The notes under the pieces: generated by a model | Seen by the model: the letters and a program-made list of their open reading frames with translations, nothing else | Told to the model about the DNA's origin: nothing | The model's database searches: none | Shown here: piece after piece, positions 1 through 64,000 of the stretch | How the letters are laid out: each line of letters starts with the position of its first letter | Position numbering within the stretch: position 1 is the first letter of the stretch | From: an uncultured Ruminococcus sp. | GTDB taxonomy: Bacteria > Bacillota > Clostridia > Oscillospirales > Ruminococcaceae | Direction: 5' to 3' | Length of the DNA stretch: 64,000 bases | Assembly: GCA_910577575.1 (NCBI GenBank) | Contig: CAJTOG010000005.1 | Span: 9,188-73,187, forward strand | Made by a program: the position numbers and the translations under genes

Positions 1-278
1 CCGAAACCGAAAAAACTTGGATTTTTTTCACATTCTCCTGCAATGAACTTATTAATAGACTTTACCTGGTGCGGAACTGTAGCTGTTGAGCATACAAGAT
101 ATTTTGAAACTCCGATATTGTTTCCGCCCTCAATAAGCTTCTGGGATACTCCTATACTGTCCATATGCAAATCATAGAATCTTCCTGTATTTGCAGTGGC
201 GTTTTCTGCTATTTTCTCAGGGAAAATATGAGCATGAGCGTCAATGATTTCATATTTGCCGTAAATTTCCGAATCCAT
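1..278 (-). CDS. Amidohydrolase-family (TIM-barrel metal-dependent hydrolase) protein. Only the N-terminal 92 codons are present; the 3' end lies beyond the window start.
   Basis: Absent from the ORF track because it runs off the edge. My own minus-strand translation from the ATG at 276-278 gives MDSEIYGKYEIIDAHAHIFPEKIAENATANTGRFYDLHMDS...NPSFFGFG, open to position 1. The IDxHxHxFP start is typical of amidohydrolase_2-type enzymes. A GAGAGG Shine-Dalgarno-like sequence lies about 9 nt upstream. Confidence 0.5.
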   Translation of the reverse strand, partial: MDSEIYGKYEIIDAHAHIFPEKIAENATANTGRFYDLHMDSIGVSQKLIEGGNNIGVSKYLVCSTATVPHQVKSINKFIAGECEKNPSFFGF

Positions 279-357
279 TCAAAAAACCTCTCTTTTAGTA
301 AATGCTGTATTTATTATATCACTTTCCCTGACAATTGTCAATTGTTTCACAAAATTT

Positions 358-1485
358 TCATAACCTGGATTTAAAGTCATCATAGCAGAATGTTTTTAAA
401 GTTACAAGATTTCCATCCGGTTTATTTAATATAATTGACGGCAAGGGCATACCATTAAAAGTATTGTTTTTAACCATCGAGTATATTGCCATATCACCAA
501 ACACAAGCTTATCTCCTATATTTAACGGATTATCAAATGAATACTCACCAATAGAATCTCCCGCAAGGCAGGTCTGTGAACCAAGACGATAAGTATATTG
601 CTTTTCTCCTGATTTACCTGAATCCTGAAGCGGAGGGCGATACGGCATTTCCAGCACATCAGGCATATGACAGGCTGCCGATGTGTCAAGAATAGCTATA
701 GGCATATCGTTTTCAATAATGTCAAGAACTTCGGTCACAAGATATCCTGCATTCAGTGCGACAGCTTCACCTGGTTCAAGAAATACTTCAAGTCCGTATT
801 TTTCCTGTATATGTTTAATACAGCCTTCAAGCAACGGAATATCATAGTCACTTCTTGTTATATGATGTCCGCCACCGAAATTAATCCACTCCATTTTTTC
901 AAGTACATCGCCGAACTTTTCTTCAACAGCATCAAGTGTCTTTTTGAGGTCATCTGAATTCTGTTCGCATAAAGTATGAAAATGCAGACCTGTTATACCA
1001 TATAAATTACTTCTGTCAAAGTTTTTATCAATAATTCCGAGACGTGACTTTGGCGAACAAGGGTCATATATTTCATGCCCCTCCTGTGTTGAACATTCCG
1101 GATTTATTCTTAATCCGATTTTTTTGCCTGCCCCCAGCACTTTATCCCGATATTTATCAAGCTGACCAAAAGAATTAAAAATTATATGGTCACAGTAAGA
1201 AATAATTTCATCAATTTCACTTTCACGGTAAGCAGCAGAAAAAACATGATTTTCCTTACCCATTTTCTCATAACCGAGTCTCGCCTCATAAAGCCCGCTA
1301 CAAGCTGTTCCTGAAATATAATTCCCTATCAGATTATAAACATGATAACATGAAAAAGCTTTCTGTGCAAGCAGGATTTTACAGCCTGTGCGTTCCTGAA
1401 CACCTTTGAGAATTTCAAGATTGTGTATTAACTTCTCCTCATCAATTACATAGCAGGGAGTTTTTATTTTTTCCTTGTCAATCAT
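358..1485 (-). CDS. nspC: Carboxynorspermidine/carboxyspermidine decarboxylase (CANSDC)
   Basis: The translation MIDKEKIKTPCYVIDEEKLIHNLEIL...GGGHHITR...CLAGD has the layout of the alanine-racemase-fold PLP decarboxylase NspC. I chose the start at 1485 (AGGAG 7 nt upstream) over the track start at 1521. Confidence 0.85.
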   Translation of the reverse strand: MIDKEKIKTPCYVIDEEKLIHNLEILKGVQERTGCKILLAQKAFSCYHVYNLIGNYISGTACSGLYEARLGYEKMGKENHVFSAAYRESEIDEIISYCDHIIFNSFGQLDKYRDKVLGAGKKIGLRINPECSTQEGHEIYDPCSPKSRLGIIDKNFDRSNLYGITGLHFHTLCEQNSDDLKKTLDAVEEKFGDVLEKMEWINFGGGHHITRSDYDIPLLEGCIKHIQEKYGLEVFLEPGEAVALNAGYLVTEVLDIIENDMPIAILDTSAACHMPDVLEMPYRPPLQDSGKSGEKQYTYRLGSQTCLAGDSIGEYSFDNPLNIGDKLVFGDMAIYSMVKNNTFNGMPLPSIILNKPDGNLVTLKTFCYDDFKSRL

Positions 1486-1657
1486 TTTTACTCCTTTCGG
1501 ACACAGAATATTTTTCAGCAATATCTCAGATACTTCATATCTTTGTATTCATAATCAGAAACCTTTTTAAAAAACATTTTCTCTCTGAATCATAGCATAT
1601 TCATGGTATCTGACATCTTTTTTATACTTCAATTCTATTTTCTGAACAAACAGCATA

Positions 1658-1852
1658 TCAGTTGTCATTTTCAATAGAAATATATTCTATCCGTGATATG
1701 CGGATAATATGGTCTGTACTGTAATCATCTGTAAGAAGAATCCAGCCGTTGCCGATTTCCCTTATTTTACCCTCAACTACATCATCCCGCACGCTGACAG
1801 AACATTCCTTGTTAAGATAGCGTGCTATTATGTCTTCAACTTTTACAATCAT
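1658..1852 (-). CDS. Small hypothetical protein (64 aa), possibly an Sm-like beta-barrel. Paralogue of the 1879-2109 gene.
   Basis: AGGGTGA Shine-Dalgarno sequence 5 nt upstream of the ATG. Shares the motif G-x-GWI(L/V)L-x-(D/E)D...II-x-I-x-x-(I/V)-x-YI with its neighbour. Sits between the two ASA-route polyamine genes. Confidence 0.6.
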   Translation of the reverse strand: MIVKVEDIIARYLNKECSVSVRDDVVEGKIREIGNGWILLTDDYSTDHIIRISRIEYISIENDN

Positions 1853-1878
1853 TTTTTCACCCTAACATTTATTTGCGG

Positions 1879-2109
1879 TCAAATTTTAATATAGGTAACA
1901 TTTGCTATATTGATTATCCTTCTACAATCGTCCTCTCTGAGTACAATCCAGCCTTTGCCGACTTTTTCAAGATTACCCTTGATACTTTCCGCATAGCCAT
2001 AGCCATTATCATGAACTTCCATAACATTAAAACATACAGTTATCTTTTTACCGATATATTTGGTCAACTCTACCTCAATTTCCATGTTATCACCAATATC
2101 ATTGAACAT
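1879..2109 (-). CDS. Small hypothetical protein (76 aa), paralogue of the 1658-1852 gene
   Basis: AAGGGAG Shine-Dalgarno sequence 8 nt upstream. Begins 18 nt after the upstream stop codon. C-terminal KVGKGWIVLREDDCRRIINIANVTYIKI aligns with EIGNGWILLTDDYSTDHIIRISRIEYISI in the neighbour. Confidence 0.6.
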   Translation of the reverse strand: MFNDIGDNMEIEVELTKYIGKKITVCFNVMEVHDNGYGYAESIKGNLEKVGKGWIVLREDDCRRIINIANVTYIKI

Positions 2110-2127
2110 AAATATTGCTCCCTTCGG

Positions 2128-3330
2128 TTAATCAACAAGAACAGGATTAAAATCCTCTTCCCATGGAAGTCCCCATTTATTAAGTTCTTCCATGAACGGG
2201 TCAGGGTCAAATTCTTCAATATTATAAACACCTGCTTTATTCCATTTTCCTGTCATAATCATCATTGCACCAATCATTGCAGGTACTCCAGTAGTATAAG
2301 AAATAGCCTGTGAACCCACTTCTTTATAGCATTCCTGATGGTCGCAGATATTATAAAGATAATAAGTTTTATCCTTACCATCTTTTTTGCCACGGAATAT
2401 ACAGCCGATATTTGTCTTGCCGATTGTTCTCGGGCCGAGTGATGCAGGGTCAGGAAGTACAGCCTTTAGAAACTGCAACGGCACTATCTCCTTTCCTTCG
2501 TACATAATAGGTTCAATTGATGTCATGCCTACATTTTCAAGGCATTTAAGATGAGTAAGATAACTCTGTCCGAAAGTCATGAAAAACCTTATACGTTTTA
2601 TGCCCTTGATATTGAGTGCAAGCGATTCCAGCTCCTCATGGTGAAGCAGATACATATCCTTTTCGCCTACTCCCTTGAAATTATATACACGCTTGATTTC
2701 CATTGGTTCAGTTTCAACCCATTTGCCGTCTTCAATATAACTTCCTTTTGCCGATACCTCACGGATATTGATTTCAGGATTGAAATTAGTCGCAAACGGA
2801 TAGCCATGGTCACCGCCGTTACAGTCAAGAATGTCAATATAATTAATTTCATCAAATTCATGCTTCATGGCATAAGCAGAAAATACTCCTGTTACACCGG
2901 GGTCAAAACCGCTTCCGAGAAGTGCAGTGATACCTGCCTGCTCAAATTTTTCACGGTAAGCCCACTGCCATTTATACTCAAATTTAGCTGTGTCAAGCGG
3001 TTCATAGTTTGCAGTATCAACATAATGAGTCTTGGTTGCAAGACAAGCGTCCATGATAGTCAAATCCTGATAAGGAAGTGCAAGATTCAAAACAACATCG
3101 GGTTTATAGCTGTTGATTAATTCAATCAGTTCATCAACATTGTCTGCATTTACCTGAGCTGTTTCAATAACTGTACTGGTATTCGGCTGTAGTTTATCTT
3201 TAAGGGCATCACACTTTGATTTGGTACGGCTTGCAATCATAATACCATCAAAAACTTCACTGTTCTGGCAGCACTTGTGTATTGCGACGGATGCAACTCC
3301 ACCGCAGCCAATAATCATACATTTTCCCAT
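2128..3330 (-). CDS. Carboxynorspermidine/carboxyspermidine synthase (dehydrogenase), saccharopine-dehydrogenase family (CANSDH/CASDH)
   Basis: N-terminal Rossmann motif IIGCGGVASVAIHK. Also GFDPGVTGVF, GDHGYPFATNFNPEIN, LPDPASLGP and AISYTTGVPA, which closely match the Vibrio CANSDH sequence as I recall it. Confidence 0.85.
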   Translation of the reverse strand: MGKCMIIGCGGVASVAIHKCCQNSEVFDGIMIASRTKSKCDALKDKLQPNTSTVIETAQVNADNVDELIELINSYKPDVVLNLALPYQDLTIMDACLATKTHYVDTANYEPLDTAKFEYKWQWAYREKFEQAGITALLGSGFDPGVTGVFSAYAMKHEFDEINYIDILDCNGGDHGYPFATNFNPEINIREVSAKGSYIEDGKWVETEPMEIKRVYNFKGVGEKDMYLLHHEELESLALNIKGIKRIRFFMTFGQSYLTHLKCLENVGMTSIEPIMYEGKEIVPLQFLKAVLPDPASLGPRTIGKTNIGCIFRGKKDGKDKTYYLYNICDHQECYKEVGSQAISYTTGVPAMIGAMMIMTGKWNKAGVYNIEEFDPDPFMEELNKWGLPWEEDFNPVLVD

Positions 3331-3354
3331 TTTTTCAATCTCCTTTATATTTTA

Positions 3355-4059
3355 TCAACAGCAGTCCCAATTATAGAGAACGTCACTGAAATCAAGATTT
3401 TTAAGTTTTTTTGAATTAATAAAGAAATTTCCTATTCCCGAATCGCCCCACATTACTCTGTCTTCGCCATTATAGCCATCTGTATCAAGCTGAAACAGCA
3501 GAAAGTCATATTTCTCAAGTTTTTCATCATTTCTTGGGTCTGTCTGAGTAAAGTACGGGTAACCGCCGACTTTATGTCCTGAATTTTCGTTCCATTCTTC
3601 TTCACTAAGGTCCGAACAATAATCTATATATCTGTTTTCAGATTTATCAAAATCCATGCTGTATTCTCCGAAAACAGGCATATATTCTTCTTCATCATAT
3701 TCATTTTTTACGAATTTTTCAAAAATCTCCTCTTCTGTAACTGTTTTATCAATTTCCGGATAATAAATTATACGGAAAGTATTCTGATTTGTCGGATTAT
3801 CAAAATCCAAGCCCGATATCTCATCATTGAGAATCCAGAATTGCAAAAGTCCAGTTTTCGGAAATTCATCAAGTTGAATTTTTCTGCAATCTATCTGTGC
3901 AAGAAGTCTGAGTTGATTTCCGTCTTCAGCAACTGGAAAATTTCCGTTATGAGGGATATATCCCAGTCCGCCAACCTTACTCTCAAAAATTTCCGGCTTT
4001 GTATTTGTGAGTTTTATTTTCATACATGGTTTAACATTATCATTTTTATACGTATTCAT
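3355..4059 (-). CDS. DUF1963 (YwqG-like) family protein
   Basis: Motifs GGLGYIPHNG...LLAQIDC...GLLQFW...HKVGGYPYFTQ...MWGDSGIGNFFI are characteristic of DUF1963. Confidence 0.7.
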   Translation of the reverse strand: MNTYKNDNVKPCMKIKLTNTKPEIFESKVGGLGYIPHNGNFPVAEDGNQLRLLAQIDCRKIQLDEFPKTGLLQFWILNDEISGLDFDNPTNQNTFRIIYYPEIDKTVTEEEIFEKFVKNEYDEEEYMPVFGEYSMDFDKSENRYIDYCSDLSEEEWNENSGHKVGGYPYFTQTDPRNDEKLEKYDFLLFQLDTDGYNGEDRVMWGDSGIGNFFINSKKLKNLDFSDVLYNWDCC

Positions 4060-4060
4060 T

Positions 4061-4561
4061 TTATCTTATCTCCTTATTATTATTTCTGGAAACAGAAACA
4101 TATATAATTATGAAAACAATAAAAAATACACCGCTTACAACCAAAAAAATAATTCCGATAAAATTTGTCGTTTTGTCTGAAGGTACATAAAATTTCCTTG
4201 GATTTTCCGGATTAATTTTAAGCTCCACAATATCACCGATTTCAAATTTCGGAGGATTTGAAGCAGTATTGCTAACAACATCATACTCTATACCATTATA
4301 AGTATATATGAATCTTGGTCTATAAACTATTGATATATGACGACGTTTGTTTTTCCGTTTTATTTCAGACTTTTCAGGTAAATTCTCAATTACTGTAGCC
4401 GTAACTGATTCCGTACAACTGTAAGACTTTATTTTCTGATATGAAAGTGTAATAGCTCCGGCAACCGATAATATAATAGCAACTATAAGAAAAATAATTG
4501 GTATAAATTTCGGATTAAGATTATTGCCACTTCTTAATTTAATAATATTTCTTCTATACAT
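4061..4561 (-). CDS. DUF3592-like two-TM membrane protein
   Basis: TM helix, then a beta-rich segment (YRPRFIYTYNGIEYDV...GDIVELKINPENP), then a second TM helix. This is the DUF3592 architecture. Confidence 0.5.
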   Translation of the reverse strand: MYRRNIIKLRSGNNLNPKFIPIIFLIVAIILSVAGAITLSYQKIKSYSCTESVTATVIENLPEKSEIKRKNKRRHISIVYRPRFIYTYNGIEYDVVSNTASNPPKFEIGDIVELKINPENPRKFYVPSDKTTNFIGIIFLVVSGVFFIVFIIIYVSVSRNNNKEIR

Positions 4562-4576
4562 AGCAAATTTATTCTA

Positions 4577-5431
4577 TTATCTTGACATTGCAAGAAGCAT
4601 TTCTCTTATAATCTTGCACGCAACAGCTGTTGAAGTTCCTGACTGGTCATAATGCGGACTTAATTCATTCACATCACAGCCCACTATATCAAGTTCACTG
4701 CATACAAGAGTTACAGCCTTCCTAAGCTCATCAAAAGTAACTCCGCCGGCTTCCGGAGTACCCGTTCCGCAGAATATCGACGGGTCAAGCACATCCAAAT
4801 CAAGAGTAAAATACACGTTCTTTCCCTTGAGTTTTTCAACTGTTTCAGCAAGTCCGTCAAAATTGAACTTATGCATTTCAGTATGCTTTTTGGCAAATAT
4901 AAATTCTTCTTTGTCTCCGCTTCTGATGCCAAACTGGAATATATGGCCGTCTCCGACAAGCTCATGACATCTTCTCAGTACACACGCATGAGACAGCTGC
5001 TGACCTAAATAATCTTCACGCAAATCAGCATGGGCATCAAAATGAATTATATACAAATCCTCATATTTTTCTTTTACAGCCATGACAGAACCAAGAGTTA
5101 CGAGATGCTCTCCGCCAATCATGAACGGCAGTTTTTTATCACTGAGAATTATATCAGAACGCATTGCTATATCGGCTACTGCACGGCGTACACTGCCGAA
5201 AGGAAGTTCTAAATCCCCACTGTCAAAATAGCTGTAATCTGTCATATCCTTGTCCTGATACGGACTGTATGTTTCAATACCAAAGCTTTCTGAACGTATT
5301 GCAGAAGGTGCAAATCGTGTGCCGGGACGAAAACTTGTTGTACTGTCATAACCTGCTCCGAAAATAACTATTCCGGACTCCTCATATTCTGCATCGCAGG
5401 CAATAAAAGTCTGTATATTTTTATTCAACAT
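4577..5431 (-). CDS. speB: Agmatinase (or aminopropylagmatine ureohydrolase), arginase family
   Basis: Mn-binding motifs GGEHLVT, HFDAHADLR and LDLDVLDP. Overlaps the speE stop by 11 nt. Confidence 0.85.
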   Translation of the reverse strand: MLNKNIQTFIACDAEYEESGIVIFGAGYDSTTSFRPGTRFAPSAIRSESFGIETYSPYQDKDMTDYSYFDSGDLELPFGSVRRAVADIAMRSDIILSDKKLPFMIGGEHLVTLGSVMAVKEKYEDLYIIHFDAHADLREDYLGQQLSHACVLRRCHELVGDGHIFQFGIRSGDKEEFIFAKKHTEMHKFNFDGLAETVEKLKGKNVYFTLDLDVLDPSIFCGTGTPEAGGVTFDELRKAVTLVCSELDIVGCDVNELSPHYDQSGTSTAVACKIIREMLLAMSR

Positions 5432-6272
5432 CTCTCAGCATCTCCTCAACATAATTAGGCAGTGCAAATGCTCCTGCATGAAGTTTGGTATTATAATACT
5501 TTGTTTTCATTGCAAGCATATTCCATTTTGTCGCATTCAAATCATGGACAGGATGATATTTTTTGGACGCAAAACCAAAAAGCCAGTGACCTGACGGATA
5601 AGTCGGTATATGTGCCTGATACACTCTGCTTATCGGAAAACTTTCAACTATCCGCTTATGTGAACGCTGCATAGCCGCCGCATCTTCATCATAAAACGGA
5701 CTTTCATGCTGATTCACCATAATTCCGTCTTCACGGAGAGCTTTGTTACAGCTTCCATAAAATTCCTTGGTAAACAAACCCTCTCCCGGTCCGAACGGGT
5801 CAGTTGAATCGACTATAATAACATCATACTTATTTTCACACCGACGGATAAATTTAACACCGTCCTCATAATAGATATGAACTCTTTCATCACCTAAACG
5901 ACAGGCAGTAGTCGGCAGAAATTTCCTGCTTACTTCAATAACAAGCTCGTCAATCTCTACTAAATCAATGCTTTCAACAGTCGGATAACGTGTTAACTCA
6001 CGGATTACCCCACCGTCTCCTGCACCGATAACAAGTATGTTTTTCGGATTCGGATGAACAGCCATAGGAATATGAGTTATCATTTCATGATAAATAAATT
6101 CATCTTTTTCAGTAAGCATCATATAGCCATCAAGCGTAAGGAATCTGCCGAATTCCTTTGAATCAAAAACATCAATACGTTGAAATTCACTTTTGCCCGT
6201 ATAAAGCTGTCTGTCTACTTTAATAGAAAATTTGACATTCGGAGTATGTCTCTCCGTAAACCATAATTCCAT
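5421..6272 (-). CDS. speE: Spermidine synthase (aminopropyltransferase)
   Basis: MELWFTE...LDG...VLVIGAGDGGVIRE...VDSTDPFGP signature. Start moved to 6272 (AAGGAG Shine-Dalgarno sequence). Confidence 0.9.
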   Translation of the reverse strand: MELWFTERHTPNVKFSIKVDRQLYTGKSEFQRIDVFDSKEFGRFLTLDGYMMLTEKDEFIYHEMITHIPMAVHPNPKNILVIGAGDGGVIRELTRYPTVESIDLVEIDELVIEVSRKFLPTTACRLGDERVHIYYEDGVKFIRRCENKYDVIIVDSTDPFGPGEGLFTKEFYGSCNKALREDGIMVNQHESPFYDEDAAAMQRSHKRIVESFPISRVYQAHIPTYPSGHWLFGFASKKYHPVHDLNATKWNMLAMKTKYYNTKLHAGAFALPNYVEEMLRDVE

Positions 6273-6320
6273 AAAAATTCTCCTTAAAATTATTCTTTCA
6301 GAAATTTTTATTTTCATAAA

Positions 6321-6809
6321 TCAGAATTTATTATCTGAATCAAGCACAATCTTCATATTATGATACTTTGAAATCACATCTTTAAATCCAATTGACTTGT
6401 ACAGGTTATATCCTGCATCAGTTGCTTTCAGTTCAACAAAGTCAAGACCCATTTTTGCCGAATCAGAAAGCAATAACTTAATCAGTTTGCCGGCAATACC
6501 TTTTTTTCTGTATTCAGGTCTTGTATAAACATTCAATACTGTACCGGTTATACCATTAACAAATGTAGGGTTCGGGGTCTTTTCCATAATGTATAAAAAA
6601 CAACACCCTATAATTTTTTCTTTTTCTCTGCAAACATAAACAAATAAATCCTTGTTAAGATGGTTATGATAATAACTTGGCAATCTTTCAGAAATCTGAA
6701 TTATTTGCGACTCTGAAATATCTTGATAATCTTCAGTCAAATACTCTATTCTTAATTCAACCAGCGAATTTAAATCATTAATACCTGCCTTTTCAAAAAT
6801 TATAATCAA
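6321..6809 (-). CDS. GNAT-family N-acetyltransferase, possibly a polyamine acetyltransferase given its context
   Basis: GNAT motif A, YTRPEYRKKGIAGKLI. Embedded between speA and speE. Confidence 0.7.
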   Translation of the reverse strand: MIIIFEKAGINDLNSLVELRIEYLTEDYQDISESQIIQISERLPSYYHNHLNKDLFVYVCREKEKIIGCCFLYIMEKTPNPTFVNGITGTVLNVYTRPEYRKKGIAGKLIKLLLSDSAKMGLDFVELKATDAGYNLYKSIGFKDVISKYHNMKIVLDSDNKF

Positions 6810-6828
6810 TCACCTCTTTTATTTTTAT

Positions 6829-8274
6829 TTATTTCAATACATTTAGTCTTTCAATATTTATATCTTCCGTCCCTGTCATCTGACAACCCTTTTCTTTGGC
6901 ATACCTGATATAGTCTATTATATCCTGAGTGATAAGTTCGCCAGGGGCAAGAATCGGGATTCCGGGCGGATAACACATAACAAACTCCGTGCATACCCTG
7001 CCGACTGCTTCGTCAAGAGAAAGTGAAATTTTATCTGCATAAAATGCACGTCTAGGAGTTTCTGCAACTATCGGAGAAATATATTCCTGTGTAAGCATAT
7101 CGGCACCGGATTTTCCGAAACGTCTTTTAATTTCTGACATCGCACTTATAAGCCTTTCAATATCACGCTTTCTGTCGCCTACCGAAAGATATGCAAGGAT
7201 ATTGCCTATATCACCAAATTCAATCTGTATGTCATATTCATCACGGAGCAAATCATATACTTCAATTCCGGCAAGACCTATCGGAAGAGTATATATACTA
7301 AGTTTTGAAACATCAAAGTCATAAATGCTGTCACCGTTGATTAATTCTTTTGAATATGCATAATATCCACCTATTGAATTTATTTCAGAGCGTGCATATT
7401 CAGCCATTTCAACAGTCTGTGCAAATATTTCACGTCCGCTCAGTGCAAGTCTTTTACGTGAAATATCAAGGCTTGACAAAAGAAGATAAGATGCACTTGT
7501 TGTTTGCGTCAGATTCACCACCTGACGCATATAGTCTGAATTTATATTCTTTCCCATAAGCAGAAACGAACTCTGTGTAAGGCTTCCGCCGGATTTGTGC
7601 ATACTTACCGAAGCTATATCTGCCCCTGCGTCCATAGCTGTTATCGGGAATTTTTCACCAAAATAAAAATGTGTTCCGTGTGCCTCATCAACAAGAACAA
7701 GCATATCATGTTCATGTGCAAGCTCCGTAATTTTTTTCAGGTCTGAACATATACCATAATAAGTCGGATTATTTACCATAATCGCTTTAGCCTGCGGATT
7801 TTCCTTTATAGCCTGTTCAACCTGCTCAACCGACATTCCGAGGGCTATGCCAAGCTGTTTATTAACGTCAGGATTAACATATACGGGTATAGCTCCGGTA
7901 AGAATAAGGGCATTTATTGCACTTCTGTGGACATTTCTCGGCATTATTATTTTATCTCCGCTTTTACAGGCATACATAATCATGCTCTGCACTGCCGATG
8001 TAGTGCCGCCAACCATAAAAAAAGCATTTGCAGCTCTGAATGCTTCCGCCGCAAGATATTCCGCATCTCTGATTACTGATACAGGATGGCAGAGATTATC
8101 CAGAGGCTTCATAGAGTTTACATCAACATTCATGCAGTCCTCGCCTAAGAACTCTGTAAGTTCCATATTGCCGCGTCCACGCTTGTGTCCAGGTACATCG
8201 AACGGAACTACTCTCATGCGTCTGAAACGACGCAGAGCTTCATAAATCGGGGCATCAATCTGAGAAAGAGACAT
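6829..8274 (-). CDS. speA: Arginine decarboxylase, Orn/Lys/Arg decarboxylase fold-I PLP family (Bacillus SpeA type)
   Basis: FDVPGHKRG, the [18 protein letters not shown]-lysine motif and [10 protein letters not shown]. Strong resemblance to B. subtilis SpeA. Start chosen at 8274 ([14 protein letters not shown]). Confidence 0.85.
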
Positions 8275-9037
8275 TTCCAAACACATTCCTTCCACTGAAT
8301 ATTTCAATCATTTCCCTTCTTAAAGCATTTGATATATCAAGTCTGCTTCTTGGAGAAAGTTCACGGACATCTGTATTAAAAAGATAATTCTGCAATTCAA
8401 TTTCCTTTATTAACATTTTTGTATGAAACATATTTGCCTGATATACATTTACATCAATAACATCATATTTATCAAGGGTTGCTTCATCTATATAATTCTG
8501 AATCGACGTAATATCATGGTCTATGAAAATTTTTTCTCCGTCCAGATTTCTTGTAAAGCCACGCACCCTGTAATCCATAGTGATAATATCCGAGTCGAAA
8601 CTTCCAATCAGATAATCAAGAGCAGTAAGCGGAGTTATCTTGCCACAGGTAGCAACATCTATATCAACACGGAAAGTTGCTATATTTGTATCCGGATGAT
8701 ATTCAGGATAGGTATGAACAGTTACATGACTTTTATCAAGATGGGCAACAGTTTCACTTCCGCCTGCCGGAATCATAGTATCATCAGCAATTAGAAAAGT
8801 TGCAGAAGCACCTTGTGGGTCGTAATCCTGTCGGGAAATACTCAGCACCTGTGCCCCAATCATATTTGTAAGATGAGTCATGATATCAGTGATACGCTCA
8901 GAATTGTAAACCTCATCAACATAGGCGATATAATCCAATTGAGCTTTAGGGGTTCTTGCATAGCAGACATCGTAAATATTAAAGCTCAGGGATTTTGTCA
9001 GGTTATTAAATCCATAAAGCTTAAGCTTATTTTCCAT
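8255..9037 (-). CDS. speD: S-adenosylmethionine decarboxylase proenzyme (E. coli-type, class 1B)
   Basis: [24 protein letters not shown] and the self-processing site [16 protein letters not shown] closely match E. coli SpeD. Start at 9037 (GAGGTG Shine-Dalgarno sequence). Confidence 0.9.
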
Positions 9038-9151
9038 AATATACACCTCATGTTTAAAATCAAAAAAACACGCACAGACTTAATCAGCCCATACGTGCGG
9101 TGAATGCATAGCAACAGTGCTGAAACCGAAGCTTCTTTTGCAATTTAATTT

Positions 9152-9180
9152 ATTTTATCATAAATTTACTGATTTGTCAA
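9152..9180 (-). promoter_or_regulatory. Sigma-A-type promoter of the polyamine operon (TTGACA-17 nt-TAAAAT with TGn extension)
   Basis: The minus strand reads TTGACAaatcagtaaatttaTGaTAAAAT, about 110 nt upstream of the speD ATG. Confidence 0.5.
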
Positions 9181-9213
9181 TAGTTAAACACAAAATTTTA
9201 TTTATTTTCATGC

Positions 9214-9249
9214 AAAAAACCCTGCATTCACATAATACTGAATGCAGGG
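9214..9249 (-). terminator. Rho-independent terminator downstream of tRNA-Arg
   Basis: The minus strand reads CCCTGCATTCAgtattatgTGAATGCAGGG followed by TTTTTT. Confidence 0.7.
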
Positions 9250-9255
9250 ACTTCA

Positions 9256-9332
9256 TGGCGTGCCTGGAGGGATTCGAACCCCCGACCTACTGGTTCGTAG
9301 CCAGTCACTCTATCCAGCTGAGCTACAAGCAC
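9256..9332 (-). tRNA. tRNA-Arg (anticodon ACG)
   Basis: The reverse complement GTGCTTGTAGCTCAGCTGGATAGAGTGACTGGCTACGAACCAGTAGGTCGGGGGTTCGAATCCCTCCAGGCACGCCA folds as a cloverleaf. It has a 7-bp acceptor stem, anticodon loop CTACGAA, a GGTTCGAAT T-loop and an encoded CCA. Confidence 0.9.
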
Positions 9333-9466
9333 ATCGTTTCAACAATATATATTATATATCATTTTTTGTAAAAAGTCAAGCTTTTTTTTGTATTTTGTAT
9401 GATTTTCCAATTTTGTCAAAAATAAATGAATATTTTTGTAAATTACAACAATTTCATAAAATTCTA

Positions 9467-9495
9467 TTGACAAATCTGGATTTATATGATATAAT
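9467..9495 (+). promoter_or_regulatory. Consensus sigma-A promoter for tRNA-Lys (TTGACA-17 nt-TATAAT)
   Basis: Exact hexamers with a 17-nt spacer. The -10 element ends 12 nt before the tRNA 5' end. Confidence 0.6.
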
Positions 9496-9507
9496 AATTA
9501 ACGTTGT

Positions 9508-9583
9508 GAGACATTAGCTCAGCCGGTAGAGCATACGCCTTTTAAGCGTAGGGTCGAGGGTTCAAATCCCTCATGTCTCACCA
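9508..9583 (+). tRNA. tRNA-Lys (anticodon TTT)
   Basis: GAGACATTAGCTCAGCCGGTAGAGCATACGCCTTTTAAGCGTAGGGTCGAGGGTTCAAATCCCTCATGTCTCACCA. The acceptor stem GAGACAT/ATGTCTC pairs, the anticodon loop is CTTTTAA, and CCA is encoded. Confidence 0.9.
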
Positions 9584-9611
9584 TTTTTTATTTTTTCAAA
9601 AAATCAAAAAC

Positions 9612-9647
9612 AAAAGACTGTCTGATAAAAGGCAGTCTTTTGTTTTT
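9612..9647. terminator. Bidirectional rho-independent terminator shared by tRNA-Lys (+) and glgA (-)
   Basis: AAAAGACTG...CAGTCTTTT stem with T-runs flanking it on both strands. Confidence 0.7.
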
Positions 9648-11066
9648 TTATTCATTAATCAATTCTTTAAAAATCTTGATATAGTCATCTGCTGAATTAT
9701 TCCAGCCAAAATCGCAGCTCATGGACCTGACAATAAGTTCATTCCAGCGGGGTTTATTGTAATAATCCCGTTTTGCACGATATACAGCATTAAGCATATC
9801 GTCAGCATCATATGTTTTAAAAGTAAAACCGTTGCCGTATTCTCCTCCGTTATCCCTCACCGTGTCACGCAGACCACCTGTTTCATGTACAATCGGCGGA
9901 GTACCATATCTCATGGAAATCATCTGTGCAAGTCCGCAGGGTTCTGTCTGTGAAGGCATAAGAAACATATCTGCACCGGCATAAATCTTATGAGAAAGTT
10001 CCGGGAAAAAACCAGTAGTCATAGATACTCTTTCGGGATAACGTTTAGCCATTTCAAAAAAGAAATCCTCATAAATTTTTTCACCGCTTCCAAGTATGGC
10101 AAACTTCATACCGTTTCTTATTATTTCTTCAAAAACACTTCGTATAAGTTCAATTCCCTTATGTTTTACAAGTCTTGAAACAATGCCGATAACAGGTGCA
10201 TTATCAGCATCAAAGCCAAGTTCGTTCAATAACCCATTCCTGCATTTCATCTTTCCTGAAATATCATCTTTTGAATAATGCCAGTCTATAAACTCATCTT
10301 TTTCAGGATTATAAAAATCCATGTCAATTCCGTTCAGAATACCTTTCAGTTTATGCTGTTTTGTGATAAGTATCCTGTCAAGACCATATGCATACCATGG
10401 GTCAAGAATTTCATTGGCATAGCTTGGCGAAACGGTAATAATTCTGTCAGCCGTTTCTATGGCACCTTTCATAAGGTTTATATATCCGTCGTATTCAACA
10501 AGCCCGGAATGATATGAAGGAATCCCCATAAGTTCATTAAGTACTTCAATGCCATATCTTCCCTGATATTCAATATTATGAATTGTAAAAACAGTTCTGA
10601 TATTACTATAACCCTGCTGATATTTATAATAAACCTGATAATAAACAGGTATTAGAGCAGTCTGCCAGTCATTGCAGCTTATAACATCAGGCTTAAAATC
10701 TATGTGCCTGAGCATTTCGAGAACTGCTCTGCTGAAAAATACAAAGCGTTCACAATCGTCATAAAATCCATAAAGACCGTCTCTGTTGAAATAGTATTCA
10801 TTATCAATAAAGAAATATGTAACGCCATTTTTTTCAGCAGTATATATTCCGCAGTACTGTTTTCGCCATGAAACATCAACAGTTATATTTGTCAAAAAAT
10901 TCATATATTTACGGAGTTCAGGATTAATATCTTTATAAAGTGGAATGACAACAGCACAATTATTTCCTTTTTCGCTTATTACTTTTGGCAGTGTACCGGC
11001 AACATCAGCAAGACCACCGGAGGCTGCATATGGCACAGCCTCACTGGCAGCAAAAAGTATATTCAT
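9648..11066 (-). CDS. glgA: Glycogen synthase (ADP-glucose type)
   Basis: MNILFAASEAVPYAASGGLADV N-terminus (KxGGL motif). GT5/GT1 layout. Start chosen at 11066. Confidence 0.9.
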   Translation of the reverse strand: MNILFAASEAVPYAASGGLADVAGTLPKVISEKGNNCAVVIPLYKDINPELRKYMNFLTNITVDVSWRKQYCGIYTAEKNGVTYFFIDNEYYFNRDGLYGFYDDCERFVFFSRAVLEMLRHIDFKPDVISCNDWQTALIPVYYQVYYKYQQGYSNIRTVFTIHNIEYQGRYGIEVLNELMGIPSYHSGLVEYDGYINLMKGAIETADRIITVSPSYANEILDPWYAYGLDRILITKQHKLKGILNGIDMDFYNPEKDEFIDWHYSKDDISGKMKCRNGLLNELGFDADNAPVIGIVSRLVKHKGIELIRSVFEEIIRNGMKFAILGSGEKIYEDFFFEMAKRYPERVSMTTGFFPELSHKIYAGADMFLMPSQTEPCGLAQMISMRYGTPPIVHETGGLRDTVRDNGGEYGNGFTFKTYDADDMLNAVYRAKRDYYNKPRWNELIVRSMSCDFGWNNSADDYIKIFKELINE

Positions 11067-11091
11067 AAAATCGCTACCTTTCGTCAAGTGG

Positions 11092-12216
11092 TCATATTTT
11101 GCTGTTTTTATCTACATAAAACGGACAATTTTTTGTACCTGTCAGTACTCCTTCATCACTTACTTCAACATTCTTATCCATAATCACTGAAGATATACTG
11201 CAATTGTTTCCGATTTTAGTACCCTGCATAATAATGGAATCCTTAACAACCGTATCCTTACCGATTTTAACGCCTCTGAATATAATTGAATTTTCAACAG
11301 TACCCTCAACGATACAGCCATCAGCAATAAGTGAATTCTTGATATTTGATTCAAGACCATAAAGTGCAGGGGCATTGTCGCCTACCTTCGTGAATACAGG
11401 CATATTTTTCTTAAAGAGAGAATTTCTTGTTTCAGTATCAAGAAGCATCATATTTGCATGATAATAATTATCCTTGCTGTCTATACGCACAAAGAAATCC
11501 TTATGCTCATAACCCATAATTTTATATTCACTGTTCTTATTTTGAAGAATTTCTCTTGTAAAGCTGTAAAGATTTCTGCTTGATGCATCAAAAACAATTT
11601 TCCTTAAGAAGTCCTTATTTATAATAAGCATATCAAGCCACTGATTGCATTCTCCTGAAATCTGCGGAGCAACAAGAACATCATTGATAGTATTATCGTC
11701 TCCGAATTCAAGAATTGTTGAACATTTGTCCTTTTCGCAGTCATAATGGCTTTTTTTGTAGATAAGGGTAATATCAGCTCCCGTTTCCTGATGCTGACGA
11801 AGTACAGGATTGAAGTCGATAGTAGTAACAACATCACAGTTTGAAAGAATTACATACTGAGCCTTTGAATGCTCAACAAATCCCCACATATTGCTGAGTG
11901 CGTCAAGCCTACCCTTATAAATTCCGCCTGTCTGACTGTAAGGCGGAAGAAGATGCATACCGCCTTTTTTACGTGCCAAATCCCAGTCTCTTCCTGAACC
12001 GAGATGGTCAAGAAGTGAACCATAGTTTGATTTGGTAATTACACCTACTTCAGTAATACCCGAATTAACGAAATTTGAAAGCGGAAAATCAATAAGCCTG
12101 TAACGACCGCCGAAAGGAATTGACCCCATTGTTCTCTGTTTTGTAAGCTCGCTGACATATGAGTCATGCATACTTGCAAAAATCAGACCTAATACATTAT
12201 AATTAACACTGCTCAT
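11092..12216 (-). CDS. glgD: Glucose-1-phosphate adenylyltransferase, GlgD regulatory subunit
   Basis: Paralogue of GlgC ([19 protein letters not shown]-terminal left-handed beta-helix) that lacks the GGxGxRL activator-loop start. In the typical Firmicute glgC-glgD position. Confidence 0.8.
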   Translation of the reverse strand: MSSVNYNVLGLIFASMHDSYVSELTKQRTMGSIPFGGRYRLIDFPLSNFVNSGITEVGVITKSNYGSLLDHLGSGRDWDLARKKGGMHLLPPYSQTGGIYKGRLDALSNMWGFVEHSKAQYVILSNCDVVTTIDFNPVLRQHQETGADITLIYKKSHYDCEKDKCSTILEFGDDNTINDVLVAPQISGECNQWLDMLIINKDFLRKIVFDASSRNLYSFTREILQNKNSEYKIMGYEHKDFFVRIDSKDNYYHANMMLLDTETRNSLFKKNMPVFTKVGDNAPALYGLESNIKNSLIADGCIVEGTVENSIIFRGVKIGKDTVVKDSIIMQGTKIGNNCSISSVIMDKNVEVSDEGVLTGTKNCPFYVDKNSKI

Positions 12217-12231
12217 ATTTGTGATACCTCC

Positions 12232-13458
12232 TCAGATATTTTCCCCGATAATCTGTTTAGGCTCAACAGACTTACCGCCTGATACTGTTACATTATGACC
12301 GACAACCGCAATGCCCCAGTCATCTCTGTTTTCAACCTGTTCAGGACTCTTTCCTATATGCACACCGCCCTCAATAACACAGTCGCTTCCTACAATTGAA
12401 TATTCAACAACTGCACCTGATTTTATAACAGTACCCGGCATAACAATACTGTAATCCACTGTTGCGCCTTCCTCAACCGTAACACCGTCAAACAGAATTG
12501 AAAAATCAACAGAACCATCAACAGAACTTCCCTCTGCAATCATGGAATTTTCAACCCGTGCATTGCTGCCTATATACTGTGGCGGCATATAATTGCTTCT
12601 TGAATAGATTTTCCAGCTTGGGTCATATAAATCAAGTGGAACACTCGGACTGAGCAAATCCATATTAGCTTCCCAGAGAGAATCAAGAGTACCGACATCC
12701 TTCCAGTATCCTTCAAATTCGTAAGCAAAAAGTCTCTGCTTATCACGAAGCATAGAAGTAATAATATCTTTTCCGAAATCCTTAGACCATTTTTCTCCTC
12801 TATCACGCTTTGCATTTGCATCATTTTCATTTTCGATAAGATACTTTTCAAGTTTTTTCCAACTGAATACATAAATACCCATTGATGCAAGCGTTGACTT
12901 CGGTTCTTTCGGTTTTTCAACAAAATCAATAACTTTATTCTGCTCGTCGCAAATCATTATACCGAAACGTGAAGCCTCAGCAAGCGGAACATCAATAACC
13001 GAAATTGTACAGTCTGCATCATTTGCAATGTGGAAATCGACCATTTTTGAATAGTCCATTTTATAGATATGGTCACCGCCGAGAACAACTACATATTCAG
13101 GGTCATAACGTCTGATGAAATTCATATTTTGATAGATGGCATTTGCAGTACCCTCGTACCATGAAGCTCCTGCCTGTGATTCATAAGGCGGAAGGACGTG
13201 AACACCGCCGTTCATTTTATCCAAATCCCACGGCTGACCGTTTCCTATATATTCATTAAGAACAAGCGGCTGATACTGTGTAAGCACACCAACTGTATCA
13301 ATTCCGGAATTGGTACAGTTTGAAAGCGGAAAATCAATAAGACGATACTTACCGCCATAAGGAACAGCAGGTTTTGCTACATTTTTAGTAAGAGCATAGA
13401 GTCTGCTTCCCTGACCGCCGGCAAGCAGCATTGCTACAACGTTTTTCTTAGTGTACAT
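12232..13458 (-). CDS. glgC: Glucose-1-phosphate adenylyltransferase
   Basis: [37 protein letters not shown] and the FVEKP motif. Confidence 0.9.
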
Positions 13459-13492
13459 AAATATTCCTCCTGATATTTAGTTAAATCTAATT

Positions 13493-15481
13493 TTATTCTT
13501 CAACAGAGTTTTTCTTTTTTCTTATTGTAGTTCTGGTTTTTTTTACTGAATTTTCAGCAGCATCTTCTAATTTTTCATTCTTTTTCTTAGAAACATTTAT
13601 TTTGAGATACATAACAGAAAGCGGAGCAATAGTCATTGAAATACTATTTTCAAATCCATGCATCGGTTCTTTTTCTGACTTATAAGACTTTGCGGAAGCT
13701 CCTTTCCCTCCAAATTCCGGTGCATCAGTATTGAATACAACTTTGTATGTTCCTTTTTTGGGAATTCCGATACGGTAATTTTCACGCTGTACGGGAACAA
13801 AATTGCATACAGCAATAATTTCATCGCCGTTATCGTCAATACGTCTGAAAGCTATAACACTCTGCTTGTTATCATCATTTGAAATCCAGCTGAAACCACT
13901 CCACGAATCATCGTTCTGCCATAACGGTGAATTTTCAGAATAGAATTTATTAAGCTTTTCAGAAAATTTAAGCATAGTTACGTGTTCTTCAATTTCAAGC
14001 AATCCCCAGTCAAGCTGAGTCTGATAATTCCATTCATTCTTCTGTGCAAATTCCTGTCCCATAAAAAGAAGCTTTTTCCCCGGATGAGCCATCATATAAG
14101 CAAGAAAAGCACGGTATGAAGAAAATTTATCACCTTCCAAACCAGGCATCTTGTTAATCATGGAACATTTTCCGTAAACTACTTCATCATGAGAAATAGG
14201 CAGGATATAGTTCTCTGAAAAAGCATAAAAGAAAGAGAAAGTCAGCTTGTCATGATTGAATGAACGATAAATAGGGTCAAGGGACATATAACTGAGCATA
14301 TCGTTCATCCAACCCATATTCCACTTGAAATTAAAGCCCAGACCTCCGATATTGGTAGGTTTGGTAACCAAAGGCCATGCAGTTGATTCCTCTGCAATCA
14401 TGAGTGCATAAGGATGTTTTGAAAATATAGCTTCATTGAGTCTTTTAAGAAATTCAACAGCTTCAAGATTTTCATTTCCTCCGTTGATGTTTGCAACCCA
14501 TTCGCCGTCACGCCTGTCATAATCAAGATAAAGCATAGAAGCCACAGCATCAACCCTGAGACCGTCAACGTGCATTTCAGTAAACCAATAATTTGCACTT
14601 GAAATAAGGAAAGAACATACTTCAGCTTTACCATAGTCAAAAACATGAGTACCCCATGCTTTATGTTCCTTCTTGCGATTATCTGTATATTCATAACAGC
14701 AAGTACCGTCAAATTCATACAAACCGGAAGCATCCTTTGGAAAATGAGCAGGAACCCAGTCAAGAATAACGCCTATTCCTGCTTCGTGGAGCATATCAAC
14801 CATACGCCGGAAATCGTCCGGAGTTCCATAACGTGAAGTCGGTGCGAAATATCCCGTCACCTGATAACCCCATGAACCGTCATACGGAAACTCTGTAAGC
14901 GGCATGAATTCAATATGTGTATATGACATCTTTTTAAGATAAGGAATTATTTCTCTTGCAAAATTTATGTAAGAAATAAAAACATTTTCTTCACCGCTAT
15001 TTTTCCATGAATTGAGGTGAACTTCGTAAACATTTACAGGACTTTTATAAATTGTCCTGTTTTTCTTTGATTCAAACCACTCAGCATCATTCCACTCATA
15101 ACTGCTTTCATAAATTTTTGAAGCAGTACCGGGACGTGTTTCAAAATGCGGAGCATACGGGTCTGATTTGTTAAAAATTCTTCCATCCTTTGACTCGATA
15201 CTGTATTTATAGATATCGAACTGTTCAAGCTTTGAAATTTCTGTTTCCCATATACCATCTGAAATCAGTTTCATAGGATTCTTTTCACGTTTCCACTCGT
15301 TGAAATCTCCTACAACCGAAACGCTTACGGCATTAGGAGCCCATACTCTGAAAGTAAAAACCTTACTTCTTCCTTTTTTTCTTGAATGTACACCAAAGAA
15401 TTTCCATGCTTCATAATTTTTACCCTGATAGAAAAGGTAAAGCGGAAAATCATTGGGATTATTATTTTTATCGACTGACAT
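13493..15481 (-). CDS. glgB: 1,4-alpha-glucan branching enzyme (GH13)
   Basis: GH13 motifs DWVPAHF, GLRVDAVASM, MIAEEST and ISHDEV, plus the N-terminal CBM48-like FRVWAPNA. Confidence 0.9.
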   Translation of the reverse strand: MSVDKNNNPNDFPLYLFYQGKNYEAWKFFGVHSRKKGRSKVFTFRVWAPNAVSVSVVGDFNEWKREKNPMKLISDGIWETEISKLEQFDIYKYSIESKDGRIFNKSDPYAPHFETRPGTASKIYESSYEWNDAEWFESKKNRTIYKSPVNVYEVHLNSWKNSGEENVFISYINFAREIIPYLKKMSYTHIEFMPLTEFPYDGSWGYQVTGYFAPTSRYGTPDDFRRMVDMLHEAGIGVILDWVPAHFPKDASGLYEFDGTCCYEYTDNRKKEHKAWGTHVFDYGKAEVCSFLISSANYWFTEMHVDGLRVDAVASMLYLDYDRRDGEWVANINGGNENLEAVEFLKRLNEAIFSKHPYALMIAEESTAWPLVTKPTNIGGLGFNFKWNMGWMNDMLSYMSLDPIYRSFNHDKLTFSFFYAFSENYILPISHDEVVYGKCSMINKMPGLEGDKFSSYRAFLAYMMAHPGKKLLFMGQEFAQKNEWNYQTQLDWGLLEIEEHVTMLKFSEKLNKFYSENSPLWQNDDSWSGFSWISNDDNKQSVIAFRRIDDNGDEIIAVCNFVPVQRENYRIGIPKKGTYKVVFNTDAPEFGGKGASAKSYKSEKEPMHGFENSISMTIAPLSVMYLKINVSKKKNEKLEDAAENSVKKTRTTIRKKKNSVEE

Positions 15482-15505
15482 AATACAGCCCCCTTTGCTA
15501 TATAT

Positions 15506-15534
15506 ATTGTAGCAGAAATTGGAAAATTATTCAA
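15506..15534 (-). promoter_or_regulatory. Candidate promoter of the glg operon (TTGAAT-17 nt-TACAAT with TGn extension)
   Basis: The minus strand reads TTGAATaattttccaatttcTGcTACAAT, about 25 nt upstream of the glgB ATG. Confidence 0.4.
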
Positions 15535-15712
15535 GTATTTCTGCAAATATGTACAAAATTTCAGACAAAGCTATAAATATTACCGACTTTTTTTATGCAA
15601 CTTGCCAAAGGCCTTTATCGGAGTATAAATAAATCATTATCTATTTGTACTTACAAACAATGTTTTTAAGTTAAATTCAGTAATCATTTTTACAATTGTT
15701 CATATGTTGTTT

Positions 15713-17911
15713 TTATTTTTCAGATGGATTTATTTTTATACCGATTACAGTAATATCATCTGAATGAAGTGTGGGATTGAAACTGTCTGCTTTTGAAGCA
15801 ATTTCACGGACAATTTCATTTACACTGTCCATCTGCAAAATACATTCTTTTGCGAAAAGATATTCATTTTCACTTATTCCGTCCGAAAACATTATAATTA
15901 TATCGCCTTCATCAAGTTCATATTCAGATACTGATATTTCAGCCTGTTTTGTAATTCCTATCGGGAAAGTCGGAGATGATATTTTTATAATTTCATCACC
16001 TTTTTTAATAATAGTTGCGGCAGCTCCGGATTTTATTGAAGTCATACAGCAGTTATCCAGATTGATTTTTATTGCATCAAGAGTTGCGAACGATTCTTCA
16101 CGGGATTTCGTCACCATGACTGAATTAATCAGCCTTACAGCTGATTCACATTCCATTCCTCCGCATATAAGCCGCCTGAACATTCCTATAACCATATGCG
16201 AATCAACAGCCGCACTTTTTCCGCTGCCCATTCCGTCCGATATAACAATATATCCTGTTCCTGTACCATCATAGAAAACTGAAAATGTATCTCCGCTAAT
16301 ATCAGATGACGAAGCACAAAGGGAAGCTGAATAAACCTCAATTTCATAGGGCGGATTCTCATAAAGGCTTATTCTCATTTCCTTTACTGAACTTACAGGC
16401 AAAGCAGCCGAAAGTTTCATTTCAAGTTCGTCTGAAACAAGGTCGAGGATTCTTGTTCTGCTTTCAGGAATTTCACTCAAGGCAAAATAAATTTCAGCAA
16501 TAAGACGATTTGCAGAATTATAGTAAGCTGTAACATTTTCAGGTGTCATACCATGAGATTCAAGTTTTCCCGCAATCTGTCTGCTCATTGCCCTTGAATA
16601 CCGTATATCCGGCTTTTCACCTGAAAAACGTACTATTTCACCCATAATTTTAAGCTGTTCATTCATAAGCTCACGCTCCTCTGAAAATCTCAGGCTCATA
16701 AGCTGTTCGGCAGTACGGCTTCTCAGATTTTTTTCAAGCTCATCTGCAATATCTTTCTTTTTTACACAGCTTTCAGGCAGAATGGGTATCATTTCACCGG
16801 CGATTTCAGTTTCAAACTGACTACATATACTGCGTCTGTAGCATCTGCTGCAAATCTTTTTTTTAGGTGATGAAGTTTTCTTTGTATTCTTTTTCGTTAC
16901 CGCCAGAGCAGCAGAAATTTTTGCTGAATCAAGTCTTACGGCTTCTATTGCATCAGAAAGAAAATTCATTCTTATATTGCTTATATCAGGAGACTCAGCC
17001 TGTTTTTCTCCGCCGACAGATACCCATTTATCAGAATAATAAGGTGCGGCAATTACAAAAATTGCTGCTCCGCACACAGTACTTAAAGTAAGCTCTGCAC
17101 TTCCGGAAGCTCCTGTTAAAACAGTAAGCATAAAACAGGCAAGAGAAAAGAACACTGCCGTCAAAAAAATTTTTCTGTATCTGAAAAAACCTGTAAGCAA
17201 TCCGGCAGCAGGAAGCATTGCCGCAATAATTCCGATTTCAGGAGATACAAGAAAAGCTCCGCACGCTGAAAGTGCACCGCATATTATTCCGCCGGCACTA
17301 TGATAGTAAAATGCTGCCATGAGAGTAATTCCCGAACCGATAACTATTCCGGGATTAATAATATCCAATTCCATTGAACAAAGCGAGGCCATATATACAA
17401 TATATACTATTGAATATGCACATCCCGAAAAACCACTTAAATTAATTACTTTCTGATTCCCTAAACTTAGTATGAGTTCAGCGGCTGAATATGAAGTAAA
17501 CCCGGCTATCATACCATATAAGGCATAAAACATCAGCTTCTGCGGAAATTCATTTATTAATAAAGATACAGCTGCTCCCGCAATTATTACAGCTACTGAT
17601 GTTATTATTCCGCATATTTTTGGATTATTGCTTTTCTCAAAAAACATTTTTGCTATAACAATAACTGACATGGCAGCAAGTTTTATAATACTCCGCCCTA
17701 TTGAATCAGTCAAAACACACCTCACTATTCCTCCGGCAAAAACTGCCGCTGAAAACGGAAGACTAAGTGAACCTGCAAGTGATATATCAACAAAAGATGC
17801 TACTCCTGCAATACTTGAACCCGAAAAAATAAATCCTCCTAAAAATGAAAATAGAAAACCTGTACTTATTTTTAATGCATTATTTTGTTTTAATTTTTCT
17901 GCTTTAATCAT
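15713..17911 (-). CDS. spoIIE: Stage II sporulation protein E (membrane PP2C phosphatase)
   Basis: About 300 aa of multi-TM N-terminus, a central regulatory region, and a C-terminal PP2C domain (GDTFSVF...ISDGMGSG...MFSDG). Confidence 0.8.
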   Translation of the reverse strand: MIKAEKLKQNNALKISTGFLFSFLGGFIFSGSSIAGVASFVDISLAGSLSLPFSAAVFAGGIVRCVLTDSIGRSIIKLAAMSVIVIAKMFFEKSNNPKICGIITSVAVIIAGAAVSLLINEFPQKLMFYALYGMIAGFTSYSAAELILSLGNQKVINLSGFSGCAYSIVYIVYMASLCSMELDIINPGIVIGSGITLMAAFYYHSAGGIICGALSACGAFLVSPEIGIIAAMLPAAGLLTGFFRYRKIFLTAVFFSLACFMLTVLTGASGSAELTLSTVCGAAIFVIAAPYYSDKWVSVGGEKQAESPDISNIRMNFLSDAIEAVRLDSAKISAALAVTKKNTKKTSSPKKKICSRCYRRSICSQFETEIAGEMIPILPESCVKKKDIADELEKNLRSRTAEQLMSLRFSEERELMNEQLKIMGEIVRFSGEKPDIRYSRAMSRQIAGKLESHGMTPENVTAYYNSANRLIAEIYFALSEIPESRTRILDLVSDELEMKLSAALPVSSVKEMRISLYENPPYEIEVYSASLCASSSDISGDTFSVFYDGTGTGYIVISDGMGSGKSAAVDSHMVIGMFRRLICGGMECESAVRLINSVMVTKSREESFATLDAIKINLDNCCMTSIKSGAAATIIKKGDEIIKISSPTFPIGITKQAEISVSEYELDEGDIIIMFSDGISENEYLFAKECILQMDSVNEIVREIASKADSFNPTLHSDDITVIGIKINPSEK

Positions 17912-18151
17912 TCTGCATCACCCCGACTTATATTATATCATATAAAAAACGCATATTTTGTCGGAATAACAACATAAAAAAAATTATATAATAAAACAAA
18001 TTTTATTTTATATTTTAAGTAATTTTTTCAATAATTCCAATTACAAGAACACTAAAAAGGTTCTTATGAACTCTATTTGTATTCTAAAAAACCATATAGA
18101 AATTCATCTGACAACACAGCATAATATTATATAGACGGATTTTTTGGAATA

Positions 18152-18180
18152 TTGACAAAATCCGATTAATAATATATAAT
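18152..18180 (+). promoter_or_regulatory. Consensus sigma-A promoter (TTGACA-17 nt-TATAAT) for the flotillin gene
   Basis: Exact hexamers at 18152-18157 and 18175-18180. Confidence 0.6.
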
Positions 18181-18226
18181 AATGTCATCATCGGTGAAGT
18201 TTACATGATATGGAGGATTTTTTTGT

Positions 18227-19693
18227 ATGAATACAACTGTTATCCCTGTTTTGCTTATTATCAGCGGAATCATTTTATTTATAATTATCATGGCCATAGG
18301 CTATATAAAAGCTCCGCCGGATACAGCTTACATAATTTCAGGGTTACGACGGAAAATAATTATTGGCAGAGCAAGCATACGCATTCCGTTTTTTGAACGT
18401 GTTGACAAGCTGAAGTTACAGCTTATTGCTGTAGATGTCAAAACATCAAGTGCAGTTCCTACTGCTGACTATATCAATATTAATGTTGACGCAAATGTCA
18501 ACGTAAAAGTCAGCAGTGACCCCATACTTATCAAGCTCGGTGCTGAAAACTTCCTAAACAAAGAACCTGCATACATAGCAAAAGTCGCAAGGGAAGTACT
18601 TGAAGGAAATATGCGTGAGATTGTCGGTCAGATGTCACTCGAAGCAATGGTAAATGACAGAAAAGCCTTTGCCGAAAAGGTTCAGGAAAATGCAGCTCCC
18701 GACTTAAACAGAATGGGACTTGAAATAGTTTCATTTAATGTACAGAATTTTACTGACGACCAGAGTCTTATCGAAAATCTTGGTATTGACAATACTACTA
18801 AAATTCAGAAAAAAGCTGCGATTGCCAAGGCTGAATCCGAAAAGGAGATAGAAATTGCCAAGGCACAGGCTAAAAAGGAAGCCAATGATGCAAAGGTACT
18901 TGCTGAAACGGAAATAGCCCAGAAAAACAATGAACTTGCAATTCGACAAGCTGAACTCAAAAAAGAAGCCGATACCCAGATGGCTATTGCTGACGCTGCT
19001 TATGAAATCCAAAAAGAAGAACAGCGAAAGACTATTGAAATTTCAAAGGCCAATGCAAATATTGCAGCATCAGAAAAAGATGTTGAACTCAAAACAAAAG
19101 AAGCAGCCGTAATGGAACAGGCTCTTGATGCTGAAATCAAGAAAAAAGCAGAGGCTGAACGCTACAGAGCCCAGCAGACAGCCGATGCAAAACTATATCA
19201 GATTAAAAAAGAAGCTGAAGCAGACCGTTTCCAGCGTGAACAGGAGGCTGAAGCACAAAAAGCAGAGGCTGAAGCTCAGAAATATGCAAAAATGCAGGAA
19301 GCTGAAGGTATTGCAGCAGTCGGTCAAGCTGAAGCTGATGCAATACGTGCAAAAGGTCTGGCTGAAGCCGAAGGTATTAACGCAAAAGCTGAAGCCATGA
19401 AAAAATACGGTGAAGCTGCCGTGCTTGAAATGTACTTTAAAGCACTTCCTGATATTGTTAAAAATGCAGCCGCTCCGCTTGAAAATGTCGATAGGATTAC
19501 CATGTATGGCGACGGTAATTCAAGCCGTATGGTAGGAGATATTATAAGTTCAACCACTAAAATTACCGATGGTCTTTCGGAAGCTACAGGCGTTAATATA
19601 CGTGCTGTTCTTTCAGGATTTTTAAACTCAAAGACGAATCCGAACAATGAACCCGTCCCAAAAAATTTTGAGGAAATACCAGCAGAAGATTAA
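18227..19693 (+). CDS. Flotillin-family SPFH protein (FloT/YuaG-like)
   Basis: N-terminal hairpin TM, then an SPFH domain (YIKAPPDTAYIISG...), then a long Ala/Glu-rich coiled-coil flotillin repeat region. Confidence 0.85.
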   Translation: MNTTVIPVLLIISGIILFIIIMAIGYIKAPPDTAYIISGLRRKIIIGRASIRIPFFERVDKLKLQLIAVDVKTSSAVPTADYININVDANVNVKVSSDPILIKLGAENFLNKEPAYIAKVAREVLEGNMREIVGQMSLEAMVNDRKAFAEKVQENAAPDLNRMGLEIVSFNVQNFTDDQSLIENLGIDNTTKIQKKAAIAKAESEKEIEIAKAQAKKEANDAKVLAETEIAQKNNELAIRQAELKKEADTQMAIADAAYEIQKEEQRKTIEISKANANIAASEKDVELKTKEAAVMEQALDAEIKKKAEAERYRAQQTADAKLYQIKKEAEADRFQREQEAEAQKAEAEAQKYAKMQEAEGIAAVGQAEADAIRAKGLAEAEGINAKAEAMKKYGEAAVLEMYFKALPDIVKNAAAPLENVDRITMYGDGNSSRMVGDIISSTTKITDGLSEATGVNIRAVLSGFLNSKTNPNNEPVPKNFEEIPAED

Positions 19694-19730
19694 TTAAAGA
19701 TATACATTATTAAAATATGTTAAGAAACAG

Positions 19731-19756
19731 ACGGACAGTTTTTTGCGACTGTCCGT
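19731..19756 (+). terminator. Hairpin terminator after the flotillin gene
   Basis: ACGGACAGT...ACTGTCCGT 9-bp stem followed by a moderately T-rich tract. Confidence 0.45.
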
Positions 19757-19807
19757 TTCATAATATTTCTTTTCTGTATTTTTATACAGATAAATTTTTT
19801 ATTTGCA

Positions 19808-19836
19808 TTGACAATATGAGATTTTTACTGTATAAT
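19808..19836 (+). promoter_or_regulatory. Consensus sigma-A promoter (TTGACA-17 nt-TATAAT) for the phosphofructokinase gene
   Basis: Exact hexamers at 19808-19813 and 19831-19836. Confidence 0.6.
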
Positions 19837-19876
19837 TAAATATGGTATTTACTAAAAAAGTTCGGGAGGAAATTTT

Positions 19877-21094
19877 ATGATGAATATTGCTGTTGCTCAA
19901 TCCGGAGGTCCGACTTGTGCAATTAATGCCTCGCTTGTCGGGGTTTTCAGGGAATCCCTGAAAGAACCGGAAATAGATGCTATTTTTGGTTCAGTGAACG
20001 GTATTGAAGGTATTATAGAAAATCACCTGATTGACATGAAAACCCTTATACGTTCAAATGATGATATAGAACTTCTCAGGCAGACTCCTTCAACTGTTCT
20101 CGGCTCATGCAGGTACAAGCTTCCTGACTGGCATGAAGACGATACGGTTTACAGGAAAATCACAAATACGCTTATACAAAGACAGATAGGTGCATTTTTC
20201 TATATCGGCGGAAATGATTCAATGGATACTGTAAATAAACTTTCTGAATATTTCCGTGAGATTTCCCTTGATATAAAAGTTATCGGCATACCCAAAACCA
20301 TAGACAATGATTTATGCATAACAGACCATACTCCGGGATTTGGCTCTGCTGCAAAATATGTAGCTGCAACAATGCACGAAATTATACGTGACAGTTCTGT
20401 TTATAGTATGCCGTCCGTTACCATAGTTGAAATAATGGGTCGTCATGCCGGCTGGCTTACTGCATCAAGTGCCGTACTTCATGCACTCGGCGAAACTGCC
20501 CCGCATCTGGTATATGTCCCCGAAACCGAATTTTCACTTGAAATATTCATGAAAGATGTCCGTCATGAAATGGCAAAGCACAAAGCAGTAATAGTTGCAG
20601 TTTCAGAAGGTATGGAAGTACCTGACGGAGTTCAGTCTGGAGTTGTTGATAATTTCGGTCACAAATACCTTTCAGGAATAGGCAAGTATCTTGAAGAAGC
20701 TGTACGAAGTGAAATAGGCTGTAAAGTACGTTCAATAGAGCTTAATGTTATGCAGAGATGCTCTTCACATATGTGTTCAAGTACAGACATAAATGAATCG
20801 GAAGCCATAGGTGCAGCAGGCGTAAGACACGCCCTTAACGGTGAAACAGGAAAAGTTATGATTTTCCGCAGAGTAAACAATATGCCGTATACTGTTGTCA
20901 TCGAAACTGCTGATGCCTCTGAAATTGCCAACAAAGAAAAATTTTTACCTGATAACTTTATCACAAAATCGGGTAATAATATAAGTGATACTGCTGTCAG
21001 ATATTTTCTTCCATTAATTCAGGGCGAGCTTAACATAATTATGGACAGAGGTGTTCCAAAACATTTTACCATTAAGGAATCTGTACTTAAATGA
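19877..21094 (+). CDS. pfp: 6-phosphofructokinase, predicted pyrophosphate-dependent
   Basis: PFK family (SGGPTCAINA, IGGNDS, PKTIDND). At the positions equivalent to E. coli PfkA Gly104 and Gly124 it has Asp (GGND) and Lys (PKTIDND), the pair associated with PPi specificity. Confidence 0.8.
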   Translation: MMNIAVAQSGGPTCAINASLVGVFRESLKEPEIDAIFGSVNGIEGIIENHLIDMKTLIRSNDDIELLRQTPSTVLGSCRYKLPDWHEDDTVYRKITNTLIQRQIGAFFYIGGNDSMDTVNKLSEYFREISLDIKVIGIPKTIDNDLCITDHTPGFGSAAKYVAATMHEIIRDSSVYSMPSVTIVEIMGRHAGWLTASSAVLHALGETAPHLVYVPETEFSLEIFMKDVRHEMAKHKAVIVAVSEGMEVPDGVQSGVVDNFGHKYLSGIGKYLEEAVRSEIGCKVRSIELNVMQRCSSHMCSSTDINESEAIGAAGVRHALNGETGKVMIFRRVNNMPYTVVIETADASEIANKEKFLPDNFITKSGNNISDTAVRYFLPLIQGELNIIMDRGVPKHFTIKESVLK

Positions 21095-21113
21095 AATTAG
21101 TTAGGAGTTTATA

Positions 21114-21662
21114 ATGAATATAATTCATGAGCTTGATTTTATGGTGCTTAATTATATCCGTGAGCATCTGAGAAACGGTTTCCTTGACAATATTATGCCA
21201 ATAGTCACAATGCTTGGAAATATGGGAATTTTCTGGGTAGCCGTTGCATTGATTATTTCTGCAAAAGCAAAATATCGCAGATGCAGTATAACCATGCTTA
21301 TTGGTATGATTATGGGAGTAATCATTGGTAATTTAATTATAAAAAATATAATTCAGCGTGACAGACCATGCTGGATAAATGAAATTGAAAATATGCTTAT
21401 TGCCAATCCTCAGGATTTTTCATTTCCGTCAGGTCATACCATGTCAAGTTTTATAGCTTCAACCATACTTTTTCATTATGATAAACGTTTGGGAATACCC
21501 TCTTTCGGAATTGCCATGCTGATAGCATTTTCAAGACTTTATTTATATGTACATTTTCCGAGTGATATAATCGGAGGAGCTTTACTTGGAATAGTAATCG
21601 CTTGTATGACAATTTCAGCCACAGACAGATATATTTTTAATAGATATAAAACAGCACGGTAA
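21114..21662 (+). CDS. PAP2-family phosphatase (undecaprenyl-diphosphatase/BcrC-like)
   Basis: PAP2 motifs KxxxxxxRP (KNIIQRDRP), PSGH and SRLYLYVHFPSD. Multi-TM. Confidence 0.75.
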   Translation: MNIIHELDFMVLNYIREHLRNGFLDNIMPIVTMLGNMGIFWVAVALIISAKAKYRRCSITMLIGMIMGVIIGNLIIKNIIQRDRPCWINEIENMLIANPQDFSFPSGHTMSSFIASTILFHYDKRLGIPSFGIAMLIAFSRLYLYVHFPSDIIGGALLGIVIACMTISATDRYIFNRYKTAR

Positions 21663-21858
21663 CAATTATTTTGTCCTGCTCAATAATCTGAGTAAGATTT
21701 GCTTTTTATAATGAAATATCATTATTTTACTATTTTTGTTATCAAAATAATATACAAATCCACACAAACGATGTATAATAAATATAGTTAATATGACACA
21801 TAGTAAATATTATGATTGTCATAAAACATAAAAAATTTCTAACGAAAGGGTTTTAAAA

Positions 21859-24800
21859 ATGGATAGAAAACATATATTCAGACGCTTTGCTGCTTCTGTT
21901 TCAGCTTTCACACTTATGGCTTCTGCTATGCCTGCTATCCCCTTTGCAGCATTGGCAGCCAGCAATATCAATGTCAACATCATCTCTAATTCAACCTTTG
22001 ATACAGGTACAACTGACTGGGGTATATACAAAGAAAGTGGTGGTGTAGCTACTCTTACAACAGAAGATGGAAAACTTGCTCTTAATGTAACAAATCAGGG
22101 AAAAGTTAATTATGCCGTACAAATGTTCTATGATATCATACCACTTTACAAAAATGGCGTTTATCGTCTTAAGTTTGATATATCTGCTACTCTTCCACGA
22201 TATGTTGAAGCTATGATTCAACAGAACGGCGGTACTTATCAGGCTTATACTTGGAAAGGAATCGATGTTACAACCGAACCGCAGACTATTGACTATGAGT
22301 TCACTATGGAAGAAGAAACCGACATCATGGCCAAAATGTGCTTCAACTGCGGTATTCAGGAATCTGACGGAGAACTTCCCGAACATAAAATTTATCTTGA
22401 TAATGTTTCTCTTGAACTTATTGATGATAGTGATGTTGATTACAGCACAACAGCCAGATATGAAGCTCCGATTATTACAAATCAGATTGGTTACAAACCG
22501 GATGCTAAAAAAATTGCCGTTTTCAGACAGACAGAAGGCGGTGAATTTTCTGTTGTAAATGCTGAAACAGATGAAATTGTTTATACAGGTACCATGGAAG
22601 GACCAAAAAACAATGTTCAGGCTGATGAAACAAACTATACAGGTGATTTTTCGGAAGTAAAAACTGCCGGAAAATACTACATAAAAAGCGAAGGACTTGA
22701 CAATTCATATACTTTTGAAATTGGCGAAGATGTCTACGATAACCTTCTTGATTCAACAGTAAGAATGCTTTATCTCCAGAGATGTGGAACAGAAGTTGTT
22801 GATGATGCATTTGGTCATGTCTCATGCCATGATACCATTGCAACTATCTATGGTACTGATAAGACAATTGAAGTAAACGGTGGCTGGCATGATGCTGGTG
22901 ACTATGGCAGATATGTTGTTGCTGCTGCTAAATCTGTTGCGGACTTGCTTTATGCTTATCAGACAAATCCTTCAATGTACAGCGATAATATAGGAATTCC
23001 GGAAAGCGGAAACAATATTGCTGATATTCTTGACGAAGTACGTTATGAACTTGAATGGATGATGAAAATGCAGGATACTGAAGACGGCGGTGTTTACCAT
23101 AAAGTTACCTGTGATACTTTCCCCGGATATGTAATGCCTGAAAAGGAAACCAAGCCTCTTATCGTTATGCCTAAGTCAACAACTGCAACTGCTGATTTTG
23201 CTGCTTCAATGGCTCTTGCATATGAAATATATAAAGATGTTGATGCTGATTTTGCTGATAAATGCCTTGACGCTGCAAAGAAAGCTTATAACTGGGCAAC
23301 GGAAAATCCGAATGTTACTTATTCAAACCCCGATGATATTGTTACAGGTGAATATGGCGACAGTAAAACTGCTGATGAACTTTATTGGATGGCTGCTCAG
23401 ATGTACCGTGCAACAGGCGATGAAAGCTATATTGAAAATATAGGCAGTGCTAACATTGGTCTTGACTGGTCAACAGTCGGTGATTATGGAAACATTGCTA
23501 TTCTTACAATGAAAGATATTGACAAAACATCTGATATTTACAAAAATGCTCTCACTGCCGTAAAAAAACAGGCTGATAACTTAATAAGCGTATCAGGTAT
23601 TATGCCTTATGGCGTTGCTATTACAAAATATAACTGGGGAAGCAATATGACTATTGCAAATGCAGGTATCATACTTGGTATCATGTATGAACAGACAGGC
23701 GAGGAAAAATATCTTGACGCTGCAAATGCACAGCTTCACTATCTGCTTGGAAGTAATCCGCTCGGAGCAAGCTTTGTAACAGGTTTCGGAACTGTGTCTC
23801 CTGAAGCTCCTCATCATCGTCCGTCAATGGTAGTAGGTAAAGCTATGCCCGGTATGCTGGTAGGCGGAGTAAACTCCAGTCTTGAAGACAGTGCCGCAAA
23901 AGCTTACTGCAAATATTCAGCACCTGCAAAATGCTGGGTAGACAATGCAGAAAGTTACTCAACAAATGAAATCACAATTTATTGGAATTCTCCGCTTACA
24001 TACCTTCTCTCACTTACTGATTTAGCTGAAAAACAGTCAGATGATGATGATGATTTAAAGGTAACCCTTTTAGGCGATGCAAACTGTGATGGCAAGGTAA
24101 CAATTGCTGATGCTACCGCTATAATACAGGCTCTTGGAAATGCTGACGAATATGCACTCAGCAAACAGGGAGCAATAAATGCAGACTGCTGTAATGTAGG
24201 TGACGGAGTAACCGGTATGGATGCCAATGCAATTCAAATGATTGAAGCAAAACTTATAGATTCACTCCCTTATAATACAAATGAAAAGCCTGATGTTCCT
24301 CCTGCTACTACAGAACCGCCCACAACAACTGAAACAACAACATCTTCAATGACAACAACAACAACAACTATTGTAAATACTGATGAAAATAATGAAATTA
24401 AAGATTTTGGTACTCCCATGAATGAAAAAGCAACCGCTGTTGAAGATTTCAGAGACGGCGATTCAAAGCTTTTCTTTGCATCTGATGGCTGGACAAACGG
24501 AAGTATGTTTAATTGTGGCTGGTACGAAAAGAATACATCTCTTGAAAATGGTATGCTCAGCCTTACAATTGACAAAGACCATAGCGGAAATTATAATTAT
24601 TCAGGTGCTGAATACAGGACAAATGACCATTACGGTTATGGATATTATGAAACTTCCATGCAGGCTATAAAAAATGATGGTGTTGTTTCATCCTTCTTTA
24701 CTTACACCGGACCTTCTGAAGATAATCCATGGGATGAAATTGACATTGAAATCCTCGGAAAAGATACAACCAAAGTTCAGTTTAATTATTTTACAAACGG

Positions 24801-25065
24801 CACAGGTAATCATGAATTTATGTATGACCTTGGATTTGATGCTTCAGAAGGATTCCATACATATGGATTTGACTGGCAGCCCGACCATATTACATGGTAT
24901 GTTGATGGTAAGGAAGTCCATACGGCTACAGAAAATATTCCGTCAACCCCCAGCAGAATTATGATGAATGTCTGGCCGGGAACAGGAGTTGATTCATGGC
25001 TTAATGCTTATGACGGAAAAACTCCTCTTACTGCTCACTATCAGTGGGTAACATATAATAAATAA
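21859..25065 (+). CDS. Multidomain cellulosomal glycoside hydrolase: signal peptide, CBM4/9-like module, Ig-like module, GH9 endoglucanase, type-I dockerin, Thr-rich linker, GH16 beta-1,3-1,4-glucanase
   Basis: GH9 motifs [15 protein letters not shown] and [10 protein letters not shown]. Dockerin [14 protein letters not shown]...[11 protein letters not shown] at about 24061-24260. Linker [23 protein letters not shown]16 catalytic motif DEIDIEILG at about 24733-24760. Confidence 0.9.
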
Positions 25066-25080
25066 GAAATTTTCATAAAT

Positions 25081-25139
25081 CTTGTCCAGTAAAGAAAAAC
25101 ACTCTCTTATTCAGAGAGTGTTTTTCTTTACTGGACAAG
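25081..25139 (+). terminator. Terminator with an unusually long, perfect 26-bp stem
   Basis: CTTGTCCAGTAAAGAAAAACACTCTC-ttattca-GAGAGTGTTTTTCTTTACTGGACAAG followed by ATTTATTTTTT. Confidence 0.75.
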
Positions 25140-25191
25140 ATTTATTTTTTATGATATAATTAAATAAAAATAATTTCAGGAGGAAATCAAT

Positions 25192-25926
25192 ATGAATGAC
25201 AATAACGAAAACTCTATGACATCTCATCTGTTCACTCATAGAGAAGAAGAATTTCAATATGCACCGTTTGACCGTGAAATGTCATTTTATGAAAGTATAT
25301 GTTCCGGAAATATGGAACTTGTTAAAATATATTTCCAGCCTTTATTCTGTGAGGGATGCGGTACTCTAAGCAAAGACCCCCTTCAGAATCTGAAATATCA
25401 TTTTACTATATCAACAGCACTCATAGCAAGATATTGTGTAAACAGCGGAATGACTCCCGAAGAATCCTACAGCCTGAGCGACATATACATCATGAAATCT
25501 GATGAAGCCATAACAGAAGACGAAATCCGTTCCATTCACTATAAAATGATTGAAAATTACACAAGGCAGATGAAACGAATAAGAAGTGAAAATGTTTATT
25601 CAAAAAGAATAGTTCTTGCCATGGATTATATCAGTAAGCATCTGCACAGCCGTATAAAAATCAAAGAAACTGCTGAATATCTGAAAATAAGTCCGGCATA
25701 TCTTTCAAGAGCTTTCAAATCTGAAACGGGTATGACTTTTACTGAATACATCAACCGCAAAAAAATTGAAGAAGCCGCAGGACTTCTTCAATATTCTCAA
25801 TATACAGACCTAGAAATAAGTAATCTTTTCTGTTTTAGCTCACAAAGCTATTTCATAAAAATTTTCAGAAAATATATGGGTATGACACCAAGCGAATACA
25901 AAAAGAATTACAGATTTTCAGGTTGA
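25192..25926 (+). CDS. AraC-family transcriptional regulator
   Basis: C-terminal double HTH (ETAEYLKISPAYLSRAFKSETGMTFTEYIN...FSSQSYFIKIFRKYMGMTPSEYKK). Confidence 0.8.
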   Translation: MNDNNENSMTSHLFTHREEEFQYAPFDREMSFYESICSGNMELVKIYFQPLFCEGCGTLSKDPLQNLKYHFTISTALIARYCVNSGMTPEESYSLSDIYIMKSDEAITEDEIRSIHYKMIENYTRQMKRIRSENVYSKRIVLAMDYISKHLHSRIKIKETAEYLKISPAYLSRAFKSETGMTFTEYINRKKIEEAAGLLQYSQYTDLEISNLFCFSSQSYFIKIFRKYMGMTPSEYKKNYRFSG

Positions 25927-25938
25927 TTTATTCAATCA

Positions 25939-28815
25939 TTAAACTGATTCAATTTGAATATTACGTTTTGAAGCTGAAAGTACTTCCTTTGAACCGATTA
26001 TACAACAATTGCCCTGATTTTTCAAAGATTGAACAGCAGAAAATAAATCTTCATATGTCAGCGACAACATACGTCTGCGGATTTTTTCTCTCTCTTCAAA
26101 ACTTATTCCTCTGAAATAAATCACATCAGCAGCCGAACCGTATTCGCTGTCAGAAATAAGCGGCTCGTTTTTTGCAATACTGCTTATTATATACGAGCTT
26201 ATATCAGGTTTTTCGTTACAATATTTTTCAAGAAATTCTGCTGAATCCTTAAAAACATCAAGTGTTTTGTCAGGTGAAGGGTCACGGAATGAATAGAAAG
26301 CAGTTTCACCAAGTTCATTAACTACCGCTCCTGTTCCATAAGCTCCGCCCTTTACTCTTACTTCATTCCAGAGATATTCATAAGTAAGAATAGTGGAAAG
26401 CACATTCCATACAGCTTTATCAGAGTTCATTTCGGAAAGTACAGCTCCCGAATATGATACACCCGCAGGAATAACAATTCCCTGACATTCCGGAATATCC
26501 ATATTCAAAGCACTGATATTCATTGAATCAGTCATGCATTTTTCACCATCAGGAAAAACATTCAGCAATTCATTAAGAATAACCGCATCAACTGAGGTAA
26601 TGCTTGCCGTAAGACGAGATTTACAGAAAATACGTTCTGAAAGAATTTCGATATTTCTGATAAGCTCCGGAATTTTTTCATCTGACTGTTGCATTAACGC
26701 ATGAAGTATCTTATATGCTTCAAATCCGCATATAAATTCATTCACAGCAGATTCCGCAGACATTCTGCTTTTTGCACGTCTGATTGCAAAACGATGACCT
26801 TCCGCAATTATATTCTGCTTCATTTCTTCATCGTCCTGCATCAATAATTCTTTTATCAGTTCAGGATTATTATAGACTGTTTCAGTGATTATTTCACCTG
26901 CAAGCTTAAATGCATCCAAAAGATTTCTTTCAAGAAAACTCATTTTCACAATAAAGAAAGTTTTGCAGATTTCCGGTGATTCAGCCTTTCCGATTGCTGT
27001 TATATCAGTACAGAAACTTCCTAAAATTCCGGTTATTTTCTGCTGAAGTTCTGCACCCGTACTTTGTTTCGTAGGAAGTTCAGCAATAATCCTCTCTATA
27101 AAAGAAACTGTTTCAAGTTCCTGACGGTTAAAATCCGATATATCAAAATAAAGATTAACTGATATGATACCCTTATTTTTTGCAGGATGATGCAGAATTT
27201 TTATACCATTGCAGACTTCTTCCGTAGTTTTGAATTCAATAGGATTTTCACTGACTTCTGAAAGCGGAAGTATCGGAAGTTTTGCTATATTCTCAGGTGT
27301 ATCAGGTATTTCCTGCCATTTGTCAAGCACATTGTTAAGTTCAATAAGCTCGGATTTTTCTTCAGCGTTCATTGAAGCAAGTTCATTTTCAAGACGTTCC
27401 TGTTCTTTCTTTCTCTGCTCTTCCCCGTAGGTATGGGACGGAAGCATATACAGCAAAGCCCTATGATTTTCATCAAGAAGCCAGTCCGAAAGAAGATTTT
27501 CAAAATATCCTGTATCAATTTTTTCACGCAAAAATTCAAATACATTTTCTGCATCAATATATTTCAGAGGATTTCCTCCGTAAAGCCATGATGACATTGC
27601 ATCAATACAGCGTGTAAGTCCTTTCGGTTCTTCCGATTCTTTGAAACGGAATTCACAGCGATTTATTGATGCAGAAAGAATATCTCCATCAATTCCATTT
27701 TCAGTTAAATCTTTTACTGCTGATTTCACTGCATCAAGAATTTTTCCGCCGTCTTTTCTGTCAATATTATTAATTTTCAGTATACCGAATGGTTGTGCTA
27801 TATCCTTAGAAAAGACAAGTTCCATATCACGGCATAAACCTGTATCAAGAATAGCACGTTTCAACGGTGCGTCATTTGAACCTGCCAATGCTTCACACAA
27901 AATATCATACGCAAAAATTTTTTCACGTTCCTCCCATGAGGCAAGAACTTTTCCGACTGTCAGATAAGCACGGCTTTCTTTCGTCTCGTCGGAGGAAATT
28001 TCATAATATTCTGTTTCCTCTGTTGAATCAATAGAATTCTGAAAAGGTATTTCCGGAATCTGACTGCTTTTTTCATATTCACAAAGGTAACTGTCTATCA
28101 GTTCAAGAACTGCATCAATATCAATATTTCCATCAAGATAAATATATGAATTTGATGGATGATAAAAACGTCTGTGAGTGTCAACAAACTGTTTATAGGT
28201 AAGCTCAGGTATAGCTTCGGGAAGTCCGCCGTATTCAAATCTGTAACAGCTTTCTGGAAAAAGCATACCCATAATTTTCGATTCAATACGCTCATGAACA
28301 GATGAAACAACACCTTTCATTTCATTGAAAACAACACCTTTATAAACAGGTGTATCATCAGTTTTCCTGTATTCAGTATGATGACCTTCCTGATAGAAAA
28401 TACATGGATTTGTATAAATTTCAGGTTTAAAAACTGCATCAAGATAAACTCTTGTAAGGTTCATGAAATCGGTATTATTACGGCTTGAAATCGGAAACAT
28501 AGTCTTGTCGGGGAAAGTCATGGCATTAAGAAAAGTATTCATTGAACTTTTGAGCATATACAGAAAAGGTTCTTTAACAGGATAATTTTCTGAACCGCCG
28601 AGAACAGAATGTTCAAGAATATGGAAAACACCAGTGTCATCTTCTGGTACTGTCTTGAATGAAACCGAAAAAAGTTTGTTTTCTTCATTATTGTTCAGCC
28701 ATGCAAGTCTTGCACCTGTTTTTTCATGGCACATTTCAATCAGTTCAGCTTCAAGCGATTTAACAGACTGAATATTTACAACTTCAAATCCGCATATTTT
28801 ATCATTAACCTTCAT
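25939..28815 (-). CDS. M16C (PreP-like) insulinase-family zinc metallopeptidase
   Basis: Inverted zinc motif HILEHSV and a downstream NAMTFPD/E segment. About 960 aa in four domains, typical of M16C. Confidence 0.85.
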   Translation of the reverse strand: MKVNDKICGFEVVNIQSVKSLEAELIEMCHEKTGARLAWLNNNEENKLFSVSFKTVPEDDTGVFHILEHSVLGGSENYPVKEPFLYMLKSSMNTFLNAMTFPDKTMFPISSRNNTDFMNLTRVYLDAVFKPEIYTNPCIFYQEGHHTEYRKTDDTPVYKGVVFNEMKGVVSSVHERIESKIMGMLFPESCYRFEYGGLPEAIPELTYKQFVDTHRRFYHPSNSYIYLDGNIDIDAVLELIDSYLCEYEKSSQIPEIPFQNSIDSTEETEYYEISSDETKESRAYLTVGKVLASWEEREKIFAYDILCEALAGSNDAPLKRAILDTGLCRDMELVFSKDIAQPFGILKINNIDRKDGGKILDAVKSAVKDLTENGIDGDILSASINRCEFRFKESEEPKGLTRCIDAMSSWLYGGNPLKYIDAENVFEFLREKIDTGYFENLLSDWLLDENHRALLYMLPSHTYGEEQRKKEQERLENELASMNAEEKSELIELNNVLDKWQEIPDTPENIAKLPILPLSEVSENPIEFKTTEEVCNGIKILHHPAKNKGIISVNLYFDISDFNRQELETVSFIERIIAELPTKQSTGAELQQKITGILGSFCTDITAIGKAESPEICKTFFIVKMSFLERNLLDAFKLAGEIITETVYNNPELIKELLMQDDEEMKQNIIAEGHRFAIRRAKSRMSAESAVNEFICGFEAYKILHALMQQSDEKIPELIRNIEILSERIFCKSRLTASITSVDAVILNELLNVFPDGEKCMTDSMNISALNMDIPECQGIVIPAGVSYSGAVLSEMNSDKAVWNVLSTILTYEYLWNEVRVKGGAYGTGAVVNELGETAFYSFRDPSPDKTLDVFKDSAEFLEKYCNEKPDISSYIISSIAKNEPLISDSEYGSAADVIYFRGISFEEREKIRRRMLSLTYEDLFSAVQSLKNQGNCCIIGSKEVLSASKRNIQIESV

Positions 28816-28832
28816 AAATCACACTCCGTAAA

Positions 28833-29708
28833 TTATTTTGCTGACATAAACTTTTCAAATGAATCTTCACCGCCTGTTGATGCATAAGAATAATATTCAA
28901 GTATATTTGAAGCATCAGTTGCATCAATAAAAGAATCTTTATCAGTATCTGCTTCCAGTTTCTGTTTTTCAGTAAATGAATATTCCCCGCTGGTTGAAAG
29001 CAGTGAATATTCAGCAAGTACATCGGAAGCATCAGAAGCATTGACCATACCGTCTCTGTTCAGGTCACCCATAGCAACATCATCAAGATGAACAGCTATA
29101 GTTTTTGTTGTTCCGCTCTGAGAAGTAATATCCCATTCATTCTTCGAAAATTCATCATCAACAGTAAATGTATAATTATATTTTATATAGCTGTCCGGAT
29201 TATCATTACCATCAGGTACTGTAACCTCATCAGTAAAAGCAGTTGATTTAATATCATATTTTCCGCCTTTAAGTGCGACACTTACAGTATATGTTCGATA
29301 ATCTGATTCAGTGTTATCTCTTCCTTCAACAGCGAATGAATAAAATTCTCCGCCCTTGAGATTTGCTATATAATATGGCTCATCTGTAACTTCCGGAGAA
29401 TCAAAAGTTATTGCAACATCCGCAGTGACATTCTCCGGAATATTTACTATTATTTCACCGTTGACATCATTTTCATCAAATTCATCATAAACAGGCTTTA
29501 AAGACTGTTCTGATGAGGAAACTGATTTAGTTGTCACTGTAATTTCAGTTGTTGTTGTCTGTGGTAAAGTTGTTTCCGCTTTCATATTATTATCCGTAAT
29601 AATATCATTAACCTGTATTCTGTCAGAATCCGCATAAGCTTTAAACTGTGCAGGAACTGCTGTTAAAACAAGTACAGTCGCAATGGCCATTATTTTAAAA
29701 TACTTCAT
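28833..29708 (-). CDS. Secreted dockerin-containing protein of unknown function
   Basis: Signal peptide (…PAQFKAYA), Thr-rich linker, an unassigned module of about 170 aa, and a C-terminal dockerin (GDLNRDGMVNASDA...DTDKDSFIDATDA). Confidence 0.75.
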   Translation of the reverse strand: MKYFKIMAIATVLVLTAVPAQFKAYADSDRIQVNDIITDNNMKAETTLPQTTTTEITVTTKSVSSSEQSLKPVYDEFDENDVNGEIIVNIPENVTADVAITFDSPEVTDEPYYIANLKGGEFYSFAVEGRDNTESDYRTYTVSVALKGGKYDIKSTAFTDEVTVPDGNDNPDSYIKYNYTFTVDDEFSKNEWDITSQSGTTKTIAVHLDDVAMGDLNRDGMVNASDASDVLAEYSLLSTSGEYSFTEKQKLEADTDKDSFIDATDASNILEYYSYASTGGEDSFEKFMSAK

Positions 29709-29719
29709 AAATTCTACCT

Positions 29720-31126
29720 CTAATCTTTATAAGTAACAGCTTTTCCGTCAGAATTAACAACTGTCACTCTTATATTGTCAATTATATTTTTATCTGATAT
29801 ATAAAGAGAAAATCCGTTCGCACTGCGTTCTCCCTCATACTTAAGCAGTTTATCTTCAAAACAGTTAAAGGCTTCATAAACAATGCCATTGGATTCAATA
29901 TAAATACTATGACTCTCACCTGAAAAAGCTTCATCAGGAAGAACTCCATAGATATGAATAAATCCGCCTGTTTCCTCTGTTTTTATAATGATTTCATCAT
30001 CAGAAAATTCAGAAGAAATACCTGATATATCTGCAACAGGTGCATTCATAACAGGAGCATACTTCTGCAAATCACCTAAATTTCTTTCGACAATTTCAAG
30101 TATAACTGTTTTTCCGTCAATATTATCAAGACGATAAGGAACAGCCCTTGAAAATTCTGCTGTACCGAAACATTCTGCCATATACGGCAAAATTGCTTCT
30201 CCGTATGAATCACGGAACATAAGCAGACGGCCTTCTGAATTTTCGTTCAATGTATTGATTGTTATATCATCAAGACCACGCAAACGTCCCTGATATGTGT
30301 ATGCAAACTGATAATCATTATATATCTGTGTATCCTTCGCCTTTTCAGCAGGATAAATCATCTCAGCAAGGTCACCCAGCCTGTCGTTTCTTGTATACCA
30401 TCCTGTTCCAGCACTGCACGGCTCTGAACCAATTTTCTCCATTATTGCCGTATGACCTACATATGCACCGAAATTGTTCCAGTGGGTATCAGTTTTATGA
30501 TACAACGAAACATTTTGTTCTTTTTCAAGCAATATATATTTCATATCGAGAAGCACGGATTTCATGTCAAGATAAAAGCTATCATCTGAAAGCTCCACCG
30601 AAAGGAGTTCATAGTTTCCATTCTTATCAACAGGAATATAATTAAAAGGCATATTTTCAGGATAAATTGAATTTTTATTCGGAGCTGAAAAAAATATGAA
30701 CTCTGCATTATTCTTTTTGCAATAATCATTAATCATGCGTAGATTATGAGATATATTACTAACCTCACGCTCATTCAGAGTATTTATATTCAAAAAATCG
30801 TCAGTTGTTTCGCCATAATAAAGCCAGCCATCTTTTCCGGATATAACATCACTGTTCGGAGAAGTTCCCATAAGAGTTGATTTAATTCGCCCATCAGCAT
30901 TTACAAGCTCCTGACGAAATGCGAAATGTTCAGAAAACCATGTATCAAACTCATCGAAAAACTCAAAATTTATTTCTCCGTCTTCTGTTTTAACGGACGG
31001 AAAAGCTGAAATGTCTCTTTTTTCCCTTGATGAATCTGACCTGAAAAACGGCATACATACTGCCGGAATAATGCATATACCGATAAACGCAGCACAATAG
31101 GCTCTATAAATATTTTGTTTTTTCAT
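29720..31126 (-). CDS. AlgJ/AlgX-type (DHHW-like) SGNH-fold O-acyltransferase partner protein, N-terminally membrane-anchored
   Basis: N-terminal TM helix, FFSAPNKNSIYPENMP and the HKTDTHWN motif of AlgJ/AlgX/DHHW proteins. Directly downstream of the MBOAT gene. Confidence 0.7.
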   Translation of the reverse strand: MKKQNIYRAYCAAFIGICIIPAVCMPFFRSDSSREKRDISAFPSVKTEDGEINFEFFDEFDTWFSEHFAFRQELVNADGRIKSTLMGTSPNSDVISGKDGWLYYGETTDDFLNINTLNEREVSNISHNLRMINDYCKKNNAEFIFFSAPNKNSIYPENMPFNYIPVDKNGNYELLSVELSDDSFYLDMKSVLLDMKYILLEKEQNVSLYHKTDTHWNNFGAYVGHTAIMEKIGSEPCSAGTGWYTRNDRLGDLAEMIYPAEKAKDTQIYNDYQFAYTYQGRLRGLDDITINTLNENSEGRLLMFRDSYGEAILPYMAECFGTAEFSRAVPYRLDNIDGKTVILEIVERNLGDLQKYAPVMNAPVADISGISSEFSDDEIIIKTEETGGFIHIYGVLPDEAFSGESHSIYIESNGIVYEAFNCFEDKLLKYEGERSANGFSLYISDKNIIDNIRVTVVNSDGKAVTYKD

Positions 31127-31137
31127 TTAACTGCCCC

Positions 31138-32541
31138 CTAAAATCTGAAATATATGAACGGATTGTAAGAGGCCGACGAAAGCGTTATTATACAAAGTCC
31201 GAGTAAAACAAGTGATATAACATAAGTACAGGCTTCATAAGTTTTTACTTTTCTCTTTATTCCTGCTTTCTTCCTTATATTATGCATAACAGGCATTGAA
31301 AATACTATAGCAAGTATAAGCATAATCAGATACATGGGAGTAATCTGGCTCATAAACATAGCAGTACTTTCAGAGTTTCCTAAACCATAAAACATATGCT
31401 TTATAAATTCAAACGCTGATGAAAGATTATCTGCCCTGAAAAATACAAACGCAAGAACTGTAACAAATAATGCGTAAATATGCCTGAATGGTTTCAGCCA
31501 CTTTTCCGTATTGATTATTCTATATGATTCAAGCATCATAAATGCACCATTAATCAATCCCCACACTATAAAATTCAGACTTGCACCATGCCATAAGCCC
31601 GTACAGAAAAATACTGCAAGTTTATTGAACGCTGTCCGAACTTTGCCCTTTCTGTTTCCGCCGAGCGGTATATATAAATATTCCTTGAACCATGTTGAAA
31701 CAGAAATATGCCATCTTCTCCAGAATTCCTGAATGCTCTGTGAAATATACGGATAATTGAAATTCTCCTTGAATCTGAAACCGAACATCATACCAAGTCC
31801 GATAGCCATATCACTGTAACCGCTGAAATCAAAATAAATCTGAAAAAGATACGATACAGCTCCGAGCCAAGAAAGAGGTACTGATAAATCTGCCGTATCA
31901 AGTCCATATACATAATCGGCGGCTGCTGCCATAGTATTGGCAATCAAAAGTTTTTTAGAAAGACCGATTATAAAACGTCTTATTCCCTTAGCTGTCTGTT
32001 TCGGAGTATGTATTCTGTGTTCAATCTGATTAACAAAATCATAATATTTAACAATGGGGCCTGCAACAAGCTGAGGGAAAAATGTGATATACAGAGCAAG
32101 CTTAAAATGACTTTTCTGTATATATTCAGGATTTTTATATGCATCAATAACATATGACATCGCCTGAAATGTATAGAAGGATATACCTATGGGAAGTGCT
32201 ATATTCGGCACTGAAATACTGAGGAAAGGCAATCTGTTCAGCATTTCTGTTCCGAAGCCTGCATATTTGAAAATACCAAGCATAAGCAGGTTTGCTGTAA
32301 CTGCACAGACAAGAACAGGTTTTCTATAATTATTTTCCTGTTTCATTGCACGTCCGAACCAATAATTCATCTCAATTGATATAAGCATCAGAATAAGTGC
32401 TTTAGGCTCGCCGTATGTATAAAATGCAAGACTGAATATCAACAAAAGCAGATTTTTAGCTGTTATTGATGGAATTATACGGTACAGGACATATACTGAT
32501 GTCAGAAAAACAAACAGGAATACGGGACTGCTGAAAACCAT
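31138..32541 (-). CDS. MBOAT-family membrane O-acyltransferase (AlgI/DltB/PatA-like)
   Basis: Polytopic. Conserved FWRRWHISVSTWFKEYLYIPLGGNR with the catalytic His region and a later WHGAS. Confidence 0.85.
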   Translation of the reverse strand: MVFSSPVFLFVFLTSVYVLYRIIPSITAKNLLLLIFSLAFYTYGEPKALILMLISIEMNYWFGRAMKQENNYRKPVLVCAVTANLLMLGIFKYAGFGTEMLNRLPFLSISVPNIALPIGISFYTFQAMSYVIDAYKNPEYIQKSHFKLALYITFFPQLVAGPIVKYYDFVNQIEHRIHTPKQTAKGIRRFIIGLSKKLLIANTMAAAADYVYGLDTADLSVPLSWLGAVSYLFQIYFDFSGYSDMAIGLGMMFGFRFKENFNYPYISQSIQEFWRRWHISVSTWFKEYLYIPLGGNRKGKVRTAFNKLAVFFCTGLWHGASLNFIVWGLINGAFMMLESYRIINTEKWLKPFRHIYALFVTVLAFVFFRADNLSSAFEFIKHMFYGLGNSESTAMFMSQITPMYLIMLILAIVFSMPVMHNIRKKAGIKRKVKTYEACTYVISLVLLGLCIITLSSASYNPFIYFRF

Positions 32542-32550
32542 GTATCCTCC

Positions 32551-33336
32551 TTAAACCGGAATATAGAATATGATTGATTTTACAGTATCGCCGTCATATT
32601 CAATATCAAGCTCACTGTCTCCGTTATGATATATAACATAACCTCCGCTTTCTTCACCTGCTCCGTAAGCAGATTCAGCATCAGCCTTTGAACTTCCGAT
32701 AGTTATTCCTGTTGATGTTGAATAATTGCTGTTTTTTATTTCAATCTGATATATATATTCTGCTCCGTCTATAACATAACAATTCAGTGTAAGACCATCA
32801 TAAAAATATATTTTCTGGTCTGCACCGTTTGAAAGACAGCCCTGTGCGTACTGTACATCAAGAGCATCGCCAAGAGCCGAAATAATTTCACTTGCATCAC
32901 TGTTAAGATTATCCATACTGAACTGAACAGTCTGCGATGCCGGAGGGTCTGTAGGAGCTTCTGTAGGCGGTTCTGTCTGTGGTTCATCAGCAGGAGAGTC
33001 AGTTATTGCTTCCGGCGGAACATCCGCAGGAACTCCATCTTCATTTTCTGCCATAGTTGTTTCAGAAGATTCATTTGCCGTAGTTTCAGTTTCTGTGGAA
33101 GTTTTTGATGTTATTGAAGTTTCAGATGTCTTCTCTTTTTTATTATTTGTTTTTTCTGTTGTTTCTGTAGAAGTTTCCGTTGATACTTCAGATGCTCCTG
33201 ATTCTTCTGTCTGATTAGTAACCACAGGTAACTCAAGATTTATAGAACTTTCTTTAGTTTCATCATTTCCACATGAAACTGCTGTAATAGCACAAATTGC
33301 CGCAATCGCAAAAAGTGCTGAAATATTCCTCTTCAT
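32551..33336 (-). CDS. Lipoprotein of unknown function with a Thr/Glu-rich linker
   Basis: Lipobox ITAVSCGN, a low-complexity TSxET region, and a C-terminal beta-rich domain of about 120 aa. Confidence 0.6.
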   Translation of the reverse strand: MKRNISALFAIAAICAITAVSCGNDETKESSINLELPVVTNQTEESGASEVSTETSTETTEKTNNKKEKTSETSITSKTSTETETTANESSETTMAENEDGVPADVPPEAITDSPADEPQTEPPTEAPTDPPASQTVQFSMDNLNSDASEIISALGDALDVQYAQGCLSNGADQKIYFYDGLTLNCYVIDGAEYIYQIEIKNSNYSTSTGITIGSSKADAESAYGAGEESGGYVIYHNGDSELDIEYDGDTVKSIIFYIPV

Positions 33337-33374
33337 AATTTATTTCCTCCGTCTGTCTTTTTAAACGTTGATTA

Positions 33375-35306
33375 TTAATAAAATTTCGGATATACATACT
33401 TATACACTGTATAATTCTTTGATTGAAGTACAGCATCAGAAACACCACAGTAACCGTTGCAGGCATCATAGTTAAGCCATGTTCCGTTTATATAAACCTG
33501 ATTCCAGTAATGGTCTGATGTTTGATGACCTGTGCCGTAAACTATACGTGACTGATAACCTGCCTGTTTATAAAGCAAATCTGAAACTGCTGCAAAATAA
33601 TAGCACACAACAAATCGGTTATCCAATGAGTAATTTGCAAAATACGACCAGCCTTTTTCTTCTATCTGTGCAAGACTTCTTGTTGATTCGATAAGACTGT
33701 ATTTGTTATGATTATAAACATAGTTATAGATTACTGGTGCACTTGTACCTATTGAATCAATTATGCCCTTTGCACGATTCTGAACAGCTGAAAGCGGAAC
33801 AGCACTTCCGTCTTCAGTAAGATTATATCCGCCGACTATCTTATTTGTTTCAAGTTTTCCGCTTGTTTCATTGAAATAATATTTTTTGCCGTCAATATCA
33901 TTCCAACCTGTAACCATTTCACCATTATTTCCGAAATAATACTTTCCGTCGTCCAGAGTCACCCAACCAAACTGCATAGTACCGTCTTCTGCAAAATAAT
34001 ATTTTTTACCGTCAATAAGAAGTCTTCCGGAAGTCATAACATTAGTTTCGGTATTAAAGAAATATTTTTTACCGTCTATTTCAGTAATACCCGAAACAGC
34101 TACGCCATCACTTCCAAAATAACACTTTCCGCTGCTGAAATCCACCCAACCGAACTGCATAGTTCCATCTTCAGCAAAATAGTATTTATTACCATCAATA
34201 AGAAGTCTGCCCTTGAGCATCTTTCCGCTTGTCTGGTCAAAATAATACTTATTTCCCTCAAATTCAGTAATGCCCTTAGCCATTTTTCCATCATCAGAAA
34301 AAAGATATTTTTCGTTTTCAATTTCAATCATACCAGTATACATAGTAAAATCATCGGAAAAATAATATTTGTCCTCACCGTCTTCAACTATACCTGAAAC
34401 AAGTTTGCCATTTTCACCTGCATAGTAAGTTTTACCGTCCAAAGTCTGCAATCCTTTGAGAAGTACTCCCTTTTTGGTAAAAAGATATGTTGAACCGTCA
34501 ATTTCAGTTATACCTGATGCATAGGTTGCATCTTTATAGAAATATCTGATATTTTCATTTATATCAAGCCAGCCATACTGCATCTGTCCTGTTTCCTCAC
34601 TGAAAAGATATTCAGCACCGCCAATACTTACAATACCTGTACACATTCCGTTTTCTTTGGTAATGTAATAATAATTTCCTTTTTCACTGAACAGTCCGAA
34701 AACAGGTTCAGCACTTTCAGGATTATAATAATACTTTTTATCACCTAAATCAACCCAGCCTGTCCGGCATTTTCCTGATTCATCAAAAACATATACAGTA
34801 TCATCTATTTTAAATTCTCCTACCGCCAGATTACCTTCGGAATCAATATAATAAATGTCCTCATCAATCTTTGCAAATCCTTCTTCCGTAAGCACATCAC
34901 CCTTATCTCCAAGAATAACCATATTGCCGTTTTCATTTTCATAAACACAATCTGAAAGTTTTCCTGTTTCTTCTTTTTCTATGTAATACTGTTTTCCGCA
35001 GTATTCAATCCAACCATATACTGGCTTGCCTGTTTCGGGGTCATAGTATTTTCTTACACCGTTAACAGTTCTCCAGCCTGTTTTCTGAACACCGTTTTTT
35101 GAAAAAATATAAGTTTCACCGTCTATCTCCTGTTCACCGGTAACGGCAGTGCTGTTTTCATCATAGTAAAAAATTCTGCCGTTTTCATCAGTAATCCATT
35201 CAGAAGTATACTTGGTATCTTCTGCATAAACTGCTGGCGGAGCAACAGCTATAATACTTAAAGCTGCTGCAAATATACATATTAATGTCTTATTGTGTTT
35301 TTTCAT
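33375..35306 (-). CDS. Cell-wall-binding-repeat (CW_binding_1/choline-binding type) protein with a C-terminal transglutaminase-like cysteine-protease domain
   Basis: Signal peptide after the start at 35306 (AGGAGGA Shine-Dalgarno sequence). About 20 repeats of the form GW.....G..YYF...G.M..G. C-terminal VCYYFAA...DHYWNQVY...NYDA resembles a Cys-His-Asp transglutaminase core. Confidence 0.8.
   Translation of the reverse strand: MKKHNKTLICIFAAALSIIAVAPPAVYAEDTKYTSEWITDENGRIFYYDENSTAVTGEQEIDGETYIFSKNGVQKTGWRTVNGVRKYYDPETGKPVYGWIEYCGKQYYIEKEETGKLSDCVYENENGNMVILGDKGDVLTEEGFAKIDEDIYYIDSEGNLAVGEFKIDDTVYVFDESGKCRTGWVDLGDKKYYYNPESAEPVFGLFSEKGNYYYITKENGMCTGIVSIGGAEYLFSEETGQMQYGWLDINENIRYFYKDATYASGITEIDGSTYLFTKKGVLLKGLQTLDGKTYYAGENGKLVSGIVEDGEDKYYFSDDFTMYTGMIEIENEKYLFSDDGKMAKGITEFEGNKYYFDQTSGKMLKGRLLIDGNKYYFAEDGTMQFGWVDFSSGKCYFGSDGVAVSGITEIDGKKYFFNTETNVMTSGRLLIDGKKYYFAEDGTMQFGWVTLDDGKYYFGNNGEMVTGWNDIDGKKYYFNETSGKLETNKIVGGYNLTEDGSAVPLSAVQNRAKGIIDSIGTSAPVIYNYVYNHNKYSLIESTRSLAQIEEKGWSYFANYSLDNRFVVCYYFAAVSDLLYKQAGYQSRIVYGTGHQTSDHYWNQVYINGTWLNYDACNGYCGVSDAVLQSKNYTVYKYVYPKFY
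33860..35207 (-). repeat. Array of roughly 20-aa cell-wall-binding repeats (coding)
   Basis: Periodic aromatic/Gly pattern throughout. Two blocks, GRLLIDG(N/K)KYYFAEDGTMQFGWV at about 33961-34027 and 34145-34211, are nearly identical in protein but differ at many synonymous sites. Confidence 0.75.
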
Positions 35307-35489
35307 AAAAATCCTCCTGTTGTCATAACTCACCTTGAATTTTTGATATAAATTTATTATACAATAAGCTGTATTAAAAGTCAATAAAGCAGATACAGTT
35401 TCTTTTGTCGAAAATACCAAAACAATAACTTATAAACAGCATTACCTGATAAATAAAAAACATTCTGCTTTAGGGCATTCCTCAAAAGG

Positions 35490-37085
35490 TTATTTTCCTA
35501 CAACGCAGTTCACAATGCCCTGATAAAGTGAAGCAGACTCACTTGCAAAATTATATCCAAAAGCTCCGGGGTTTTTTACCTGCATAATAACTATGTATGA
35601 ATCACTGTAATTATTATAATCCTTATAAACTTTAGTACCATCATCATTGACATTTTTAAGTATTCCCGTAATATAGAGAATATCGCCTTCCCATGTTTCA
35701 GCAGTACCTGTTTTAGCATAAAAATTATAGCCGTCGGGGAGATATATTCCCAAACCGTTTCCTACTCCGGTCATTCCGTCAAGAAGATTTTGTCTATATT
35801 CAGCCGGAATAGTACCAATAACATCATGGTCTTTTGAACCGCTTTTTATAACAGTATTGCAGTCACTTGTATCAACTATATTCTTTACGGTAAAAGGCTT
35901 GACCATATCACCGAATGCAGCTTCACGACCGAGTGCCGCAAGATAAATAGGACAGGTCATGACCTTTGCCTGACCGAAAGCTGAACGTCTTAAATCATCA
36001 TTGCAATAAATTTCAATATTATTGCTCAGCGTACCAAAATCGCATTCTATATCGCTTGTGAAATGGAAAATCTTATCCAAGTCATCAAGAACAGCATCCT
36101 TGCCGATTGTATCAAAGGAACGGGCAAAGAAAATATTACTTGAGTTTACAAATGCTGAGTAAAGACTTCTTTCCATAGGATAACTCCACTTGTTTGTTTC
36201 ATGGTCCCAGTTGACTATTGATGTACCGTCAAAGCACCATTCCCCTTCGTCATAAAGGGAAGTTATACCATGCTTATCTGAAATTACTTCAGACATTATT
36301 TTAAAGCATGAACCGGGCGGAAAGTTCTGAAAGGCCTTATTGCCATAAGTTCCCCATGCCAAATCTTCTTCGGTTTCAATATCGTAATAATCATCAGGAT
36401 TATATGAGGGGTAAGAAACCTGTGCCATAAGCGAACCGTCGCTTCTCATTACAACAGCTGAACCGATAATCCCCATACTTTCCATATAGCTATAAATTTC
36501 ATTCTGAGTATCAGAATCAAAAGTGAGCTGAATTGACTGTCCTATTTCACTTCGACCGTCAATAGCTGAAGGATTTTTTGTTCTTAAAATATCATTGTAC
36601 GTCAAATCAAGACCTTCTGACATTTCATTAAGAACGTTCGCAAAGGCAACTTTATTTGCATCATTTGCCATTCGCTTTTCTTTATCGCCTGCACCTTTTT
36701 CACTGAACATAAGCAGTTTTCCATTTGCATCATAAAGATTTCCTTTCATAACGGAATATGTTACAGCTGTAGTAACTGTTTTTGTCACAGTCTTATCCGA
36801 AACAGCAGTTGTTACTTTATTAAGACTTTTGGTTTCAGTTGTTTTTTCAGTTCTCGTTGACAATGTTACTGAGGTTTCAGATGTTCTGCTTGTCTGAACT
36901 GTTGTCTTATCTGAATCATGTAACTGATTACCGTTTCCATTTTCAAAATCTTCTCTTGTAAGCGTATTATCCATCTGAGAATTATTTACCTGTTGTACTA
37001 TATTTCCGCATGACTGAAGCGAAAACAGTGAAAGCATTCCTACAGATGCAAGAACTGAAGCAATTTTCTTTTTTCTATTTTTCAT
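35490..37085 (-). CDS. Penicillin-binding protein, transpeptidase domain, predicted lipoprotein
   Basis: Lipobox FSLQSCGN and a Ser/Thr-rich linker. All three penicillin-binding motifs are present: SCFK (SxxK), SSN (SxN) and KTGT. Confidence 0.8.
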   Translation of the reverse strand: MKNRKKKIASVLASVGMLSLFSLQSCGNIVQQVNNSQMDNTLTREDFENGNGNQLHDSDKTTVQTSRTSETSVTLSTRTEKTTETKSLNKVTTAVSDKTVTKTVTTAVTYSVMKGNLYDANGKLLMFSEKGAGDKEKRMANDANKVAFANVLNEMSEGLDLTYNDILRTKNPSAIDGRSEIGQSIQLTFDSDTQNEIYSYMESMGIIGSAVVMRSDGSLMAQVSYPSYNPDDYYDIETEEDLAWGTYGNKAFQNFPPGSCFKIMSEVISDKHGITSLYDEGEWCFDGTSIVNWDHETNKWSYPMERSLYSAFVNSSNIFFARSFDTIGKDAVLDDLDKIFHFTSDIECDFGTLSNNIEIYCNDDLRRSAFGQAKVMTCPIYLAALGREAAFGDMVKPFTVKNIVDTSDCNTVIKSGSKDHDVIGTIPAEYRQNLLDGMTGVGNGLGIYLPDGYNFYAKTGTAETWEGDILYITGILKNVNDDGTKVYKDYNNYSDSYIVIMQVKNPGAFGYNFASESASLYQGIVNCVVGK

Positions 37086-37286
37086 GTTGATTGATACCCC
37101 CAAAAAATTCTTTCTGATAATAATTATAGCTCATTTTTCGGATTATGTCAATATATGAACCATTAAAAATTTTCAGGTCATATTATACAATTTTTCGGAA
37201 TATTTTAAGTTTTATAACAAATATTTCCGAATAATTTTACATAAATTTTGCATATATTTTTAATAAATGCTTTTCGGAGGTAAAAT

Positions 37287-38444
37287 ATGAAAAAATTAAC
37301 TGTTTTATCAATAATATCAGTTATTGCACTGTCTTCTTGTTCATTTGAAGAAACAAGTATCAAGCCATCAGAATCATCAGTTACAGAGCCTTATACCCAG
37401 AATGAAACATTTATCCAGCCAAAAGAAAATACCGGCTATACTCCTTTAAATTTTACTAATCAGGCAGGTTTATGGCTTCCCTATATGGATTTTGAAAATT
37501 ATATGTACAATAAATCTGAAGATGAATACAGAAAGGAAATAAAAAAAATTCTCAGCGATGCAAAAGCTGAGGGCATAAATACTATTTATTTTCATGTTCA
37601 TCCGAATGGAGATGCATATTATAAGTCAGATATTTTTCCAAAAGGCATCTATTATACAGGCGACTATGACCCTTTACAGATTATGCTTGATGAAGCTCAT
37701 AATATGGGAATTTCAGTTCATGCATGGCTTAATCCTCTGAGAATGCAGACAGTTGAACAGATGGAAAATCTGCCCGATGATTTCATAGTAAAAAAATGGA
37801 TTAATGAAAAAAGTCCTATGATTAAAATTGTAAATAACCGTTGGTATCTGAATCCGGCATATGAAGAAGTAAATGAACTCATAAGTAAATCTGCTGATGA
37901 AATACTCAAAAATTATAACGTTGACGGAATACATATAGATGACTATTTTTATCCCACAACAGATACTGAATTTGATGCCGAAGCCTTTAAAGCAAGTAAC
38001 AGCAGTGATTTATCACAGTGGAGACAGAACAATATAAACAATATGGTTAAATCCTTATATGATACTGTAAAAAACAATAACAAAAAAATTAAATTCGGAA
38101 TAAGTCCACAGGGAAATATAAATGCAAACTATAATTCACAGTATGCCGATGTAAAACTATGGGCTGGTACTGAAGGTTATGCCGATTATATAATTCCACA
38201 GATTTATTTCGGATTTGAAAACGAAACCTGCCCATTTGAATCGACCTTGAAAGAATGGGAAAAACTTGTAAAGGACAGCGGAACTTCCCTTATTATAGGA
38301 CTTGCAGAGTACAAGCTCGGCGAGGAAGATAAATGGGCAGGTGCTGCGGGTGAACTGGAATGGATTGAAAATCCTGACATTATCAATCAGCAGATTGAAC
38401 TTGTAAAAAATTCATCTGCCAATGGATATGCACTATACAGATAA
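37287..38444 (+). CDS. GHL10 (DUF187, YngK-like) glycoside-hydrolase-like lipoprotein
   Basis: Lipobox ALSSCSF. TIM-barrel-like motifs GINTIYFHV, HAWLNP and DGIHIDDYFYP. Confidence 0.7.
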   Translation: MKKLTVLSIISVIALSSCSFEETSIKPSESSVTEPYTQNETFIQPKENTGYTPLNFTNQAGLWLPYMDFENYMYNKSEDEYRKEIKKILSDAKAEGINTIYFHVHPNGDAYYKSDIFPKGIYYTGDYDPLQIMLDEAHNMGISVHAWLNPLRMQTVEQMENLPDDFIVKKWINEKSPMIKIVNNRWYLNPAYEEVNELISKSADEILKNYNVDGIHIDDYFYPTTDTEFDAEAFKASNSSDLSQWRQNNINNMVKSLYDTVKNNNKKIKFGISPQGNINANYNSQYADVKLWAGTEGYADYIIPQIYFGFENETCPFESTLKEWEKLVKDSGTSLIIGLAEYKLGEEDKWAGAAGELEWIENPDIINQQIELVKNSSANGYALYR

Positions 38445-38445
38445 A

Positions 38446-38778
38446 TTAAATATTAATATATATAAATACAGTGACAGCAATAATAATTACTGTAAACACA
38501 GCAGAAAACAATAAAATTCTGTTTTTCGGAACATTGAATTTTTTCATTATAAATATGGATAAATAAACAAACTGATAAATAAGGCATGACGGAATTACAG
38601 GAATATAACACAGCATAAGCATCATTAACAATGTAGCGTCCCTGAAAGCCTCAAAACCATATGATGTGCTAAAGAAAAAAGTAAACCCGTTAGCCATTGA
38701 ATATATTCCATAAATCAACGTAAAAACATACGGAGCAAACGACAAAACAAGTATTATTCTCGAAATTATTTTTTTCAT
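38446..38778 (-). CDS. Small polytopic membrane protein (110 aa), paralogue of the 38790-39164 gene
   Basis: GAGGGAA Shine-Dalgarno sequence 7 nt before the ATG at 38778. Shares the K-I-I-x-V-L-S-x-x-P-Y start and the (V/L)-I-P-x-C-L motif with the upstream gene. Confidence 0.5.
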   Translation of the reverse strand: MKKIISRIILVLSFAPYVFTLIYGIYSMANGFTFFFSTSYGFEAFRDATLLMMLMLCYIPVIPSCLIYQFVYLSIFIMKKFNVPKNRILLFSAVFTVIIIAVTVFIYINI

Positions 38779-38789
38779 GTAATTTTCCC

Positions 38790-39164
38790 TCACAGAGCAA
38801 AGTCAACATTTTCATAAAATTCAAAAAACCATGTTTTAATAAATATATAGCCAAATACTGAAAAAACTGCAATGATAACATATAATATTTTTATCACATC
38901 CGCTGAAATATTAAATTTTTCAATAATTTTTTTCACAATAATATCAGCAATAATATTAAAATGAAAAGCCAAACAAAAAGGAATCAAAGGAACTGAATTA
39001 CTAAAAAAATACAGCATATACATACAGCCAATTATAAATGCACTCAAAGAATATTCAGAAAAAACAGAGACAACAGTAAATCTTACAATTGCACCGCATA
39101 TAACTACCGCATAATAAGGAGTGACAGATAAAACAATTATTATTTTAAATATTTTACTTTTCAT
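38790..39164 (-). CDS. Small polytopic membrane protein (124 aa)
   Basis: AAGGAGGGA Shine-Dalgarno sequence upstream. Four predicted hydrophobic helices. No family recognised. Confidence 0.5.
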   Translation of the reverse strand: MKSKIFKIIIVLSVTPYYAVVICGAIVRFTVVSVFSEYSLSAFIIGCMYMLYFFSNSVPLIPFCLAFHFNIIADIIVKKIIEKFNISADVIKILYVIIAVFSVFGYIFIKTWFFEFYENVDFAL

Positions 39165-39250
39165 ATAATATCCCTCCTTTTGAATATTTTACCATAGTTT
39201 TGAAGACTTTAAAAGATAACAAATGTAACTGAAACAGTGACAAATGTAAT

Positions 39251-39283
39251 AAAAAAGAGAACCCTAAAACATGGATTCTCTTT
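39251..39283 (-). terminator. Rho-independent terminator after the radical-SAM gene
   Basis: The minus strand reads AAAGAGAATCCatgttttaGGGTTCTCTTTTTTT. Confidence 0.7.
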
Positions 39284-39295
39284 AAAATATTTCAA

Positions 39296-40369
39296 TTAAA
39301 ACAGTATATCTTTGAAACATAGCTGAGGTTCATGTTTATCAAAATCCCAGCTATGATAGGAATCTCCGTGACATCTGCATTTTTCCGCACAGTTACGGCA
39401 TTTTTCATTTTCGTCACTGAGATTTTTTCTGAATATCTCAAACCTGTTCTCCCAGACATCTTTGAAACGGTCTGTAAGGATATTTCCCTGAACAAACTCC
39501 GGACGGCGTTCAATATCAAGACAGGCTGTGATATCACCGTTTGCCATTATACTTGCGATATAAGTTCCGGCAGTACATATATAGTACCAATCACGCACTT
39601 CACGTTCATATTCCATGCCAAGATAATGACTGCAACCGTATGTAACAGGTTCCCCCGCAATTCTCTTGTTACGAATATATTCAAACATATAGCGATAATC
39701 GTCATCTGTAAGAATAAGTTCCGGATGCTGTTTTGCACGTCCGATAGGCTCAATATTGATAATTCTCCATGAATCAATATCCATATCGTCAAATATTTTA
39801 TAAAGTTCGTTAAGCTGACTGATATTCTGATGAGTTACAACAGTAGTAATTTGAATGTGTTTGAAGCCTTCTGTTCTGATAAGACTTTCTACGCCATTCA
39901 ATGCACGTTTCCAGCCACCCGGAGTACGTCTGAAAACATCATGAGTTTCTTCAAGTCCGTCAATACTTACTGATATTGTTCCCATTCCTACACGCTTAAG
40001 GTCTTTTGCTACAGGGTAATCAATAAGAGTTGCATTACTTGTCATGCCCCAATGGAAACCAAGTTCATGAGCAACTGCCATAATATCAAAGAAGTCTTTA
40101 CGCAGTAACGGTTCACCGCCCGTAATGCAAAGCATTTTATTTGCTGTACCAAAATCTCCCTTTACTTCAGCAAGAAACTTTGCATATTGATTTACATTAA
40201 GTTCGTCCATCTGTACATCTCCGCAGCTGCTTCCGCAATGAAGGCACTTTTCATTGCAGCGGAGTGTCAGTTCAAGAAACAGATGGCGGAGCTGCGGCTT
40301 AATCATAAGCCCAGCACGATAAGCTTCCAAAGTTTTCATATTATCTTTTTTTATATTTACATCAAACAT
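39296..40369 (-). CDS. Radical SAM enzyme with a C-terminal SPASM domain, maturase-like, with no N-terminal RRE domain
   Basis: CxxxCxxC cluster CNEKCLHC about 35 aa from the N-terminus, a GGEPLL SAM motif, and a Cys-rich C-terminus (CTAG...ACLD...CRNCAEKCRCHG). AAGGAGAA Shine-Dalgarno sequence. The start lies 12 nt after the upstream stop. Confidence 0.8.
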   Translation of the reverse strand: MFDVNIKKDNMKTLEAYRAGLMIKPQLRHLFLELTLRCNEKCLHCGSSCGDVQMDELNVNQYAKFLAEVKGDFGTANKMLCITGGEPLLRKDFFDIMAVAHELGFHWGMTSNATLIDYPVAKDLKRVGMGTISVSIDGLEETHDVFRRTPGGWKRALNGVESLIRTEGFKHIQITTVVTHQNISQLNELYKIFDDMDIDSWRIINIEPIGRAKQHPELILTDDDYRYMFEYIRNKRIAGEPVTYGCSHYLGMEYEREVRDWYYICTAGTYIASIMANGDITACLDIERRPEFVQGNILTDRFKDVWENRFEIFRKNLSDENEKCRNCAEKCRCHGDSYHSWDFDKHEPQLCFKDILF

Positions 40370-40381
40370 TTTGGTTTCTCC

Positions 40382-40987
40382 TTAATCAAACGCAACAGAC
40401 ACGTCATATTCAGGTTGAGGAATCGGCTCTGTACTTGTTGTTGTATTTACATATGAATACTGCGGTTCGGCTGTTGTTGTCTTGGGTTCGGGAAGCGGGT
40501 TGTCAAAATTGTCAATTTTTCCGAGCAGGTAATTTTCAAGCATTACCAAATCCGCCATGCCGATTTTATCGTCACGATTTATATCAGCCCTCATTGAGTC
40601 AATCCCTTCACTTAATTTACCATTTATATACCCCTTTCTTAATTCAATCATATCAAATACATCAACTTTCCCGTCTACATTGACATCACCATACCATGCA
40701 ACAGGTGAACCATAAACAGGCATAGGGATAGTTGTATTAACTGTTGTTGGTATGGGTTCTGTTGTTTCTGGAGCAGTTGTTGTCCATGAAATTGACGGAC
40801 CATAAACAGGCACTTCCATTCCTTCATTAGGATTATAAATTGTTGTCGTTACCACCGGTTCATCAAGAGAAAGATTATAATCAGACGCCGATGCAGAATC
40901 TTTAATATTATCGGTTCCTGACGGAATCATGTTTAGAGCAGCCGCAAAAAGTGTAGCAGTCAAGACGGTTTTTTCAGTTTTCTTCAT
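40382..40987 (-). CDS. Secreted Pro/Thr-rich protein with a central dockerin module
   Basis: Signal peptide. Repeated (V/M)PVYG(P/S) segments. Dockerin GDVNVDGKVDVFDM...DINRDDKIGMADL. No cysteine anywhere in the sequence. Confidence 0.7.
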   Translation of the reverse strand: MKKTEKTVLTATLFAAALNMIPSGTDNIKDSASASDYNLSLDEPVVTTTIYNPNEGMEVPVYGPSISWTTTAPETTEPIPTTVNTTIPMPVYGSPVAWYGDVNVDGKVDVFDMIELRKGYINGKLSEGIDSMRADINRDDKIGMADLVMLENYLLGKIDNFDNPLPEPKTTTAEPQYSYVNTTTSTEPIPQPEYDVSVAFD

Positions 40988-41128
40988 ATTACATATTTCC
41001 TTTCAGATAAATATATATTTGGTTAATCCCATTATATAATATAAATGTCAAAAAAACAGACGCTTTTTTCTATCTGAAATCAAATTTGTATATATGAACA
41101 AAAACTATTCAATCAATTTGTTAAATTT

Positions 41129-43948
41129 TTACAAATAATTTTTAAGGTATTTTCCCGTATAGGATTTTTCACACTTTGCAACTTCTTCCGGAGTCCCCTG
41201 TATAACGACAGTACCGCCTCCGTCTCCACCCTCAGGACCTAAATCAATTATATAGTCAGCTGACTTTATCACATTAAGATTATGTTCAATAACAAGAACA
41301 GTATTACCCTGATTTGTAAGCTCCTGAAGTACATCAATAAGTCTATGGACATCAGAAGTATGAAGCCCGGTTGTAGGTTCATCAAGAATATATATAGTCT
41401 TCCCTGTCGACCTTTTTGAAAGCTCCGTTGAAAGTTTTACCCTTTGTGCTTCGCCGCCTGAAAGAGTAGTTGCAGACTGACCGATTTTTATATAGCCGAG
41501 TCCGACTTCCTGTAATGTTTTCAGTTTACGTGCAATTTTCGGAAGATGTGCAAAAAATTCAGCACCCTCATCAACAGTCATTTCAAGTACATCATAAATA
41601 GATTTGCCCTTATAATGAACTTCGAGAGTTTCACGGTTATACCGCTTACCCTTGCATACTTCACAAGGTACATAAACGTCGGGCAGAAAATGCATTTCTA
41701 TTTTGATAATTCCGTCACCCTCACAGGCTTCACATCGTCCGCCTTTTACATTGAAACTGAAACGTCCGTTTGTATAACCCCTTGCTTTAGCGTCAGGAGT
41801 TTTTGCAAACAAATCACGTATATCAGTGAAAACGCCCGTATAAGTTGCCGGATTTGAACGTGGGGTACGTCCTATCGGTGACTGGTCAATACATATGACT
41901 TTATCAAGATTTTCAAGACCGTCAATTTCCCTGAAATCACCTGCGACAGTTTTTGCACGATTCAGTTTGGCGGCAAGATATTTATAAATAATCTCATTTA
42001 CAAGCGATGATTTTCCGCTTCCTGAAACTCCTGTAACACATATAAATTCACCAAGCGGAATTTTTACGTCGATATTCTTAAGATTATGTTCTGATGCTCC
42101 TTTTACTGTCAGAAAATTACCGTTTCCTTTACGTCTGCTAACAGGTACGGGAATCTTTTTCTTTCCGCTAAGATATTGTCCCGTTATTGAATTTTTACAT
42201 TTCAGAAGCTTATCAACAGTACCTGAAAATACAACTTCTCCTCCGTTTACGCCTGCTTCCGGACCTATATCAACTATATAATCAGCTGCAAGCATAGTAT
42301 CATCATCATGCTCGACGACTATAAGAGTGTTACCCAAATCTCTGAGACGTTTCAAGGTTTCAATAAGCTTATCATTATCACGCTGATGAAGTCCGATACT
42401 TGGTTCATCAAGTATATATAAAACTCCGACAAGCGATGAGCCTATCTGAGTTGCAAGCCTTATTCTCTGGCTTTCTCCGCCCGAAAGCGTACCCGACGAA
42501 CGTGAAAGCGTAAGATACTCAAGTCCGACACTGCTTAAAAATCCAAGACGTTCCCTGATTTCCTTTATAATTCTTTCACCTATGAATTTCTCATGTTCTG
42601 ATAAAATTAAATTATTAAAGAAATCCAGCTCCTTTTTTACTGACATATCAGTCAGTTCACTTATATTCTTTTCGCCTACAGTTACTGCAAGATATTCTGG
42701 TTTAAGTCTTTTTCCCCTGCATTCAGGACATTTTGTCTCTGTCATGCAGTCTTCTATTGCAGACTTTGAATAGTCGCTGTTTGATTCACGATAACGTCTT
42801 TCAAGATTCCGGATTACTCCTTCAAATGGTGTTTTATACTTTCCTCCGCCGAGCGATTCAGGTCTTCTGAGTTCAAGCTGCGTTTCACCTGTACCATACA
42901 GAAAAATATCAAGCTGTTCCTTTGTAAGTTCCTTTATGGGTATATCAAGAGGAATATTATAGTGCTTTGAAATTGCCTTATAATACATCATTGCTATTGA
43001 TGTTTCATCAAGGCTATTCCACCCATGTGCAGTTATCGCACCTTCCAGAATTGATAAATCTTTATTCGGCACAATTGTTTTGGCTTCAATCTGCCTGAAC
43101 ATTCCAAGACCTGTACATTTTGGACAAGCTCCCACAGGATTATTGAACGAAAACATAACCGGTTCAAGTTCGCCTATACTTATATTATGCTCAGGGCAGG
43201 CAAAATTCTGGGAAAAAATCATTTCTTCACCATCAATCACATCAACAACAGCAAGACCGTCAGTAAGCTTGAAAACAGTTTCAAGACTATCCGTTATACG
43301 TGACTCTATACCCTTTTTTATTATAAGCCTGTCAACAACAATTTCTATATTATGCTTTTTATTCTTTTCAAGCTTTATTTCTTCGGTAAGTTCATACATT
43401 ATACCATCAATACGTACACGTACAAATCCCGATTTTCTGGCACTTTCAAGCTCCTTTTCATATTTCCCCTTTCTGTTTCGGACTATCGGTGCAAGAAGCT
43501 GAATACGTGTTTTTTCAGGAAGCCCCATAATTCTGTCAACCATCTGGTCAATAGTTTGCTGAGAGATTTCACGTCCGCAGACAGGACAATGCGGTATACC
43601 TATCCGTGCATAAAGAAGACGAAGATAGTCATAAATTTCTGTAACTGTTCCGACTGTTGAACGTGGATTTTTTGAAGTTGTTTTCTGGTCAATTGAAATT
43701 GCCGGAGAAAGTCCCTCTATGCTGTCAACGTCCGGCTTTTCCATTTGTCCGAGAAACATACGTGCATATGATGAAAGACTTTCTACATAACGTCTCTGAC
43801 CGTCCGCATATATAGTATCAAAAGCAAGAGAAGATTTTCCCGAACCCGACAATCCTGTCATGACAATAAGCTTGTCTCTCGGAAGTTCAACATCTATATT
43901 CTTTAAATTGTTTACTCTTGCACCCTTTATAATTATTTTATCTGTCAT
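41129..43948 (-). CDS. uvrA: Excinuclease ABC subunit A
   Basis: Two ABC ATPase modules ([18 protein letters not shown]), zinc-finger Cys clusters and LSGGE signatures. 939 aa. Confidence 0.95.
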
Positions 43949-43958
43949 TTAAATCACC

Positions 43959-44510
43959 TTAACCCTGTTTTATAATATCCCTTACTTCCATAAGACAGAA
44001 TCCCAAAAGATTTTCACCCTTCCAAAGTGTTGGATTCTCACATCTTCTGTCGTCTGCTCCCATGCCGATTCCCCATATATTATCACACGGACTTGCTTCA
44101 ACAAGTATTCTTTCATTGGTACAGAGCAAAAAATATTTCAGCTCCTGATTCTGTGAAAACTTGGCAGTATTTCCTTTTATAACTATATCTGTTTTATTTT
44201 GATTCCAGATTTTTTCGTCGAAACCTGTAATCATTCGACCCAATGACTTGAACTGTTTCGGATGAGAAGCTTTCATAATTTCATTATATATTATATTATC
44301 TCCGAAAAGCAGAGCTTTCTGTGCCATCATATACTGTTCTGCCGTTGAATACTCCACACCGTCAACATTAAACTGGCAGTCAAACCATTGACTGAAACAG
44401 CTTTTTGTAATACTTCCGTCCTCAGACGGTCTGTGACCCCAGAAAAATATAAATTTCATCCGTTCTTTTCTGTTAAAGTTTTTAATAATTATATCTTTGG
44501 TATACTTCAT
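43959..44510 (-). CDS. NADAR (DUF1768, YbiA-like) family protein
   Basis: FSQW...VDGVEYSTAEQYMMAQKA...LVEASPCDNIWGIGMG...GENLLGFCLMEVR aligns with the E. coli YbiA motifs FSNF...TSEHYFQAQKF...LVEHTENDAYWGDG...NRLGYLLMELR. Confidence 0.8.
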   Translation of the reverse strand: MKYTKDIIIKNFNRKERMKFIFFWGHRPSEDGSITKSCFSQWFDCQFNVDGVEYSTAEQYMMAQKALLFGDNIIYNEIMKASHPKQFKSLGRMITGFDEKIWNQNKTDIVIKGNTAKFSQNQELKYFLLCTNERILVEASPCDNIWGIGMGADDRRCENPTLWKGENLLGFCLMEVRDIIKQG

Positions 44511-44511
44511 T

Positions 44512-46473
44512 TTATTCTTCCTTTAATTCATGTATTTTATCCCGCAGATATGCAGCATGTTCAAATTCCAGCATTTTAGCCGCATTTTTCATCTCAACAG
44601 TAAGTCTGTCAATAAGCTGTTGTTTCTCTGATGCGGACATTTTTTTCTTCTTGGTTTTAGCCTCTACATTATTTTTAGACGTAATTTCCAGAACATCATG
44701 AATATTTTTAACAATAGTTTTCGGGGTTATTCCATGCTCTTTATTGAAAGCTATCTGTAAATTACGACGGCGTTCGGTTTCCATAATAGCACGTTCCATT
44801 GAACCTGTAACACTATCCGCATACATAATAACCTGTCCATTTACATTTCTTGCAGCACGTCCGATAGTCTGAATAAGTGAAGTTTCACTTCTCAGAAATC
44901 CCTCTTTGTCAGCATCAAGAATAGCAATAAGACTGACTTCCGGAATGTCAAGTCCCTCACGGAGCAGATTTATTCCGACAAGAACATCAAATATACCGTT
45001 TCTTAAATCCTTAATAATCTCCATACGTTCAATAGTATCAATATCATGATGCAGATACCGGACTTTTATACCTAAATCTTCATAATATGATGTCAAATCT
45101 TCTGCCATTTTTTTAGTAAGAGTTGTAATAAGAACACGTTCATTTCTATCAATTCTCTTATTTATTTCTGAATACAGGTCATCAATCTGACCGGAAATCG
45201 GCTTGACTATAATTTCGGGGTCAACAAGACCGGTAGGACGTATAAGCTGTTCAACTATTATATCAGTTTTTTCACGCTCAATCTGTCCGGGGGTTGCACT
45301 TACATAAATTGCTTGATTTATTTTTTCATTGAATTCGTCAAAATTCAGTGGTCTGTTATCATATGCACTCGGAAGCCTGAAACCATAATCAATGAGAGTT
45401 GTTTTTCTTGCCCTGTCTCCTGCATACATTCCACGAACCTGTGGTAATGTAACATGGCTCTCATCGACAAATAAAAGAAAATCGTCAGAAAAATGGTCAA
45501 AAAGGGTCATAGGCGTACTTCCGGCAGGTCTGCCTGAAAGTACACGGGAATAGTTTTCAACCCCGCTGCAATAACCCACTTCTTTAATCATTTCCATATC
45601 ATAATGAGTACGCTGTTCAATACGCTGTGCCTCAATAAGTTTATTATTTTGCTGAAAATATTCGATACGCTCCGCAAGCTCTCTGTCAAGCTCATGAAGT
45701 GCGGTATCAACCTTATCATCACTTATAATATAGTGGCTTGCCGGAAAAACTGCTGCATGAGAAAGAACAGCATTAACCTTTCCGGTTACAGCATTTATTT
45801 CTGAAATTCTGTCTATTTCATCGCCAAAATACTCAACACGTATTGCCGTATCTGTTGACATTGCAGGAAAAATTTCAATCACATCACCACGAACACGAAA
45901 CTTATTTCTCTCAAATGCAACATCATTTCTTTCATATCTGATTTTTACCAGTTCAGAAATAAGCCGTTCACGTGATTTTTCTGCTCCCTGACGTATTGAT
46001 ACAACATTTGCACGGTACTCTTCCGGGCTTCCGAGCGAATAAATACATGATACGCTTGATACTATTATAACATCTCTGCGTTCAGCAAGTGCAGTTGTAG
46101 CAGAATGACGGAGCTTATCTATTTCATTATTAATTGACGAAACTTTTTCTATATAACTGTCTGTACTTGCAACATATGCTTCCGGCTGATAATAGTCATA
46201 ATATGATACAAAATATTCAACAGCATTATCAGGAAAAAACTCTTTAAATTCAGAACACAACTGAGCCGCAAGAATTTTATTATGTGCAAGAACAAGAGTC
46301 GGCTTATTTACTTTTGCTATAACATTTGCCATAGTAAAAGTTTTTCCCGAACCTGTAACGCCAAGCAGAATCTGCTCTTTTTTACCGGACTTTATACCGT
46401 TTACAAGCTTATCTATTGCCTGCGGCTGGTCTCCGGACGGTGCAAACTGTGAATAAAGCTTAAAATGTTCCAT
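44512..46473 (-). CDS. uvrB: Excinuclease ABC subunit B
   Basis: [10 protein letters not shown] Walker A, a DESH box, helicase motifs and the C-terminal UVR domain ([12 protein letters not shown]). Start at 46473 (AGGAGTG Shine-Dalgarno sequence). Confidence 0.95.
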
Positions 46474-46562
46474 AAAAATCACTCCTGAAATATGATGTAT
46501 TTATATTATATCACATTTATCATTAAAAATAAAGTGTCAGAACATATTTTCTTTTTTTAACA

Positions 46563-46597
46563 ATAAAAAATACCGACAGATTTAAACTGCCGGTATT
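46563..46597 (-). terminator. Rho-independent terminator after galE
   Basis: The minus strand reads AATACCGGCAGtttaaatCTGTCGGTATT followed by TTTTATTG (one mismatch in the stem). Confidence 0.6.
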
Positions 46598-46601
46598 TTT
46601 A

Positions 46602-47621
46602 TTACCTGTTATATCCATCAGGATTATTTTTCTGCCAGTTCCATGAATCACGACACATATCTTCAAGATTACGTTCTGTTTTCCAACCGAGTATCTCCTG
46701 TGCCTTATCCGCATTTGCATAACACTCTGCTAAATCTCCGTCACGTCTTGCACCATAAACATGATTTACTTTTACACCGTTTACTTTTTCAAAAGTATTG
46801 ATAATTTCGGTAACACTGTACGGCTTTCCTGTACCAAGATTAAAAATCTCAACACAGTTGTTTTTCAAGATATAGTCAATTGCTTTAACATGACCGATTG
46901 CAAGGTCGGTCACATGAATATAATCTCTTGTACAAGTGCCGTCAGGAGTTGGATAATCGTTGCCGAAAACAGTCAGGCACTCACGTTTTCCAACTGCAAC
47001 CTGTGAAATATATGGCATAAGATTATTTGGTATTCCAAGAGGGTCTTCACCTATAAGACCACTTTTGTGTGCTCCTATCGGATTGAAATATCTCAATAAA
47101 ATAACAGAAAATTCATTGTCAGCTTTTGCCGTATCTTCAAGAATCTGCTCCATCATGACTTTAGTCCATCCATATGGATTTGTACATACTCCTCTTTTCA
47201 TTGTTTCAAAATACGGCACAGAATTTCCCTCACCGTAAACAGTCGCACTTGATGAAAAAATAATATTTTTAACATTATATTTTTCCATAGTTTCAAGAAG
47301 TGAAAGAGTTGTATCTATGTTATTTCTGTAGTACATCAATGGCTTCTGCACTGATTCCCCAACAGCTTTAAGACCTGCAAAGTGAATAACAGCATCAATC
47401 TCATTTTCTTCAAAAACTTCTGAAAGCTTATTGCTATCTTTTATATCAAGTTCATAGGATTTTATATTCTTTCCTGTAATCTGTTCAACTCTACGAACTG
47501 CTTCCAGAGAGCTGTTGCTGTAATTATCAGCAATAACGACATCATAGCCGGCATTAATAAGCTCAACAGCCGTGTGAGAACCTATATAACCTGCCCCGCC
47601 TGCAAGAAAAATCAATGCCAT
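46602..47621 (-). CDS. galE: UDP-glucose 4-epimerase
   Basis: GGAGYIGSH Rossmann motif, a YxxxK (YGWTK) and SSSATVYG. Start at 47621. Confidence 0.9.
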   Translation of the reverse strand: MALIFLAGGAGYIGSHTAVELINAGYDVVIADNYSNSSLEAVRRVEQITGKNIKSYELDIKDSNKLSEVFEENEIDAVIHFAGLKAVGESVQKPLMYYRNNIDTTLSLLETMEKYNVKNIIFSSSATVYGEGNSVPYFETMKRGVCTNPYGWTKVMMEQILEDTAKADNEFSVILLRYFNPIGAHKSGLIGEDPLGIPNNLMPYISQVAVGKRECLTVFGNDYPTPDGTCTRDYIHVTDLAIGHVKAIDYILKNNCVEIFNLGTGKPYSVTEIINTFEKVNGVKVNHVYGARRDGDLAECYANADKAQEILGWKTERNLEDMCRDSWNWQKNNPDGYNR

Positions 47622-47644
47622 ATCCTGCCTACCTTTCATTAACC

Positions 47645-49150
47645 TTAATTAGACTTGTTTCTTTCCATTTCATTATAAACTGATGGCAATACGAAAGTCG
47701 GAACCATTTCGTGAAGTTTTTCAATTACAGCCTCATCATCATTCTGCATGGCAATATCCTTTAAAACATGAAGATTTTTACAGAATGTACTATTGTCAAT
47801 TTCAATCTGATTACCAACATGGATACGTTTATTTGATGTATGCTTGAGACCTTCTTCTTTCATAAGAAGCTCTTCCTTAATTTTTTCACCGGGACGAAGT
47901 CCGGTAAAAACAATTGATATGTCAACATATGGCCGTTTACCGTACATACGAATAAGATTTTCTGCGAGAGTAATAATTTTAACAGGCTGTCCCATGTCAA
48001 GAACAAATATTTCACTGTTCTCTGCAATTGCAGCCGCTTCCATAACAAGACTTACAGCTTCAGGAATAGTCATAAAATATCTTTCAATATCAGGGTCAGT
48101 TACTGTTACAGGTCCGCCCTTTTCAATCTGCTTTTTAAAAATTGGGATAACCGAACCATTTGAACCGAGAACATTTCCGAAACGTGTAGTAATAAACTTT
48201 GTTTTATTCCCCTTTTCCTGTGCAAAAAACTGTGCTATCATCTCGCACACTCTTTTTGATGCACCCATGACATTTGTAGGATTCACAGCTTTGTCCGTAG
48301 AAATCATAACAAACTGTTCCGCTTTGAAATAACTTGCAAGCGAAGCAATATGAAATGTTCCGGTAATATTATTTTTTACTGCTTCCGAAGGAGAGCCTTC
48401 CATAAGTGGAACATGCTTATGTGCTGCGGCATGGAATACTATTTCAGGTCTGTATCTTTCAAAAATCTGACTCATTCTGAAATAATCACGGACAGAACCG
48501 ATAAGTACTTCAAGATTCAGCTTATCACCGTAAATAAATTCGAGCTCCTGCTGAATCTCATAAGCATTATTTTCATAAATATCAACAATTATAATCTTTT
48601 TAGGATTATACTTTGCAATCTGACGTACAAGCTCCGAACCGATACTTCCACCACCGCCTGTAACCATACAGCATTTACCGCTTATAAAACTGAGAATTTC
48701 TTCACTGTCAAAACTTATAGGGTCACGTCCGAGAAGTTCATCAACATTTATGTCCCGAACCTGTTCAAGAATTGTCGTTGCACTGTCAAGGATAAGAGAA
48801 CCGATAAAAGGAATAATCTTCAGAGGAAGCTTTGTTTCGTTACATATATCAATTATATTCTTACGGTCTGTTTCATTCAGCGATGGAATTGCAAGTATAA
48901 TCTGATCAATGTCCATTTCTTTAACAAGCCTTGGAATATCATCAGTTCCGCCGACAACCTTTGTACCATAGATTACCATTCCAAGTTTTTTGGGGTCATT
49001 GTCCACTATACATATAGTATCAAATTCGGCAGCAATTTTATCAGCAATATAAGGAGAATTTTTAGAATTATAAATTTCCTTCATAAGCATCTTTGCAGCT
49101 GAACCTGCCCCTATTATCATTGTTCTGATTTTATTTTTATAGTAATTCAT
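47645..49150 (-). CDS. Polysaccharide biosynthesis protein, CapD/PglF/WbpM-type nucleotide-sugar 4,6-dehydratase. A soluble form without the usual N-terminal TM segments.
   Basis: VTGGGGSIGSEL, FHAAAHKHVPLME and ISTDKAVNPTNVMGASKR. Confidence 0.85.
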   Translation of the reverse strand: MNYYKNKIRTMIIGAGSAAKMLMKEIYNSKNSPYIADKIAAEFDTICIVDNDPKKLGMVIYGTKVVGGTDDIPRLVKEMDIDQIILAIPSLNETDRKNIIDICNETKLPLKIIPFIGSLILDSATTILEQVRDINVDELLGRDPISFDSEEILSFISGKCCMVTGGGGSIGSELVRQIAKYNPKKIIIVDIYENNAYEIQQELEFIYGDKLNLEVLIGSVRDYFRMSQIFERYRPEIVFHAAAHKHVPLMEGSPSEAVKNNITGTFHIASLASYFKAEQFVMISTDKAVNPTNVMGASKRVCEMIAQFFAQEKGNKTKFITTRFGNVLGSNGSVIPIFKKQIEKGGPVTVTDPDIERYFMTIPEAVSLVMEAAAIAENSEIFVLDMGQPVKIITLAENLIRMYGKRPYVDISIVFTGLRPGEKIKEELLMKEEGLKHTSNKRIHVGNQIEIDNSTFCKNLHVLKDIAMQNDDEAVIEKLHEMVPTFVLPSVYNEMERNKSN

Positions 49151-49345
49151 AAACTATCATTCCTTTTCTTTCATGTTTTCTTCTTTATTTTTAATGTATC
49201 TTTATTATGCAAAGAGACAAAATATATCTTAATTTACATAGTTTTATTATACTATTTGTCAGCGTAAAAAGCAAGCGTATTTTCATTAACTACAAAATTT
49301 CAGCACTTTTCACAAAAATTACAAAAAAGTTACAGAAAAATTACA

Positions 49346-49377
49346 TAAAAAAGGATGCCCCATACTTATGGAACATC
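49346..49377 (-). terminator. Rho-independent terminator closing the pilus/dockerin transcription unit
   Basis: The minus strand reads GATGTTCCATaagtATGGGGCATC (10 bp including two G-U pairs) followed by CTTTTTTAT. Confidence 0.6.
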
Positions 49378-49382
49378 TTTTT

Positions 49383-50180
49383 TTAATTAAAATGCCCTGA
49401 CAAGTAACTTGGTCTTTTCAAGGCTGTGTATCTCAGCAGCACTACTATCACTATATTTACAGTAATAGATATAATAAGTCCAACAGCAGTAATCTAAAAA
49501 TAATTAGGTAACTGAACGTCATAAGGATACAATTTTTCAGATTCTTTAACATGCGTTCTGTTTATATCAATTTCTGCCGACTTCTCTGCATATATTTTTG
49601 CCTTTGAAAAAATTTTTTAATTACGGAAACATTTTTCTGCATCGCCAATAATATCAAACGAATCAAAACTCATTCTGAAATCATAACTGTTATTGTTGTC
49701 CATATGTAATTTTATTCCAAAATAAAAATAAATTCCCAGCATAAGCGAAAATGTAAAAAAATAATTCCTATGGTCATAGTTACAGTTGCAATAATGTATC
49801 TGCTTTTACTCCTCATGATATTTTTATTTGTATATCTTCTGAGGAACTGTTTTGAACTAAGATTTATCCTTGACTTTCTTCTGTTTAGTTTTCTTTCTAG
49901 GCTTTCCAAAATTCAGTGCTTTAGCAGGTGAAAGTTTTCTCAATGCCCACATTGTCGAAGTATAAGCGGATATAAATATTGCTGCAATACAAAGTATAAT
50001 TCCACCGATTACAAAATACGAATTTGCTCTGAATTCAAAATCCTGAAAACCAATTTTTTGAATGAATTAAATGATATATTACAAATAACATAAGCCGCAG
50101 CCGTACCTATCGGAACTGCTGCAATTATATAAAACAAGAATTCCGTAAAAAGCAGCGTTTTTTTAAATCTTCCATTAGAT
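49383..50180 (-). pseudogene. Decayed remnants of FtsX-like ABC-transporter permease gene(s)
   Basis: My own minus-strand translation finds three fragments. One is a C-terminal fragment ...FVIGGIILCIAAIFISAYTSTMWALRKLSPAKALNFGKPRKK. The second is an N-terminal TM segment, RYIIATVTMTIGIIF, which shifts frame in a T7 run. The third is a single frame, MDNNNSYDF...CFRN*KIFSKAK...LPNYF*ITAVGLIISITVNIVIVVLL..., interrupted by in-frame TAA and TAG. No ATPase partner is present. Confidence 0.4.
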
Positions 50181-50185
50181 GAAAT

Positions 50186-51451
50186 TCATCTTAAATTTTC
50201 CTCTATAGAATAATCGCCGTATGTCAGGTCACTGCAATTATAATAATCCCATCTGTATTTCTCATCATCAATCGGAAACAATTCACCCGATTCATAGGCA
50301 AGATAATTATCCCAGACTGTCTCAGAACAATCCCATGAATTAAGGAAAACCATTTTCTTGCCCAATGCATTAACAGAAGTATCCATATAAGCCTTATTTC
50401 CATAAATATAGGCGTTCTGTCCCCAACCGTCAACTATTTTGTTCATAGAAAAAGCATAGTTTATTTCTGAACAGCCATTCCGATAGCCTGTACAGTAACG
50501 CAGAATGCAGTCATTACCCTGAATATCAACAAAACTGTCGGCATAATTTTCACCAGACATTCCGATACCGTCAAAAATACAATTTTCAACAATTGTACCC
50601 GTAGTGTATTCCTTGATGTCAATATGTTCTGCTGCAACATTTGGTCCGATGGAGCATCCCCTGATTGTATTATAGTCACATTTATAACCATAACCGCTTG
50701 TACTTTTTGAACTGCCGATATAAATTCCCTCACCGTAAGCAGGTGAAACAAGTCCGGTATCATGTATAAAGCAATTCTCAGCAAGACAGTATGAACTGTT
50801 GTCACGGAAATGGATTCCCTCAGAACCAATATTATATACTTCACAGTTTATCAGCTTTGTATGATTTGAATTATCAAGAATTATGCCTTTTGAAGCATTT
50901 GTAATTTTCAAATCACGTATAACCCACCAGTCGCCTGTAACAGAAAGAGCATAGTTCTCACTAACATTGATGCCCGAAATAACTGCCGGATTTTCCGGAT
51001 TCTCAGAGCGTAAAACTATCGGTTCGGATTCAGTACCGTCTGCCTCACCCTTGAACATATAGCCCTTTGAAGTTGAACCGCTGTAAATATAATCACCGGA
51101 TGCAAGAATAATTTCATCATTCGGTTCAACATCTGCAAGAGCAGCCTTAAGTTCATCCGTATTTGTAACACGGACTATATTTGTCGGTTTTTGCGAATCT
51201 ATAAATTCTTTCCGCATCTGACATAAATCAAATACATCAATTATGCCGTCAGCACACAAATCCGAATTGTCTGAATTAATTAATATATCATCATAATCCA
51301 ATATCCACTTCTGAAGGTAAACTAAATCAGCAGAAGTAAATTTTCCGTCATTATTTGCATCGCCCCTTACAAACGAATCAGCAAAAGCAGAATTTCCGTT
51401 CAATAAAGAAATACAAGAAACTGATAATAATAATACAATAAATTTTTTCAT
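50186..51451 (-). CDS. Secreted N-terminal-dockerin protein with a right-handed parallel beta-helix (pectate-lyase-fold) domain
   Basis: Signal peptide, dockerin GDANNDGKFTSADL...DLCADGIIDVFDL, and beta-helix repeats (NCEVYNIGSEGIHF, NCFIHDTG, GEGIYIGSS, RGCSIGPN, ENCIFDG). The start codon shares 1 nt with the upstream sortase stop (TGATG). Confidence 0.75.
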   Translation of the reverse strand: MKKFIVLLLSVSCISLLNGNSAFADSFVRGDANNDGKFTSADLVYLQKWILDYDDILINSDNSDLCADGIIDVFDLCQMRKEFIDSQKPTNIVRVTNTDELKAALADVEPNDEIILASGDYIYSGSTSKGYMFKGEADGTESEPIVLRSENPENPAVISGINVSENYALSVTGDWWVIRDLKITNASKGIILDNSNHTKLINCEVYNIGSEGIHFRDNSSYCLAENCFIHDTGLVSPAYGEGIYIGSSKSTSGYGYKCDYNTIRGCSIGPNVAAEHIDIKEYTTGTIVENCIFDGIGMSGENYADSFVDIQGNDCILRYCTGYRNGCSEINYAFSMNKIVDGWGQNAYIYGNKAYMDTSVNALGKKMVFLNSWDCSETVWDNYLAYESGELFPIDDEKYRWDYYNCSDLTYGDYSIEENLR

Positions 51452-52104
51452 CAGTTTTCCTCTTTCTTTTCAACCGCTCTTACGGTAACCCTGCTCTGTC
51501 CGCCGATAGTGCAGGTAAACAATGTTAAGTCCCATTCATCAGCAGAACCAAAATCCATTGCCTCAATATCTTTACCATTGATTTCAGTAACCTGTAAAAC
51601 CTCATAATAGTGTGGATATCCGTTTGCATCAGTAAAAATAATTTCCTCACCGCCTGCCAAATCTCTTAATCTTCCGAAATGAGAATAATAATTATGAGCA
51701 GCTATTATAATATCTTTATCGGCAATAGTACCTTTATACCGGCAAGGTGAAATATTAAGACGGGGATAGCTCCATTCACTCATAACCGGAAGTTCTATCT
51801 CCAGTGACGGAACAGAAATAATCCCAATATATGAATAATCTCCTACATAAGTCGTCGCTTCTTCTATAACAGGTGTAGTCGTAGTATCATATTTTGCATA
51901 TTCAGCAAAAAGGTCTTCTTCAATTGTAGTTATAGTAGTAGCCTGAGTTGTTTCAGGCATTCCGATTTTCAGTTCATTTAAAATACTGTTTGCGGCTTCA
52001 CCGCCTTTTTTATTTTCATTCATATTGTACAAAACAAGGGACAACGCTGCAATAAGCAGAGCTGCCCCAAGTAATATACAACACAATCCATGTGTCTTTT
52101 TCAT
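51451..52104 (-). CDS. Sortase (short, N-terminally anchored, not class C)
   Basis: N-terminal TM helix, His in AAHNYYSHF, the TLFTCT active-site Cys and a downstream Arg (SRVTVRA). Confidence 0.8.
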   Translation of the reverse strand: MKKTHGLCCILLGAALLIAALSLVLYNMNENKKGGEAANSILNELKIGMPETTQATTITTIEEDLFAEYAKYDTTTTPVIEEATTYVGDYSYIGIISVPSLEIELPVMSEWSYPRLNISPCRYKGTIADKDIIIAAHNYYSHFGRLRDLAGGEEIIFTDANGYPHYYEVLQVTEINGKDIEAMDFGSADEWDLTLFTCTIGGQSRVTVRAVEKKEEN

Positions 52105-52106
52105 TA

Positions 52107-53399
52107 TCAGTCTTCTCTCCTGCTATTAAAAAGTAAACGTAAACCAATAGCAACAAATATCATACCGCCGAAAAGCATTACAGGAACCGGCCACCAAAGC
52201 TGACCTGTCTGAGGAAGCTTTTCAATTGCTTTAGTAGTAGTTTTAGCAGTTGACTTTGAAGTGCGGTTTGAATTTCCACCACCACTGGAATTATTTGACT
52301 CATTTATTGTAGTTGTCTTGGTACCTGAAATTGTAATATCGGAAGTACTGCTTGTTGATGTATCATTATCAGTTGAAGAAGCGGTTAAATCACCGCTTAC
52401 AGTAGTTACTGTGGCTGACTGTCCAGTGAAAGTTGTTGAATCTTCCGGCTTGACATCCTTTGAACCTGTTGTAGTAGTTCGTGTATCTTCACCGCCATCT
52501 ATCGGACCTGTGCGGGTTGTAGTAACAGCTGTTCTACTTGTACTTTTAGTATCCATCGGAACTGTATGAGTTGTAGTAACAGTTGTAGTTGTTGTCGTTT
52601 GACGCAGCAATTCATTGTCATAGTTATTCATGATAATATACTGTGTTGTATTGTTTCTGTACATTACAAAACAACCGGCAGGAACAGTTACTTCCTTAAC
52701 TCTCCATTCACTGGAAACATCACCCTCCCATGAATAAGTCCAGTTATTTTCCTGACTTAACTTAACAGTATCATAAACAACATTGTTCTCATAAATCTCA
52801 ACAGCAATTTCCACTGGTTTATCAGTTACACCATCAGCATTAGCCCATATTTTTCTTACGGCATATCGTTCAATGTCTCCCGGCAGTGTTCTTTTAATAC
52901 GAAACTTAGGATAACCATCAATTTCTTTTTTACTTCCGTCAACTTCAAAAATAATCGGAACCGGAACAAAAGTATAATCTTCTCTCTTTACGCTTTTTCC
53001 ACATGCAAGATATAAACCGACTTCAAGATTTTCAAAACGAATCACACCATTATTATCTGTTATACCCTTTCTTTCAGGTGAAAGAGAATCAAGCATTGCA
53101 AAATTTTCAAGAGTTGAAGCAGTTTCAGTTATACTTTCTTCAGTAAGACCACCAAGAATCACAGGATAATTTGCAAAATCACCGCTAAGAGTATATTTAT
53201 TACCACTTTTTTTGCCAATCTTATAAATTGACCACTGCATACCTGAAAGAATAAAATCATCTTCCTTGCAATAAAGAATCAGGCTCTCACTCTTCTCTGC
53301 GGCTGAAACATTAACCGTAAGACCTGCGGCTAACATAAGAACCATACCTAATGCACACAATACAGCACCTAATCTTTTGTACATTTTTCGCATTGTCAA
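52107..53399 (-). CDS. LPXTG-anchored minor (probable base) pilin with a CnaB-type domain and a long Thr/Ser-rich stalk
   Basis: Signal peptide and a CnaB-like IRFENLEVGLYLACGK. About 140 aa of T/S-rich tail. Sorting signal LPQTGQLWWPVPV, then a TM helix, then SRRED. Confidence 0.75.
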   Translation of the reverse strand: MTMRKMYKRLGAVLCALGMVLMLAAGLTVNVSAAEKSESLILYCKEDDFILSGMQWSIYKIGKKSGNKYTLSGDFANYPVILGGLTEESITETASTLENFAMLDSLSPERKGITDNNGVIRFENLEVGLYLACGKSVKREDYTFVPVPIIFEVDGSKKEIDGYPKFRIKRTLPGDIERYAVRKIWANADGVTDKPVEIAVEIYENNVVYDTVKLSQENNWTYSWEGDVSSEWRVKEVTVPAGCFVMYRNNTTQYIIMNNYDNELLRQTTTTTTVTTTHTVPMDTKSTSRTAVTTTRTGPIDGGEDTRTTTTGSKDVKPEDSTTFTGQSATVTTVSGDLTASSTDNDTSTSSTSDITISGTKTTTINESNNSSGGGNSNRTSKSTAKTTTKAIEKLPQTGQLWWPVPVMLFGGMIFVAIGLRLLFNSRRED

Positions 53400-53411
53400 C
53401 CACCTTCCTTA

Positions 53412-54269
53412 TTAATTCAATAATTTCATATAATCTTTTTTCCTTTTATGTAACTTTCTGTTACCGCTGAAAATCCAGAAGCAAATCAGAATCAAAACCA
53501 GCGGAGCAGCAATAAACGGTATAACAAGCATAGGGTCAACTTTCAGAGCATCAGGTTCAACTTTAACAGTATGTTCATAAATTGTTTCTATACGATGCGA
53601 ACGTATAAGCAGACGATGAGAGTTGATTCCGTATGGTGTACAGGTCATAAGAGTAACATAATCACCGTCAGGAATAACTGAAAGCTTATCTATTTCACTT
53701 GGCTCAACAATAAGAATTTCCTCAACTTCGTATGTAAAAACTTCATTAAGAACAGTAATGGTAAAAGTATCGCCAGTAACAAGTTCATCCAAATCAGTAA
53801 ATAATTTTGCTGATGGCAGACCCCTGTGAGCTGAAATAACCGCATGGGTATTCTTTCCGCCTATCGGTAATGATGAACCCTCCAGATGACCGGTAGCAAT
53901 ATTTAGAACTTCCGCACTTGTTCCGTGATAAATCGGAAGCTCAACACTTATGACAGGTATTGCAATATAGCCTATGATTCCCGAATCGCCGACATTAAGA
54001 ATTTCATCATAATCTGTAAGCTTATCATATTCAGTAAATGGTGAAACAAGTTGATTCAGTCTGTTGTTGTAATCGTAAGCTGCCTCCCAGATTTCATTAT
54101 ATCTGTCGGGGTCAAGCTGCTGAACAAATTCATTATAATTTGCAACCATACGGCTCTGAACCCTTTTGTTCCACCAGTCACTGACTGTAGGATAAAGCAT
54201 TACGGAGAGTCCCACCAGCAAAATAATAACTAATATAATTGTTGAAATAATACCAGATTTTTTCCTCAT
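53412..54269 (-). CDS. Class C (pilus-polymerising) sortase
   Basis: N-terminal TM helix, a lid-region SPF (variant of DPF/W), LPIYHGTS, TLMTCTPYGINSHRLL, and the extra C-terminal TM helix typical of class C. Confidence 0.85.
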   Translation of the reverse strand: MRKKSGIISTIILVIILLVGLSVMLYPTVSDWWNKRVQSRMVANYNEFVQQLDPDRYNEIWEAAYDYNNRLNQLVSPFTEYDKLTDYDEILNVGDSGIIGYIAIPVISVELPIYHGTSAEVLNIATGHLEGSSLPIGGKNTHAVISAHRGLPSAKLFTDLDELVTGDTFTITVLNEVFTYEVEEILIVEPSEIDKLSVIPDGDYVTLMTCTPYGINSHRLLIRSHRIETIYEHTVKVEPDALKVDPMLVIPFIAAPLVLILICFWIFSGNRKLHKRKKDYMKLLN

Positions 54270-54285
54270 GGAACCCTCCCTAATG

Positions 54286-54313
54286 CTCCTCCCGGCGATT
54301 AAGCCGAGAGGAG
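54286..54313 (-). promoter_or_regulatory. GC-rich intercistronic stem-loop between the backbone pilin and sortase C genes
   Basis: The minus strand reads CTCCTCTCGGCttaatcGCCGGGAGGAG (11 bp, one G-U pair). No U-run follows. The sortase Shine-Dalgarno sequence GGGAGGG lies just 3' of it. Confidence 0.5.
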
Positions 54314-54356
54314 TTTAAGGTTTATTTATTGAATGACATATAATTCAATCAGAGAA

Positions 54357-56126
54357 TTAAAGTTCTTCTTTCTTCATACGCTTCTTTGTAATAAGGAATA
54401 TGCCTGCAACTGCAACCATTGCACCACCGCCAAGATAGAACAATTTTGTACCAATGCCACCGGTTGATGGAAGTGAAGTACCCTTGTTATTTGTAATCTC
54501 AAAATCAGCATTGCTATTGGTTTCATCAAATTTAAGTGAAACATTATTGCTTTCACCTTCTGCATTTGCTCCTGAAATCTTCTCAAGATGTGAAGTAACT
54601 TCAATCTTAATTTCTGCACGCTCTGTAAGCTCATTATAGCCTGTAGGAGCATTTACTTCATCGAGATAATAAGTGCCGGCATCAAGACCCTTAATTAAAA
54701 TTACACCATCATCAGCTGTTTTAATTGTTTCAGCTACTTTGTCTTCAGAATCTTTAACCGGATAATAAGCACCATCTGCACCCTTATAAAGCTCTATCTT
54801 ATTACCATCAGTTGCGGCATCATAAAGCTCAAATTCAGCTCCGGCAAGTGTAGCTTTTGTATCTCCGTCAATTTTAGTACCATTAGCTTTATATGTGTAT
54901 ACACCTACAGTGTCTTCCGGTGTTTCACCTGTTTCTTCATCGCCTTCTTCTTCCTCATCTGGTCCCTTAGGTTTTTCATCCTTTGAATCAGGAGCTTTTT
55001 CTCCTCTTCCTTCCCAGTTAGGATTGTTGGAGTAAGTCAACTTAACCGTATTTATATTAGCCTTTGAAGTAACACCATAAACCAATTCATCTTCATCTGC
55101 TTCTGCAATCATTGCATCTTCACTAAGATGAGCATTATAGATAACTTCAATAACTGAACCGTCTGTTAAATCAGCATCATATTCTTTAATATCGGCAATT
55201 GTAAGATTCCATGAACCATCTGTAAGACCTGCTACAGCTTCTGTATAGTAACCATTTTTAGCAGTTGTTTCATTGTATACAGGAACTTCTATATCACCAA
55301 CCTTAACGCTTGCAATGCTGTCAAATATAACACCTTTAGCAAGAGTATCAATAAAACTTACCTTGTATGTATCGTAAGCAGCATATTCAGCATCAGCATC
55401 TAAAGTAGCAACAAGCTTAAACTGGAATGTTTCATTGATGTTATGGTCGGCTGTTTCACCCCAATGTTCTGTGTTCTGACCGTCTGTGTTATCCCAAACC
55501 TGTTTATCAACCTTTGGAGCTGCGTGTTTAGCAGTAATTTCTACATCTGTACCTGCAAGCTTAACCATATAACGTGATTTAGCACCTGAGTTTGAACCGT
55601 TTCCATTGTTTTCAGGAGCAGCTGCATCAACAACAAGATAATAACCTGCATCAAGATTTTCAAGTGTACCAGCTTTGGTATCATCTAAATTAGAAGCTAC
55701 AATATCAAGAAATGCATTCATTTCTTCAGATTTATCAGTGAAAACATTAACTTCTGTCTCTTCAACAGTTTTCTTTGCAGTACCTAAAATCTTTGCAACA
55801 TCAGCAGCATCTTCAACATTTTCATCAAAATATTTTCCAATTACACTATCTGCCTTCAATGCTGATAAAATAGAATCTCCTTTTACACCTATACCCCATT
55901 CAACATTACTGAAAGTTTCAGTTAAAGCACTTGTATCACCGTCGGTTTCAGTTGTATAAGTACCTTTGAAAATCTGATAGGACTTATAAGAATGTTTTGC
56001 TCCATCAGTATCATTAACAGTAATATTAAGAGCAGATGAACTGAAATTCATAGCCATAGGAGCGGTCATTGTTGCAGCCATAAGGGTTGCCGCTATTGCA
56101 GCAGTTACTTTCTTAAAGTTTTTCAT
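54357..56126 (-). CDS. LPXTG-anchored backbone (major) pilin, isopeptide-domain fimbrial protein
   Basis: Signal peptide (start at 56126, AAGGAGAA Shine-Dalgarno sequence). E-box YYLDEVNAPTGY. An acidic Pro/Glu linker. Sorting signal LPSTGGIGT, then a TM helix, then KKRMKKEE. Confidence 0.8.
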   Translation of the reverse strand: MKNFKKVTAAIAATLMAATMTAPMAMNFSSSALNITVNDTDGAKHSYKSYQIFKGTYTTETDGDTSALTETFSNVEWGIGVKGDSILSALKADSVIGKYFDENVEDAADVAKILGTAKKTVEETEVNVFTDKSEEMNAFLDIVASNLDDTKAGTLENLDAGYYLVVDAAAPENNGNGSNSGAKSRYMVKLAGTDVEITAKHAAPKVDKQVWDNTDGQNTEHWGETADHNINETFQFKLVATLDADAEYAAYDTYKVSFIDTLAKGVIFDSIASVKVGDIEVPVYNETTAKNGYYTEAVAGLTDGSWNLTIADIKEYDADLTDGSVIEVIYNAHLSEDAMIAEADEDELVYGVTSKANINTVKLTYSNNPNWEGRGEKAPDSKDEKPKGPDEEEEGDEETGETPEDTVGVYTYKANGTKIDGDTKATLAGAEFELYDAATDGNKIELYKGADGAYYPVKDSEDKVAETIKTADDGVILIKGLDAGTYYLDEVNAPTGYNELTERAEIKIEVTSHLEKISGANAEGESNNVSLKFDETNSNADFEITNNKGTSLPSTGGIGTKLFYLGGGAMVAVAGIFLITKKRMKKEEL

Positions 56127-56197
56127 AAAAATTCTCCTTTTCTTGTACATAAAGCACATAAAATTTAATTGTTTATCAATTCGGAAAAATCCGGATT

Positions 56198-56785
56198 CTA
56201 AACTTTACTGATGACCTTAAAAGGCCATATGCGTAAAATAACCTTGCCGATGATATATTCATCAGCAACGCATCCAACAGAAGTTGAACGGCTATCAATT
56301 GAAACAGAACGATGGTCACCCATAACAAAAATTCTGTTTTCCGGAACCTGATACGGCAATTTTATATCACATTCGCCAAAAGCCTTTTCATTCACATACG
56401 GTTCATCAAGCTCGTTGCCATTGAGATAAACTGTACCATCATCTGCAATATCAATAACATCACCAGCTGTTCCTATAACTCTTTTCAAAAGAATTTTATT
56501 ATTGAAATAAAATGCTACAATATCACCGCTTTCGAAATTACTGCGTTTGCTGCATATAAGAAGTTCATCATTAAGAAGCGTCGGAGTCATACTTGTTCCT
56601 GTAACTCTTAAAACCGGTAAGAACAGCATTGAGACCAGAACTGCAATTGATGCAACAACAAGAAGTGAAGAAACTGTTGTATAAAGAGTTTTAACATAAT
56701 TCCTTCTGTAGTTAATCCGCCTCACTTCAGAATTAAGCTGTTCAGCTGTAGGAATGTCTTTTGTAAATTCTTCCATACTGCTCAT
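56198..56785 (-). CDS. Signal peptidase I (S26) encoded inside the pilus locus
   Basis: N-terminal TM helix, catalytic-Ser box GTSMTPTL, Lys box LLKRVIGTAGD and GDHRSVSIDSR. Confidence 0.85.
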   Translation of the reverse strand: MSSMEEFTKDIPTAEQLNSEVRRINYRRNYVKTLYTTVSSLLVVASIAVLVSMLFLPVLRVTGTSMTPTLLNDELLICSKRSNFESGDIVAFYFNNKILLKRVIGTAGDVIDIADDGTVYLNGNELDEPYVNEKAFGECDIKLPYQVPENRIFVMGDHRSVSIDSRSTSVGCVADEYIIGKVILRIWPFKVISKV

Positions 56786-57063
56786 TGCCCCGTTTCTTCT
56801 GAAGCACTATAACTGCTTACAGGATTCTGCTGATTCTTTTTGCCGAAATAGTTTTCAGCAGAATTTTTAACTGCATCTGAAATTATTTTAATTAATTCAT
56901 CGGAAAGATTATTCTTGGCTTCAATAGCGACTTTCGATAAATCATCAATACGAACTTTCAGACTTTCATTTTCTTCTTTTAGCTTATCAAGTTCTTCCCT
57001 TAGATAAAACATGAGTTCGAGCAATTCTGAGCGTTTAAGCTTCCGAAGTTCCTTGTCTGCCAT
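56782..57063 (-). CDS. Small coiled-coil protein (93 aa), translationally coupled to the signal peptidase gene
   Basis: ATGA overlap with the downstream gene. GGAAAGGAG Shine-Dalgarno sequence. Heptad-rich LRKLKRSELLELMFYLREELDKLKEENESLKVRIDDL. Confidence 0.55.
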   Translation of the reverse strand: MADKELRKLKRSELLELMFYLREELDKLKEENESLKVRIDDLSKVAIEAKNNLSDELIKIISDAVKNSAENYFGKKNQQNPVSSYSASEETGQ

Positions 57064-57107
57064 ATTTTCTCCTTTCCGGAAAACAACTCATCCAAATTAT
57101 TTATTTT

Positions 57108-57136
57108 ATTATACACCTTGATTTCTGATTTGTCAA
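57108..57136 (-). promoter_or_regulatory. Consensus sigma-A promoter (TTGACA-17 nt-TATAAT) driving the coiled-coil/SPase/pilin/sortase genes
   Basis: The minus strand reads TTGACAaatcagaaatcaaggtgTATAAT, about 45 nt upstream of the ATG at 57063. Confidence 0.55.
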
Positions 57137-57267
57137 GATTTATTACTAAAATTTAGTGATTTTTGTCTAAATGCACAAACTAAGTTATTTTTAATTGTAC
57201 AACATATAACATTTATCACTTAAATTTCATTAAAATGTTATATTTTTTGGATAATTTGCCGATTATC

Positions 57268-57299
57268 GTCTCTCCCTGTTTTTCAGGTCAGAGAGAGAC
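57268..57299 (-). terminator. Hairpin downstream of the giant adhesin gene; probable terminator with a weak U-tract
   Basis: The minus strand reads GTCTCTCTCTGacctgaaaaaCAGGGAGAGAC (11 bp, one G-U pair), 16 nt after the stop codon. Confidence 0.45.
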
Positions 57300-57314
57300 A
57301 TTAATCAGATAAAT

Positions 57315-60300
57315 TTATGCAGTTTTTCTGCGTCTGCGTCTGTAGTAAATAATACCCAAAAGACTTCCGCTGATTATAAGAATACCTGTAACATGATAAG
57401 GTTTTGTACCTGTTCCGCCTGTTGACGGCATTTCTACACCTTCCGGAGTTTCTCTGTAATTATAAATTTCAGCCATGCTGTCACCGGGCTTTGAAGCATT
57501 GATAGCATAAACAGTCTCATTGTCGCCGTCACTGAATGCATACAAAGGAGTGTAACCGTTCGGCGAATCAATCTCTGCTATCCAGTAATAATAAGGATTG
57601 CCATTTTCATCATAAACATCAAGACCATCAAATGTCAACGTTCTGTTGAAATCGCCTTTACCGCCGTCAAATGTAACAGTTTTGCCGTTAACTCTATAAG
57701 CTTCAAACGGGTCAGCCTGTTCTGCATATGTTGATGCAGAATAAAATCTTGCGGAACGCTTCATATAGTTTGCAGGAACTATTTCGTCATACTGGAATTT
57801 ACAGCTTTCAACTGTCCAACAATCATTGTTTGAATATACTTCAATACAATCTATTGATGTAGCATTTATAAAATCAATTGTAACTTCCATACCATTACAA
57901 GTTACGTTGCAAATACCAGAGTTATTATTATAACTTAAACCTAAAACAGCACCATCATTAGAATATATACCTGTTTCATTTTGTTTGAATTTAATAATAT
58001 ACATAGACCAACTGTTACTTGTTGAACTCATTTGCATGGTTATCTTTTGCACTTTTTTAGCCGAATCTGCTTTTATCTCATATGATTTACCGGCTTCCAT
58101 CTTAATTGAACCTTTTACTACATTAATTGAAATTTCTTTTGAAACACCATCATCACGAGTTACTTTAATCCTTGTTGTTCCTTCTGAAATGCCCTTAACA
58201 GTAATAGTACCGTCATTATTATTAATAACATCTGCTATATTAGAATCTAAAGATTCACAAGAAAACTCACCATAATACGGATTAATAGTAAATCTGATTT
58301 CCTTATCAACAGCAACTTCACTGCTATCACCGGTGACATCAAAATTGTTAGGAAGAACAACATTTATATTAAGAGGAACTGTTAAACCGTTTGCTTTGAC
58401 ATTGATTGTATAGTTACCCAAAACGGTCGCTGTAAGTTTATTACCGTCAATAGTTATATTTTTGTTGCTGCAATTAAATTCTGCATTGTCAACGTCAACG
58501 CCGCTATCTGTAACTTTAAGCGTATATTCTGTACCTGCTGTAACATTATAACAGCCATTAACAAACTCTGCACCATCAACAGAAGCCGTCAGAGAAGAAA
58601 CAGTTATATTAATTGTTTCAGTAGTTTTTCCGTCTGTTATCGCAACAGAAGTTTCTCCGTCACTGATACCATTAATTTTAATTATGTTACCGTTCACTTC
58701 AACTGATGCAATACCTTCATCAAGACTCGACTTATCAATTGAAATACCTGATTTATTTGCAGTTATTTCAGTAATATTATCAACAGTCACAAGAACGTTT
58801 TCCGGAAGTGAAAGTTTCAATTCCAGTTTATCTGCTATATCAGACGGCATTTCAGTACTGCGGTAGAGCTGGACTGTAATACTGTCCTTAAGATGAGCAT
58901 CATTTCCATCGCTCCATGTTTTATTGACGCTTATTGAAAACTGTCTTGTATTTGTAATTTCAACTGTTCCTGCATTTGTTCCGTCAGTCTTGGATTCAAA
59001 ATCTGCCGGTTCTATCGGAGTTTTGGAATAACCGTCAATTTCAATTTCATCAATAGTATAGTAATAAAGATTTCCGTTTGCATCACGGGCAGGTAAATCA
59101 GTATATTCCCATGTATCTTTTGTGCCTGATACATCTGTTGGGTTATCTGTAAGAACAGTTTCCCACTCGGAATATGTTCCGTCAGCATTCTTAATACGTC
59201 TTTGCAGATAGAAGTTGTTTGGTAAAAGTGCGTGCTTATCTGCATCAGCTATCGCATCGTCGCCAACCCATGTTTTATGGACACGTATTGAAGTTTTTTC
59301 TGTGTTACGCCTATTTACAACAGTTACAGGAGTATCACTTGCTGCCTGCTGTGCATTGTCTTCATAAGATACTTTCCATACATTAGCAACAGCATCTGTT
59401 TCTTCAACTCCATAGATATACTTTCCATTACTGTCTCCTACAGGAACATCTATAGCCTTTGTCCACGAACCATCTGAATTAATAGTAAACTTTGCTATAT
59501 CAGGGTCTTTATCGTCAGTTGTAAAAGAGCCGTCTGTTTTAAGGTATTCTATGTAGTAAGATTTTATAGATTTACCATAAGCTTCAGCTATTTTATCCCA
59601 ACCGGCTGCATTTGGATGACAACCATCATCCTGAAGATATTTATCTGTGATAATTTCATTAATGTCAACTAAATAAATATTCGGGTCAGCATCAGCAATT
59701 TCTCTTACCGCTTCATTTGCATAAGAGATAATATTTTTACATTCTGTTTCCCAATCCTTCAATACTGTGGCATCATTACTATAAGGATAATTCCACCACC
59801 ATTTTCCGCCTTCTGTAGCTTCTGTGCTGTTTTTAAGCCATTTGAAATCTGGAATTGTGCCAAGGAAAATAATCGGATTCTTACCGCTATTCTCTTTAAG
59901 ATTATCAATCAGAGTAGCATAGCTTTCTTTTATTGCTCTTTTAACTGTATCCTTATCAGCACTTTTTATACCGCTGCCCTGATGAACATCATTAGTTCCA
60001 CCAAGCAGACAAATAACATCTGCTCCTTGTACATTAGTATTGAATGCACTGATTTGTGCACTGTTCTGACCGAGATTTGTAATCGAATTACCTTTAAGTT
60101 TGAATCCGGCTGATGTCAATGCCTTTGCTAAATCCAGAGGATAAGCATCGTTTGTGGTCTGATAACCATAAGTGATAGAATCACCTACAGCCATAACACT
60201 CACTTCATTTTCCGGAATAATGTTTTTATAAACTCTGACTTTGACTTCGTTTGGAATTTCATTGTCTGGAAGCGGAGTTACACCGTCTTCATCAACCCAC

Positions 60301-63300
60301 TGTTTCTGAACAACAATAGCATTACGTGTATTTTTAATAGTATAGTCATACATTGTATTGCTGGCTGAACTGCTGTCCAAATATGATGCTGTATACTTGC
60401 TTTCTGCTCCTGATTCTGAAAGGTTTATACTTTTTTCAAAAACATAGTAATAGTAAGAATCACCGTTCTCAACAGGATTGCCTTCTTCATCAAGTTCGCT
60501 CATCGGAAGTCCGGTCCATGAATAAGTCCAATCGGTTACTTCGTCATCATTGTGTTTAAGGATAACTGTTTCAATCGGTTCTATACCGGATATAGCATTC
60601 TGAATAGTAGCATTATTAAGATTGTCAAGTTTCTTGTTCAGGCGATAAAGTGCAACTTCAACTGAATCATTAACATGAACTGCTGAACCGTCACTCCACT
60701 GCTTTCTGACAGATACAGTTACATCTGTTGCATTGATGTTCTTGTTTGTAACAGTAATTTCACCTGTGAGCTGATTAATATTGAAAACACAACTTACAAC
60801 ATAATCATCTCCAAGCTCAGGAGTCTCAACAGCTTCAAACGATACGTACTTACTCAGGTCTGCTTCAGCAATAAGGTCTGTAATATCTGAACGCCAGTTG
60901 TTTCCGCTTGTAAGTTTTACATTTTCAGCAACGGGATTTTCACTTCTTACGCCATTACGGTCAACACCATATATGCTTATAGTAATTTCACTGACAGGTG
61001 CTGACATGGTTTTGCCTTTTGAATTCTTCCATTCTTTTATAAGATATAGTTTCTGTGAGTTTTTAATTGTAACAATACCGTCATCATTTACAGCATTGCC
61101 AACATAAATCGGAAGATATCCACCTTCTTCAGAATCTGACAGGAATTTTCCTGATTTTTCATCAAGAATATAAGTTATTCCGTTGACTGTATAAGCTGTT
61201 TCTTTCACATAGTAATAAATAGGTTTACTGTTCTTGCCGTTCGGCAGATTATTCCAGATGTTACCGTTAAGCTCACTTATTTTTATATTTTTTACGGACG
61301 TAAATGAGCTGTCCATAATTCCCAAATCATCAGCATTTGCAGGAATTGCATTATCAGGCATACCTGAAGCAGTCTTTTTATAAGACCAGTAAAGTTCTAC
61401 AGTAACAGAATCATTATCATGATTAGCATTGTCGTCGCCGTACCATTCCTTAGAAATACCTATATCAATAAGCTTACTGTTCGGAATTTCGATATCATCG
61501 CCTGACCTTATCTGAATTATATTTGATTCTGAAACATTATTTGGAATCTGAACAGATGAAATATTGCTGTTGTATGCAAAATAATGTGTTGAAACGTAGT
61601 TTGTCAGGAATTTTGTATAATCTGTTCCATCAAGGATTGTAGTACCGTTATTAAGATAATCAATAATAAGCTGACGGAATTTTTCACCATTTTCATCATT
61701 CGGTATTAAGTTTGAACCTTCGTAGCCTTTCGGAACTGAAACCTCAATAAGCTTATAAAGAATATCCTGCTCAATCGCAACTTCCTTTGCGGGATTTACA
61801 TTAATATCGCCCGCATTTTCATCAATCTTACTTCCCTGCATACCTGTTTCAGACCATGTAATTGCTCCACCATTCTGGGCGTCAACCGATTTTGCAAAAT
61901 ACCATAAACCATTTTCATACTTAGCCATAAGGAAAGTAGCATCAAGACTGTTTATGCTGTAGTTGCCTACATTGACTTTTTTGATTTTAGGTCTGCTGTT
62001 TGTTGAAACTGTACCACTTGAACGTGAGATTCTGTATTTATCATCTCTTTTTGTATCTTCAGCAGTTGCACTGTCTGAAATCAGCTTTGCTCTGTTATGG
62101 AATGCAATTTCGTGACCTGTAGGCGGAACATATCCGGGTTTCATTGTATCAAGCTTGCCGTTTACTACAACTGAACTCTTACATCCATTCAAAACAGACG
62201 GTGTATTTTCATTTGCTATAATTTTATACGTATACTGTATTTCAATATGCATTTCATCAGGGATTGAAAGTTCAAGAAGTGCCGCACCATCATTTGTTGA
62301 TTTTCCACTTGCAAACTTCATTGTGTATTCATTCTGCTTAAGCTCTGTCTTTACGCCATTTTCATCAACTTTATATAGTTTAAGACGTGTCATGAGAATA
62401 TCAACAAGTTTTGAACCCTCTGTTATTTTATTATGACACGTATCCGTATAGCTGTCTGTATCGAAAATATCCCTTATATCAATTGTATTTCCGTTTGAAA
62501 GATTCTTGCCTTCCGGATTCACATCAAGAGTATACTGTACATATCCGGGAATAAGTGACTTTTTATAGTCCTTTACCAGAAGATTTGACGGAGCTTTGAT
62601 TGTAATTGAAGCATAATCGTTCTCTTTTGTTTCAATTCCAGGTGTTTTATCAGATTCCTGATTTATTTTAAAAATTTTGTTGCTGAATGTAAAATTACCC
62701 TTTACAAGTTTTTCTTCTAATTTACTGCACTCAACTTTAACACTGTATGCAATATAAAATTTCTCCCAAGACTTGGGCTTATTAAAATAAACAGCATGAT
62801 TTTCCTTGTCATAGTAGAAATGTTCTCCGGATTCATAATTACTCCAAATTGCTTCTACACTGTCTTCAGCTATCAAATAGTTACCAAAAGTAGATTGATA
62901 CCATACCATAATTGGAGCTACAATATAACCGCCTTCATCTGAATGATTACTACTATTCATAATTGTTCTCAAGGAAGGAATAATTGAATCTTTATTCGAA
63001 GCAAAGCTTTCTTGTTGACAATTGCTATTATAAATTAATTCAAAATCTTCCGGAAGATAATCAACAACAGGATAAGTTAAACCATTTGTTCCTCCAGAAC
63101 CTTCAATTATATATGTGAAAACATAATAATCCTTTTTTTCACCGTTTTCATTCTCTAATTTCTTCTTATACTGACTTAAATCATCTCTCTGAATAGATTC
63201 TACTTCACTGCAACTTGAATTATAAGCAGTCTTTTTAATACCAATATCTTGTTTAAAAGTATTCTTTATTTTGTTTCCTTCATAACTGATTGAATATTTA

Positions 63301-64000
63301 CCCTCTGATACTTCAAATGATTTTGCGTCAGCAGGAATATCCTTTCTGTTTCCGTCCTTATCCGTGTATGCAGATTCACGGAAACGATACATTATTTCAT
63401 TCCAGCTTATACTGCCGTCTTCATTTTTGATATACTCATACTTTGGTAAATTTTTTAATGCAGTACCATTCCATAAAACATCACTGATTGCGTTTTCACT
63501 TGTCAGACTAACAGTAACAGGATTTCCGGAATTATCAATAGTTACATTTCCTGAATCATCTACTGTTCCTTTTACTTCCGTCCAGTTTTCATCTTTTAAA
63601 AGTTTTCTTTCCAGAACAAATTCAACTTCTTTTGGTCTGTTATTGTCCTTGAATTCAACTCCGTTTTCATCAGTTCCGCTATATCCGGAATCGCCAGACC
63701 ATTCTTTTTCGAGAGCAATCTCAGTATTTTCAAAAATCGCAGAGTTTGTAATCTTATAACCGTCTGCTGCATTTCCTGAACGAATCCAGCTATAAACCTG
63801 ACCTTCCGAATCCATATATCTGTCGCCTTTAATTACGACACTCTCTTTACCTTTTTCCTTGAAAGCAATTTCAGAAACGTCATAATGATAAATTGTTAAT
63901 TGACCGTTTACAATTTCCTGATTAGGCAAATTATTCCATGTATACTGCCAGTTTTTTTCTGAAGTAAGCTCTATTTCATCACCATAAGGCTCATTGTTTC
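57315..64000 (-). CDS. Giant (>2,227 aa; N-terminus beyond the window) cell-wall-anchored multidomain adhesin, probable pilus tip protein
   Basis: The reading frame stays open from 63929 to 64000 (…NNEPYGDEIELTSEKNWQYTWNNLPNQE…). Many CnaB-type modules (W..Y.W.NLP, KxW.DD repeats). A CnaA/collagen-binding-like region with an E-box-like LYKLIEVSVPKGYE. An SGNH hydrolase insert. Big_2-like Ig modules. C-terminal MPSTGG, then a TM helix, then RRRRRK. Confidence 0.85.
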   Translation of the reverse strand, partial: NNEPYGDEIELTSEKNWQYTWNNLPNQEIVNGQLTIYHYDVSEIAFKEKGKESVVIKGDRYMDSEGQVYSWIRSGNAADGYKITNSAIFENTEIALEKEWSGDSGYSGTDENGVEFKDNNRPKEVEFVLERKLLKDENWTEVKGTVDDSGNVTIDNSGNPVTVSLTSENAISDVLWNGTALKNLPKYEYIKNEDGSISWNEIMYRFRESAYTDKDGNRKDIPADAKSFEVSEGKYSISYEGNKIKNTFKQDIGIKKTAYNSSCSEVESIQRDDLSQYKKKLENENGEKKDYYVFTYIIEGSGGTNGLTYPVVDYLPEDFELIYNSNCQQESFASNKDSIIPSLRTIMNSSNHSDEGGYIVAPIMVWYQSTFGNYLIAEDSVEAIWSNYESGEHFYYDKENHAVYFNKPKSWEKFYIAYSVKVECSKLEEKLVKGNFTFSNKIFKINQESDKTPGIETKENDYASITIKAPSNLLVKDYKKSLIPGYVQYTLDVNPEGKNLSNGNTIDIRDIFDTDSYTDTCHNKITEGSKLVDILMTRLKLYKVDENGVKTELKQNEYTMKFASGKSTNDGAALLELSIPDEMHIEIQYTYKIIANENTPSVLNGCKSSVVVNGKLDTMKPGYVPPTGHEIAFHNRAKLISDSATAEDTKRDDKYRISRSSGTVSTNSRPKIKKVNVGNYSINSLDATFLMAKYENGLWYFAKSVDAQNGGAITWSETGMQGSKIDENAGDINVNPAKEVAIEQDILYKLIEVSVPKGYEGSNLIPNDENGEKFRQLIIDYLNNGTTILDGTDYTKFLTNYVSTHYFAYNSNISSVQIPNNVSESNIIQIRSGDDIEIPNSKLIDIGISKEWYGDDNANHDNDSVTVELYWSYKKTASGMPDNAIPANADDLGIMDSSFTSVKNIKISELNGNIWNNLPNGKNSKPIYYYVKETAYTVNGITYILDEKSGKFLSDSEEGGYLPIYVGNAVNDDGIVTIKNSQKLYLIKEWKNSKGKTMSAPVSEITISIYGVDRNGVRSENPVAENVKLTSGNNWRSDITDLIAEADLSKYVSFEAVETPELGDDYVVSCVFNINQLTGEITVTNKNINATDVTVSVRKQWSDGSAVHVNDSVEVALYRLNKKLDNLNNATIQNAISGIEPIETVILKHNDDEVTDWTYSWTGLPMSELDEEGNPVENGDSYYYYVFEKSINLSESGAESKYTASYLDSSSASNTMYDYTIKNTRNAIVVQKQWVDEDGVTPLPDNEIPNEVKVRVYKNIIPENEVSVMAVGDSITYGYQTTNDAYPLDLAKALTSAGFKLKGNSITNLGQNSAQISAFNTNVQGADVICLLGGTNDVHQGSGIKSADKDTVKRAIKESYATLIDNLKENSGKNPIIFLGTIPDFKWLKNSTEATEGGKWWWNYPYSNDATVLKDWETECKNIISYANEAVREIADADPNIYLVDINEIITDKYLQDDGCHPNAAGWDKIAEAYGKSIKSYYIEYLKTDGSFTTDDKDPDIAKFTINSDGSWTKAIDVPVGDSNGKYIYGVEETDAVANVWKVSYEDNAQQAASDTPVTVVNRRNTEKTSIRVHKTWVGDDAIADADKHALLPNNFYLQRRIKNADGTYSEWETVLTDNPTDVSGTKDTWEYTDLPARDANGNLYYYTIDEIEIDGYSKTPIEPADFESKTDGTNAGTVEITNTRQFSISVNKTWSDGNDAHLKDSITVQLYRSTEMPSDIADKLELKLSLPENVLVTVDNITEITANKSGISIDKSSLDEGIASVEVNGNIIKINGISDGETSVAITDGKTTETINITVSSLTASVDGAEFVNGCYNVTAGTEYTLKVTDSGVDVDNAEFNCSNKNITIDGNKLTATVLGNYTINVKANGLTVPLNINVVLPNNFDVTGDSSEVAVDKEIRFTINPYYGEFSCESLDSNIADVINNNDGTITVKGISEGTTRIKVTRDDGVSKEISINVVKGSIKMEAGKSYEIKADSAKKVQKITMQMSSTSNSWSMYIIKFKQNETGIYSNDGAVLGLSYNNNSGICNVTCNGMEVTIDFINATSIDCIEVYSNNDCWTVESCKFQYDEIVPANYMKRSARFYSASTYAEQADPFEAYRVNGKTVTFDGGKGDFNRTLTFDGLDVYDENGNPYYYWIAEIDSPNGYTPLYAFSDGDNETVYAINASKPGDSMAEIYNYRETPEGVEMPSTGGTGTKPYHVTGILIISGSLLGIIYYRRRRRKTA
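59565..60204 (-). other. SGNH/GDSL esterase domain embedded in the adhesin stalk
   Basis: Block I VMAVGDSITYGY, block II NLGQNS, block III LLGGTNDV and block V DDGCHPN, flanked on both sides by CnaB-type repeats. Confidence 0.8.

Follow-up and report, generated by a model that had tools for sequence, protein, structure and literature searches.

Six conserved genes in a 64-kb stretch of DNA (the window) from an uncultured Ruminococcus sp. probably encode the hybrid ASA-/dcAdoMet-dependent spermine pathway described for Clostridium leptum (Li, Baniasadi, Liang, Phillips and Michael, 2025, J Biol Chem 301:108390; PMC11999265), with product identities that we infer. They lie in a run of eleven ORFs (358-9037; the minus strand carries all features given here) in the order speD, speA, GNAT, speE, speB, DUF3592, DUF1963, CASDH, two small ORFs and CASDC. 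Assignment of gene identities via Pfam and NCBIfam confirmed the set and order of co-directional genes given in an initial annotation of this DNA. The junctions from speD to CASDC, computed with gene-caller starts, measure -20, 19, 48, -11, 15, 1, 24, 18, 26 and 172 nt; the tiny or overlapping junctions claimed by that annotation are found in nine cases but not in the last. Ribosome-binding sites of the GGAG/GAGG type are present for ten of the eleven genes, DUF3592 being the exception, and the catalytic motifs are intact in all six enzymes.

The C. leptum system comprises the same six enzyme families, and an ADC of the AAT-fold type and an agmatine-type CASDH occur in both. On a contig of the C. 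leptum lineage (L087), which ends before any speD, the genes follow the same order as in the window, ADC-APT-speB-CAPADH-CAPADC. Its CASDC shares 98.9% identity with EDO61992; the comparison with C. leptum APT, CAPADH and ADC was made via this near-identical metagenome contig and not via the type strain. Protein identities between window and contig range from 65 to 84.5% (APT 84%, CASDH 84.5%, ADC 74.5%, speB 66.5%, CASDC 65%). Operon structure is not discussed by Li et al. (PMC11999265), and the words 'operon' and 'cluster' are absent from their text; the accessions of C. leptum ADC, APT, CAPADH and CAPADC (EDO61987, 61989, 61991 and 61992; PMC11999265) are near-consecutive, which implies a single cluster. 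The window differs from the C. leptum system in having, at three junctions, five additional genes and a gene remnant, and in its host, a separate, uncultured rumen/gut 'Ruminococcus'-like lineage. The core order speD-ADC-APT-speB-CASDH-CASDC was found in 60 of 80 related species-level loci and is therefore not a product of chance. For loci beyond the clade of the window, median gaps between the core genes are 1, 12.5, -11, 75 and 11 nt, and the tight six-gene operon is kept across many genera.

The SAM-independent module consists of a CASDH homologue of the CAPADH type (2128..3330, 400 aa) and a PLP-dependent decarboxylase of the carboxy(nor)spermidine family, CASDC/CAPADC (358..1485, 375 aa). 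The former matches PF03435 and PF16653, both saccharopine-dehydrogenase domains, and scores 407 bits against the V. cholerae-type model NF043000, below its cutoff of 800. Among PDB entries it matches best the CAPADH 4RL6 of S. pneumoniae (PMC10599626). Residues N108/E110/F117/H231-E232 are present, and the CAPADH-only signature N104/F113/E228 (PMC10599626) appears as N108/F117/E232, the agmatine type. CASDC matches TIGR01047 (nspC) with 489 bits (cutoff 409), carries the PLP-lysine motif AQKAF and shares 65% identity with the C. leptum enzyme itself (PDB 9EAF / EDO61992). As a pair, CASDH and CASDC of C. leptum convert agmatine to N1-aminopropylagmatine, hence to spermidine; their yield of N1-aminopropylagmatine exceeds that of the A. 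tumefaciens pair about 150-fold, and they produced neither spermine nor thermospermine (Li et al., 2025; PMC11999265). Action of this module on agmatine, offered in the initial annotation as an alternative, is supported by the N/F/E signature and by the close identity to the C. leptum-lineage CAPADH. The N/F/E CASDH, the neighbouring CASDC, the ADC and the ureohydrolase are also shared with the CAPA pathway of Synechocystis and many other bacteria (Xi et al., 2023, Sci Adv 9:eadj9075; PMC10599626); in the window, however, the CAPA module is joined in one operon with speD and APT.

The favoured idea of the initial annotation had been that the second module extends the product of the first, with SpeD/SpeE making spermidine and CASDH/CASDC then turning it into spermine or thermospermine by carboxyaminopropylation, as happens in Agrobacterium, Brucella and Paracoccus. 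An ASA-dependent route of this kind via carboxyspermine is known among alpha-proteobacteria from A. tumefaciens, from B. abortus and from P. denitrificans, where CASDH/CASDC homologues add aminopropyl groups without SAM, as in the window (PMC11999265). These enzymes act on putrescine and spermidine, however, and are of the putrescine type (I113/W126/D241 in A. tumefaciens versus N/F/E in the window); they co-occur with ODC, not ADC, and, unlike in the window, no APT has been reported alongside them (PMC11999265). Moreover, the C. leptum pair, whose members are the closely related proteins compared above, gave no spermine or thermospermine, and spermidine is not accepted by Synechocystis CAPADH (PMC10599626). 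We consider extension in this direction highly improbable. The order is the reverse in C. leptum, where the dcSAM-dependent APT extends spermidine to spermine.

SpeD (8255..9037, 260 aa) is an E. coli-type pyruvoyl S-adenosylmethionine decarboxylase (TIGR03331, 394 bits, cutoff 256) with an intact LDKS/H self-cleavage site. The following gene ('speA', 6829..8274, 481 aa), which overlaps speD by 20 nt, encodes an AAT-fold Orn/Lys/Arg decarboxylase of the B. subtilis SpeA type (PF01276, 246 bits; PF03711) with the PLP-lysine motif SMHKS. From its sequence we infer an arginine decarboxylase making agmatine; the substrate of the C. leptum ADC was likewise assigned by homology (PMC11999265). The agmatinase-family ureohydrolase (speB, 4577..5431, 284 aa; TIGR01230, 274 bits) overlaps the APT gene by 11 nt and contains the Mn-ligand motifs GGEH, DAHADLR and DLDVLDP, with an Arg after DAHxD that is common to T. 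volcanium 3PZL and absent in E. coli SpeB. Its expected product is spermidine, from N1-aminopropylagmatine, and it may form putrescine from agmatine as well.

The polyamine aminopropyltransferase (APT/speE, 5421..6272, 283 aa; NF002010, 400 bits; motifs GAGDGG and DSTDP) would make spermine and, in addition, aminopropylate agmatine. Its C. leptum counterpart acts specifically as a spermine synthase (Spm 5.8e8 versus Tspm 3.4e4; PMC11999265). Identity of 84% does not guarantee product specificity, as the APT of Sporomusa ovata illustrates, which comes from another genome with CASDH/CASDC and makes spermidine alone (PMC11999265). That enzyme lends weight to plain redundancy, in which both modules would lead to spermidine only, from dcSAM or from aspartate semialdehyde, giving robustness when either SAM or aspartate semialdehyde is limiting, and the APT would be an ordinary spermidine/N1-aminopropylagmatine synthase. 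NCBIfam does assign the window's APT to TIGR00417, the speE equivalog (341 bits), and its best solved relatives are the spermidine synthases 1IY9 of B. subtilis and 1INL of T. maritima. Some Firmicutes possess AdoMetDC and spermidine synthase in addition to the CAPA genes (Xi et al., Fig. 5), and Xi et al. interpret such clusters as two spermidine routes (PMC10599626). On the other hand, the window's APT is 84% identical to that of the C. leptum lineage, the C. leptum APT formed spermine far above the empty-vector control, and APTs from four of the five tested genomes encoding both modules were spermine synthases (PMC11999265). Retention of the six-gene operon across many genera is also easier to reconcile with a division of labour than with a spare copy. 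Redundancy thus appears unlikely, though it deserves some weight. The C. leptum enzyme data, together with the identities and the CASDH signature, indicate that the initial annotation was right in spirit on non-redundancy, a tetraamine product and agmatine; the first two match the published biochemistry of the orthologous C. leptum enzymes (PMC11999265). Its direction of extension was reversed, and its proposal of two different triamines found no support.

Five inserts (GNAT, DUF3592, DUF1963 and the two small ORFs) occupy three junctions, and all are missing from most of the 60 full-operon loci. The GNAT acetyltransferase (6321..6809, 162 aa; GNAT Pfam families) is a lineage-specific insert at the ADC/APT junction, absent from the 80 species loci; this junction also holds homologues, 77-78% identical, in two further loci (L088 and L090). 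DUF3592, a membrane protein (4061..4561, 166 aa; PF12158, 33.9 bits), is a variable insert at the speB/CASDH junction, at which the relatives have between one and five divergent copies in tandem. The variable DUF1963/TYPP-domain protein of the YwqG family (3355..4059, 234 aa; PF09234, 203 bits) is present in only five of the 80 species loci (41-62% identity), plus L088. The small ORFs are paralogues with 34% identity: a DUF6897-like protein of 76 aa (1879..2109; PF21838, 19.4 bits, below the 23.9 cutoff) and one of 64 aa (1658..1852; sub-cutoff scores of 21.8 bits for PF21838 and 22.5 bits for NF041655), for which an Sm/Hfq-like fold is predicted (AlphaFold2 pLDDT 88.8), the model's top Foldseek match being Hfq 3hfo (TM 0.77, rmsd 1.2 A). 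No DUF6897-like ORF was found elsewhere in the window. The 172-nt gap holds the remnant of a gene of about 215 aa (1521..1656), overlooked in the initial annotation, in which about 27 N-terminal and 23 C-terminal codons are joined by an internal deletion. Intact copies occupy the same junction in L008 and L011 (tblastn E 8e-7 and 2e-10), and by this comparison the gap is a decayed sixth insert.

The inserts might instead be functional parts of the pathway: the GNAT, for instance, could serve export or homeostasis by acetylating spermidine or spermine, DUF3592 could be an exporter or sensor in the membrane, and CASDH/CASDC could have the Sm-fold proteins as partners or regulators. The recurrence of DUF3592 at speB/CASDH speaks for such roles, as do the GNAT homologues within the operon in three of four sampled lineages and the location of all 14 DUF6897-like ORFs from the window and eight loci between CASDH and CASDC. 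A shared position, however, may reflect a single ancestral insertion. Junction content differs even between species with CASDH 94-96% identical, in which unrelated SMI1/KNR4, YbjQ and cyclophilin genes fill the same junctions, and the more distant L092 has an SRPBCC and an ABM protein there. The window itself contains a decayed insert, and the GNAT has no significant similarity to the polyamine acetyltransferases SpeG or PaiA and only a marginal match to SSAT2 (E 0.008). The acetylated product or homeostatic valve suggested earlier is weakened by this and by the lineage-specific occurrence of the gene, while its presence in the operons of several lineages favours it. Functional roles seem distinctly unlikely given the absence of all five from most loci, and the GNAT, DUF3592, DUF1963 and both Sm-fold proteins are probably variable passengers outside the pathway.

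A strong promoter-like site (TTGACA-17-TAAAAT with a TG-extended -10, 11/12 matches) is present at 9152..9180, where the initial annotation had placed the promoter. The scan by itself is weak evidence (46 sites versus 38 +/- 7 in shuffles); however, the site occupies the sole true intergenic space, and the promoters that precede the operon leader in the relatives L011 and L016 are its homologues. Upstream, the unit is bounded by tRNA-Arg(ACG) (9256-9332) with its own terminator (9249-9220), and downstream by a perfect 12/12 promoter-like site (313..341) serving the next gene (Amidohydro_2, start 278); a search for a terminator after CASDC found none. The 5' leader of about 110 nt (9038..9151) ends in a 13-bp hairpin plus U7. 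This strong terminator-like element (9098-9068), not noticed previously, lies between promoter and speD, some 20 nt ahead of the speD ribosome-binding site; the L010 hairpin is near-identical to it, and covariation is seen among the relatives. In relatives the same operon is preceded by a conserved leader RNA of about 180 nt with the ldcC motif, an orphan cis-regulatory RNA linked earlier to genes for decarboxylases and polyamines (Weinberg et al., 2017, NAR 45:10811; RF02440); in Clostridia the conserved region runs about 130 nt past the 54-nt Rfam model. The window leader matched neither RF02440 at E<=10 nor a profile of the relatives' leader, whereas the downstream terminator is retained. 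Judged by sequence, it is a decayed ldcC-motif leader that has lost its core and kept the terminator alone. Transcription from the 9180-9152 promoter would have to pass this terminator, the sensing RNA of the relatives having been lost in the window's lineage. A strong leader terminator with no recognisable sensor RNA is a point against our best explanation.

In the hybrid pathway, the AAT-fold decarboxylase would form agmatine from arginine, the CAPADH-type CASDH would condense it with aspartate beta-semialdehyde and NADPH to carboxyaminopropylagmatine, CASDC would decarboxylate this to N1-aminopropylagmatine, and the ureohydrolase would remove urea to give spermidine. With decarboxylated SAM supplied by SpeD, the APT would convert spermidine to spermine, agmatine being a possible starting substrate too. 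By these steps the two modules would share intermediates and divide labour. The pathway was proposed by Li et al., for whom the exchange of intermediates between modules in vivo is likewise a proposal (PMC11999265). Since the operon is a close relative of the C. leptum gene set studied in 2025, its arrangement is neither rare nor unexplained, and the main finding is already accounted for by that work: the bulk of the triamine would be made by the cheaper SAM-independent route, and the tetraamine by the dcSAM route.

Eleven genes on the minus strand occupy positions 358-9037 of the window in exactly the order proposed in the initial annotation, and profile searches confirmed each of them. The operon opens with speD, encoding an E. 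coli-type AdoMet decarboxylase (AdoMetDC; TIGR03331, 394 bits), followed by the gene for ADC, an AAT-fold Orn/Lys/Arg decarboxylase of the B. subtilis SpeA type, a GNAT gene, the gene for the polyamine aminopropyltransferase APT (NF002010, 400 bits), speB for an agmatinase-family ureohydrolase (TIGR01230, 274 bits), a DUF3592 and a DUF1963 gene, the gene for CASDH of the saccharopine-dehydrogenase family, two small ORFs of 76 aa (1879-2109) and 64 aa (1658-1852) and finally the gene for CASDC, an nspC-type decarboxylase (TIGR01047, 489 bits). According to these searches, homologues of AdoMetDC, APT, CASDH and CASDC occur together in one co-directional cluster. With starts taken from public gene callers, the junctions measure, in order, -20, 19, 48, -11, 15, 1, 24, 18, 26 and 172 nt, and a clear Shine-Dalgarno sequence is present for 10 of the 11 genes. 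A promoter-like site with an extended -10 lies at 9180-9152, agreeing at 11 of 12 positions. The upstream side of the operon is marked by tRNA-Arg with its own terminator and by a divergent tRNA-Lys, and the gene downstream of the operon is preceded by a perfect promoter-like site of its own (341-313). Beyond the two tRNA genes lie, on the same strand as the operon and upstream of it, two genes of glycogen synthesis, a glgA-like gene (9648-11087) and a glgD/glgC-like NTP-transferase gene (11092-12216). An internal promoter in the 172-nt gap 5' of CASDC was considered and rejected: the best candidate matched at only 9 of 12 positions, and the gap is accounted for by a gene remnant at 1521-1656, in which the first ~27 codons of a ~215-aa gene are fused to the last ~23 by an internal deletion. 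Four loci of relatives (L008, L011, L020 and L021) have intact copies of the ~215-aa gene at this junction. An identical cluster is present in public assemblies of the uncultured Clostridia MAG GCA_949738975.1, and the species closest to the window in a CASDH search were 'Ruminococcus sp.' MAGs from rumen, horse and rabbit.

Each of the six enzymes retains its catalytic motifs, namely LDKS/H in SpeD, SMHKS in ADC, GAGDGG and DSTDP in APT, GGEH, DAHAD and DLDVLDP in the ureohydrolase, DTANYE and HEE in CASDH and AQKAF, the PLP-binding lysine motif, in CASDC. By these motifs all six enzymes are catalytically competent, and neither module is dead.

The residues N108, F117 and E232 of the window CASDH stand in the motifs DTANYE, KFEY and HEE, respectively. 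The same motifs are found in 4RL6 from S. pneumoniae, which is the nearest solved structure, and in 8H4Z, presumably from H. pylori. The enzymes of both species were characterized as CAPADHs (carboxyaminopropylagmatine dehydrogenases), the agmatine-type version of CASDH, and N104/F113/E228 (Synechocystis numbering) is a signature found only in CAPADHs (Xi et al., 2023; PMC10599626). The corresponding positions are I/W/D (I113/W126/D241) in A. tumefaciens CASDH and V/E/D in V. cholerae CANSDH (PMC10599626). The window protein is not of the V. cholerae type, as it reached 407 bits with NF043000 against a cutoff of 800 and has N/F/E instead of V/E/D. Neither does it have I113/W126/D241 of the putrescine/spermidine-type CASDH from A. 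tumefaciens, a type that co-occurs with ODC (PMC11999265). The window CASDC passes the equivalog cutoff of the nspC model TIGR01047 (409 bits) and matches the C. leptum CASDC structure 9EAF with 546 bits and 65% identity; substrate choice is set by CASDH and not by CASDC (PMC11999265). For the ureohydrolase, E60 and R151 (Synechocystis numbering) are reported as residues conserved only in APAUH, the N1-aminopropylagmatine ureohydrolase (PMC10599626). The arginine in the window's DAHADLR is shared with 3PZL from T. volcanium (DAHSDFR), the E. coli SpeB sequence being DAHTDTY, and, in this comparison with 3PZL and E. coli SpeB, the window's 'IETY' with E53 falls opposite 'LESY' in 3PZL and E53 opposite another residue in E. 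coli SpeB. Xi et al. regard the T. volcanium enzyme as an N1-aminopropylagmatine ureohydrolase, and they also note Firmicutes clusters in which CAPA genes are accompanied by AdoMetDC and spermidine synthase (PMC10599626).

Experiments on an orthologous gene set, published in 2025, have already shown why one operon holds both routes. In that work, Li et al. (2025; PMC11999265) studied genomes with both modules, including that of Clostridium leptum. The C. leptum CASDH/CASDC made neither spermine nor thermospermine, and its APT proved to be a highly specific spermine synthase. The proposed route leads from arginine via agmatine, carboxyaminopropylagmatine and N1-aminopropylagmatine to spermidine by ASA-dependent synthesis and from there to spermine in a dcAdoMet-dependent step (PMC11999265). 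As in this hybrid pathway, AdoMetDC, APT, CASDH and CASDC are encoded together in the window. The C. leptum accessions (ADC EDO61987, APT EDO61989, CAPADH EDO61991 and CAPADC EDO61992; PMC11999265) are near-consecutive, which implies a single cluster. A search with the C. leptum CASDC sequence, taken from the crystal-structure paper (PDB 9EAF, PMC11866407), led to L087, a contig of the C. leptum lineage. It encodes a CASDC that is 98.9% identical to EDO61992 and has the gene order ADC-APT-speB-CAPADH-CAPADC; protein lengths of 284, 399 and 376 aa agree with Table S1 of Li et al. (PMC11999265). Identities between window and L087 are 84% for APT, 84.5% for CASDH, 74.5% for ADC, 66.5% for the ureohydrolase and 65% for CASDC. 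With 84% identity to the L087 protein, the window APT is a putative spermine synthase. The S. ovata APT is a counter-example to such an assignment from a genome with both modules (PMC11999265), so genomic context by itself is insufficient to predict the APT product. By homology only, the window's AAT-fold decarboxylase is a putative arginine decarboxylase, sharing 74.5% of its residues with the C. leptum-lineage protein named ADC by Li et al. Thus, the suggestion in the initial annotation that the two modules are not simply redundant is borne out by the biochemistry of the orthologous C. leptum enzymes (PMC11999265). Its expectation that a tetraamine or an action on agmatine may be involved also held, given spermine formation by the C. 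leptum APT and the N/F/E signature of the window CASDH. It favored an order of events in which the SpeE product is lengthened by CASDH/CASDC; the orthologous C. leptum enzymes work in the reverse order.

To survey the arrangement, the eleven window proteins were mapped onto the best 80 species-representative loci by CASDH similarity, a sample that is skewed toward window-like CASDHs and does not include C. leptum. In 60 of the 80 loci, speD, ADC and APT lie upstream of CASDH on the same strand, and 48 of these 60 also have speB. A partial speD/ADC/APT set was present in six loci, five had none of these genes despite sufficient upstream sequence, and for nine the contig was too short to judge. 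The genera represented include Blautia, Fusicatenibacter, Faecalispora, Sporobacter and Parasporobacterium, together with an Acetobacterium MAG. Outside the window's clade the six-gene core is tightly packed (median gaps of 1, 12.5, -11, 75 and 11 nt). From the locus counts, the range of genera and the tight packing it follows that the operon with both routes is a conserved and widespread unit and not a peculiarity of the window, in a sample biased to similar CASDHs. Variants of the type ADC-APT-(speB)-CASDH-CASDC without a nearby speD were seen in L030, L038, L079 and L081. The C. leptum paper (PMC11999265) does not discuss operon arrangement; the conserved operon structure comes from the present analysis.

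The remaining genes of the operon, GNAT, DUF3592, DUF1963 and the two small ORFs, are probably passengers, judged from their distribution. The window's GNAT was found inside the operon at none of the 80 loci, its single match (32%) being in L020 on the opposite strand ~9 kb downstream of CASDH; GNAT homologues lie within the polyamine operon in three of four sampled lineages. DUF1963 occurred in 5 of the 80 loci, DUF3592 in the closest relatives only (26-48% identity), the 64-aa ORF in three as weak matches and the 76-aa ORF in none. In the window's clade, defined by CASDHs at least 94% identical, expansion affects three junctions, with median gaps of 550 nt for ADC/APT, 1220 nt for speB/CASDH and 852 nt for CASDH/CASDC. 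The translationally coupled overlaps speD/ADC (median -20 nt) and APT/speB (median -11 nt) are never interrupted. What the expanded junctions contain varies by species and includes up to five tandem DUF3592 paralogues, an SMI1/KNR4 protein, YbjQ, a cyclophilin, a lipoprotein and the ~215-aa protein. In L007 (6219-9047), L009 (6249-9157) and L010 (8003-9999), the speB/CASDH junction is filled by four to five tandem and highly divergent DUF3592 membrane-protein genes, the window having one copy; in L007 and L009, one gene of the array fuses two DUF3592 domains. The more distant contig L092, with a CASDH 86% identical to that of the window, has 14 unrelated small genes in 6984 nt (2655-9640) between CASDH and CASDC, among them two GNATs and genes for ABM, TfoX_C, Na_Ca_ex, R2K and SRPBCC domain proteins.

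Searches of NCBIfam and PDB gave no SpeG or PaiA match for the GNAT, i.e. no significant match to characterized polyamine acetyltransferases. The best NCBIfam match was rimI with 26.8 bits (cutoff 86), the best PDB match was the uncharacterized 3mgd, and SSAT2 (2bei) was reached only with an E-value of 0.008. PADLOC defense-system models did not match any of the five accessory proteins, and a search for cassette-like repeats flanking the inserts returned only short, chance-level repeats at the insertion junctions.

The 76-aa and 64-aa ORFs, 34% identical, are paralogues, and DUF6897 (PF21838) scores 19.4 and 21.8 bits for them, just under the cutoff of 23.9. Their predicted fold is Sm/Hfq-like (pLDDT 88.8, in a model built on a two-sequence alignment). 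The N-terminal helix and five bent strands of this fold appear in the model, which a fold search superimposed on Hfq (3hfo) with a TM-score of 0.77, an rmsd of 1.2 A and an E-value of 9e-4. A PDB sequence search with the 64-aa protein found nothing significant, and the fold search alone was informative. All 14 family members, from the window and eight loci, are located between CASDH and CASDC, and this exclusive position may reflect common descent.

The passengers at the junctions include tandem DUF3592 membrane proteins, TYPP/DUF1963, SMI1/KNR4, Sm-fold DUF6897 proteins and GNATs. DUF1963 has been described as the TYPP/YwqG protein-interaction domain (PMC4275035) and DUF3592 was reported within an LXG-toxin locus (PMC12482557); this literature gives only a hint of a toxin/immunity-type origin. 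It is a doubtful proposition that in the window's 'Ruminococcus'-like clade three junctions of an otherwise rigid housekeeping operon serve as a landing pad for fast-turnover passengers. Because several passenger families otherwise occur around LXG/polymorphic-toxin loci, the operon would perhaps be used as a platform from which orphan immunity-like or accessory genes are expressed; alternatively, the Sm-fold proteins, seen solely between CASDH and CASDC, could serve the ASA-dependent module as dedicated partners or as RNA-binding regulators.

Between the promoter and speD, the window has a 13-bp hairpin followed by U7 (9098-9068). Within the leader (9038-9151), this hairpin is nearly identical to that of L010, and relatives have a hairpin at the same position with arms that differ in sequence yet are still complementary. 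In relatives, a conserved RNA of ~180 nt lies 5' of the terminator hairpin. The hairpin at the 5' end of this RNA is the orphan ldcC motif (RF02440, 49-58 bits in L007, L013 and L057; gathering threshold 37.2), which Weinberg et al. (2017) tied to polyamine genes. Beyond the 54-nt Rfam model there is a multi-stem region of ~130 nt with compensatory changes in several hairpins, and this part of the leader appears to be previously undescribed. An nhmmer profile of the leader matched 43 loci, and in each of them the match lies shortly before the gene that opens the operon (for example L007:1003-1250, L013:4021-4302 and L075:5663-5844, with 40 further loci). In L030, L079 and L081, which have no nearby speD, the conserved leader RNA is directly 5' of ADC. 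In L085 (9567-9740), an Anaerobacillus MAG, it is directly 5' of a CASDH-CASDC pair without speD or APT; therefore, the RNA tracks polyamine synthesis generally and not the hybrid operon specifically. RNAalifold on a MAFFT alignment recovered the evident structure only in part because the variable hairpins misalign. The conserved block was also considered as a coding region, and a 1-nt indel inside the invariant block (CTTGTGAAAGG vs CTTGTGAAACGG) argues against this.

The window itself retains the promoter, ~35 nt from the 5' end of the leader, a short stretch of its 3' part and the terminator; the RNA core is lost. RF02440 gave no match at 9000-9260 with E<=10, and the nhmmer leader profile matched neither the window leader nor the window's closest GNAT-bearing relatives. 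The leaders of the close relatives L088 and L090 are remodelled too. A riboswitch in the window leader was rejected after Rfam searches over 1-10000 (E<=1) and 9000-9260 (E<=10) yielded only the two tRNAs and noise. Leader-peptide attenuation was likewise discarded: neither of the leader's two short reading frames is conserved, one being a 9-codon uORF whose stop falls within the loop of the terminator and the other the mini-ORF AUG-GGC-UGA, and the relatives' hairpins differ, most of them being without AUG.

On the two-route question the window brings no new principle. What is added here is that gut and rumen Clostridia encode the hybrid pathway in one operon, which is tightly packed and conserved widely. 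As side observations, unrelated small genes are gained and lost at its junctions in one clade, and in most relatives the operon is under the control of a large conserved leader RNA with the orphan ldcC motif, and this natural set of operons is good material for ligand identification. The conserved operon lends support to the view of these bacteria as a common microbial source of gut spermine.

Follow-up and report, generated by a model that had tools for sequence, protein, structure and literature searches.

A predicted sortase-dependent pilus gene cluster in a fibre-degrading Ruminococcus-like gut bacterium

Introduction

Our search of the literature returned no description of sortase-assembled pili in Ruminococcus, and the reviews found there name type IV pili only. 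A minus-strand gene cluster in a 64 kb stretch of DNA from a Ruminococcus-like gut bacterium (hereafter the window) raises the question of whether such a pilus is encoded there and, if so, to which type it belongs. The original prediction had been an FCT-type pilus island in a cellulosome-bearing genome. Judged from sequence, the locus is a real and complete covalent sortase-dependent pilus cluster of a fibre-degrading Ruminococcus-like bacterium. That the product is a three-subunit pilus of the SpaA/Ebp/PilA type, assembled as proposed below and carrying the adhesin at its tip, is in our view probable.

Results

The cluster occupies positions 50186-64000 and continues past the window end (Table 1). 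In the direction of transcription the genes are giant adhesin, p93, signal peptidase, backbone pilin, sortase SrtC, base pilin, second sortase Srt2 and dockerin gene. The predicted order was correct but lacked p93, whose gene lies downstream of the adhesin gene and ahead of the peptidase gene, and the final dockerin gene; the listed motifs, E-box, two sortases, hairpin and promoter were each recovered in place. A six-frame scan of the window gave three credible cell-wall sorting signals only, those of the adhesin, the backbone and the base pilin. The locus thus encodes tip-like, backbone and base-like substrates together with a class C sortase and a signal peptidase, as a complete cluster would, and profile-HMM searches matched Cna_B, pilin-family and class C sortase models to the locus proteins. 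Sequence, profile and fold evidence together establish the backbone, the class C sortase, the base pilin, the unclassed Srt2 and an S26 peptidase with an intact dyad.

Table 1. Features of the pilus locus, in coordinates of the window.
Feature	Position	Strand	Evidence
Dockerin-bearing right-handed beta-helix protein, pectate-lyase-like	50186..51451	-	Pfam Beta_helix; Dockerin_1 slightly under cutoff
Second sortase Srt2, 217 aa, TLFTCT	51451..52104	-	PF04203 51.6 bits
Base (anchor) pilin, N-domain with YPK lysine plus CnaB	52107..53399	-	Invariant residues, profile
Class C pilus-polymerising sortase SrtC, 285 aa	53412..54269	-	NF033745 272.5 bits (cutoff 160)
Backbone (shaft) pilin, 589 aa, three Ig-like domains, end LPSTGGIG	54357..56126	-	PF17802, PF16569, PF00746
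Type I signal peptidase (S26)	56198..56785	-	TIGR02227 122 bits (cutoff 47)
p93, small coiled-coil cytoplasmic protein, 93 aa	56782..57063	-	ORF; overlap of 4 nt with peptidase gene
Sigma-70-type promoter of assembly operon (p93 to dockerin gene)	57108..57136	-	TTGACA-17-TATAAT, 12/12
Stable stem-loop straight after adhesin stop codon	57268..57299	-	-25.7 kcal/mol, z = -6.9
LPXTG-type giant adhesin, putative pilus tip subunit	57315..64000	-	Open frame, Pfam, sorting signal
Adhesin sorting signal: MPSTGGTG, hydrophobic helix, RRRRRKTA	57318..57431	-	Six-frame scan
SGNH/GDSL hydrolase domain inside adhesin (P0001 2329-2525)	59601..60191	-	PF13472 55 bits (cutoff 32.9)
Conserved central adhesin block, Ig-like domains (P0001 1330-1900)	61476..63188	-	Identity, AF2, Foldseek

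The backbone pilin scored 42.6 bits against TIGR04226 (cutoff 30) and contains the E-box YYLDEVNAPTGY. Residues K200, K208, D260, N367, K418 and E490 are invariant across 35 homologues; backbone homologues carry LPxTGG as their C-terminal signal. K200 lies where the N-terminal domain joins the middle one and corresponds in position to the YPK lysine. As anticipated, the AF2 model (pLDDT 78) displays pilin-type Ig folds together with this invariant Lys/Asp/Asn/Glu set. Nearly all of its fold matches are shaft or basal pilins, with E-values down to 3e-27, and the best are Streptococcus sanguinis PilA/PilB, CppA, EbpB, LrpA, T6 and RrgB. Profile comparison gave E-values of 4e-84 to 1e-70 for S. 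sanguinis PilA/PilB and 2e-40 for Clostridium perfringens CppA. Conserved residues and fold suggest two isopeptide-type Ig domains (K208/D260/N367 and K418/E490/N545), and from the same evidence we infer isopeptide bonds and Lys-Thr linkages.

SrtC has the motif TLMTCTP and hydrophobic segments at both its N and C termini. Invariant residues of the base pilin are the lysine in DGYPKF and the CnaB set of K (RKIW), E (WRVKEV) and N (IIMNNY). Its profile matches the Staphylococcus aureus Cna B repeats (E 5e-46) as well as the N-domains of SpaD, SpaA and GBS52. Towards the C terminus, roughly 130 aa rich in Thr and Ser form a tail, which is followed by the signal LPQTGQLWWPVP. This tail, to which we assign a wall-spanning role, is variable. 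LPQTGQ is the signal of 27 of 51 homologues, and base pilin homologues end LPQTGQ(LWWPVP). Sorting signals alone are no proof of polymerisation, and the two sortases might simply attach the three substrates to the wall as monomers. We regard such a pilus-free arrangement as very improbable: a class C sortase, a base pilin bearing its YPK lysine, and a backbone that has an invariant junction lysine, an E-box and predicted isopeptide domains and shares homology with crystallised shaft pilins form a combination that is the signature of a polymerising system.

The original prediction had considered that both sortases might be housekeeping enzymes. One passes the class C model NF033745, and the other, Srt2, fits no class, reaching the cutoff of none of the class-specific NCBIfam models. 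Its profile lies at a similar distance from class A and class C sortases. Invariant residues are His137, Cys198, Arg205/209 and an extra Cys121 (PCRY), and the only hydrophobic segment is N-terminal. Its homologues fall into 2,772 clusters, and the NCBI names among the matches listed read 'sortase' only. The Srt2 gene adjoins a WWP-type base pilin in at least 32 loci; most apparent exceptions are due to the strict distance and strand filter. Based on this co-occurrence and the distinct signal, we propose that Srt2 is the sortase dedicated to anchoring the base pilin. A less likely reading, to which we still give some weight, is that Srt2 is a second pilus-specific sortase for base or tip incorporation and that an unlinked housekeeping sortase anchors the fibre. 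The best PDB profile match is indeed the class C Ebp SrtC (E 2.8e-17), pilus loci with more than one sortase are well documented (PMC7900414), as in the pneumococcal and GBS pilus islands, and the standard model places the housekeeping sortase gene elsewhere in the genome (PMC5536039). However, Srt2 falls far short of the class C model (29.6 bits versus 160) and has no C-terminal membrane helix; it also lies next to, and varies together with, a signal that is specific to the base pilin and free of the triple glycine.

For p93, a scan for hydrophobic segments was empty and no Pfam or NCBIfam family was matched, while 182 representative relatives were found at E<=1e-3. A homologue lies upstream of the signal peptidase in 15 related loci, and on this sequence evidence p93 is a conserved partner of the peptidase. 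The peptidase boxes GTSMTPT (Ser), LLKRVIG (Lys) and GDHRSVSIDSR line up with their catalytic counterparts in S. aureus SpsB, and the protein is nearer to active SpsB (E 8e-16) than to SipA (E 2.8e-8). Most homologues of the locus peptidase keep the Ser and Lys boxes. The enzyme is predicted to be catalytically active; its action on pilins is putative, since an intact Ser/Lys dyad is no proof of it.

The adhesin frame is open up to base 64000, so that the TTG at 63929 is not its start, and the window holds the C-terminal 2,227 codons. The predicted length of more than 2,200 aa was right as far as it went; the complete protein in near-identical contigs (P0001) has 3,286 aa and an N-terminal signal sequence. 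This size is far beyond that of characterised tip pilins. Pfam domains comprise six Cna_B stretches, a GDSL/SGNH domain and Big_2; thioester and TQXA models gave no match to the adhesin. The stretch from MPSTGG through the hydrophobic helix to the RRRRRK end occupies 57431-57318, and the frame closes behind it with TAA (57317-57315). The signal MPSTGGTG is of the xPxTGGxG type, and its Met, taken earlier for an oddity, is a recurring family variant, MPSTGG being present in 11 of the 34 homologues that have a sorting motif.

The SGNH motifs VGDSIT, GTND and DGCHPN are present in the adhesin, and 24 of 35 homologues have all three; PDB sequence matches of this domain are remote only. By these motifs the esterase is apparently active. 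The central block retains 37-45% identity over most of the distant family members, and its AF2 model (mean pLDDT 79) is mainly beta. Foldseek returned low-TM matches to the EbpB and LrpA pilins as well as to the MSCRAMM N2-N3 adhesins Bbp, SdrG, SdrD, CNA and ACE, and S. oralis PitA was a weak fold match of the adhesin (rank 49). On the basis of the model, the block is a candidate ligand-binding region. The tip adhesin probably attaches to acetylated polysaccharide or to a host or plant surface.

The adhesin had been predicted to be set apart transcriptionally from the pilin genes, and both the hairpin and the consensus promoter on which this relied were confirmed. None of 200 shuffles folded as well as the hairpin (57299-57268), which has no T-run behind it and at which the terminator scan made no call; it is kept in sister locus L088, not in L089. 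The promoter (57136-57108) is base-identical in both of these diverged sister loci, although the intergenic surroundings have diverged. The p93 ATG has an AAGGAG ribosome-binding site in front of it, and the assembly genes are tightly coupled, with overlaps of 4 nt (p93/peptidase) and 1 nt (Srt2/dockerin gene). The genes from p93 to the dockerin gene would accordingly be read from this promoter and the adhesin from one of its own.

This separate transcription unit, with the hairpin after the stop codon, the conserved assembly promoter and a promoter-like TTGACT-17-TATAAT upstream of the adhesin, would also fit a pilus of backbone and base only, with the 3,286-aa protein as an independent, monomeric, wall-anchored MSCRAMM-like adhesin adjoining the operon. 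Its size well beyond known tip pilins and its mix of CnaB stalk, Big_2 and enzyme domain, typical of stand-alone surface proteins, point the same way. We nevertheless judge this unlikely. The adhesin signal is SrtC-type, as in the backbone and not as in the base pilin, and in 46 of 57 related loci the backbone is directly preceded by a large gene that ends in xPxTGGxG, usually at a gap below 100 nt, even where the adhesin sequence is unrelated.

The combination of class C sortase, backbone and base pilin is conserved in hundreds of species. Among 80 species-representative loci, 37 have the uninterrupted run backbone-SrtC-base pilin-Srt2, with carriers that include Ruminococcus, Lachnospiraceae, Oscillospiraceae and Bulleidia, and 55 have a signal peptidase. 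Most related loci place p93 and then the signal peptidase ahead of adhesin and backbone, which confines the FCT-like order to a narrow clade. The suggested gene-order survey thus supports conservation of the backbone-to-Srt2 run but not of an FCT-like order beyond that clade.

The cellulosome-type setting was borne out by dockerin proteins and a GH9-GH16 enzyme around the pilus locus. The term "island" found no support: composition is uniform and no mobility genes were seen. The L088 orthologue of the dockerin/beta-helix protein, tagged Pel9A-like_beta_helix, keeps its position, and the gene is absent from L089; by this comparison it is a clade-specific operon passenger.

Discussion

In the proposed mechanism, pilins would leave via Sec and the locus peptidase would remove their signal peptides. 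SrtC would cut after Thr in xPxT|GGxG of adhesin and backbone and link this residue to K200 in the following backbone subunit, giving a shaft with the 3,286-aa adhesin at the tip. The last backbone subunit would be accepted by the YPK lysine of the base pilin, whose LPQT|GQ would be handled by Srt2 to place the fibre onto peptidoglycan, the Thr-rich tail spanning the wall.

Order and roles (tip, peptidase-fold protein, backbone, sortase, small tailed base pilin) are like those of S. pyogenes FCT-2/3/4, and this part of the FCT-type label stood. The sortase class, the intact peptidase, the YPK-type lysine and the adhesin type did not fit it. The cpa-sipA-fctA-srtC-fctB pili have a class B sortase, an FctA backbone without a YPKN-type lysine and Cpa, a thioester adhesin (PMC7900414), and in their SipA Asp/Gly replace the catalytic Ser/Lys (PMC4049620); here the sortase is class C, Ser/Lys are intact, the SpaA-type junction lysine is invariant and no thioester domain was found. 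A true FCT-type island, sharing ancestry with these operons and gained by horizontal transfer, is an exceedingly improbable reading of the cluster. The shared order, and the three-domain T6 backbone of FCT-1 at rank 17 of the fold matches, are outweighed by these differences, by the different order in most related loci and the native composition, and by the closest solved relatives being S. sanguinis PilA/PilB and C. perfringens CppA.

The S. sanguinis Pil system (PilA/PilB/PilC plus SrtC; PDB 8wxd, 8wgg, 9uvr, 9uvm) has a homologous backbone with the best Foldseek matches, a class C sortase as here, and the common motifs AKsaaPTvdKQV, YSNNPN, E-box and LPxTGGiGT. The present locus differs in its Clostridia host, giant tip adhesin with enzyme domain, LPQTGQLWWPVP base signal, extra unclassed sortase and p93 gene. 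Pilus islet 2 of pneumococcus and S. oralis (pitA-sipA-pitB-srtG1-srtG2) encodes an adhesin, a peptidase homologue, a backbone and two sortases, the same layout as here; it is not known to have a separate base pilin. SipA homologues are reported from the S. sanguinis pilus cluster and some S. pneumoniae clusters (PMC4049620).

Within the Clostridia, C. perfringens has a pilus with the homologous backbone CppA (Foldseek E 1e-23). [quoted passage not shown] The Srt2/LPQTGQLWWPVP pair, p93 and the adhesin with its SGNH domain have no equivalent there. L. rhamnosus GG SpaCBA-SrtC1 and E. faecalis Ebp are three-subunit pili with a class C sortase, as here. In L. rhamnosus GG, tip and backbone bear the LPxTGGxG signal of SrtC substrates and the base has LPQTG without triple glycine, a reported split between SrtC and housekeeping-sortase substrates (PMC5536039). 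The same split is seen here, with triple glycine in the adhesin and backbone signals but not in that of the base pilin. Unlike here, the anchoring sortase of these two systems is an unlinked class A enzyme and the locus has no signal peptidase.

The cluster thus belongs to a known pilus type that is widespread in gut Clostridia and akin to the pili of S. sanguinis and C. perfringens. Three features deserve attention: the proposed dedicated pair of Srt2 and its LPQTGQLWWPVP signal, the pair of p93 and signal peptidase, and the SGNH esterase domain in the putative tip adhesin.

Gene layout and sorting signals

The pilus genes occupy one strand at the end of the window, and every motif quoted in the original prediction, which had proposed an FCT-type sortase-assembled pilus island, was recovered at its coordinates. 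Credible cell-wall sorting signals were detected on just three proteins in the whole 64 kb, namely the adhesin, the backbone pilin and the base pilin. The triple glycine signal xPxTGGxG was present on the adhesin (MPSTGGTG) and the backbone (LPSTGGIG) and absent from the base pilin (LPQTGQLW). The same split occurs in L. rhamnosus GG, where it separates the SrtC substrates (tip and backbone) from the LPQTG-bearing SpaB, a substrate of the housekeeping sortase (PMC5536039). Across related loci, LPxTGG ends the backbones and LPQTGQ the base pilins, and a large (~600–3,300 aa) xPxTGGxG protein lies directly upstream of the backbone in 46 of 57 loci, often unrelated in sequence to the adhesin of the window. 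The Met in place of Leu in the adhesin motif, which had been singled out as unusual, is indeed present but does not stand out: it recurs in 11 of the 34 homologues having a sorting motif and is therefore regarded as a tolerated variant.

Features of the pilus locus, in order of transcription
Feature	Coordinates	Strand	Remark
Large adhesin ORF	64000-57315	-	frame open to window end
p93, 93-aa ORF	57063-56782	-	
S26 signal peptidase	56785-56198	-	
589-aa pilin (backbone)	56126-54357	-	
285-aa sortase (SrtC)	54269-53412	-	
430-aa CnaB protein (base pilin)	53399-52107	-	
217-aa sortase (Srt2)	52104-51451	-	
Dockerin/beta-helix protein	51451-50186	-	

The cluster is a further member of the known class-C-sortase pilus type, and automatic annotation of public MAGs already names its components "isopeptide-forming domain-containing fimbrial protein", "Cna B-type domain-containing protein" and "sortase". 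Its predicted mode of working resembles that of pili built by class C sortases in S. sanguinis, E. faecalis, L. rhamnosus and C. perfringens, and its layout is closest to pneumococcal PI-2 and FCT-3.

Backbone and base pilins

The backbone matched the Pfam models SpaA (PF17802), GramPos_pilinBB (PF16569) and Gram_pos_anchor; the NCBIfam model for the RrgB-type Lys-to-Asn isopeptide D2 domain exceeded its cutoff (TIGR04226, 42.6 against 30). At its C-terminus the sorting motif is followed by a hydrophobic helix and KKRMKKEEL, a region matched by PF00746 and TIGR01167. In an alignment of 35 homologues (40–79% identity), K200, K208, D260, N367, K418, E490 and LPxTGG were invariant. K200 is the last lysine ahead of the middle domain, where SpaA-type pilins have their YPK lysine, and stands in the context xAK/xPK followed by AAPxVDKQV, and is predicted to be the acceptor lysine (pilin motif) closing the N-terminal domain. 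K208, D260 and N367 form the middle-domain set; a second set consists of K418 and E490, the E-box Glu within YYLDEVNAPTGY, and is completed by an Asn or Asp that closes the C-terminal domain.

An AF2 model of the backbone (mean pLDDT 78) gave top Foldseek matches that were nearly all shaft or basal pilins, led by S. sanguinis PilA/PilB (E 3e-27), with further matches to C. perfringens CppA, EbpB, LrpA, T6, GBS80, RrgB, BcpA, SpaD and SpaA. Likewise, the backbone family profile matched S. sanguinis PilA/PilB along the entire length, with the motif blocks in register (E 4e-84 to 1e-70), and CppA with E 2e-40. Profile-HMM searches and structure prediction, two of the checks suggested alongside the original prediction, found isopeptide-type Ig domains and a shaft-pilin fold, and sequence and model together characterize the backbone as a three-domain SpaA/PilA-type pilin with predicted isopeptide-forming Ig (CnaA/CnaB-type) domains.

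In the family of the 430-aa protein, the N-terminal domain closes in the invariant Lys of YPK (DGYPKF in the window) and matches the N-domains of SpaD, SpaA and the minor pilin GBS52, which bear the pilin motif. The CnaB domain has an invariant Lys (RKIW), Glu (WRVKEV) and Asn (IIMNNY), and the family profile matched the S. aureus Cna B repeats with E 5e-46. A Thr/Ser/Pro-rich linker of highly variable length, ~130 aa in the window, is followed by the nearly invariant signal LPQTGQLWWPVP, a helix and a basic tail. These sequence features identify the protein as the putative base pilin.

Two sortases, one outside the class models

The original prediction had placed two sortases in the locus, one of them of class C. 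This class held for the 285-aa enzyme SrtC, which scored 272.5 bits with NF033745 (cutoff 160) and has a hydrophobic segment at each terminus. At the expected position of the lid motif DP(F/W/Y) it has SPF; its homologues have APF, SPF, DPF or no regex match. The 217-aa Srt2 contains a Pfam sortase domain but fits no class model: against the class-specific models for sortase classes A–F all scores were below cutoff, the best being class C with 29.6 bits against 160, and 19 members of its family gave weak matches throughout (best class C E-value 5.9e-14). Its family profile was about equally near to the Ebp class C sortase (2.8e-17) and B. anthracis SrtA (6.5e-15). The only membrane segment of Srt2 is N-terminal, and its invariant residues are His137, Cys198 (TLFTC) and Arg205/209, plus an additional Cys in a PCRY motif. 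A DL[FY]xEY segment aligned with the lid region of the Ebp SrtC in the closer homologues only. The Srt2 family comprises 2,772 clusters, and NCBI names among the matches listed were just "sortase". Across loci, the WWP-type signal goes together with an adjoining Srt2 gene.

The giant adhesin

The tip protein had been described as longer than 2,200 aa. The size claim stands, but the ORF in the window is incomplete, being open to base 64000; the complete adhesin, found in contigs with identical neighbouring genes, has 3,286 aa and an N-terminal signal sequence. Behind this sequence follow ~700 aa without an assigned domain, CnaB stalk repeats and a central block (1330-1900 of the complete protein), which retains 37–45% identity across most of the distant family members. 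The AF2 model of the central block (pLDDT 79) was mostly beta, with a loose likeness, at low TM scores, to pilin Ig and MSCRAMM N2-N3 domains. More CnaB repeats then lead to an SGNH/GDSL domain, and the C-terminal portion consists of Big_2 domains and a region without an assigned domain. The SGNH motifs GDS, GxND and DxxH are intact in the window, and all three were present in 24 of 35 homologues. HMM searches of the full-length protein with Pfam and NCBIfam gave no thioester (TED), TQXA or VWA match. Sequence searches of the PDB with three pieces of the adhesin (central block, SGNH domain, C-terminal 323 aa) returned nothing or remote SGNH matches only. Close homologues of the adhesin were found only in Ruminococcus/Oscillospiraceae metagenome bins.

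Signal peptidase and p93

The signal peptidase scored 122 bits with TIGR02227, the bacterial SPase I equivalog (cutoff 47). Its boxes GTSMTPT (Ser), LLKRVIG (Lys) and GDHRSVSIDSR aligned to the catalytic boxes of S. aureus SpsB (E 8e-16), and S. pyogenes SipA was a weaker match (2.8e-8). The SipA homologues of S. suis and S. agalactiae likewise retain the dyad (PMC4049620). Because the Ser and Lys boxes align to SpsB, while in SipA itself Asp and Gly occupy the catalytic positions and peptidase activity is lacking (PMC4049620), the sequence favours an active peptidase dedicated to the locus over a SipA-type chaperone.

The p93 gene overlaps the peptidase gene by 4 nt and is translationally coupled to it. 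No hydrophobic segment was found in p93, and searches against Pfam and NCBIfam returned no family. A homologue lies ahead of the peptidase in 15 related pilus loci; among 182 representatives of the p93 family, the N-terminal ~45 residues (MxDKELRKLxRxELLELL...) are the only part in common.

Transcription and flanks of the locus

The adhesin had been considered transcriptionally separated from the pilin genes by a promoter and a hairpin. At 57136-57108 (-) the promoter matches TTGACA-17-TATAAT perfectly. A strong hairpin was confirmed at 57299-57268 (-) (-25.7 kcal/mol, z = -6.9), but it lacks a T-run and a terminator scan was negative, so it was rejected as a canonical intrinsic terminator. 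In the sister loci L088 and L089, with adhesins 74% and 51% identical to that of the window, the consensus promoter, the 5' UTR and the block GTTTGTGCATTTAGACAAAA are kept even where the spacer has otherwise diverged. This block, at 57180-57161 (-) and ~25–45 nt upstream of the -35 box of the operon promoter, contains the imperfect palindrome TTTGT-N8-ACAAA and may be an operator. From p93 through the dockerin gene, no gap between neighbouring genes exceeds ~90 nt and some genes overlap, which is consistent with one operon. For the adhesin, a separate promoter-like TTGACT-17-TATAAT was seen in the sister contigs, together with a strong ribosome-binding site.

The dockerin/beta-helix gene starts 1 nt inside the Srt2 stop codon and is apparently co-transcribed with the pilus genes. 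Its product combines an N-terminal dockerin-like segment with a right-handed, pectate-lyase-like beta-helix; the L088 orthologue is tagged Pel9A-like, and the gene is present in the 74%-identity sister locus and absent from the 51% one. Between this gene and a polysaccharide-synthesis gene lies ~1 kb of AT-rich sequence (49151-50185) without a credible ORF, with a terminator-like hairpin at 49377-49354 (-).

On the other side, L088 and L089, which are independent contigs, both open (positions 1-35) with CGAGGGTTCAAGTCCTTCTGCCCCTGCCA, ~270–300 nt upstream of the adhesin start. This stub looks like the T-arm and acceptor 3' end of a tRNA; the 34-nt sequence, a very short query, found no confirmation in Rfam. 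The tRNA-like sequence may explain the assembly breaks and could mark a tRNA-adjacent locus. In a further contig (L087, NODE_842), positions 1-1215, just ahead of the adhesin gene, are GC-rich and encode the first 137 residues of a GGGtGRT-family gene fused to a 50-aa PBP transpeptidase fragment. These first ~1.2 kb are probably a chimeric metagenome assembly, and this upstream flank was therefore left out of the analysis.

Relation to FCT regions and distribution

The FCT order of tip adhesin, SipA, backbone, sortase and base pilin is matched in the window, with p93 as an extra gene, but membership of the FCT group did not hold. The pilus sortases of FCT-2/3/4 (SrtC1/SrtC2) are of class B (PMC7900414), whereas SrtC of the window is of class C; FCT SipA/LepA lack the Ser-Lys dyad (PMC4049620) that the window peptidase has. 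FctA is a two-domain, YPKN-less protein (PMC7900414), whereas the backbone described here has three domains and a junction lysine, with PilA/PilB and CppA as its best relatives. The FCT-2/3/4 adhesin is of the Cpa thioester type, unlike the window adhesin with its lack of a TED or TQXA HMM match. Sortase class, peptidase dyad, lysine position and the missing thioester match led to the rejection of FCT homology. The setting differs as well: FCT-2/3/4 regions lie between hsp33 and spy0136 and are accompanied by rofA/nra and genes for fibronectin binding, and the neighbours of the window locus are polysaccharide epimerase/dehydratase, UvrABC and dockerin protein genes.

The order adhesin-p93-peptidase-backbone was common only to the window and its two sister lineages; the usual order in related loci is p93, peptidase, adhesin, backbone, SrtC, base pilin, Srt2. 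The likeness to cpa-sipA-fctA-srtC-fctB is therefore a lineage-specific arrangement and not an inherited FCT organisation. Among 80 related loci, an uninterrupted run of backbone, SrtC, base pilin and Srt2 was present in 37 and a signal peptidase in 55. The term "island" found no support either: GC content was 0.33–0.38 throughout with no shift at the locus, and no integrase or transposase was seen on its 3' side (the 5' flank lies beyond the window). For want of a compositional signal, the reading as a genomic island is unsupported.

Patterns from the backbone alignment recovered at least 584 relatives in one-genome-per-species data. Carriers among the matches listed include Ruminococcus, with the cultured R. 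flavefaciens YAD2003 and YL228, Lachnospiraceae, Oscillospiraceae and F. prausnitzii ATCC 27768, as well as Eubacterium, Erysipelotrichaceae, Christensenella, Bifidobacterium and Streptococcus. Some genomes have two pilus assembly modules side by side (loci L025, L053, L054 of R. flavefaciens, and L076), in divergent orientation in R. flavefaciens and in tandem in an Oscillospiraceae MAG.

Genomic context in the window

The remaining window is ordinary chromosome, with polyamine and glycogen genes, SpoIIE, PFK and UvrABC. An Rfam scan of the window found nothing in the pilus locus and two tRNAs only, which are divergent and ~175 nt apart (9259-9332 (-) and 9508-9580 (+)). The description of the genome as clostridial and cellulosome-bearing was supported as far as a fibrolytic, dockerin-bearing, Ruminococcus-like host is concerned. 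Two further dockerin proteins are encoded elsewhere in the window, and the gene at 21859-25065 (+) encodes a 1,068-aa cellulase/beta-glucanase fusion in which CBM4_9, a CelD_N Ig-like domain and GH9 are combined with GH16 at the C-terminus. A dockerin gene (28833-29708 (-)) is adjoined by genes for an AlgX-like SGNH/DHHW protein (29720-31126 (-)) and an MBOAT acyltransferase (31138-32541 (-)); these two resemble a pair for polysaccharide O-acylation in surroundings related to the cellulosome. The gene at 33375-35420 (-) encodes a 681-aa protein with choline-binding/cell-wall-binding repeats and a transglutaminase-like core domain.

Implications for ruminococcal adhesion

Three parts of the locus depart most from convention: Srt2 paired with LPQTGQLWWPVP, p93 paired with the peptidase, and the giant tip with its esterase. 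In textbook pilus models, anchoring is carried out by an unlinked housekeeping sortase. We tentatively propose, as a possibility that we ourselves hold to be rather unlikely, that Srt2 and the LPQTGQLWWPVP-bearing base pilin form a dedicated, locus-encoded anchoring pair that would replace this enzyme and represent an undescribed sortase subclass in thousands of gut Clostridia, with the adhesin and its active SGNH esterase at the tip. If true, the fibre would act alongside the cellulosome, serving both for attachment and for deacetylating plant or host glycans. Srt2 and its signal could also supply a new sortase specificity for protein engineering.

In the literature searched, no description of sortase-dependent pili in Ruminococcus or of the string LPQTGQ was found, sortases are not mentioned in the TANB77 "pilin" paper, and the reviews found cite R. 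albus type IV pili alone, in keeping with the earlier view of a poorly described organelle. Because cultured carriers exist (both R. flavefaciens strains and F. prausnitzii ATCC 27768), the pilus prediction is directly testable. Fibre adhesion in ruminococci is currently credited to cellulosomes and type IV pili, and the locus points to a third, covalently built organelle. Hundreds of like loci occur in Ruminococcus, Lachnospiraceae, Oscillospiraceae and Faecalibacterium, organisms in which this organelle is unstudied, and their hypervariable giant tip adhesins may set which substrate or host each gut Clostridium binds.

Follow-up and report, generated by a model that had tools for sequence, protein, structure and literature searches.

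A giant adhesin of a gut Ruminococcus contains a complete SGNH/GDSL hydrolase domain that is nested in a loop of a single CnaB stalk domain; in most species in which we found the adhesin, its gene heads a sortase-pilus operon. We consider it probable (roughly 60%) that this SGNH hydrolase domain is catalytically competent, its most likely activity being that of a CE3-like O-acetyl esterase, and that the adhesin carrying it is, in most species, pilus-associated. Acetylated xylan, mannan and other acetylated polysaccharides of plants or the gut would be candidate substrates.

The adhesin frame runs uninterrupted on the minus strand over 2,227 codons, from position 57,315 to past position 63,998 of the window, i.e. 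the entire 64,000-nucleotide stretch of DNA analyzed (Table 1). A near-identical protein (P0001 on locus L055) shows that the full-length adhesin comprises 3,286 aa; the window thus encodes the last 2,227 aa, and the first 1,059 aa, with the true N-terminus, lie beyond its edge. The C-terminus, MPSTGG...ILIISGSLLGIIYY-RRRRRKTA, has the features of a sorting signal, with [LM]PxTGG as the family form. CnaB repeats were detected with the Pfam Cna_B model (E 6.8e-20) in five stretches, on both sides of the SGNH domain. The original prediction is therefore borne out: a giant LPxTG-type adhesin contains an SGNH domain in its reading frame, with CnaB-type repeats on either side. The predicted distances (about 1,240 and 960 aa) were roughly right, the GDS motif being separated by 1,271 aa from the window edge and by 918 aa from the MPSTGG signal (aa 2190). 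The domain itself falls in the C-terminal third of the adhesin, 715 aa from the sorting signal. Hence, if the adhesin is a tip subunit, the enzyme would be situated nearer to the shaft than to the distal end.

Table 1. Features of the adhesin gene and of the accompanying pilus operon (positions in the window; aa, residues counted from the window edge)
Feature	Position	Strand	Remarks
Adhesin gene, C-terminal 2,227 codons	57315..64000	-	ORF open at window edge
Sorting signal: MPSTGG, hydrophobic span, RRRRRK tail, stop codon	57315..57431	-	xPxTGG conserved in family
N-terminal half of split CnaB, aa 1226-1264, strands A and B, Lys1232 in VVQKQW	60207..60323	-	
Nested SGNH/GDSL hydrolase domain, aa 1265-1483	59550..60206	-	Pfam, family alignment, AF2 model, Foldseek
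Block I GDSITYGY, aa 1272, nucleophile Ser1274	60162..60185	-	Ser in 21/21 aligned members and in all 28 representatives inspected
Block II NLGQNS, aa 1308, oxyanion-hole Gly	60060..60077	-	Gly in 19/21 members
Block III GGTNDV, aa 1333, oxyanion-hole Asn	59985..60002	-	Asn in 21/21 members
Block V DGCHPN, aa 1458, catalytic Asp and His	59610..59627	-	Asp and His in 21/21 members
C-terminal half of split CnaB, aa 1484-1567, strands C to G, Glu1533, Asn1562	59298..59549	-	
Second split CnaB, N-terminal half, aa 1687-1726, VNKTW...TVQLYRS	58821..58940	-	
Second split CnaB, insert, aa 1727-2107, Ig-like modules, then Cys-rich module	57678..58820	-	
Second split CnaB, C-terminal half, aa 2108-2186	57441..57677	-	
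S26 signal peptidase, within operon	56198..56785	-	
Major (backbone) pilin, SpaA and GramPos_pilinBB domains, LPSTGG anchor	54357..56159	-	
Sortase, N- and C-terminal hydrophobic segments	53412..54269	-	55-69% identical in related loci
Minor pilin (probably basal), Cna_B domain, LPQTG anchor	52107..53399	-	
Second sortase	51451..52104	-	

All four predicted SGNH blocks are present in the one frame at the places foreseen, in the canonical S-G-N-H order, and, judged by these motifs, the match is far beyond chance. Both Pfam GDSL models, Lipase_GDSL_2 (PF13472; E 1.2e-14, 55.7 bits against a cut-off of 32.9, aa 1270–1466) and Lipase_GDSL (PF00657; E 8.4e-14, 52.7 bits against a cut-off of 23.6), are matched above cut-off by the window copy and by each of the 21 family members; an NCBIfam search yielded no family-level assignment for the adhesin. 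When these 21 members, which are 31–45% identical to the window copy, were aligned, K16, S58, N120, D242, H245 and N346 were invariant, while E317 was retained in 20 and G94 in 19, a few members bearing an Ala or Cys in place of the block II Gly. The catalytic Ser, Gly, Asn and His of the window copy are apparently intact, as claimed from the window alone. The family additionally shares a conserved loop of its own, IPHFDF...GGxWW (WWWNYPY in the window copy), and the Cys in DGCHPN.

An alignment-based AF2 model of the nested unit (pLDDT 89.6, pTM 0.80) places two β strands before an α/β SGNH core and six β strands after it, with a predicted three-layer α/β/α fold; a single-sequence model was discarded (pLDDT 56). 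In a Foldseek comparison of the predicted model with the PDB, the best 50 matches all exhibited the SGNH fold, with a probability of 1.00.

The domain had been described as inserted in the stalk, between CnaB-type repeats. It does lie in the stalk, but repeats merely flanking it do not describe its location, as it is housed within a single CnaB domain, in the loop between strands B and C: when residues 1265–1483 are excised, the remaining 123 aa can be aligned over their full length with the intact neighboring CnaB repeats. In the reunited domain, Lys1232 (invariant), Glu1533 (20/21) and Asn1562 (21/21) stand where an isopeptide triad would have its residues, and on this pattern we read Lys1232 as the putative isopeptide Lys. 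Conservation of the set suggests that a covalent clamp probably carries load past the enzyme. Conservation is slightly higher in the SGNH part (mean pairwise identity 41%) than in the CnaB domain that hosts it (35%).

Tip pilins of sortase pili bear vWA domains (PMC5536039). Streptococcus pneumoniae RrgA, GBS104/PilA and Lactobacillus rhamnosus SpaC share with the adhesin a sortase-pilus operon, a sorting signal and a CnaB-type stalk, and in RrgA-type tip pilins, as in the adhesin, a globular domain loops out from a stalk domain built of the halves that flank the insert. In a profile search, the C-terminal half of the split CnaB domain matched PDB chains named as vWA domain proteins (7VCN, 7W6B). 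While the insert is a vWA/MIDAS binding domain in RrgA, GBS104 and SpaC, it is an SGNH hydrolase in the adhesin, which furthermore is 4–5 times larger, has two split CnaB domains and stems from commensal fiber degraders rather than from pathogens. A nested D2/D3 layout is said to have been described for RrgA by Izoré et al. in 2010.

The nested SGNH-in-CnaB arrangement defines a family, recovered by an exhaustive search of representative proteins, in about 25 Ruminococcus species. Homologue searches returned nothing with the SGNH segment alone and only three fragments with a non-repeat segment of 581 aa. Among 80 metagenome loci picked by sortase similarity, no SGNH domain was detected, while the positive controls all matched, indicating that the domain is specific to one adhesin subfamily and not general to these pili. 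Second GDSxT motifs in four members (P0005, P0012, P0016, P0027) were considered as second SGNH domains and rejected; one of them falls within a Gly/Asp-rich linker, and the other three belong to strand B of CnaB domains. A literature search for SGNH domains in pilus adhesins found no published description. Dockerin proteins encoded in the window, together with relatives that all come from Ruminococcus or Oscillospiraceae, agree with the predicted plant-fiber-degrading host. In a Ruminococcus flavefaciens genome (L017), the adhesin gene and a GH5 cellulase gene have as their neighbor a gene for a secreted, free-standing paralogue from the same DGCHPN subfamily.

The expected pilus setting was also found, in that the adhesin gene heads an operon for a signal peptidase, a major pilin, a sortase that is likely of the pilus type (putatively class C), a minor pilin and a second sortase. 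At least 15 related loci have adhesin, major pilin, sortase, minor pilin and second sortase in the same order, and the signal peptidase likewise accompanies the adhesin gene in at least 15 related species. Moreover, the xPxTGG motif of the adhesin matches the LPSTGG of the major pilin, whereas the minor pilin differs (LPQTGQ). Both the conserved gene order and the shared TGG signals argue against the alternative that we take most seriously, albeit as an unlikely one, namely that the adhesin is a free-standing, wall-anchored giant fibril beside the pilus operon, with the SGNH domain working near the cell surface, where it might act as an esterase or acyltransferase on the cell's own envelope polymers. 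Such an arrangement would fit the presence of a second sortase in the operon and the size of the adhesin, as 3,286 aa far exceeds the length of known tip pilins. It would also fit the R. flavefaciens MAG L017, in which an orthologue of 3,586 aa is found without adjacent pilin or sortase genes, indicating that tip-pilin status is not universal or not certain. OatA-type transferases, which would suit a role on envelope polymers, are among the fold matches but rank well below esterases.

The nearest characterized relatives of the domain are carbohydrate or polymer acetyl-esterases. With the family profile, the best PDB match was the CE3 enzyme CtCes3 (2VPT; E 6.8e-17); 9KR0 and 7DDY were also found, and non-CE3 SGNH esterases followed 2VPT with similar scores. 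By fold, Foldseek returned 9KR0, the CE3 enzyme TcAE206 (5B5S/5B5L, ranking second and third) and 2VPT. The CE3 enzymes CtCes3-1 of Clostridium thermocellum and TcAE206 of T. cellulolyticus have the SGNH fold and the GDS, GxND and DGxH blocks in common with the adhesin domain, and CtCes3 likewise originates from a plant-cell-wall degrader. Known CE3 enzymes, however, are free or delivered to the cellulosome via dockerins rather than housed inside a CnaB domain, and the adhesin domain departs from them in its family-specific loop and Cys. Its identity to any characterized esterase is about 20–25%, and the NCBIfam AxeA1 model scored only 25 bits, its cut-off being 700. SGNH domains may also be acyltransferases of the OatA, PatB and AlgX types (PMC9487903), and hydrolase and transferase are inseparable by sequence alone.

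Viral proteins provide a precedent for an esterase on an adhesive fiber. The top matches by fold in BFVD were phage tail spikes and fibers that carry SGNH esterases, namely the tail spike of Pectobacterium phage PP99 and a "tail fiber esterase" from a Bacillus phage. Phage tail-spike and tail-fiber esterases and viral hemagglutinin-esterases resemble the proposed arrangement in that an esterase on an adhesive fiber edits the acetyl groups of a bound glycan. The fold is common to these proteins and the adhesin domain, but no close sequence relationship is detectable, and the carriers differ, trimeric viral fibers on the one hand and a sortase-linked monomeric stalk on the other; for the adhesin, receptor editing is a putative role.

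Instead of plant fiber, an active domain could act on a host or microbial glycan, for example the O-acetylated sialic acids of mucin, as a receptor-destroying or receptor-editing enzyme in the manner of hemagglutinin-esterases. The phage receptor-modifying esterases are structural neighbors, a sialate O-acetylesterase (6NJC) is among the PDB profile matches (E 2.5e-4), and the family has been sampled from many gut sources (human, mouse, rabbit, deer and rumen). We nevertheless deem a host-glycan substrate improbable, given that CE3/acetyl-xylan-esterase-type matches score far above the sialate esterase (64.8 compared to 23.5 bits) and that the genomic surroundings point to plant cell walls: the window encodes dockerin proteins, and L017 the GH5 cellulase.

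In some orthologues, the SGNH domain is circularly permuted, with three different breakpoints and every catalytic motif kept, so that canonical and permuted block orders, including H-S-G-N in some members, coexist. Two other readings were examined and rejected. Tandem duplication of the domain, considered because of matches in two stretches (P0011, P0018, P0019, P0021, P0023), disagrees with the motif counts and HMM domain order, which correspond to one permuted copy, and partial duplication, considered because of overlapping HMM ranges in L011, L014 and L015, gave way to single type A motif sets in the L011 and L014 sequences. An H-S-G-N block order has been described for AlgX, AlgJ and PatB1 (PMC9487903), and in this respect the permuted orthologues resemble the AlgX/AlgJ and PatB1/DHHW proteins. 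The latter are, however, uniformly permuted acetyltransferases with altered motifs (GTSYS, DxH, Tyr for Asn), whereas the adhesin family keeps the classical motifs in mixed orders with three breakpoints, the window copy being canonical. The ends of a nested domain are held together by its host domain, which may have left the family free to re-order the enzyme sequence.

Pseudo-enzymes normally lose their catalytic residues. A non-catalytic, lectin-like scaffold that merely binds glycan, for which the aromatic GGxWW loop could be the platform, is therefore very improbable here, as Ser, Asn, Asp and His are invariant among members this divergent from the window copy and have been kept through three independent re-orderings.

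Returning to an active esterase on a pilus-associated adhesin, we can outline how it might work. The pilus-associated sortase would join the (M/L)PxTGG signal of the adhesin to the pilin shaft, making the adhesin the distal fiber. The host CnaB domain would form a Lys1232–Asn1562 isopeptide, catalyzed by Glu1533, so that tensile load would pass straight between strands A and G, bypassing the enzyme. Presented sideways on the force-bearing stalk, the enzyme could strip acetyl groups from bound polymer, which might make binding sites, and substrate for other enzymes, accessible or, by receptor modification, release the fiber. Taken together, these steps would amount to an "enzymatic pilus", in which a glycan-deacetylating esterase sits in a force-bearing adhesin, insulated by a CnaB isopeptide clamp, and by which a gut Ruminococcus edits the polymer that it holds, much as viral hemagglutinin-esterases and phage tail-spike esterases do. 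We put forward this fuller reading, together with recurrent circular permutation of one orthologous domain at least three times with the catalytic set kept, only tentatively, at somewhat below even odds.

Sortase pili are commonly viewed as passive adhesive ropes, whose tips carry vWA, thioester or lectin-like binding modules. The layout of the adhesin suggests that a bacterium can hold an enzyme, and not just a binding site, on an adhesive fiber. If active, an esterase within the adhesin would add chemistry to attachment; at the contact point it could remove acetyl groups from xylan, mannan or mucin, which would help to explain how cellulolytic Ruminococcus engages heavily acetylated plant fiber. 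The nested, isopeptide-clamped layout also suggests a general rule for how fragile enzymes can be built into load-bearing fibers, which could serve protein engineering beside SpyTag-style CnaB chemistry, and the canonical and three permuted orders offer a rare natural series on how circular permutation arises and is tolerated.

Nesting is seen a second time in the adhesin, as the Big_2 and β-sandwich modules downstream are housed in the last CnaB domain in the same manner as the SGNH domain. The Cys-rich module (57,675–58,115), a possible CBM in the original prediction, matched no Pfam family. Of the Big_2-like modules predicted in this region, a single one reaches the Pfam cut-off, and does so marginally (23.0 compared to 22.8 bits).

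The adhesin is encoded in a minus-strand frame that runs open for 2,227 codons from the window edge to a stop codon at 57,315. The four SGNH motifs named in the original prediction all lie in this one frame at the places claimed for them, and the segment matches the Pfam families Lipase_GDSL_2 (aa 1270-1466; E 1.2e-14, 55.7 bits against a cut-off of 32.9), a score far from chance, and Lipase_GDSL (E 8.4e-14); Cna_B matches five stretches of the adhesin (E 6.8e-20). The segment shows all sequence-level features that define the SGNH/GDSL superfamily, of which it is, by this measure, a true member. The window truncates the gene. Searching 1.84 billion representative proteins exhaustively with HMMER retrieved a full-length adhesin, P0001 (3,286 aa), which has 4 mismatches to the window translation over 2,227 positions; its SGNH domain spans residues 2306-2552. 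On the metagenome contig carrying P0001 (L055), the complete adhesin gene is followed by the same operon as in the window.

Directly before the SGNH domain lies the usual start of a CnaB repeat of this adhesin (AIVVQKQW...EVKVRVYK, strands A and B), and directly after it the usual rest of such a repeat (...FTINSDGSWTKAIDVP...YIYGVEE...VTVVNRR). Upon deletion of aa 1265-1483, the remaining 123 residues match the intact neighboring CnaB repeats along their full length, with the K-x-W lysine, the YxVxE glutamate and the terminal TxxN asparagine all in register. An AlphaFold2 model of aa 1217-1567, computed from an alignment of 21 family members (A1), had a mean pLDDT of 89.6 and a pTM of 0.80; in it, two β strands lead into an α/β core (model residues 52-265), which is followed by six β strands. 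The flanking CnaB halves, the 123-residue alignment and the modeled strand order show the SGNH domain to be nested in the B-C loop of a single CnaB domain. The CnaB repeats originally noted on both sides are recovered by Cna_B, but the SGNH domain sits within one of the CnaB domains and does not separate two repeats. We put the probability that the SGNH domain and its nesting in CnaB are real at about 0.95.

The nested unit, comprising the SGNH domain and both CnaB halves, occurs at the same relative position in giant proteins of about 28 representative clusters, mostly full-length at ~2,700-4,160 aa, with a few shorter fragments, and most terminating in [LM]PxTGG; their SGNH domains share 26-52% identity with that of the window. 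In a scan with each GTDB species represented by a single genome, about 25 species carried the complete unit, all labelled Ruminococcus, Oscillospiraceae or related Clostridia, with samples from human, mouse, rabbit, deer and rumen. Invariant columns in A1 are K16 and W18 of strand A, G56-D57-S58-I59-T60 of block I, G118-T119-N120-D121 of block III, D242, G243 and H245 of block V, and N346 of the last CnaB strand; E317 is kept in 20 of 21 members and the block II glycine in 19 of 21. The Lys/Glu/Asn set of the host CnaB occupies the positions that the isopeptide triad has in CnaB domains. Because these columns are invariant or nearly so, the alignment indicates that the catalytic and the Lys/Glu/Asn sets are both under strong constraint. 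Pairwise identity averages 41% in the SGNH part and 35% in the host CnaB halves.

When the family profile was compared with the PDB, the best match was the Clostridium thermocellum CE3 esterase 2VPT (E 6.8e-17), followed by the polyvinyl-alcohol (acetyl) esterase 9KR0, the acetyl-xylan esterases 7DDY and Axe2, and CE3 5B5S, with a sialate O-acetylesterase much lower (23.5 bits). Foldseek searches with the AlphaFold2 model placed 9KR0, CE3 5B5L/5B5S, EstL5 and 2VPT among the top matches, and CE2 enzymes, the peptidoglycan esterase Ape1 and OatA at lower ranks; NCBIfam gave a weak partial match to the acetyl-xylan esterase AxeA1. Given these rankings, the best-supported description is that of a predicted CE3-like carbohydrate acetyl-esterase, a label taken from profile and fold matches. 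The domain is likely to be catalytically active, and there is about an even chance that its substrate is an acetylated carbohydrate. A conserved aromatic loop of the family, IPHFDF...GGxWW (WWWNYPY in the window), may, we speculate, form part of a putative binding surface.

The window copy has the canonical order. In some orthologues, the nested SGNH domain is circularly permuted: an HMM built from canonical-order members matched non-collinearly, with three breakpoints (types A, B and C; P, representative homologous proteins; L, loci carrying or related to the adhesin). In type A (P0019, P0023, L011 and L014), the CnaB N-half is followed by block V with the C-terminal helix, then blocks I-III through strand β5 and the CnaB C-half, the break falling between β5 and block V. 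Type B (P0011, P0018 and P0021) has the same order, with β5 travelling with block V and the break before β5; in type C (L024 and L025), everything after the GSIPHFDF strand is shifted to the front, the break following that strand. L015 shows the pattern of L011 and L014, its type being read from the HMM pattern alone. After re-ordering in silico, P0011, P0018, P0019, P0021 and P0023 each aligned with the window domain in one piece from end to end (30-37% identity, E 1e-31 to 1e-42, covering residues 1-218 or 2-218 of 219). In each permuted copy inspected, the motifs GDSxT, GTND and DGCHP occur once each. As nesting keeps both ends of the insert together, it plausibly makes such re-ordering tolerable. 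AlgX, AlgJ and PatB1 have permuted SGNH-like folds with altered motifs, whole families being permuted (PMC9487903). Here, in contrast, canonical and several permuted orders coexist among orthologues, a situation for which we found no description in the literature searched.

Features of the adhesin, the pilus locus and related loci (aa, codons counted from the window edge unless marked otherwise)
Feature	Position (nt)	Strand	aa	Details
SGNH block I	60,162-60,185	minus	1272	GDSITYGY
SGNH block II	60,060-60,077	minus	1308	NLGQNS
SGNH block III	59,985-60,002	minus	1333	GGTNDV
SGNH block V	59,610-59,627	minus	1458	DGCHPN
Split last CnaB domain	57441-58940	minus	1687-1726 + 2108-2186	two halves
580-aa stretch	61473-63212	minus	263-842	between CnaB repeats
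Coiled-coil-like ORF	56782-57063	minus		93 aa; between adhesin and signal peptidase, overlaps peptidase start by 4 nt
S26 signal peptidase	56198-56785	minus		downstream of adhesin, before pilin
Backbone pilin		as adhesin		downstream of adhesin; SpaA and GramPos_pilinBB domains, LPSTGG anchor
Sortase, candidate class C		as adhesin		downstream of adhesin; terminal hydrophobic segments
Minor pilin		as adhesin		downstream of adhesin; Cna_B, LPQTG anchor
Second sortase		as adhesin		downstream of adhesin
Dockerin-bearing protein	50186-51451	minus		right-handed beta-helix, pectate-lyase-like; directly downstream of pilus operon
Dockerin-bearing protein	40382-40987	minus		small, Thr/Pro-rich
L011 permuted copy	ORF 2819-11443		~2440-2670 of ORF	
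L024 permuted copy	ORF 2219-13084		2645-2874 of ORF	
L017 free secreted SGNH protein	612-2498	+		628 aa; directly upstream of adhesin gene
L017 SGNH-bearing adhesin	2765-13525	+		3,586 aa
L017 GH5 cellulase with DUF5620	13644-15767	-		directly downstream of adhesin gene

The order adhesin, major pilin, sortase, minor pilin, second sortase is kept in at least 15 related loci. The signal peptidase, which keeps the catalytic boxes SM-x-PT and KR-x-IG, lies upstream of the adhesin in these loci and in most related species (in L002, L003, L005, L008-L010 and others, ~7-8 kb ahead of the SGNH match) and between adhesin and pilin in the window. The small coiled-coil-like ORF, also present in L055, gave no significant family match. 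The TGG of the adhesin sorting motif is that of the backbone pilin, which supports a putative pilus-tip role. By gene order and sequence, the adhesin matches the hallmarks of a sortase-pilus adhesin, and we lean towards its being pilus-borne. An exception to the pilus linkage is L017, from an R. flavefaciens metagenome-assembled genome, with no pilin or sortase gene within 7.5 kb downstream of the adhesin gene. The free SGNH protein encoded there belongs to the same DGCHPN subfamily as the nested domain and has Thr-rich linkers and two C-terminal modules of no assigned kind; these neighbors are in keeping with an enzymatic function in the context of plant cell walls. In L013 and L043, too, the adhesin gene has comparable free SGNH ORFs nearby. 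The dockerin-bearing proteins of the window point to a cellulosome-producing source Ruminococcus.

As an unbiased check, 80 metagenome loci (L056-L135) were picked by sortase similarity alone (50-64% identity). Their adhesin-like ORFs upstream of the sortase range from 0.8 to more than 2.7 thousand aa, five having at least 2,669 aa, and L057 and L060 show weak similarity (23-27%) to the CnaB and middle region of the window adhesin. The SGNH domain was absent from all 80, whereas every positive control matched (E 1e-40 to 1e-91); it is therefore the mark of a single adhesin subfamily and no general feature of such pili. No pilus or MSCRAMM-type adhesin with an SGNH domain is described in the literature searched; the arrangement would combine a nested-domain tip adhesin with an SGNH carbohydrate esterase, each known separately.

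CnaB domains form an intramolecular isopeptide bond from a first-strand lysine to a last-strand asparagine, and K1232 and N1562 flank the SGNH insert, one on each side. A K1232-N1562 bond, if formed, would carry stalk tension past the 219-residue enzyme, which would be shown sideways on the stalk; its most likely job would be to remove acetyl groups from a glycan touched by the fiber. The RrgA tip pilin, with a vWA domain nested within its isopeptide-locked D2 domain, follows the same design principle. Tip pilins with vWA domains have been reviewed (PMC5536039). The C-half of the split CnaB matches PDB chains named "vWA domain protein". The best viral fold matches are phage tail spikes and fibers carrying SGNH esterases, which suggests a functional analogy, by fold match, to an adhesive fiber editing its own receptor.

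A second split of this kind occurs in the last CnaB domain ahead of the sorting signal: at the B-C loop, as in the SGNH host, it takes up a 381-aa insert that holds the originally noted Ig-like modules and Cys-rich module; the latter had no family match in Pfam. Of the Big_2-like modules originally predicted downstream, one passes the cut-off marginally (23.0 against 22.8 bits), and only that one reaches it. The three homologues examined here (P0005, P0012 and P0027) share this layout. For the 580-aa stretch between CnaB repeats, Pfam gave no match and a word-indexed search just three fragmentary homologues; this stretch may be the real binding region of the adhesin.
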